The notes under the pieces: model-generated | The model's input: only the letters and a program-made list of their open reading frames with translations | Database searches by the model: none | Told to the model about the DNA's origin: nothing | Shown: one piece after another, positions 1 to 15,444 of the stretch | How the letters are laid out: every line of letters begins with the position of its first letter | Numbering within the stretch: position 1 is the first letter of the stretch | Position numbers and translations under genes: made by a program | Source: a bacterium | GTDB taxonomy: Bacteria; BMS3Abin14 | Direction of reading: 5' to 3' | Length of the DNA: 15,444 nucleotides | Assembly: GCA_020349685.1 (NCBI GenBank) | Contig: CP070698.1 | Coordinates: 476,040 to 491,483, forward strand

Positions 1-175
1 CACCGATCACCGATCACCGATCACCGATCACCGATCACCGATCACCCATCACCGATCACCGATCACCGATCACCGATCACCGATCACCGATCACGAATCA
101 CGAATCACGGATCTCGGATCACGAATCACAGATCTCGGATCACGGATCACGAATCACCGATCACGAATCACGGAC
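1..175. repeat. Heptamer tandem array, 25 units (CACCGAT, degenerating to CACGAAT/CACGGAT/CTCGGAT), truncated by the window edge
   Basis: Exact 7-nt phase from 1 to 175. Twelve of the first 13 units are CACCGAT and the later units are variants. The array ends 3 nt before the aspS SD (AAGGAG, 179-184). Confidence 0.97.
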
Positions 176-190
176 CCTAAGGAGCTGCCC

Positions 191-1990
191 TTGGAAACCA
201 TCATAAAACTCGATCCACTGGGGGACTGGAAGCGCACGCATCACTGTAACGCTCTGACCGAGAAGAATATCGGCGAGAAGGTCCTCCTCATGGGCTGGGT
301 CCTTCGCCGGCGAGACCATGGCGGCCTTATCTTCGTGGACCTGAGGGACCGTTGGGGGCTGACCCAGGTCGTATTCAACCCTGAAAACGATGCAGCGTCC
401 CACAGCAGAGCCGAGGGTCTGCGATCCGAGCATGTCATCGCGGTCAAGGGTGAGGTTATTCCGCGGCCGGAAGGTATGGAGAACCTGGATCTTGCCACCG
501 GCAGGATCGAGGTGATGGTCAACGAACTGAAGGTGCTCAACGACAGCCTGACACCGCCTTTCAGCCTCGATGAGAGGGAAGGAGTTGAGGTGGCGGAGAA
601 CGTGAGGCTGAAATACCGCTATCTGGACCTGCGCAGGGAAACCCTTCGCAACAACATGGTCCTCAGGTCCCGGGTCAGTAAAAGAGTCCGTGATTTCTTC
701 TACGGGGAAGATTTCCTGGAGATCGAGACCCCGTTCCTGACCAAGAGCACGCCGGAAGGTGCGCGGGACTACCTGGTACCCAGCAGGGTTCATAATGGAC
801 TCATGTACGCCCTTCCCCAGTCACCGCAGCTGTTCAAGCAGCTTCTCATGGTATCGGGGTACGACCGCTATTTTCAGATCGTGCACTGTTTCAGGGATGA
901 GGACCTGAGGGCAGACCGCCAGCCGGAATTTACCCAGATCGATGTCGAGATGTCCTTCATCGCGGAGGATACCCTGTTCGAAGTGATGGAGCGGATGATC
1001 GCAGACCTTTTCGAATTCGCCCTGGGTGTCGAAATTCCCATACCATTCCCGAGGCTTGGGTACGCGGAGGTCATGGACAGGTTCGGCGTGGACCGGCCGG
1101 ACACCCGTTTTGGAATGGAGCTGCTGGACCTTACCGGACTCCTGGGAAAGACGGAGGCAAGGGTCTTTGCAGACACGGTAAAGGGTGGCGGCATCATCAA
1201 GGCCTTTAACGTCAAGGGCGGGTCGGAGATGTCACGCAAGGAGCTCGACGAGCTGACGGACCACGCAGCCATATATGGCGCCAAAGGGCTCGCATGGTTC
1301 AAGTGCAACCCGGAGGGCTGGCAGTCGCCCCTGGCCAAATTCATCGCAGAGGAGATCCGGCATGAGGTCCAGGGCCTGGCATCCTTCGAACCCGGCGATC
1401 TGCTGCTCGTCATCGCGGGCGAGGCATCCATGGTCAACGAATCCCTTGGACAGCTCAGGCTGCACGTTGCCCAGAGGATGGACCTCATTCCCGAAGACAG
1501 GTTCGATTTCCTCTGGGTGGTCGATTTTCCGCTCTTCGAGTACGACGCCGAGGAGGGAAGGTATTATTCCATGCACCACCCCTTCACTTCGCCGAAGGAG
1601 GAGGATCTCGCCCTGCTCGAGAGCGATCCCGGCAGGGTCCGCGCCAGGGCTTATGACGTGGTCCTCAACGGGTCGGAGATCGGGGGCGGGAGTATCCGTA
1701 TCCACAGCAAGGACGTCCAGAGCCAGATCTTTCAACTGCTCAACATAGGACCGGAAGAAGCAAGGGAGAAGTTCGGGTTCCTTCTGGACGCACTCCAGTA
1801 TGGCGCGCCTCCTCACGGCGGTATCGCCTTCGGTCTGGACAGGATCATGATGCTCCTTACCGGGGCCGGTTCCATCAGAGACGTCATCCCCTTTCCAAAA
1901 ACCCAGAAGGCAACCTGCCTCCTCACGGAGGCGCCCAGTCCGGTGGATCCCGCCCAGCTCGCCGAGCTGGGACTTAGATTGCGCAAGTAG
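191..1990 (+). CDS. aspS: Aspartate--tRNA ligase, bacterial type with GAD insert, probably non-discriminating (Asp/Asn)
   Basis: N-terminal OB fold (GWVLRRRDHGGLIFVDLRD), STPEGARDYLVPSR, motif 2 FRDEDLRADRQPEFTQID, motif 3 GAPPHGGIAFGLDR. TTG start 6 nt after AAGGAG. Confidence 0.98.
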   Translation: METIIKLDPLGDWKRTHHCNALTEKNIGEKVLLMGWVLRRRDHGGLIFVDLRDRWGLTQVVFNPENDAASHSRAEGLRSEHVIAVKGEVIPRPEGMENLDLATGRIEVMVNELKVLNDSLTPPFSLDEREGVEVAENVRLKYRYLDLRRETLRNNMVLRSRVSKRVRDFFYGEDFLEIETPFLTKSTPEGARDYLVPSRVHNGLMYALPQSPQLFKQLLMVSGYDRYFQIVHCFRDEDLRADRQPEFTQIDVEMSFIAEDTLFEVMERMIADLFEFALGVEIPIPFPRLGYAEVMDRFGVDRPDTRFGMELLDLTGLLGKTEARVFADTVKGGGIIKAFNVKGGSEMSRKELDELTDHAAIYGAKGLAWFKCNPEGWQSPLAKFIAEEIRHEVQGLASFEPGDLLLVIAGEASMVNESLGQLRLHVAQRMDLIPEDRFDFLWVVDFPLFEYDAEEGRYYSMHHPFTSPKEEDLALLESDPGRVRARAYDVVLNGSEIGGGSIRIHSKDVQSQIFQLLNIGPEEAREKFGFLLDALQYGAPPHGGIAFGLDRIMMLLTGAGSIRDVIPFPKTQKATCLLTEAPSPVDPAQLAELGLRLRK

Positions 1991-2206
1991 CTTCGGATGA
2001 GCCTGGCAGAGGGGTGTGCCTGGGCACGTGGGAGAAGCTCGCAACAGATAAAACAGGATCGGTCAGTATCAAGCGGAATTTTGAATTAAGAAGGGATCTT
2101 CTGCGTTCAGCGTTCCCGACGCAGTCACAGTTTTTCAAGCGGTCAACGATTTACTTTTTTCATTTGTTTTTCCTTTCACTAATCACCGTTTTTCCCCGAA
2201 AATTCC

Positions 2207-2241
2207 TTGACAGTTCGAAAAGTGGGCTATATAGGTATACT
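2207..2241 (+). promoter_or_regulatory. Putative sigma70 promoter for the mdh leader or sRNA
   Basis: Perfect TTGACA at 2207-2212 with AT-rich sequence upstream. TATAGG at 2230-2235 lies at 17-nt spacing (imperfect -10); TATACT at 2236-2241 is nearby. Confidence 0.55.
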
Positions 2242-2259
2242 GTATATTGTATACCAATT
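2234..2259. promoter_or_regulatory. Palindromic operator GGTATAC-N8-GTATACC, GntR/FadR-like
   Basis: 2234-2240 and 2249-2255 are perfect inverted copies. Three GTATAY units occur at 7-nt period. It overlaps the predicted -10/+1 region. Confidence 0.55.
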
Positions 2260-2270
2260 ATATGCATGCA

Positions 2271-2379
2271 TTCAGTGTCAGGCCTCAGCCGACCTGGTTC
2301 AGCGACACCCCCCTCCGCTGAGTCAGACGGGAAGGCCGGTTTGAAGGGGGTTCGACGGCGACGTCGTCCCCCTTTTTTT
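2271..2379 (+). ncRNA. Candidate structured sRNA or leader (attenuator) RNA upstream of mdh
   Basis: Hairpin 2281-2337: an 11-bp core (2294-2304/2316-2326) with two G-U pairs, plus CCG/CGG and GGCCT/AGGCC extensions, closing the loop ACACCCCCCTC. It is followed by a terminator. I do not recognise a known family. Confidence 0.5.
2344..2379 (+). terminator. Intrinsic terminator in the aspS-mdh spacer
   Basis: AAGGGGG-tt-CGACG-(GCGA)-CGTCG-t-CCCCC followed by T7; the loop is a GNRA tetraloop. Confidence 0.8.
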
Positions 2380-2460
2380 GGATTTAAGGGCCCGGTGGCG
2401 GATTCTTACGGGGATGTTTAAGGGGCTTTTATTCAGGAATATCCACGCAGTCAAGGGATC

Positions 2461-2547
2461 GTTCGGCAATCAGCAATCAGTCATCGATAGCCTGTTCGGG
2501 AACACCCCGTACACTGGCTGATTGCAGATCACGGATCACTGCTGAAC
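2461..2547. repeat. Short inverted heptamer arrays upstream of mdh
   Basis: Left units CGGCAAT CAGCAAT CAGTCAT (2464-2484); right units GGCTGAT TGCAGAT CACGGAT CACTGCT (2516-2543). 2473-2483 pairs with 2515-2525 (11 bp, one G-U). Confidence 0.65.
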
Positions 2548-2581
2548 CGGGATAAACGGTTCAACAACAAAGGGGGCTTAA

Positions 2582-3520
<939 letters not shown>

Positions 3521-3550
3521 TGGAAATCTTGAGTTTCTGTTCGCTCATCC

Positions 3551-3630
3551 AGGGAGGGAGACCACCGGCAGGCCCGGTGGCTGCCTCCCTTTCCCTTTTA
3601 TCAGGACGTCAGCCCGCCTGATCCTTTTTT
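3551..3630 (+). terminator. Tandem hairpins after mdh, a possible partial terminator
   Basis: AGGGAGG..CCACCGG/CCGGTGG..CCTCCCT (3551-3590), then ATCAGG/CCTGAT (3600-3622) followed by T6. Confidence 0.55.
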
Positions 3631-3675
3631 GACAAATTTGAGGCGGAGAAGGGTAGTACCCTGAAAGGGTTGCGT

Positions 3676-4515
3676 ATGAGAGAGATCACAGCTGGGGAGA
3701 TAACACGAGCTGTCAAGGAAATGGCCATGAGCGCCGCCTATCACCTGGGAGAGGATGTGGTCAACGCTCTCGAAAAGGGGCTTGAGATGGAGACGTCGCC
3801 GGCAGGGCAGGACGTGCTGAAGCAGCTGCTCGAGAATGCGCAGATCGCGGACGAAGGCAAATTTCCCATGTGCCAGGACACGGGTTTTGCCGTTATCTTC
3901 GTCGAGCTTGGACAGGACGTGCATGTAACGGGGGGAGATCTCAACGAGGCCATCAACGAGGGTGTCCGGCAGGGATATGAGGAAGCGTACCTTCGCAAGA
4001 GCGTCTGTCACCCCTTTACCCGCAAGAACACGGGCGATAATACTCCGGCCATCATCCACGTGAAGGTCGTGCCTGGCGATCGTCTGAAACTTACCCTGGC
4101 GGGTAAAGGGGGCGGCAGCGAAAATATGAGCCGGGTGATGATGCTCAAACCTTCCGACGGCAAGGACGGGATCATCGAATACGTTGTTCAGCGGGTTAAG
4201 GAGTCCGGGCCCAATCCGTGCCCGCCTATCGTTGTCGGTGTCGGCATTGGCGGCACCTTTGAAAGGGCTGCCCTGCTTGCCAAGGAGGCCCTGCTCAGGC
4301 ACATCGGAGAGCCTAATCCCGATGCCGAACTGGCCGAGATGGAAAGGACCATTCTCGAGAGGGTCAACAAGCTCGGTATAGGGCCGGCCGGGCTGGGTGG
4401 ACGTACCACCGCTCTGGGCGTCCATGTCGAGATGCAACCGTGCCACATAGCCAGCCTTCCCGTGGCCGTTAACATCAACTGTCATGCCCACAGGCACAAG
4501 GAATTTATTATTTAG
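3676..4515 (+). CDS. fumA: Class I (Fe-S) fumarate hydratase, two-subunit type, alpha subunit
   Basis: PMCQDTG, KGGGSEN, NPCPP, GIGPAGLGG and INCHAHRH motifs of the FumA-N/TtdA family. ATG 3676 (MREI) is preferred over TTG 3670 because of AAAGGG at 3664-3669. TCA context favours fumarase over tartrate dehydratase. Confidence 0.9.
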   Translation: MREITAGEITRAVKEMAMSAAYHLGEDVVNALEKGLEMETSPAGQDVLKQLLENAQIADEGKFPMCQDTGFAVIFVELGQDVHVTGGDLNEAINEGVRQGYEEAYLRKSVCHPFTRKNTGDNTPAIIHVKVVPGDRLKLTLAGKGGGSENMSRVMMLKPSDGKDGIIEYVVQRVKESGPNPCPPIVVGVGIGGTFERAALLAKEALLRHIGEPNPDAELAEMERTILERVNKLGIGPAGLGGRTTALGVHVEMQPCHIASLPVAVNINCHAHRHKEFII

Positions 4516-4554
4516 GAGTCAGCCTGGGAATCTGGCTCCACCTAAATAATAAAT
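4503..4554. other. Long inverted repeat overlapping the fumarase-alpha stop codon
   Basis: ATTTATTATTTAGG (4503-4516) and CCTAAATAATAAAT (4541-4554) form a perfect 14-bp pair, with an inner AGTCAG/CTGGCT stem. Confidence 0.8.
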
Positions 4555-4611
4555 ATAAAGGAGAGCAAAGGCTTACCGTACGAAAAAGGTTTGAATTCTT
4601 TGATCTTTTAT

Positions 4612-4639
4612 ATTTTTTTCAGCACCAGCTGAAAAAAAT
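4612..4639. promoter_or_regulatory. Perfect 12-bp palindrome abutting the fumarase-beta SD
   Basis: ATTTTTTTCAGC-ACCA-GCTGAAAAAAAT; the SD AGGAGG is at 4641-4646. Confidence 0.55.
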
Positions 4640-4652
4640 CAGGAGGTGAAAC

Positions 4653-5210
4653 GTGTCCGATCCTGTTGTATTGACCCCTCCACTTACAGATGAGGATGTG
4701 ATGGATCTGCGGGCGGGGGATCGTGTTCTCATTACGGGAACGATGCTCACGGGACGGGACGCCGCCCACAAGAGACTTGTCGATCTCATCCAGAAGGGCG
4801 AAAAACTGCCGGTTGACCTGAAGGGTCAGATCATCTATTTCGTGGGACCGACACCCACAAGGCCGGGTGAGGCCATAGGGTCGGCCGGGCCGACCACAAG
4901 CTACCGCATGGACGCCTATTCCCCTATCCTCATCGAGAGGGGGCTCAAGGGAATGATCGGGAAGGGATCCAGGTCCAGGGAGGTTGTGGAGGCCATGGTC
5001 AGGCACAAGGCGGTTTATTTCGCTGCTGTCGGCGGCGCGGCGGCCCTCATCTCCAGACGGATCCTTTCCTCCGAGATCCTCGCTTACGAAGATCTCGGAC
5101 CGGAGGCGATCCGGAGGCTTCAGGTCAAGGATTTCCCCGTTATCGTTGTCAACGACACCGAGGGGAACGATCTTTACGAGCAAGGTGTGAAGGAGTACGC
5201 CATCGGCTGA
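4653..5210 (+). CDS. fumB: Class I fumarate hydratase, two-subunit type, beta subunit
   Basis: TGRDAAHKRL, AGPTTSYRMD, MIGKG, GGAAAL and DLGPEAI motifs (FumA-C/TtdB family). GTG start with SD AGGAGG. Confidence 0.9.
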   Translation: MSDPVVLTPPLTDEDVMDLRAGDRVLITGTMLTGRDAAHKRLVDLIQKGEKLPVDLKGQIIYFVGPTPTRPGEAIGSAGPTTSYRMDAYSPILIERGLKGMIGKGSRSREVVEAMVRHKAVYFAAVGGAAALISRRILSSEILAYEDLGPEAIRRLQVKDFPVIVVNDTEGNDLYEQGVKEYAIG

Positions 5211-5223
5211 AACCCTGCCGATA

Positions 5224-5368
5224 GCGTAGAGTCTAGTGTCTAGAGTCTAGTGTCTAGGGATGTGTGGAAAAGCCTATTACCAGACGCTGGAAATTGAATT
5301 ATGTGTGTTTAGAATCTGGGGTTTAGTGACATAAACTAGACGCCAGAACCAGACACCAGAAACTGCAC
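5224..5368. repeat. Inverted heptamer arrays (GTCTAGW family) filling the fumB-sucC spacer
   Basis: GCGTAGA GTCTAGT GTCTAGA GTCTAGT GTCTAGG (5224-5258); ACCAGAC GCTGGAA (5279-5292); GTTTAGA ATCTGGG GTTTAGT (5307-5327); ACTAGAC GCCAGA ACCAGAC ACCAGAA ACTGCAC (5335-5368). Confidence 0.8.
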
Positions 5369-5384
5369 TACTGGAGGTTTCTTC

Positions 5385-6551
5385 ATGAAAATCCACGAAT
5401 ACCAGGCCAAGGATCTGCTCAGGGAGTTTGGCATCCCGACGACAGAGGGTGGTGTGGCCAAAACAGCAAAGGACGCGGCAAAGATCGCTGAAAAACTTGG
5501 CGGTAAGGTGGTCGTCAAGGCCCAGATCCACGCCGGCGGAAGAGGTAAGGGCGGTGGGGTCAAAGTTGTGAACGGATCTGCTGAAGCCGAAGCAGCCGCA
5601 GCGGCCATGCTGGGCAAACCCCTCATCACGTATCAGACGGGACCGGAAGGGCAGATCGTGGGGAAGGTTCTTGTGGAGGGAGCCGTTGGCATCGCTCAGG
5701 AACTCTATCTGGGGATGGTTGTGGATAGGGCCAGCGAGAGAGTGGCGTTCATGGCCAGCACCGAGGGCGGTGTGGAGATAGAAAAGGTGGCGGCCGAAAC
5801 ACCGGAAAAGATCCTCAAGGAGTTCGCCGACCCGGGCCTGGGGCTGATGCCTTACCAGGCGCGAAACCTGGCTTACGGGCTGGGCCTCGAGGGAAAAACA
5901 GCTTCGGCAGCGGCCTCTTTCATCATGAAACTGTACAGGCTTTTCGTGGAAAAGGACTGTTCTCTTGCCGAGATCAACCCCCTTATCATAACCGATGGGG
6001 GAGATGTCATGGCCCTGGACGCGAAACTGAACTTCGACGACAACGCTCTTTACAGACACCCTGAACTGACCGAGCTCAGGGACCTCACCGAGGAGAACCC
6101 CTCGGAGGTGAAAGCATCTGAATACGGCCTTTCCTACATAAAACTTGACGGGGCTGTGGGGTGCATGGTCAACGGCGCGGGTCTTGCCATGGCCACCATG
6201 GACATCATCAAGCTCGCAGGGGGTGAGCCGGCAAATTTCCTGGATGTCGGTGGCGGGGCCAACGAGGAGTCGGTGACGAACGCATTCAAGATCATCCTCG
6301 CCGACGAGAACGTCAAGGCGGTTCTTGTTAACATTTTCGGCGGGATCGTGCGCTGTGATGTCGTGGCCCAGGGTGTTGTTGCCGCGGCGAAGAACGTGGA
6401 CCTCAAGGTCCCCGTGGTGGTCCGCCTGGAGGGTACGAATGCCGACGCCGGCTTGAAGCTCATCGAGGAATCGGGCCTTAACTTCCAGACGGCCAAAGGA
6501 CTGAAAGCTGCCGCTGAAAAAGCCGTCGCTGCCGCGGGAGGTGTGAAATGA
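5385..6551 (+). CDS. sucC: Succinate--CoA ligase beta subunit
   Basis: [58 protein letters not shown]; 388 aa; SD GGAGG. Confidence 0.98.
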
Positions 6552-7420
6552 GCATCCTGGTCAACAAGGACACCCGGATCGTGGTTCAGGGCATCACGGG
6601 ACGCGAGGGGACCTTCCATACGAGGCAGTGCGTCCAGTACGGTTCCAACGTCGTGGCCGGCGTGACGCCCGGCAAGGGCGGGCAGGACATGGACGGCATC
6701 CCCGTCTTCAATACGGTGGCCGAGGCAGTCCGGGAGAGGGATGCCAACGCCTCCCTCATCTTCGTCCCACCGGCCTTTTGCGGGGACGCCGTTCTGGAGG
6801 CCACCGAGGCTGGAGTGGACCTGGTCATCTGCATTACCGAGGGGATCCCAACCCTTGACATGGTCAAGGCGAAAGAAGCCATCCGGTACCATAATGTCCG
6901 GCTCGTCGGGCCCAATTGCCCGGGCGTCATCACCCCGGGTGAGTGCAAGATGGGCATCATGCCGGGCTTCATCCACAAGCCGGGTGATGTGGGTGTCATC
7001 TCCCGGAGCGGGACCCTCACCTATGAGGCCGTCGCCCAGTTGACGGAACTGGGGATCGGGCAGAGCACCTGTATCGGAATCGGCGGCGATCCGGTGATCG
7101 GGAGCACCTTTATCGACCTCCTGAGGCTTTTCAACGGCGATCCCGATACGGCTGCCGTCGTGATGATCGGAGAGATCGGCGGCAGCGCCGAGGAGGAGGC
7201 GGCGGCCTACATCAAGGAGGAGATGACAAAACCTGTTGTGTCCTTCATAGCGGGTCAGACCGCTCCTCCAGGCAAGAGGATGGGTCACGCTGGTGCCATC
7301 ATTGCCGGCGGCAAGGGTACGGCGGCGGAAAAAATAAAGGCCCTCGAGGATGCCGGTGTCACAGTCAGCCACAGTCCCGCGGAGATCGGAGTTAAGATCG
7401 CGCAGGTGCTGGGAAGATAA
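6548..7420 (+). CDS. sucD: Succinate--CoA ligase alpha subunit
   Basis: [26 protein letters not shown] and the phospho-His motif RMGHAGA. ATGA overlap with sucC. Confidence 0.98.
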
Positions 7421-7446
7421 CAGGGTCAGGTAACCGGAGGTTTTTT

Positions 7447-7701
7447 ATGAGCACTGTACAGGCCCGCAAGGAGGAGACAGTTGTCTCCGAAAAGGAAGGA
7501 CGGAAGATCACCGTCATCCCGCGTTACTGCAAGGGGTGCGAGATATGCGTAGCACTGTGTCCTAAATCGGTGCTGGAGATCAGGGAATTCAAGGTCTACG
7601 TAGCCCGTATCGAGGACTGCAACGAGTGTCTGCTCTGTGAGATCAGGTGCCCGGATTTCGCCATCGAGGTGGAAGGCAAAGGCAAGAAGGGAAAAAGCTG
7701 A
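7447..7701 (+). CDS. korD: 2-oxoglutarate:ferredoxin oxidoreductase delta subunit (2x[4Fe-4S] ferredoxin-like)
   Basis: CKGCEICVALCP and CNECLLCEIRCPDFAI; SD GGAGG; its stop overlaps the korA ATG. Confidence 0.9.
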   Translation: MSTVQARKEETVVSEKEGRKITVIPRYCKGCEICVALCPKSVLEIREFKVYVARIEDCNECLLCEIRCPDFAIEVEGKGKKGKS

Positions 7702-8834
7702 TGAGTGGGAAAGAGGTTTTCTACCAGGGAAACGAAGCCTGCGCCGAGGGCGCGCTTTATGCCGGGTGCCGTTTTTTCGGCGGATATCCCATAACGCCCT
7801 CCACGGAGGTCGCCGAGTTCCTGTCACGGCGCCTCCCCAGGGTGGGCGGAGCCTTCATCCAGATGGAGGATGAGATCGCGGCCATGGCCTCTATCATAGG
7901 GGCCTCCCTCGTGGGCAAGAAGAGCCTTACGGCTACGAGCGGGCCCGGCATGTCGCTGAAGCTGGAAAATATCGGTTTTGCCTGCATCACCGAGGTGCCC
8001 TGTGTCATCGTCAATGTCATGCGTGGCGGTCCCAGCACCGGTCTTCCCACCGGTCCCGGGCAATCGGATGTCATGCAGGCCAAGTGGGGGACCCACGGCG
8101 ATCATCCGGCCATCGCCCTCGCGCCTGCTTCTGTGCAGGAGATCTTCAATGAGACCGTGAGGGCTTTCAATATCTCCGAACGGCTGCGCACTCCGGTGAT
8201 CCTCCTGACGGATGAGATCATCGGGCACATGAGGGAAAAGATAACCATACCGGAAAAGGGGGAGCTGGAGATCTGGGACAGGCCGAGACCGGACTGCCCA
8301 CCCGAGGAGTACCTTCCCTACGACACGAGCAAAGGTATTATCCCTCCCATGGCGGATTTCGGATCCGGGTACCGATGGCATGTCACCGGCCTCAACCACG
8401 ACGCGTCCGGCTTCCCGACCAACAAACCCTCCCTGGTCCAGCCGGAGGAAGAGCGGCTTATGGCCAAGGTGACCGAGAACCTGGACATCATTGAGAAGTA
8501 CGAACATTTGACCAAAGACGGTGCGAAGGTCGGTATCGTGGCCTACGGTTCCAGCGCCAGGTCCGCCAACGCTGCGATCAGGCTGGCCCTGGAGGAGGGG
8601 ATACCGGTGGATTTCATCCGGCCCATCACCCTCTGGCCCTACCCGTCCCAACCTACTATCGAGATGGCCGAAAAGGTCGACACCATCGTTGTCCCCGAGA
8701 TGAACCTGGGACAGATGATCGACGAGGTGCAGCGGTGCATTGAGGGACGGGCCAAGGTTGTGGGCGTCAACAGGGTGGACGGCGATCCCATCACGCCCGA
8801 AAATATTCTCGAAAAGATCAGGGAGGTGGCGTAA
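7701..8834 (+). CDS. korA: 2-oxoglutarate:ferredoxin oxidoreductase alpha subunit
   Basis: GNEA, GYPITPSTE, QMEDEIA, TATSGPG, RGGPSTGLPT. The start is more likely ATG 7701 (TGATG coupling to korD) than 7647. Confidence 0.93.
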   Translation: MSGKEVFYQGNEACAEGALYAGCRFFGGYPITPSTEVAEFLSRRLPRVGGAFIQMEDEIAAMASIIGASLVGKKSLTATSGPGMSLKLENIGFACITEVPCVIVNVMRGGPSTGLPTGPGQSDVMQAKWGTHGDHPAIALAPASVQEIFNETVRAFNISERLRTPVILLTDEIIGHMREKITIPEKGELEIWDRPRPDCPPEEYLPYDTSKGIIPPMADFGSGYRWHVTGLNHDASGFPTNKPSLVQPEEERLMAKVTENLDIIEKYEHLTKDGAKVGIVAYGSSARSANAAIRLALEEGIPVDFIRPITLWPYPSQPTIEMAEKVDTIVVPEMNLGQMIDEVQRCIEGRAKVVGVNRVDGDPITPENILEKIREVA

Positions 8835-9649
8835 TGGCCTTTGATTACGACAAATACATGCGCCCTGGAAAACTTCCGCACATCTGGTGTCCCGGGTGCG
8901 CTCACGGGATCGTGATGAAGTCCATCATCAGGGCCATCGACAGGGTGGGGCTGGATAAGGACAGGACCGTTATCGTTTCCGGTATCGGCTGCGCATCACG
9001 GATGCCGGGGTACGTGGATTTCAACACCCTGCACACCACCCACGGCCGCTCCCTGGCCTTTGCCACCGGCGTGAAGCTGGCCGATCCGAGCCTCAACGTC
9101 ATCTGTGTGGCCGGCGACGGCGATGCCCTCGCCATCGGCGGGAACCACTTCATCCACGCCTGCCGCAGGAATATTGACATCACCATGGTCGTCTTTAACA
9201 ACAACATCTACGGCATGACCGGCGGCCAGTTCTCTCCCACAACGCCTCACGGGAAGTTGGCCAGCACCACCCCCTACGGAAACCCCGATTACGCTTTCGA
9301 CGTTGTGGAGTTGTCCATGGGAGCAGGGGCGACTTACGTGTCGAGGGGCACGGTCTACCACGCCGTTCCACTGGAGAGGCAGATCGCCGACGGGATCACG
9401 CACAAGGGGATGTCGGTCATCGACGCCCTTTGCACATGCCCCACCACTTACGGCAGAAGGAACAAGCTCGGATCGGCAACGGACATGATCCTCTGGTTCA
9501 AGGACAACACCGTCGGGATCAAGGCCGCCGAAAGACTGTCCCCCGAGGAAAGGGCGGAGAAGATCCTCACCGGCGTGTTCAGGCAGGATATCAAGCCGGA
9601 GTACTGTGAGGAATATCAGAAGATCATCGACATGGCCAAGGGAGCCTGA
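8834..9649 (+). CDS. korB: 2-oxoglutarate:ferredoxin oxidoreductase beta subunit (TPP-binding)
   Basis: WCPGC, SGIGC, HGR, GDGD...NNNIYGMTGGQFSPTT, CPT; TAATG coupling to korA. Confidence 0.93.
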   Translation: MAFDYDKYMRPGKLPHIWCPGCAHGIVMKSIIRAIDRVGLDKDRTVIVSGIGCASRMPGYVDFNTLHTTHGRSLAFATGVKLADPSLNVICVAGDGDALAIGGNHFIHACRRNIDITMVVFNNNIYGMTGGQFSPTTPHGKLASTTPYGNPDYAFDVVELSMGAGATYVSRGTVYHAVPLERQIADGITHKGMSVIDALCTCPTTYGRRNKLGSATDMILWFKDNTVGIKAAERLSPEERAEKILTGVFRQDIKPEYCEEYQKIIDMAKGA

Positions 9650-9744
9650 GAACCTTTGGTTCTTATGCCTGTCAGCGGGAAATACAGGGGACCTGCAGTC
9701 CTTAAGACCAATTTGAGAGACGGTTTTAACGTAATTTTATCTGG

Positions 9745-9764
9745 GTTTTCAGTTTTCTGAAAAC
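9745..9764. promoter_or_regulatory. Palindrome just upstream of the korC SD
   Basis: GTTTTCAG-TTTT-CTGAAAAC. It shares the TTTTCAG/CTGAAAA arms with 4612-4639. Confidence 0.45.
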
Positions 9765-9781
9765 GCAGGCGGGAGGATAAG

Positions 9782-10318
9782 ATGGCTCAAAGGTACGAAG
9801 TGCGACTCAGCGGCTCGGGAGGTCAGGGACTCGTTCTCGGAGGCGTCATCCTGGCTGAGGCCGTAGCGCTGTTTGAGGGCATCAACGCCGTCCAGACCCA
9901 GTCCTACGGCCCCGAGGCCAGGGGCGGCGCCAGCAAGTCGGAAGTGATCATCTCCGACGAGAGCATCGATTACCCTAAAGCGACCAAGATTGACCTGCTG
10001 CTCAGCCTGACCCAGGAGGCCTGCGACAAGTATTCGGTGGACCTGAAAGAGGGCGGCATCCTCATCGCCGACAAGAGGATGGTCACGAAACTGCCCGAGG
10101 GGAACTACAAGGTATACCATCTGCCCATTATCGATACCGCCAAGGAGAAGGCGGGGAAGGTCTTCGTCGCCAATATTGTTGCGTTGGGCGCCATCGCGGG
10201 CCTTCTCGACAGCGTTTCCATTGAGAACGTAGAAAAAGCGGTTCTGCAGAGGGTCCCGAAGGGAACGGAGAACCTCAACCGGAGAGCCCTCGCACTCGGT
10301 TATGAACTGGTCACCTGA
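9782..10318 (+). CDS. korC: 2-oxoglutarate:ferredoxin oxidoreductase gamma subunit
   Basis: GSGGQG, QSYGPEARGGAS, ANIVALGA and NRRAL motifs of the POR/KOR gamma family; SD GGGAGG. Confidence 0.93.
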   Translation: MAQRYEVRLSGSGGQGLVLGGVILAEAVALFEGINAVQTQSYGPEARGGASKSEVIISDESIDYPKATKIDLLLSLTQEACDKYSVDLKEGGILIADKRMVTKLPEGNYKVYHLPIIDTAKEKAGKVFVANIVALGAIAGLLDSVSIENVEKAVLQRVPKGTENLNRRALALGYELVT

Positions 10319-10328
10319 CAATGCCGGT

Positions 10329-10383
10329 CGTTCCTCTTCTGGTTCACCCGGCCCGGACTGTCCCGGGTCAGGGGAGAGGAGCG
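10329..10383 (+). other. GC-rich hairpin between korC and sdhC, no U-tract
   Basis: CGTTCCTCTTCT pairs with GGGAGAGGAGCG (12 bp including G-U), with an inner GGCCCGG/CCGGGTC stem. Confidence 0.6.
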
Positions 10384-10412
10384 TAAAGGCCATTTCAAAA
10401 AAGGAATGAGAC

Positions 10413-11078
10413 ATGTCATTGTTAACCAGCAGTGTTGGCAGAAAGGTGCTTATGGCCGTGAGCGGGTTTTTCCTGCTCATGTTCATCGTCGCTCACCTTG
10501 CCGGTAATTCCACCATCTTCATCGGATCGGACTGGCTCAACGCCTACGCGGAACATCTCCACGAACTGGGTCCTTTCGTATGGGTGTTCAGGGCGTTCAT
10601 GCTGGCCATGCTCCTGATCCACATCCTCTTCGGTGTCATCCTGACCCTTGAGAACTGGGGAGCCAATCCGGGGAAATACGCCGTCACGAAGAGGCTCAAG
10701 GTCACCTTTTCCAGCAGGACCATGATATGGACAGGGCTGCTCCTCCTCTCCTTTATTGTCTACCATCTGCTCCAGTTCACTTTCCGCGTCACACCGGAGA
10801 TCGTTCTGGCTGCAGACGAGGTGGGACGCTTCGATGTCTTTACCATGGTCGTCAGCAGCCTGCGGATCGTGGCCATCGCCGCGATCTATATCTTTGCGAT
10901 GGTTGTTCTGTTCCTGCACACCCGGCACGGCATTCAGAGTTTTCTTCAAACCCTCGGCCTCAGCAACGACAACCTTCAGCCGAAGTACGCTCTGGCCGGC
11001 AAGCTGATATCGGCGGTTTTCCTGGTGGGATTCGGGGCTATCCCGGTCCTTATTTTTACCGGCATTCTGGTCAAATAG
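10413..11078 (+). CDS. sdhC: Succinate dehydrogenase/fumarate reductase cytochrome b subunit (single anchor, b558-type, likely di-heme)
   Basis: About five hydrophobic segments; [11 protein letters not shown]; candidate His ligands in AHLAGN, IHI, YHLLQF and LHTRHG. Confidence 0.92.
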
Positions 11079-11089
11079 GGGGCACGACA

Positions 11090-13003
11090 GTGATACTCGA
11101 CGGAAAGAGTCCGACAGGACCCATTGAAAGCACCTGGGACAAGCACCGTTTCGACATGAAACTGGTCAACCCGGCCAACAAGAGGAAATACAAGATCCTG
11201 GTGGTGGGGACGGGTCTTGCGGGAGCGTCCGCTGCGGCCAGCCTCGGTGAACTGGGATACAATGTGGAGGCTTTCTGCTACCAGGATTCTCCCCGCCGCG
11301 CCCACTCCATCGCAGCGCAGGGGGGGATCAACGCCGCCAAGAACTATCCCAACGACGGGGACAGCATCCGGAGGCTGTTCTACGATACGGTCAAGGGTGG
11401 CGATTTCAGGGCCCGCGAGGCCGATGTCTGGCGTCTTGCCCAGGTCAGCAACAACATTATCGATCAGTGCGTGGCCCAGGGAGTTCCCTTCGCCAGGGAC
11501 TACGCCGGCTACCTGGACAACCGGTCCTTCGGCGGGGCCCAGGTATCGAGAACCTTCTATGCACGGGGCCAGACAGGCCAGCAGCTTCTCCTCGGCGCCT
11601 ACTCGGCCCTTTCGAGGCAGATCAAGCTCGGTACGGTCAAGCTGTTCCCGCGGACCGAGATGCTCGACCTGGTTCTCGTCGAGGGGGAAGCCAAAGGTAT
11701 CACCATCCGGGATCTGGTCACCGGTGAGATCCGCAACCACGTGGGTGACGCGGTGGTCCTGTGCACGGGCGGGTACGCCAACGTCTTCGACCTTTCCACC
11801 ATGGCCAGGGGAGCGAGTGTCAGCGCCAACTGGGTCGCCTACAAGAAGGGGGCCTACTTTGCCAACCCGTGCTACACGCAGATCCACCCCACGTGCATTC
11901 CCCAGTCCGGGGATTACCAGTCCAAACTGACCCTCATGTCCGAGTCCCTGCGCAACGACGGAAGATGCTGGGTGCCCAAGAAGCACGGGGACAACCGTCC
12001 GCCGGGGGAGATTCCGGAGGAAGACAGGGATTACTATCTGGAAAGGAAATACCCCTCCTTCGGGAACCTGGCCCCCCGTGACATCGCCTCCAGAGCCGCC
12101 AAGGAGCAGTGCGACGACGGCAGGGGCGTTGGGCCGGGAGGCCGCGGTGTCTACCTCGATTTCGCCGACGCTATCGGGCGGCTCGGGGAGGATGTCATCC
12201 GGGAGCGGTACGGCAACCTGTTCGAGATGTACGAACTGATCACCGCCGAGAACGGCTACAAGGTCCCCATGCGCATCTACCCTGCCCCTCACTACGCCAT
12301 GGGAGGGTTGTGGGTCGATTACAACCTCATGAGCAACCTGCCCGGCCTGTTCGTTCTCGGCGAGGCCAACTTTTCGGTCCACGGGGCCAACAGACTGGGG
12401 GCCAGCGCCCTGATGCAGGGGCTTGCTGACGGGTACTTCGTCATTCCGTACACGATAGCCCACTACCTGGCCCAGACCAGCCTGGGTATGCTCAAGGAGG
12501 ACGCCCCGGAGTGCAAAGCATCTGTCAGCGAGGTCAACGCCCGGATCGACAGGCTTCTTTCCATCAAGGGAGAAAGGACTGTTGCCGAGTTCCACCGGGA
12601 ACTGGGATCGCTCATGTGGAACAACGTGGGTATGGCCCGGAGCGAGGCAACCCTGACGGAAGCTATCGAAAAGATCCCCGCTATCCGCGCCCAGTTCTGG
12701 GAGAACCTGCGGATCCCGGGTAACGGGGCCGAGATCAACCAGCAGCTCGAGAACGCCGGGCGTGTGGCCGACTTCCTTGAGTTCGCCGAGCTTTTCGCGA
12801 GGGACGCCCTGCATCGAAAGGAATCGTGCGGAGGGCATTTCCGCGTCGAGTACCAGACCGAGGATGGCGAAGCCATGCGCGACGATGAGAACTTCTGCTA
12901 CTCGGCCGCCTGGGGATACAGGGGTGTTGACCAGGAACCCGAGATGCACAAGGAGCCACTCAAGTTCGAGAACGTAGAACTGGCGGTAAGGAGCTACAAA
13001 TAA
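11090..13003 (+). CDS. sdhA: Succinate dehydrogenase/fumarate reductase flavoprotein subunit (637 aa)
   Basis: VVGTGLAG, covalent-FAD motif [37 protein letters not shown]. Start placed at GTG 11090 after AGGGGG; the ORF-track extension to 10727 overlaps sdhC. Confidence 0.96.
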
Positions 13004-13770
13004 TGAGCGCGAACAGTGAACACGGGACGATGACCCTGAAATTGATCGTCTGGCGCCAGAAGGGGCCCAACGAGCCTGGTCGTTTCGAGACCTACCTTGC
13101 CAAGGGGATCACGGAACACCATTCCTTCCTGGAGATGCTCGACGTCGTGAACCAGGATCTCATCAAGGAAGGCAAGGAACCCATCGTTTTCGATCACGAT
13201 TGTCGTGAGGGGATCTGCGGGACCTGCTCCCAGGTCATCAACGGGCTTCCCCATGGAGGACAGGTCCGGACGACCGTCTGCCAGCTTCACATGCGCAAGT
13301 TCAAGGACGGCGACACTATCTACATCGAACCGTGGAAGGCCAAAGCTTTCCCGGTCCTTAAGGATCTCATGGTCGACAGGGGCGCTCTGGACAAGGTCAT
13401 CCAGGCCGGCGGTTATACCTCGGCCCGCACAGGTGCCGCGCCGGACGGCAATTCCATCCTCATCTCCAAGGAATCGGCCGATTACGCCATGGACGCGGCC
13501 GAGTGCATCGGCTGCGGAGCCTGCGTGGCTGCCTGTCCCAACGGGGCGGCCATGCTCTTTACGGGCGCCAAGGTCTCTCAGTTGGCGGCCCTGCCCCAGG
13601 GCAAGGTCGAGGCGGCCGAGCGTGTCAACAGCATGCTCAATGCCATGAAGGAGTGCGGTTTCGGCAACTGCACAAACCACTTTGAGTGCCAGGCAGCCTG
13701 CCCCAAGGGTATCGATGTCAAGTTCATCGCGAGGCTCAACAGGGAGTACCTGAAAGCGTTGGTGTTTTAA
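13003..13770 (+). CDS. sdhB: Succinate dehydrogenase/fumarate reductase iron-sulfur subunit
   Basis: [11 protein letters not shown] [2Fe-2S], [12 protein letters not shown] and [17 protein letters not shown] coupling to sdhA (ATG 13030 is an alternative start). Confidence 0.96.
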
Positions 13771-13773
13771 AGT

Positions 13774-13975
13774 TCCGTGAACAGTGATTTGTGATTCGTG
13801 ATTGGAGAAATCACGCATTTAACGTCTGTTAAACCTTGTTAGATTCTTAAACCCGTGGCATATTATCTATTCTGATTTCAGATTAGATATGTGTTGCTAC
13901 GGGTTTCAGATTTGGGGGACCACAAAGGTTTTTTCCCGAATTTCGAATCACGAGTTACGGTTCACGAATCACAGG
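13774..13975. repeat. Inverted heptamer arrays (TTCGTGA/TCACGAA family) enclosing a long hairpin
   Basis: Left: TCCGTGA ACAGTGA TTTGTGA TTCGTGA TTGGAGA (13774-13808). Right: TCCCGAA TTTCGAA TCACGAG TTACGGT TCACGAA TCACAGG (13934-13975). Central inverted repeat at 13849-13906. Confidence 0.8.
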
Positions 13976-13994
13976 GCTTAAGGGAGGTAAGCAG

Positions 13995-14489
13995 ATGAGC
14001 AAATCGGAGAAGAACCTGGCGGAGGCCTTTGCCGGTGAATCCCAGGCCAACAGAAAATATCTCGCTTTCGCGAAGAAAGCCGACGAGGAAGGGTTCCCTC
14101 AGGTGGCAAGGCTGTTTCGAGCCGCCGCCGCTGCCGAGACGGTCCATGCCCACGCCCACTTCAAGGTCCTGGGAGGGATCGGTGACACGGCTTCCAACCT
14201 CCAGGAGGCCATCGGCGGGGAGACCCACGAGTTCATGAACATGTATCCCCAGATGATCGAGGAGGCCAAAGCAGAGGGAAACAAGGAAGCCCAGATGAGC
14301 TTCATGTATGCCAACGCCGTCGAGAAGATCCATGCCGAGCTCTACAAAAAGGCCCTCGATGCCATGGAAGGGCTGGCCGAGACCGCCTATTTCGTCTGCG
14401 ACGTTTGCGGAAACACCGTGGAAGGGGAGGCTCCCGAAAGGTGCCCTGTCTGCGGGATGGACAAGAGTCACTTTATGAAGATCGACTGA
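13995..14489 (+). CDS. rbr: Rubrerythrin
   Basis: Di-iron ligands in AFAGESQA, ETVHA, GETHE and EKIHA; C-terminal rubredoxin-like CDVCG...CPVCG; SD GGGAGG. Confidence 0.95.
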   Translation: MSKSEKNLAEAFAGESQANRKYLAFAKKADEEGFPQVARLFRAAAAAETVHAHAHFKVLGGIGDTASNLQEAIGGETHEFMNMYPQMIEEAKAEGNKEAQMSFMYANAVEKIHAELYKKALDAMEGLAETAYFVCDVCGNTVEGEAPERCPVCGMDKSHFMKID

Positions 14490-14554
14490 GATAAGCACAA
14501 ACGAATAATTTATGAGCCCGGCGAAAAGCCGGGCTCTGTGCGTTTGTGCTTATC
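14490..14554. terminator. Compound hairpin between convergent genes, probable bidirectional terminator
   Basis: Outer perfect 14 bp GATAAGCACAAACG/CGTTTGTGCTTATC; inner 9 bp GAGCCCGGC-GAAAA-GCCGGGCTC. Confidence 0.75.
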
Positions 14555-14557
14555 AGT

Positions 14558-14587
14558 GTCTAGTTTCTAGACTCTAGATTCTAGAAA
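14558..14587. repeat. Heptamer array (TCTAG family) overlapping the J-domain gene stop
   Basis: GTCTAGT TTCTAGA CTCTAGA TTCTAGA; the last unit supplies the minus-strand TAG (14581-14583). Confidence 0.8.
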
Positions 14588-15294
14588 CTCATCATCCTTT
14601 CAACCCTCTCATTATGCTTCCTCATCAGCCCGATGAGATAGACGATCTCCGCCTCCTCAAGGATGCCGATCTCCTGGAAGAACTCCCCTATGGGCCGCTG
14701 GAGCCATCTTTGAAACCCCAGCACGGAATCGCGCTGAAAGGGTGTCATGTAACCCAGCCGTGTGGCGGTTTCCCCAAGCTTTTCCCCCTTGCGGCTGCCA
14801 GAGAGGAGGGTCTTCAGGTCTTTGGATGAAAGGAATTTCCAGTTCCGGGCGATCTTGCCGAAAGTGGGCCTTTGCCGGCGCTGCCACGCCACGGCGGAGA
14901 TCATGGTGCCGAAGGTGATGAGTCCCGCGTAGTAGAGGAACTGACCGAAGAGAAGCTTCACGGGGGGGATGTCCGCTTCCCAGTAGTGTTCGCCGGGAGT
15001 ACGGCTCTGATCGCCGGCGGATCCGGCTCCATGCCGTCCCTTTCCGGTGGAGCCGAAGGCGGGGCCGATGAGTTCCCGCAGGCGCTGGTAGGCCGTCTGC
15101 ACATCCTTGAAAAGTTCACTCAGTTCGTCGCTGTTTTTGCCCAGGATCCTGGCCCTGTCGGGATGGAGTTCCATGGCCCTCCGGCGGAAAGCCGCTTTGA
15201 GTCCTTCCGGGTCGAGCTGCCTGAGAAGCTCGGATTCAGCCTTGCCCGACTCACCGTAGAGAAGGCGCAGGGCGGAAGCGATCTCGGGGCTCAC
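14581..15294 (-). CDS. J-domain (DnaJ-like) protein with C-terminal MshEN-like repeats
   Basis: LKAAFRRRAMELHPDR...FKDVQTAYQRL is a J-domain with HPD. Four 24-aa xhG-x6-G repeats follow. Start placed at GTG 15294, 8 nt after AAGGAGGAG (the ORF track gives TTG 15357). Confidence 0.85.
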   Translation of the reverse strand: MSPEIASALRLLYGESGKAESELLRQLDPEGLKAAFRRRAMELHPDRARILGKNSDELSELFKDVQTAYQRLRELIGPAFGSTGKGRHGAGSAGDQSRTPGEHYWEADIPPVKLLFGQFLYYAGLITFGTMISAVAWQRRQRPTFGKIARNWKFLSSKDLKTLLSGSRKGEKLGETATRLGYMTPFQRDSVLGFQRWLQRPIGEFFQEIGILEEAEIVYLIGLMRKHNERVERMMSF

Positions 15295-15362
15295 GGAATA
15301 CACTCCTCCTTCTGTGTGTCTGTTTCCTGTAAACGGAAACAGGAATAAAAGCGACAACCGCC

Positions 15363-15423
15363 ACTTGACACTTACAGTATTTTGGAAAATCTTGTCACAT
15401 CTGTCAAGTCTTCTGGTGACAAG
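15363..15423. promoter_or_regulatory. Putative promoter/operator region of the J-domain gene
   Basis: TTGACA on both strands (15365-15370 plus, 15407-15402 minus); imperfect palindrome CTTGTCA-CATC-TGTCAAG at 15391-15408. Confidence 0.4.
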
Positions 15424-15444
15424 CAGGATTGTTCGACGAGCCGA

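Follow-up and report, generated by a model that had tools for sequence, protein, structure and literature searches.

What are the short repeats with a period of 7 nt that stand in the intergenic gaps of this locus, and why do some of them face an inverted counterpart in the same gap? The initial annotation of the window (the whole stretch of DNA that was analyzed, 15,444 nt) took them for the arms of a cassette family inserted at operon junctions and folding out of the mRNA. The gaps concerned lie between genes of a citric-acid-cycle operon.

Arrays were detected with Tandem Repeats Finder (TRF) and with a lag scan. Period-7 arrays were present at all five places where they had been noticed (1-175, 2461-2547, 5224-5368, 13774-13975, and 14558-14587), confirming the observation itself. 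TRF returned seven period-7 rows (1-164, 2235-2254, 2466-2480, 5227-5257, 5338-5360, 13784-13803, and 14566-14585), whereas 100 dinucleotide shuffles averaged 0.43 rows and never exceeded 4; one row, 2235-2254, is a different thing, a conserved promoter operator that is kept in relatives. The lag scan found six lag-7 arrays, all inside the 1,927 noncoding nt of the window. Shuffling each noncoding segment gave an expected mean of 0.12, and none of 300 shuffles reached six; with the first 190 nt left out, five arrays stood against 0.04 expected (0 of 300 shuffles reached five). Every other lag in the window (4 to 6 and 8 to 12) gave 0 to 2 arrays, none of them noncoding. The description of five noncoding period-7 loci was thus borne out, and the arrays have the marks of heptanucleotide long simple-sequence repeats, namely, 7-nt head-to-tail copies above chance and concentration between genes. 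Repeats of this kind have long been noted as overrepresented in bacterial intergenic DNA; inside a gene, a 7-base unit would put the sequence out of frame, which would explain why such arrays last only in noncoding DNA. Among long repeats, heptamers form the largest class, and slippage has been put forward for them (Mrazek 2007, as reported in PMC4679880 and PMC4692102). The features are as follows.

1..175, plus strand: single-orientation heptamer array upstream of aspS (TRF, 23.4 copies, score 216)
2461..2547, plus strand: weak member in the mdh 5' region (TRF 2466-2480, 2.1 copies, score 30)
4503..4554, plus strand: possible A+T-rich member at the end of fumA (inverted repeat I6, 14 nt, 100% complementary)
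5224..5260, plus strand: fumB/sucC left arm (TRF 5227-5257, period 7 score 48, period 14 score 62)
5278..5290, plus strand: short inverted copy TACCAGACGCTGG inside the fumB/sucC spacer (folds)
5334..5368, plus strand: fumB/sucC right arm, a degenerate inverted array (TRF 5338-5360, period 7 score 32)
9745..9764, plus strand: possible minimal member before korC (sequence; hairpin in the fold of 9645-9790)
13770..13812, plus strand: sdhB/rbr left arm (TRF 13784-13803, register, alignment to the right arm)
13849..13906, plus strand: strong separate hairpin nested in the 123-nt sdhB/rbr spacer (fold)
13935..13979, plus strand: sdhB/rbr right arm (alignment, cross-match, fold)
14555..14590, no strand assigned: self-complementary array at the rbr 3' end (TRF 14566-14585 and 14559-14585; palindrome I9; fold)

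Upstream of aspS, 13 near-perfect CACCGAT units are followed by 12 degenerate ones (CACGAAT, CACGGAT, CTCGGAT, and CACAGAT). The array ends at 175, 3 nt before the aspS Shine-Dalgarno sequence (SD; 179-184), and the TTG start codon is at 191. The window opens inside the (CACCGAT)13 block and cuts the array, so that the 175 nt are only its visible part; it has no opposite-strand partner within the window, and any partner would fall outside. Compared with its shuffles, the array showed no special fold (z = 0.19), and it had no counterpart upstream of aspS in two related loci, L001 and L006. Judged from its units, the perfect block beside degenerate units of the same family looks like the usual picture of recent expansion.

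The gap between fumB and sucC holds a pair of arms. The left arm begins 13 nt after the fumB stop codon (5208-5210), at 5224-5227, and has five units (GCGTAGA, GTCTAGT, GTCTAGA, GTCTAGT, and GTCTAGG). The right arm (AACTAGA, CGCCAGA, ACCAGAC, ACCAGAA, and ACTGCAC) ends at 5363-5368, 4 to 9 nt before the sucC SD, GGAGG (5373-5377), and the ATG is at 5385. The arms were complementary in 33 of 47 aligned columns and differed mainly by CTAG versus CCAG/CTGG. Positions 5205-5390 folded at -63.7 kcal/mol (z = -4.51) with a predicted closing stem. When 30 nt of coding flank was included on each side, the closing stem was lost and the minimum-energy fold went over to local hairpins; the short inverted copy at 5278..5290 paired with the last left-arm units in both folds.

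Between sdhB and rbr, the first base of the left arm is also the last of the sdhB stop codon (13768-13770), and the array starts at 13774, with units TCCGTGA, ACAGTGA, TTTGTGA, TTCGTGA, and TTGGAGA. The right arm (TTTCGAA, TCACGAG, TTACGGT, TCACGAA, and TCACAGG) ends at 13975-13979, directly before the rbr SD (13980-13987), and the ATG is at 13995. This arm (13936-13979) was too degenerate for TRF and emerged only when aligned with the left arm (27 of 35 columns, in register). The fold of 13765-14000 reached -87.6 kcal/mol (z = -7.82), and its closing stem was kept with longer flanks. By strand, the plus-strand fold gave -86.9 kcal/mol with 12 G-U pairs and the minus-strand fold gave -65.4 kcal/mol with 3. 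The nested hairpin at 13849..13906 had no match in 80 related loci or in the other gaps and no Rfam family.

In both gaps, the inverted arms described initially are real and complementary; they stand close together on opposite strands at variable distance. The distances reported from stop codon and SD were correct at fumB/sucC, sdhB/rbr, and aspS, but the array at the rbr 3' end has no stop/SD layout. As for an mRNA fold that joins stop and SD, a closing stem that starts at or beside the upstream stop and finishes beside the SD was predicted in both gaps, but the fumB/sucC stem depended on the flanks.

These 15 kb contain no fewer than five unrelated unit types, including CACCGAT/CACGAAT, GTCTAGN, GTGATTN, and GCAATCA. 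Arm and array units varied from locus to locus, yet some families were common to several loci, and cross-matching found two that recur at separate places within the window. The fumB/sucC left arm matched the array at the rbr 3' end, and the sdhB/rbr left arm matched the aspS array in inverse orientation. Alignment and cross-matching also upheld the earlier statement that the aspS array has the orientation, unit family, and SD position of the rbr right arm; the mdh right arm belongs to the same family in the same orientation. At aspS and rbr, this GATCACN/TCACGAA family immediately precedes the SD; at mdh, it lies ~28 nt upstream of it. Printed in register, units decay freely inside the arrays. 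As noted initially, units differ by locus while the 7-nt period is kept; there are also unpaired and spacer-free arrays. All nine occurrences of CTAG in the window fall within arrays.

We compared the window with 80 related loci (labeled L001 etc.). In KorA, the nearest relatives were 83% and 76% identical, and no second genome of the species turned up; the best relatives were uncultured metagenome-assembled genomes (MAGs), followed by Geopsychrobacteraceae, Desulfuromonas, and Geobacter records at 63 to 65%. Across the 80 loci plus the window, 15 of 83 lag-7 arrays had an inverted partner versus 2 of 83 composition controls, while at lags 6 and 8 to 11 the counts were similar to those of controls. 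Junctions of orthologous neighbors in the related loci had a median length of 7 nt (n = 197); the six junctions with lag-7 arrays had a median of 236 nt, and only three junctions carried arrays of any of six other lags. Because junctions are this tight, anything added must abut both stop and SD, and the targeting of operon junctions that had been proposed is unneeded. In keeping with the initial interpretation, the junctions vary among relatives. Arrays of this sort are missing at these genes in L006, a close relative, whose junctions measure 12, 21, and 15 nt versus 137, 174, and 132 nt in the window (fumB/sucC, 21 versus 174 nt). L001 has 107 nt of unrelated sequence between fumB and sucC, and its inserts at matching junctions showed no special fold (z = 0.64 and -0.95).

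The layout of stop, array, loop, inverted array, and SD recurred with unrelated units in three unrelated genomes, L052, L077, and L005 (z = -4.73, -3.95, and -6.03, respectively). The L052 element separates aspS from the gene ahead of it, and its stem base takes in the stop and part of the SD. The stretch between arms in other genomes is a plain loop of 0 to 30 nt. Unpaired arrays like that of aspS were seen in L007 and L039, a spacer-free array like that at the rbr 3' end was seen in L063, and an array between convergent genes, again as at the rbr 3' end, was seen in L027. The TCTAGNN-type family of the window recurs in L001 at a nonorthologous place. A fold advantage of the sense strand was clear in only 2 of 11 elements (sdhB/rbr of the window and L063); in the remaining 9, the strands were within about 4 kcal/mol of each other, some favoring the other strand.

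The sequences between the arms matched neither each other nor the 80 related loci; only the arrays cross-matched. Four short frames (20 to 35 amino acids, two per gap) lie between the arms, with no coding signs. Reading the ends by eye, we saw no target-site duplication beside the outermost paired bases of either element, and no transposase gene was found within the window. Spacers that are unalike, units that vary by locus, and the lack of a cargo frame or duplication leave the cassette reading unsupported, and "empty or remnant" copies presuppose filled ones, of which none was seen. The initial interpretation as a whole is only partly supported.

Paired heptamer arrays have already been published for Geobacter metallireducens and for Xanthomonas, with the arrays here a further example; the paired layout can no longer be called undescribed (PMC2700814, PMC4692102). 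G. metallireducens is reported to carry a class 3 of five tandem MTYCTGA units in eight opposite-strand pairs, one of them between proB and proA, classes 1 and 2 of paired sites with units of 8 to 9 nt, and a four-unit GGACCGG element that is present 49 times (Aklujkar et al. 2009, PMC2700814). Tandem short units, opposite-strand site pairs, variable distance, and an intergenic position that includes an operon junction are common to that account and the window (PMC2700814). G. metallireducens and the lineage of the window also share a citric-acid-cycle operator, with positions 2235-2254 matching the Geobacter HgtR site. That report, however, reads its sites as protein binding (IHF/HU or a global regulator) and not as RNA hairpins, and they have other unit sequences and fixed unit numbers (PMC2700814), whereas the window arrays have 2 to 25 units. 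In Xanthomonas, GGGAATC heptamers form intergenic arrays of variable length that are mostly transcribed; X. campestris has 186 repeat patterns in all, with 70 cases of two close convergent opposite-strand sites, and whether a site is single or paired is mostly the same from species to species (Rehm et al. 2015, PMC4692102). That is one G-rich family genome-wide, studied as a former of G-quadruplexes (PMC4692102); the window has several families that are not G rich, and quadruplex potential is not evident. None of the published consensus units (MTYCTGA, GTTGCTYN, and TCTCCGTS; GGGAATC) fits the window units, and the layout alone is alike.

The only mechanism tested for such a structure in these sources is that of Haemophilus influenzae hmw1A, where a transcribed (ATCTTTC)n array is one arm of a long 5'-untranslated-region (5'-UTR) hairpin cleaved by RNase III and the number of repeats determines expression (Rapun-Araiz et al. 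2025, PMC12721329). In the window, a heptamer array is likewise predicted to be the arm of a long hairpin beside a coding start; the hmw1A partner arm is a G-rich region instead of a second array, and the hairpin lies in the 5'-UTR of a phase-variable adhesin gene, not in a metabolic-operon gap (PMC12721329). TAACTGA direct repeats of marine Beggiatoaceae, some Cyanobacteria, and Bacteroidetes, for which a posttranscriptional role was proposed, in Beggiatoaceae as sites for a translational regulator on RNA (MacGregor 2015, PMC4679880), resemble the aspS, mdh, and rbr arrays in standing a few nucleotides upstream of starts. They differ in having one unit genome-wide, and 169 direct sets but a single indirect repeat are reported (PMC4679880). 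The STRR repeats of cyanobacteria belong to another phylum than the window host and have other units. Membership was rejected, with MAGs, Geopsychrobacteraceae, Desulfuromonas, and Geobacter as relatives and an operator that matches the Geobacter HgtR site. STRR are tandem heptamers in noncoding DNA, many per genome. Rehm et al. mention them in Calothrix and speak of "only a few paired repeats" in Nostoc (PMC4692102). Compared with REP/REPIN elements and MITEs, the window elements have arms of tandem 7-mers, sequences that vary by locus, and unrelated interiors. REP/REPIN elements and MITEs are extragenic inverted pairs that can form hairpins, often between genes of one operon, and they form families whose near-identical copies have a fixed unit and are mobilized by a transposase. 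Both were rejected as identities: there is no conserved internal sequence among copies and no target-site duplication seen by eye (MITE), and arms differ between window loci where a fixed palindromic unit of 20 to 40 nt in near-identical copies would be expected (REP/REPIN).

We tentatively favor reading the arrays as heptanucleotide simple-sequence repeats that grew in place, are transcribed, and act, where paired, as intercistronic RNA hairpins. The arrays would have grown through replication slippage; with an inverted second array nearby, the operon transcript would fold into a long imperfect hairpin with its base at the upstream stop codon and the next ribosome-binding site. Such stem-loops would act in RNA by determining the sites of cleavage or protection in the polycistronic message; the stem would lengthen or shorten as units are gained or lost, and unpaired arrays, e.g., that before aspS, would be the same raw material without a partner. 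We infer the slippage origin, the transcription through the arrays, and an effect on RNA processing, stability, or translation from several lines of evidence. No period other than 7 is enriched, and the enrichment is confined to noncoding DNA; inverted partners go specifically with lag-7 arrays; normal junctions are tight, and the same architecture occurs independently with unrelated units. Units are common to several loci and spacers are not, the modeled z-scores for arm pairing are strong, and sdhB/rbr is predicted to fold much better on the sense strand. The H. influenzae hairpin is a precedent (PMC12721329). Against this reading, the predicted closing stem of fumB/sucC is not robust to added coding flank, the L001 inserts are not predicted to fold specially, and unit families recur at several sites, which pure random slippage does not predict. 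The sense-strand advantage, clear in only 2 of the 11 elements, could also stem from C-to-T bias on the nontemplate strand and not from selection. In a simple model in which a terminating ribosome melts the stem base, the pairing probability of the sucC SD went from 0.51 to 0.57 (not freed) and that of the rbr SD from 0.35 to 0.22 (slightly freed); translational coupling is therefore unsupported by that calculation.

It is possible that the arrays are tolerated junk. A neutral by-product of slippage and template switching at hairpins, harmless in noncoding gaps and without function in DNA or RNA, is a serious though rather doubtful account. It would fit units that vary among loci and genomes, relatives that do well with tight junctions, decayed arms, and the unstructured L001 inserts; geometry alone explains the proximity to stop and SD, and the confinement of CTAG to arrays, together with CTAG versus CCAG/CTGG in the arms, reads as young sequence decaying under the bias of the genome. 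It sits less well with the restriction of inverted-partner enrichment to lag 7, with sdhB/rbr arms whose sense-strand pairing is kept up by 12 G-U pairs, with the rise of the same architecture in several unrelated lineages, and with the Haemophilus test, in which such a hairpin can matter (PMC12721329).

The hairpin reading has a bolder and unlikely extension, in which several bacterial phyla have arrived independently at inverted heptamer arrays as an intercistronic device that slippage adjusts in whole units. If so, a stem running from stop codon to ribosome-binding site and altered in length by whole units would make the ratio of neighboring gene products in central-metabolism operons tunable, heritably but reversibly: a contingency locus for enzyme stoichiometry instead of surface antigens.

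Less likely again, the heptamers may be multimeric binding sites for a protein, on DNA (a nucleoid or global regulator) or on RNA upstream of the SD. Such proposals are in print (PMC2700814, PMC4679880), the GATCACN/TCACGAA family keeps one orientation before the SDs of aspS, rbr, and mdh, and the TCTAGNN-type family is found more than once in the window and again in L001; however, units are degenerate within arrays, L006 lacks arrays at these genes, no candidate binding protein was identified, and no single factor fits because the unit types of the window are unrelated and other genomes have many more. A nonautonomous MITE-, REPIN-, or cassette-like element at operon junctions, with the paired arrays as its terminal inverted repeats, is highly improbable: arms that enclose 70 to 123 nt, junctions that are shorter or different in relatives, and CTAG as possibly foreign composition would suit it, but arrays also occur singly, spacers are unalike and are plain loops in other genomes, arms of the two gaps are unlike, and no cargo frame between the arms, no transposase gene in the window, and, by eye, no flanking duplication were found.

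The remaining members are weaker or atypical. In the mdh 5' region, noted initially among the five loci, arrays were seen but are weak: left units GCAATCA, GCAATCA, and GTCATCG face aspS-family units GATCACG and GATCACT in a short hairpin (13 of 15 aligned positions) that folds at -39.7 kcal/mol (z = -2.43; 4 of 200 shuffles were as good). Before korC, GTTTTCA and GTTTTCT are followed with no spacer by the inverse GAAAAC, 6 nt before the korC SD (9771-9776); this possible member is under the array thresholds, with a whole-region z of only -1.90 (9645-9790). At fumA, also under the thresholds with two units only, ATTTATT and ATTTAGG cover the last codons and stop, the exact inverse (CCTAAAT and AATAAAT) lies 24 nt downstream, and z was -3.39 for 4505-4654. 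The array at the rbr 3' end (GTGTCTA, GTTTCTA, GACTCTA, GATTCTA, and GAAACTC) sits between the rbr terminator hairpin and a convergent minus-strand DnaJ-like gene, and its last unit coincides with the stop and the last two codons of that gene.

The arrays with a 7-nt period that the initial annotation placed in non-coding DNA were borne out by Tandem Repeats Finder (TRF), by a lag scan, and by shuffling. TRF returned 7 period-7 rows in the window, whereas 100 dinucleotide shuffles averaged 0.43 and never gave more than 4. The lag scan detected six tandem arrays with a 7-nt unit (lag-7 arrays), and all six fell in non-coding DNA, which makes up 1,927 of the 15,444 nt; lags of 4 to 6 and 8 to 12 yielded 0 to 2 arrays each, none of them non-coding. 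When each non-coding segment was shuffled separately, the expectation for lag 7 was 0.12 arrays, and six or more were reached in 0 of 300 shuffles; with the first 190 nt removed, 5 arrays were observed versus 0.04 expected. The genes and the arrays outside the fumB/sucC and sdhB/rbr gaps are as follows.

1-175: array 5' of aspS
191-1990: aspS, co-directional run (NCBIfam)
2461-2547: mdh array
2582-3520: mdh, co-directional run (NCBIfam)
3676-4515 and 4653-5210: two halves of a class I fumarate hydratase, co-directional run (NCBIfam)
preceding sdhA: sdhC, co-directional run (NCBIfam)
from a GTG start at 11090: sdhA, co-directional run (NCBIfam)
up to 13770: sdhB, co-directional run (NCBIfam)
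13995-14489: rubrerythrin gene (rbr), after sdhB (NCBIfam)
14555-14590: array after rbr
14581-15357: DnaJ-like gene, convergent to the operon

One unit family lies in a single orientation just 5' of a Shine-Dalgarno (SD) sequence in the aspS array, on the right side of the mdh array, and in the right arm at rbr, confirming the earlier statement that the aspS array and the rbr right arm share family and orientation beside the SD; the array distances to stop codons and SD sequences given at the same time were also correct. A second family is common to the left arm at fumB/sucC and the array after rbr, which overlaps a stop codon and is flanked by convergent genes. The array at 2461-2547 is a marginal member. 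The window starts within 13 near-perfect CACCGAT units (1-92), so the aspS array is incomplete, and any inverted partner would lie upstream, outside the window. The position of the contig end within this perfect block suggests an assembly break, and the copy number may reflect that break.

In the fumB/sucC and sdhB/rbr gaps, left and right arrays face each other as inverted arms, the reverse complement of the right arm being in register with the left arm in 33 of 47 and 27 of 35 columns, respectively. Predicted RNA folds of 5205-5390 (-63.7 kcal/mol; z, -4.51) and 13765-14000 (-87.6 kcal/mol; z, -7.82) have the arms as the closing stem, and in each case 0 of 200 shuffles folded as well (z compares the fold energy of the real RNA with that of shuffles). 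The predicted sdhB/rbr stem, which begins on the final base of the stop codon and ends two bases before the SD, was retained when longer flanks were included. The fumB/sucC closing stem was lost with 30 nt of coding flank on each side, and the best fold then consisted of local hairpins that use a short inverted copy at 5278-5290. The earlier proposal that the element folds out of the mRNA is thus supported to the extent that the arms are predicted to pair, but the fumB/sucC stem depends on context. The sdhB/rbr sense strand (-86.9 kcal/mol, 12 G-U pairs) was predicted to fold better than the other strand (-65.4 kcal/mol, 3 G-U pairs); an element in a related locus, L063, showed the same sense-strand advantage, and the strand difference was small in the other nine elements tested. 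The unpaired aspS array had no special fold (z, 0.19). Under a ribosome-unmasking model of translational coupling, no clear SD release was seen for sucC or rbr. By eye, the G+T-richer arm was nearer the upstream stop, and the A+C-richer arm before the SD, in 8 of 10 pairs, a count that covers pairs in the window, L005, L027, L052, L063, L067, and L077.

We compared the window with 80 related loci drawn from one KorA scan of species-representative genomes, among which the window's own genome was absent. The best two relatives, L001 (83%) and L006 (76%), are both uncultured metagenome-assembled genomes, and their gene order is that of the window save for korC, which follows korB in the window (9782-10318) and L006 and follows sdhB in L001 (15430-15966); this is a small rearrangement within an otherwise conserved operon. 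Comparing the junctions with those of relatives, a check proposed in the initial annotation, showed that junction lengths and sequences differ in both, and L006 has tight gaps without arrays, measuring 12 versus 137 nt in the window at fumA/fumB, 21 versus 174 nt at fumB/sucC, and 15 versus 132 nt at korB/korC. L001 carries 116 nt at fumA/fumB and 107 nt at fumB/sucC, unrelated in sequence to the window and with no special fold (z, -0.95 and 0.64). The array 5' of aspS is absent from both relatives. L001 does have arrays at other sites, including one of the GTCTAGN/GTCTGGN family at 19179-19205 that overlaps a stop codon. In the 80 loci together, neighbouring orthologues are separated by a median of 7 nt (197 junctions). 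Lag-7 arrays were present in six of these junctions, whose median length was 236 nt, and arrays with any of six other lags in three. The arrays are additions to normally tight junctions, and this tightness alone explains why they abut both stop and SD.

Period-7 rows were less dense in the related loci (80 in 1.376 Mb, or 0.58 per 10 kb, versus 4.5 in the window). An inverted partner, defined as one within 300 nt with a score of 10 or more, was found for 15 of the 83 lag-7 arrays of the window and loci together, compared to 2 of 83 composition controls. All other lags resembled their controls (inverted versus control: lag 6, 8 versus 6 of 158; lag 8, 2 versus 7 of 46; lag 9, 7 versus 7 of 157; lag 10, 3 versus 4 of 57; lag 11, 1 versus 3 of 46). 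Lag 7 also had the most "non-coding" arrays (28, versus 1 to 15 for other lags), although the split is only a rough guide: the simple longest-ORF caller behind it assigns many genes wrongly in these high-G+C loci, as was evident from its calls in the window itself.

Arrays and array pairs in related loci
L052: AAGGGTC x4, 17-nt loop, ACCCTTG x4; gap between an upstream gene and aspS; z, -4.73
L077: AGTTCGG-type units facing ACTCCGA units; stop to SD; z, -3.95
L005 (labelled Nitrospirae): GTTCACA facing ACTGTAA; upstream of sucD; z, -6.03
L063: facing arrays with no spacer; after korB
L027: array pair; between convergent genes
L067: a further array pair
L007 (Geobacter): 15 AAAGGGC units; korB stop to korC SD
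L039 (Desulfuromonas isolate): 9.5 AAGGCTG units; last icd codons to before mdh

The base of the predicted L052 stem includes the stop codon and the first SD bases, and the arms in these other genomes enclose a plain loop of 0 to 30 nt as spacer. A single unit motif common to the phyla was rejected, as consensus units are diverse in the 83 arrays, although a GTGAAC/ACTGT-like family recurs in the window, L001, L005, and L027. The idea that every 5'-arm unit carries a stop codon, so that the array closes all three frames, fitted only some half of the examples read. One uncultured deltaproteobacterial locus (L077, 11124-13826) is as array rich as the window, with units that all differ; lag-7 arrays occupy its korA/korB junction, which is 148 nt long against a median of 2, and its korB/korC junction (93 nt), with three more within 700 nt.

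The window feature is genuine, has strong statistical support, recurs elsewhere, and belongs to a known, functionally unexplained class. Among long simple repeats in the intergenic DNA of bacteria, heptamers have for decades been recognized as the most frequent, their role almost unexplained. Heptanucleotides were reported to outnumber other long simple repeats in the majority of bacterial genomes, with polymerase slippage proposed as the cause (Mrazek 2007, as cited in PMC4679880 and PMC4692102). In Xanthomonas campestris, Rehm et al. (PMC4692102) counted 186 arrays of the GGGAATC type and 70 cases in which two nearby sites converge on opposite strands, and MacGregor (PMC4679880) described TAACTGA repeats a few nucleotides from start codons. 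In Haemophilus influenzae, a transcribed heptamer array was reported to form one arm of a 5'-untranslated-region hairpin that is cleaved by RNase III, with expression dependent on unit number (Rapun-Araiz et al., PMC12721329). In the open-access literature searched, we found no description of a stop-array-loop-array-SD architecture as a general class.

The arrays are most likely simple-sequence repeats grown in place, since a perfect block lies beside degenerate units in the aspS array, units are shared where spacers are not, and the effect is restricted to period 7. Paired arrays would then form a long imperfect hairpin in the operon transcript, bridging stop and SD, with a stem adjustable in whole units. 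By analogy with the Haemophilus case, the message may be cleaved or protected at such hairpins. We infer both slippage in place and hairpin function, the latter by that analogy. Together with its look-alikes beside the same operon in unrelated genomes, the window offers a compact, repeatable stop-array-loop-array-ribosome binding site architecture; since these are housekeeping operons with tight junctions in their relatives, they provide a clean natural comparison between hairpins that set RNA processing or gene product ratios and hairpins that are no more than tolerated.

Alternatively, the arrays could be a neutral by-product of repeat growth, without function. If merely tolerated, they would still break assemblies, mimic mobile elements, and be able to rewrite the last codons of genes. 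The arrays may instead be bound by a protein; in Geobacter metallireducens, Aklujkar et al. (PMC2700814) described paired sites on opposite strands, each of tandem units, including a class of five heptanucleotides with eight pairs, one between proB and proA, and guessed at regulator binding. That the arrays are a mobile element, as in the initial annotation's family of transposase-free insertion or cargo cassettes, is not supported: neither spacer has a match in the other or in any of the 80 loci, the arms of the two window elements differ from each other, no flanking duplication was seen when the ends of the elements were read by eye, and only four short frames (20 to 35 amino acids, two per gap), without coding support, lie between the arms. 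No transposase gene lies within the window, and Rfam gave no match at these sites at gathering scores and, at E values up to 1, only two chance snoRNA matches over the array 3' of rbr. Arm ends, compared by eye with integron attC core sites, did not match. The predicted folding is the part of the cassette interpretation that is supported. Consensus scans for promoters (8, versus 5.6 in shuffles) and terminators (16, versus 14.1) did not exceed expectation; one promoter-like site in the fumB/sucC spacer (5288-5315) was given no weight.

Several further observations concern the surroundings of the arrays. A period-7 match at 2235-2254 was rejected as an array member; TRF scores as a repeat what is an operator dyad, GGTATACTGTATATTGTATACC, following at once on a conserved TTGACA-17-TATATA promoter (promoter and dyad together, 2208-2260). 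The full promoter and operator also occur in L001 (4474-4525 and 19428-19478) and L006 (4698-4745), and another related locus, L047, has only a 16-nt operator match (1014-1029) and a nearby GTATAC-type period-7 array (1179-1193). At gltA of Geobacter sulfurreducens, the footprinted site of the HgtR repressor lies at +11 to +23, and the dyad agrees with the stretch that a primer over this site spans; the HgtR regulon is described as including icd-mdh, frdCAB, and oor genes (PMC2817479). The promoter is followed by ~110 nt (2262-2380) ending in a G+C-rich hairpin and T-run (2343-2380), ~200 nt before mdh; L006 has a similar terminator-like end. This segment, for which Rfam gave no match, may be a leader, an attenuator, or a small RNA.

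All nine CTAG sites of the window, and all four TCTAGA sites, fall within the five array regions (645 nt, as delimited), with arrays at 5227-5257, 5334-5340, and 14558-14587; GATC occurs 146 times in the window. The fumB/sucC arms differ mainly by CTAG versus CCAG/CTGG, and L001 19179-19205 mixes both, a pattern suggestive of young repeats that are being eroded by a bias against CTAG throughout the genome. Finally, some genes have an array or arm that extends into their final codons and provides the stop codon, as at window positions 4503-4515 (the fumA C terminus FII*, where relatives end otherwise) and 14581-14590 (the last residues of the DnaJ-like protein), in L039 icd (3128-3140), and in an L001 ORF (19179-19196); repeat growth seems able to rewrite C termini.

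Follow-up and report, generated by a model that had tools for sequence, protein, structure and literature searches.

In the 15.4-kb stretch of DNA analysed here (the window), the segment at 2207-2235 is most plausibly the conserved mdh-operon promoter, probably under control of the HgtR type, and the two RNA structures that follow it appear to be located in the 5' leader of that operon. The second of these structures, a strong intrinsic terminator between the promoter and mdh, may act as a lineage-specific premature terminator (an attenuator), releasing part of the transcripts as an RNA of ~135 nt and letting the remainder read through, a proposal to which we give about as much credence as doubt. 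The element looks like an ordinary leader attenuator rather than a new RNA family, and the arrangement fits known kinds, a repressor-controlled promoter and then a leader terminator; no long-standing question is opened by 2207-2379. The firmer and more useful result is the HgtR-type operator at mdh promoters, rather than the terminator reading.

The gene content of the window was taken from open reading frames and NCBIfam matches. The features needed for what follows are listed below, with L001, L002 and L003 denoting three related loci described in the next paragraph.

2-1990: open frame of aspS, with the family match beginning at residue 76 (NCBIfam)
aspS-mdh spacer: 590 nt, holding 2207-2379
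2207-2212, plus strand: TTGACA, the -35 hexamer of the mdh-operon promoter, identical in the window and in L001-L003 (ungapped alignment block)
2228-2235, plus strand: -10 region TATATAGG, read as TATATA with a 15-nt spacer or as TATAGG with a 17-nt spacer
2235-2254: putative operator of HgtR type, GTATACT GTATATT GTATAC, three 7-nt-phased units with the core GTATAC-N-GTATAC
2241-2244, plus strand: predicted transcription start, placed at the usual distance downstream of the -10
2281-2337, plus strand: stem-loop P1, 57 nt, with an 11-bp upper stem and an 11-nt C-rich apical loop, ACACCCCCCUC, at 2305-2315
2343-2379, plus strand: intrinsic terminator, with outer helix GAAGGGGG/CCCCCUUU, inner helix CGACG/CGUCG, GCGA loop and U7
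2380-2568, plus strand: remaining mdh 5' leader, structured, with GCAATCA and GATCACG heptamer repeats, not alignable to relatives
2569-2577, plus strand: mdh ribosome-binding site AAAGGGGGC, with A(A/G)AGGGGG kept in all four genomes (window, L001-L003)
2582-3520, plus strand: mdh, first gene of the TCA cluster (NCBIfam TIGR01763, 484 bits)
TCA cluster, plus strand: mdh, two-subunit class I fumarate hydratase (alpha and beta), sucC, sucD, korA/B/C and sdhC/A/B
korABC, plus strand, within the TCA cluster: 2-oxoglutarate:ferredoxin oxidoreductase (NCBIfam)
rubrerythrin gene: listed after sdhC/A/B in the window (NCBIfam)

Fast-evolving heptamer repeats fill many intergenic regions of the window. 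A 135-aa ORF at 2014-2421 was considered as coding and rejected, as it has no NCBIfam match, spans the promoter and is not alignable in relatives. A scan of 1900-2700 for tRNA and tmRNA found none.

Relatives were collected by an Mdh search of genome contigs, in which at least 600 stretches matched, 413 were confirmed and 80 loci were kept; the window's own genome is absent from the matches listed. L001-L003 are the nearest among the matches listed, with Mdh 88% identical to that of the window (the next loci stand at 70% or less) and AspS 73-75% identical, and all three keep the order aspS-mdh-fumA-fumB-sucC-sucD. Comparison of the entire spacer with the 80 loci by blastn returned one shared piece, window 2227-2262, found in L001-L003. 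The four-way alignment contains one ungapped block, made up of CTTGACA, 15 variable nucleotides, TATATA and (G/C)GTATAC (T/A)(G/A)TATA(C/T) (A/T)GTATAC, and past this promoter/operator block nothing else is conserved until the ribosome-binding site. TATATA is invariant in all four genomes, and the distance from TTGACA to (G/C)GTATAC is fixed at 21 nt in each of them.

The earlier note had proposed a TTGACA promoter here, and the hexamer is both present at 2207-2212 and conserved in L001-L003. A consensus promoter scan did not call the mdh-operon promoter because its -10 lacks the final T, so that the case for its reality comes from conservation and not from the scan. The same scan called no other promoter-like site between the terminator and mdh, a result that carries little weight since it overlooks the conserved promoter as well. 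The leader in the window is 327 nt long and those of L001-L003 are 205-373 nt, and because the window leader falls within the range of its relatives the conserved promoter is the most plausible promoter for mdh. As it is also the sole recognizable mdh promoter and the one used by the relatives, the RNA structures are best taken as part of the mdh leader. The possibility, raised beforehand, that they simply mark the end of the aspS mRNA is answered by the real, conserved promoter that precedes them.

In all four genomes the operator begins right after the -10, upstream of mdh. The number of triple GTATAC patterns expected in the window by chance is 0.00. With up to one mismatch allowed, the core GTATAC-N-GTATAC occurs in 5 of 81 sources (the window and 80 loci; 634,781 bases), namely the window, L001, L002, L003 and a further locus, L023, and every one of these sites is just upstream of mdh. 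The window has two overlapping cores with one mismatch each, and the cores of L001 and L002 are exact. At L023, where Mdh is 66% identical to that of the window, the site contains 17 consecutive bases of the published 18-mer TTGTATACAGTATACTAA and lies over the -10, 36 nt before mdh. No further HgtR-type box with fewer than three mismatches was found in the window, for example before sucC, korA or sdhC, and a literature search for the exact 13-mer found no papers.

According to Ueki and Lovley (2010), HgtR is a 62-residue Geobacter repressor, predicted to be ribbon-helix-helix-like, that protects a dyad-symmetric site at +11 to +23 of G. sulfurreducens gltA (PMC2817479). Genomes were searched in that study with the 18-mer given above, and similar sites are described upstream of acnB, icd (in an operon with mdh), oorD, frdC, atpG, nuoA and others, their positions ranging from just before the transcription start, across it, to downstream of it; the genes with HgtR sites are repressed in Geobacter growing on hydrogen (PMC2817479). 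The core of the published site, GTATAC-A-GTATAC, is the motif found here (PMC2817479), and in the window the dyad lies over the promoter or early transcribed region if transcription starts where predicted. Because the operator core matches the published site and is conserved before mdh, we read the promoter as a conserved mdh-operon promoter probably under HgtR-type control, to which a repressor of this kind would bind.

Folding of the plus strand from 2240 to 2385 gives exactly the two hairpins, P1 and the terminator, at -53.1 kcal/mol (z -2.78, with 2 of 200 shuffles as good), and so reproduces the 57-nt hairpin that the earlier note had described at 2281-2337. Folding is weaker for the minus strand of the same segment (z -1.89, equalled by 7 of 200 shuffles), and the upper stem of P1 contains two tandem G-U pairs that are plus-strand specific; the claim that G-U pairs favour the plus-strand RNA thus holds. 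P1 alone has a folding energy of -25.2 kcal/mol. The terminator alone has one of -21.9 to -22.3 kcal/mol (z -2.85, 2 of 200 shuffles as good) and is present in the MFE and centroid folds of the whole leader. Its predicted form, a GNRA-capped terminator with U7 about 200 nt before mdh, agrees with what is found, a GCGA loop and a T7 at 2373-2379 that is 203 nt before the mdh ATG at 2582. On the plus strand a G+C-rich stem-loop is followed by a U tract, as in an intrinsic terminator, and on the minus strand no T run follows the terminator stem. In a T-run scan of both strands of the 15.4-kb window this terminator is the best hairpin-plus-U-tract site (-22.0, U7), and the next best plus-strand site (-14.8) is within a gene. 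Generic consensus terminator scans are uninformative here, with 1 loose match in the region against 0.9 in shuffles and 16 in the window against 14.1.

A strong terminator in this position could also be an insulator for aspS, stopping read-through from that gene with no specific role for the TCA genes. The aspS gene has no canonical terminator of its own, the consensus scan shows no other terminator-like site between its stop (1990) and mdh, and the terminator would stop any plus-strand transcript. However, 353 nt separate it from the aspS stop, and the conserved strong promoter comes before it, so that it would equally stop transcripts from there. The relatives manage without it; in L002 the sequence shows instead a small hairpin that follows aspS directly and precedes the promoter. 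We consider the insulator explanation very unlikely.

Under the attenuation reading, transcription would start near 2242 from the sigma-70-type promoter, in a region covered by the three tandem GTATAC units of the HgtR-type operator. The nascent leader would fold first into the 57-nt stem-loop with its exposed C-rich loop, and the strong terminator would form next, so that a share of transcripts would end at about 2376-2379 to give the leader RNA of ~135 nt and read-through transcripts alone would carry mdh. Premature termination would in this way be stacked on repressor control. Most probably the terminator is either constitutive or needs a protein or another factor. In this scheme the transcription start, the termination efficiency, the binding of the repressor and any regulation of read-through are what we infer from the sequence. 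If the terminator does attenuate, then two controls would be stacked on a central TCA operon, an HgtR-type operator and a premature terminator that relatives lack.

A more elaborate form of cis control is a regulated antitermination switch, in which the C-run of the P1 loop (2307-2312) pairs with the G-run of the terminator (2346-2351) and blocks the terminator, either as a pseudoknot or as a nested antiterminator after the stem-loop opens, with the balance set by a factor, by a ribosome on a 19-codon ORF or by a metabolite. The sequences concerned are ACCCCCCTC at 2307-2315, in the P1 loop, and GAAGGGGGT at 2343-2351, in the 5' arm of the terminator. Their loop:arm duplex (-12.6 kcal/mol) is close to the outer helix of the terminator (-13.7), the arm is paired as well by only 65 of the 15,338 11-mers of the window (0.42%), and in nascent transcripts ending at 2352 or 2366 the nested C-run:G-run structure is the MFE. 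The ORF, MHAFSVRPQPTWFSDTPLR at 2262-2321, crosses the 5' arm and loop of P1. Against these points, the 5' arm of the terminator is sequestered no less well in 72.8% of 500 dinucleotide-shuffled versions of the upstream 101 nt, and the hairpin-plus-terminator state of the full transcript (-52.3) is favoured over the antiterminator state (-42.9) by 9.4 kcal/mol. P1 forms first and must melt before the nested antiterminator can form. The ORF has neither a Shine-Dalgarno or purine-rich site before its ATG nor a regulatory codon run, and the region offers no multi-helix aptamer, no Rfam match and no conservation to go with a switch. The antiterminator or pseudoknot alternative put forward in the earlier note therefore survives as a pairing, one that is the MFE of the two shorter transcripts, but it is not more than chance provides, and we regard a regulated switch as improbable. 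The element is not a metabolite riboswitch, because it is a simple hairpin without a junction and is not conserved.

The structural conservation in relatives that had been set beforehand as the touchstone for the element is largely absent. A covariance model (R1) built from 2278-2382 and run on the window and the 80 loci (81 sources) returned the self match (134.1 bits) and a single chance match (L071, 11.5 bits, E 7.3), and it found no counterpart of P1 in any of the 80 mdh loci. With the filters off, its best scores in the syntenic leaders of L001, L002 and L003 were 2.2, 5.6 and 2.2 bits. The consensus scan for terminators called no terminator-like site in the spacers of these three loci, giving a leader terminator in none of the three relatives. 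The T-run scan of their leaders gave nothing comparable to the window terminator, the best sites being -15.3 with U5 (L002) and -12.4 with U4 (L001), both ~40 nt before the ATG, and over their first 100 nt the leaders of L001 and L002 are no more stable than shuffled sequence (z -0.19 and 0.24). The RNA structure thus appears to be largely specific to the lineage of the window. As none of the three relatives has a leader terminator and none has P1, the mdh operon of related organisms can do without the element, which could be neutral. The relatives against which conservation of the RNA structures is judged are distant ones, at the AspS and Mdh identities given above.

One trace of a possible forerunner was found. 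The pattern GGGGG-N(10-30)-CCCCCTT occurs on the plus strand in 1 of the 80 loci, in the mdh leader of L003 (1550-1579), where the hairpin CCGGAGGGGG...UCCCCCUUUGG has a folding energy of -19.9 kcal/mol (z -1.49, 18 of 200 shuffles as good). The arms of this G5:C5 helix and their spacing equal those of the window terminator, but its loop is A/U-rich and it has no U tract. It is the sole such pattern in the 80 loci, and it suggests that the window terminator evolved from an older, non-terminating leader hairpin. In the lineage of the window, acquisition of a G+C-rich inner stem and lengthening of the U tract would have turned that hairpin into a terminator, with the 57-nt stem-loop as an addition. 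This apparent origin from a non-terminating hairpin is new, in a modest way, and if true it would be a small example of leader terminators arising from older hairpins.

The same lack of conservation can be read as neutrality, with the structures being recent accidents or an inserted palindromic element that form a leaky terminator and regulate nothing. The leaders of the four genomes are unalignable except for promoter and ribosome-binding site, the hairpin and terminator are absent from relatives, and heptamer repeats of the fast-evolving kind noted above crowd many intergenic regions here. The folds, however, are more stable than most shuffles (z -2.78 and -2.85) and the G-U pairs are peculiar to one strand. 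No other terminator in the window comes near this one in strength, and in a central metabolic leader it is unlikely to be without effect. An inserted element is further disfavoured as there is no second copy in the window or the loci and no match in plasmids or phages, and on this basis a mobile or repeated element was rejected as a candidate. Neutral, lineage-specific sequence is an unlikely explanation overall.

By analogy with C-rich-loop small RNAs, the ~135-nt RNA from the HgtR-box promoter could instead be a trans-acting sRNA whose loop masks the G-rich ribosome-binding sites of mdh and sdhA. Its architecture is like that of an sRNA, with a strong promoter, a stable stem-loop exposing an 11-nt loop and a strong, independently folding terminator, and the plus strand of the window has just one C6 run besides that of the loop. 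The AGGGGG Shine-Dalgarno sequences that had been claimed for mdh and sdhA are there: both genes have AGGGGGC, which is unusual, most of the other 12 starts inspected being of the GGAGG type. When duplexes of the loop with 14 initiation regions were ranked among 1,324 background windows, they spanned the 12.5th to the 87th percentile with no enrichment, none of the 14 pairing better than the 12.5% mark of the background. The idea that the anti-SD-like loop acts on ribosome-binding sites is not borne out, and the loop as an anti-SD sRNA seed was rejected. The P1 stem-loop is, moreover, absent from the 80 loci, and as the same promoter drives mdh directly in relatives a stand-alone sRNA would need a second, unseen promoter for mdh. 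The conserved mdh promoter with its HgtR-type operator, overlooked in the earlier note, speaks for a leader element acting in cis rather than for a free-standing sRNA gene. We judge the trans-acting sRNA to be quite unlikely; it could hold alongside cis attenuation, and the ~135-nt product of termination may have an additional role in trans.

Masking of the mdh ribosome-binding site in cis was considered as well. In L003 a C-run of the leader pairs with the site at a probability of 0.99, and the fraction of 60 shuffled leaders that reach the observed pairing of the G-run is 0.35 in the window, 0.15 in L001, 0.95 in L002 and 0.07 in L003. Conserved cis anti-SD masking was dropped, the window, L001 and L002 being indistinguishable from shuffled leaders. 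A combined scheme would have a leader-derived RNA of ~135 nt under HgtR-type, hydrogen-responsive control, with the CCCCCCUCC loop masking AGGGGGC of mdh and sdhA both in trans and in cis on read-through transcripts and the C-run competing for the G-run of the terminator. If true, one element would couple attenuation to translational control of the TCA cycle and would serve as a counterpart in function to RoxS/RsaE, in an uncultured lineage akin to the Geobacter group; we think it highly improbable.

Searches of known RNA families bear on the same question. Consistent with the presumption that the element belongs to no described family, Rfam 15 gave no match on either strand of the whole window at the gathering threshold, riboswitches and cis-regulatory RNAs included. 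A permissive search of 1950-2620 with all 4227 families and E up to 10 gave five matches, none of them of RsaE type. One is the 6C RNA (RF01066) at 2293-2374, where the score of 19.5 bits (E 4.6) is below the gathering threshold of 47. The 6C RNA has two stem-loops, each with a C-rich loop, and the model consensus has CCCCCC in its first loop; here only the first loop is C-rich (2305-2315), the second hairpin having the GCGA loop. A literature search on C-rich sRNAs in Geobacter and on mdh leader attenuators found nothing pertinent, which is weak evidence of absence. Of the inference that the element is either an sRNA or an attenuator, the promoter, the plus-strand RNA and the lack of a described family stand, but structural conservation is missing, the antiterminator is at the level of chance and the loop shows no target preference.

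The leader as we read it, with a terminator that may attenuate mdh, can be set beside three known systems. RsaE/RoxS of the Firmicutes and 6C of the Actinobacteria are C-rich-loop sRNAs with two or more C-rich motifs. They share with this element an apical loop that exposes a C-run, a terminator after it, and a genomic tie to TCA genes, with G-rich ribosome-binding sites conceivable as targets. The element differs from them in having a single C-rich loop, in its phylum, in sitting within an mRNA leader and in showing no detectable target preference.

Premature leader terminators, including the classical attenuators with their 1:2, 2:3 and 3:4 pairings, are the second system. In both cases a strong terminator lies between the promoter and the first gene, the 3' half of an upstream hairpin can pair with the 5' arm of the terminator, and a short ORF overlaps the first hairpin. 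In the window, by contrast, the alternative pairing is not better than chance, the ORF has neither a ribosome-binding site nor regulatory codons, the operon is catabolic and energy-related rather than for amino-acid biosynthesis, and the element is not conserved.

The third is the HgtR operator of TCA-cycle and energy genes in Geobacter (PMC2817479). The dyad core GTATAC-N-GTATAC is the same in Geobacter and here, the site coincides with the transcription start of a sigma-70-type promoter or follows it closely, and it stands before TCA-cycle genes, which in Geobacter include the icd-mdh operon, oorD and frdC. The gltA 18-mer has two units, and the window and L001-L003 have three in phase; mdh stands here in the order aspS-mdh-fum-suc-kor-sdh, against an icd-mdh operon in Geobacter; and the lineages here are uncultured. 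What is new, modestly, is that a triple-heptamer operator, apparently of the HgtR type so far described for Geobacter, marks mdh promoters in several uncultured genomes beyond the Geobacter gene arrangement, and it would serve as a simple sequence handle to predict TCA regulation in those lineages.

The mdh and sdhA genes share AGGGGGC as their ribosome-binding site (window 2569-2577 and 11075-11083, respectively), while a further 12 starts of the window were also inspected and mostly have GGAGG-type sites. The G-run 5' of mdh is kept in L001, L002 and L003, the nearest relatives among 80 mdh loci, and in L003 the predicted pairing partners are as follows.

L003 1544-1582: leader hairpin, with a G5:C5 helix
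L003 1709-1725: mdh ribosome-binding site and start region

Structure prediction pairs the 3' arm of this hairpin (UCCCCCUUU) with the mdh ribosome-binding site (AAAGGGGGG) at p 0.99, and the GGCCA of the hairpin loop with the region around the mdh start codon. As modelled, the pairing looks like an anti-SD arrangement, but its comparison with shuffled sequences is no more than borderline (0.07).

In the window itself, the 21 nt that make up the loop and 3' arm of the stem-loop upstream of mdh (2304-2324) show 76% complementarity to korC codons 8-14 (9804-9824; pair I23). This match is probably coincidental, since the fold already engages the 3' arm in base pairs.

A more distant mdh locus, L023, contains within 3855-3900 a 17-nt exact match to the published HgtR site of Geobacter sulfurreducens gltA. 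The match overlaps a TTGAAT-17-TAGTAT promoter 36 nt upstream of mdh; the genome is A+T-rich and its Mdh is only 66% identical.

Terminator and T-run scans of the window found no canonical terminator after sdhB or rubrerythrin. Between rubrerythrin and a convergent minus-strand ORF lies a 27-nt inverted repeat (14477-14503/14541-14567; 78% complementary, arms 37 nt apart), a possible terminator for both directions that lacks U tracts.

Many intergenic regions of the window also carry tandem heptamer repeats, at the following positions.

1-164
2466-2480
2520-2539
5227-5257
5338-5360
13784-13803
13934-13983
14559-14585

Tandem Repeats Finder gave 11 rows, 9 of them with a period of 7 or 14. An array of about 23 CACCGAT/CACGAAT copies reaches the aspS ribosome-binding site, the mdh leader has the units GCAATCA and GATCACG, and TCTAGAG/TCTAGTG units occur both upstream of sucC and downstream of rubrerythrin. 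Heptamer repeats unlike those of the window lie immediately 5' of the mdh ribosome-binding site in L001 (3905-3985; GTTCCAT/GTTCCAG) and L002 (3925-3985; GAAACTT/TGAAAC), where they fold as modest hairpins (-12.4 and -15.3 kcal/mol, respectively) followed by U4-U5. In Geobacter metallireducens, tandem heptanucleotide repeats that differ in sequence from those of the window are annotated as putative regulatory elements (PMC2700814).
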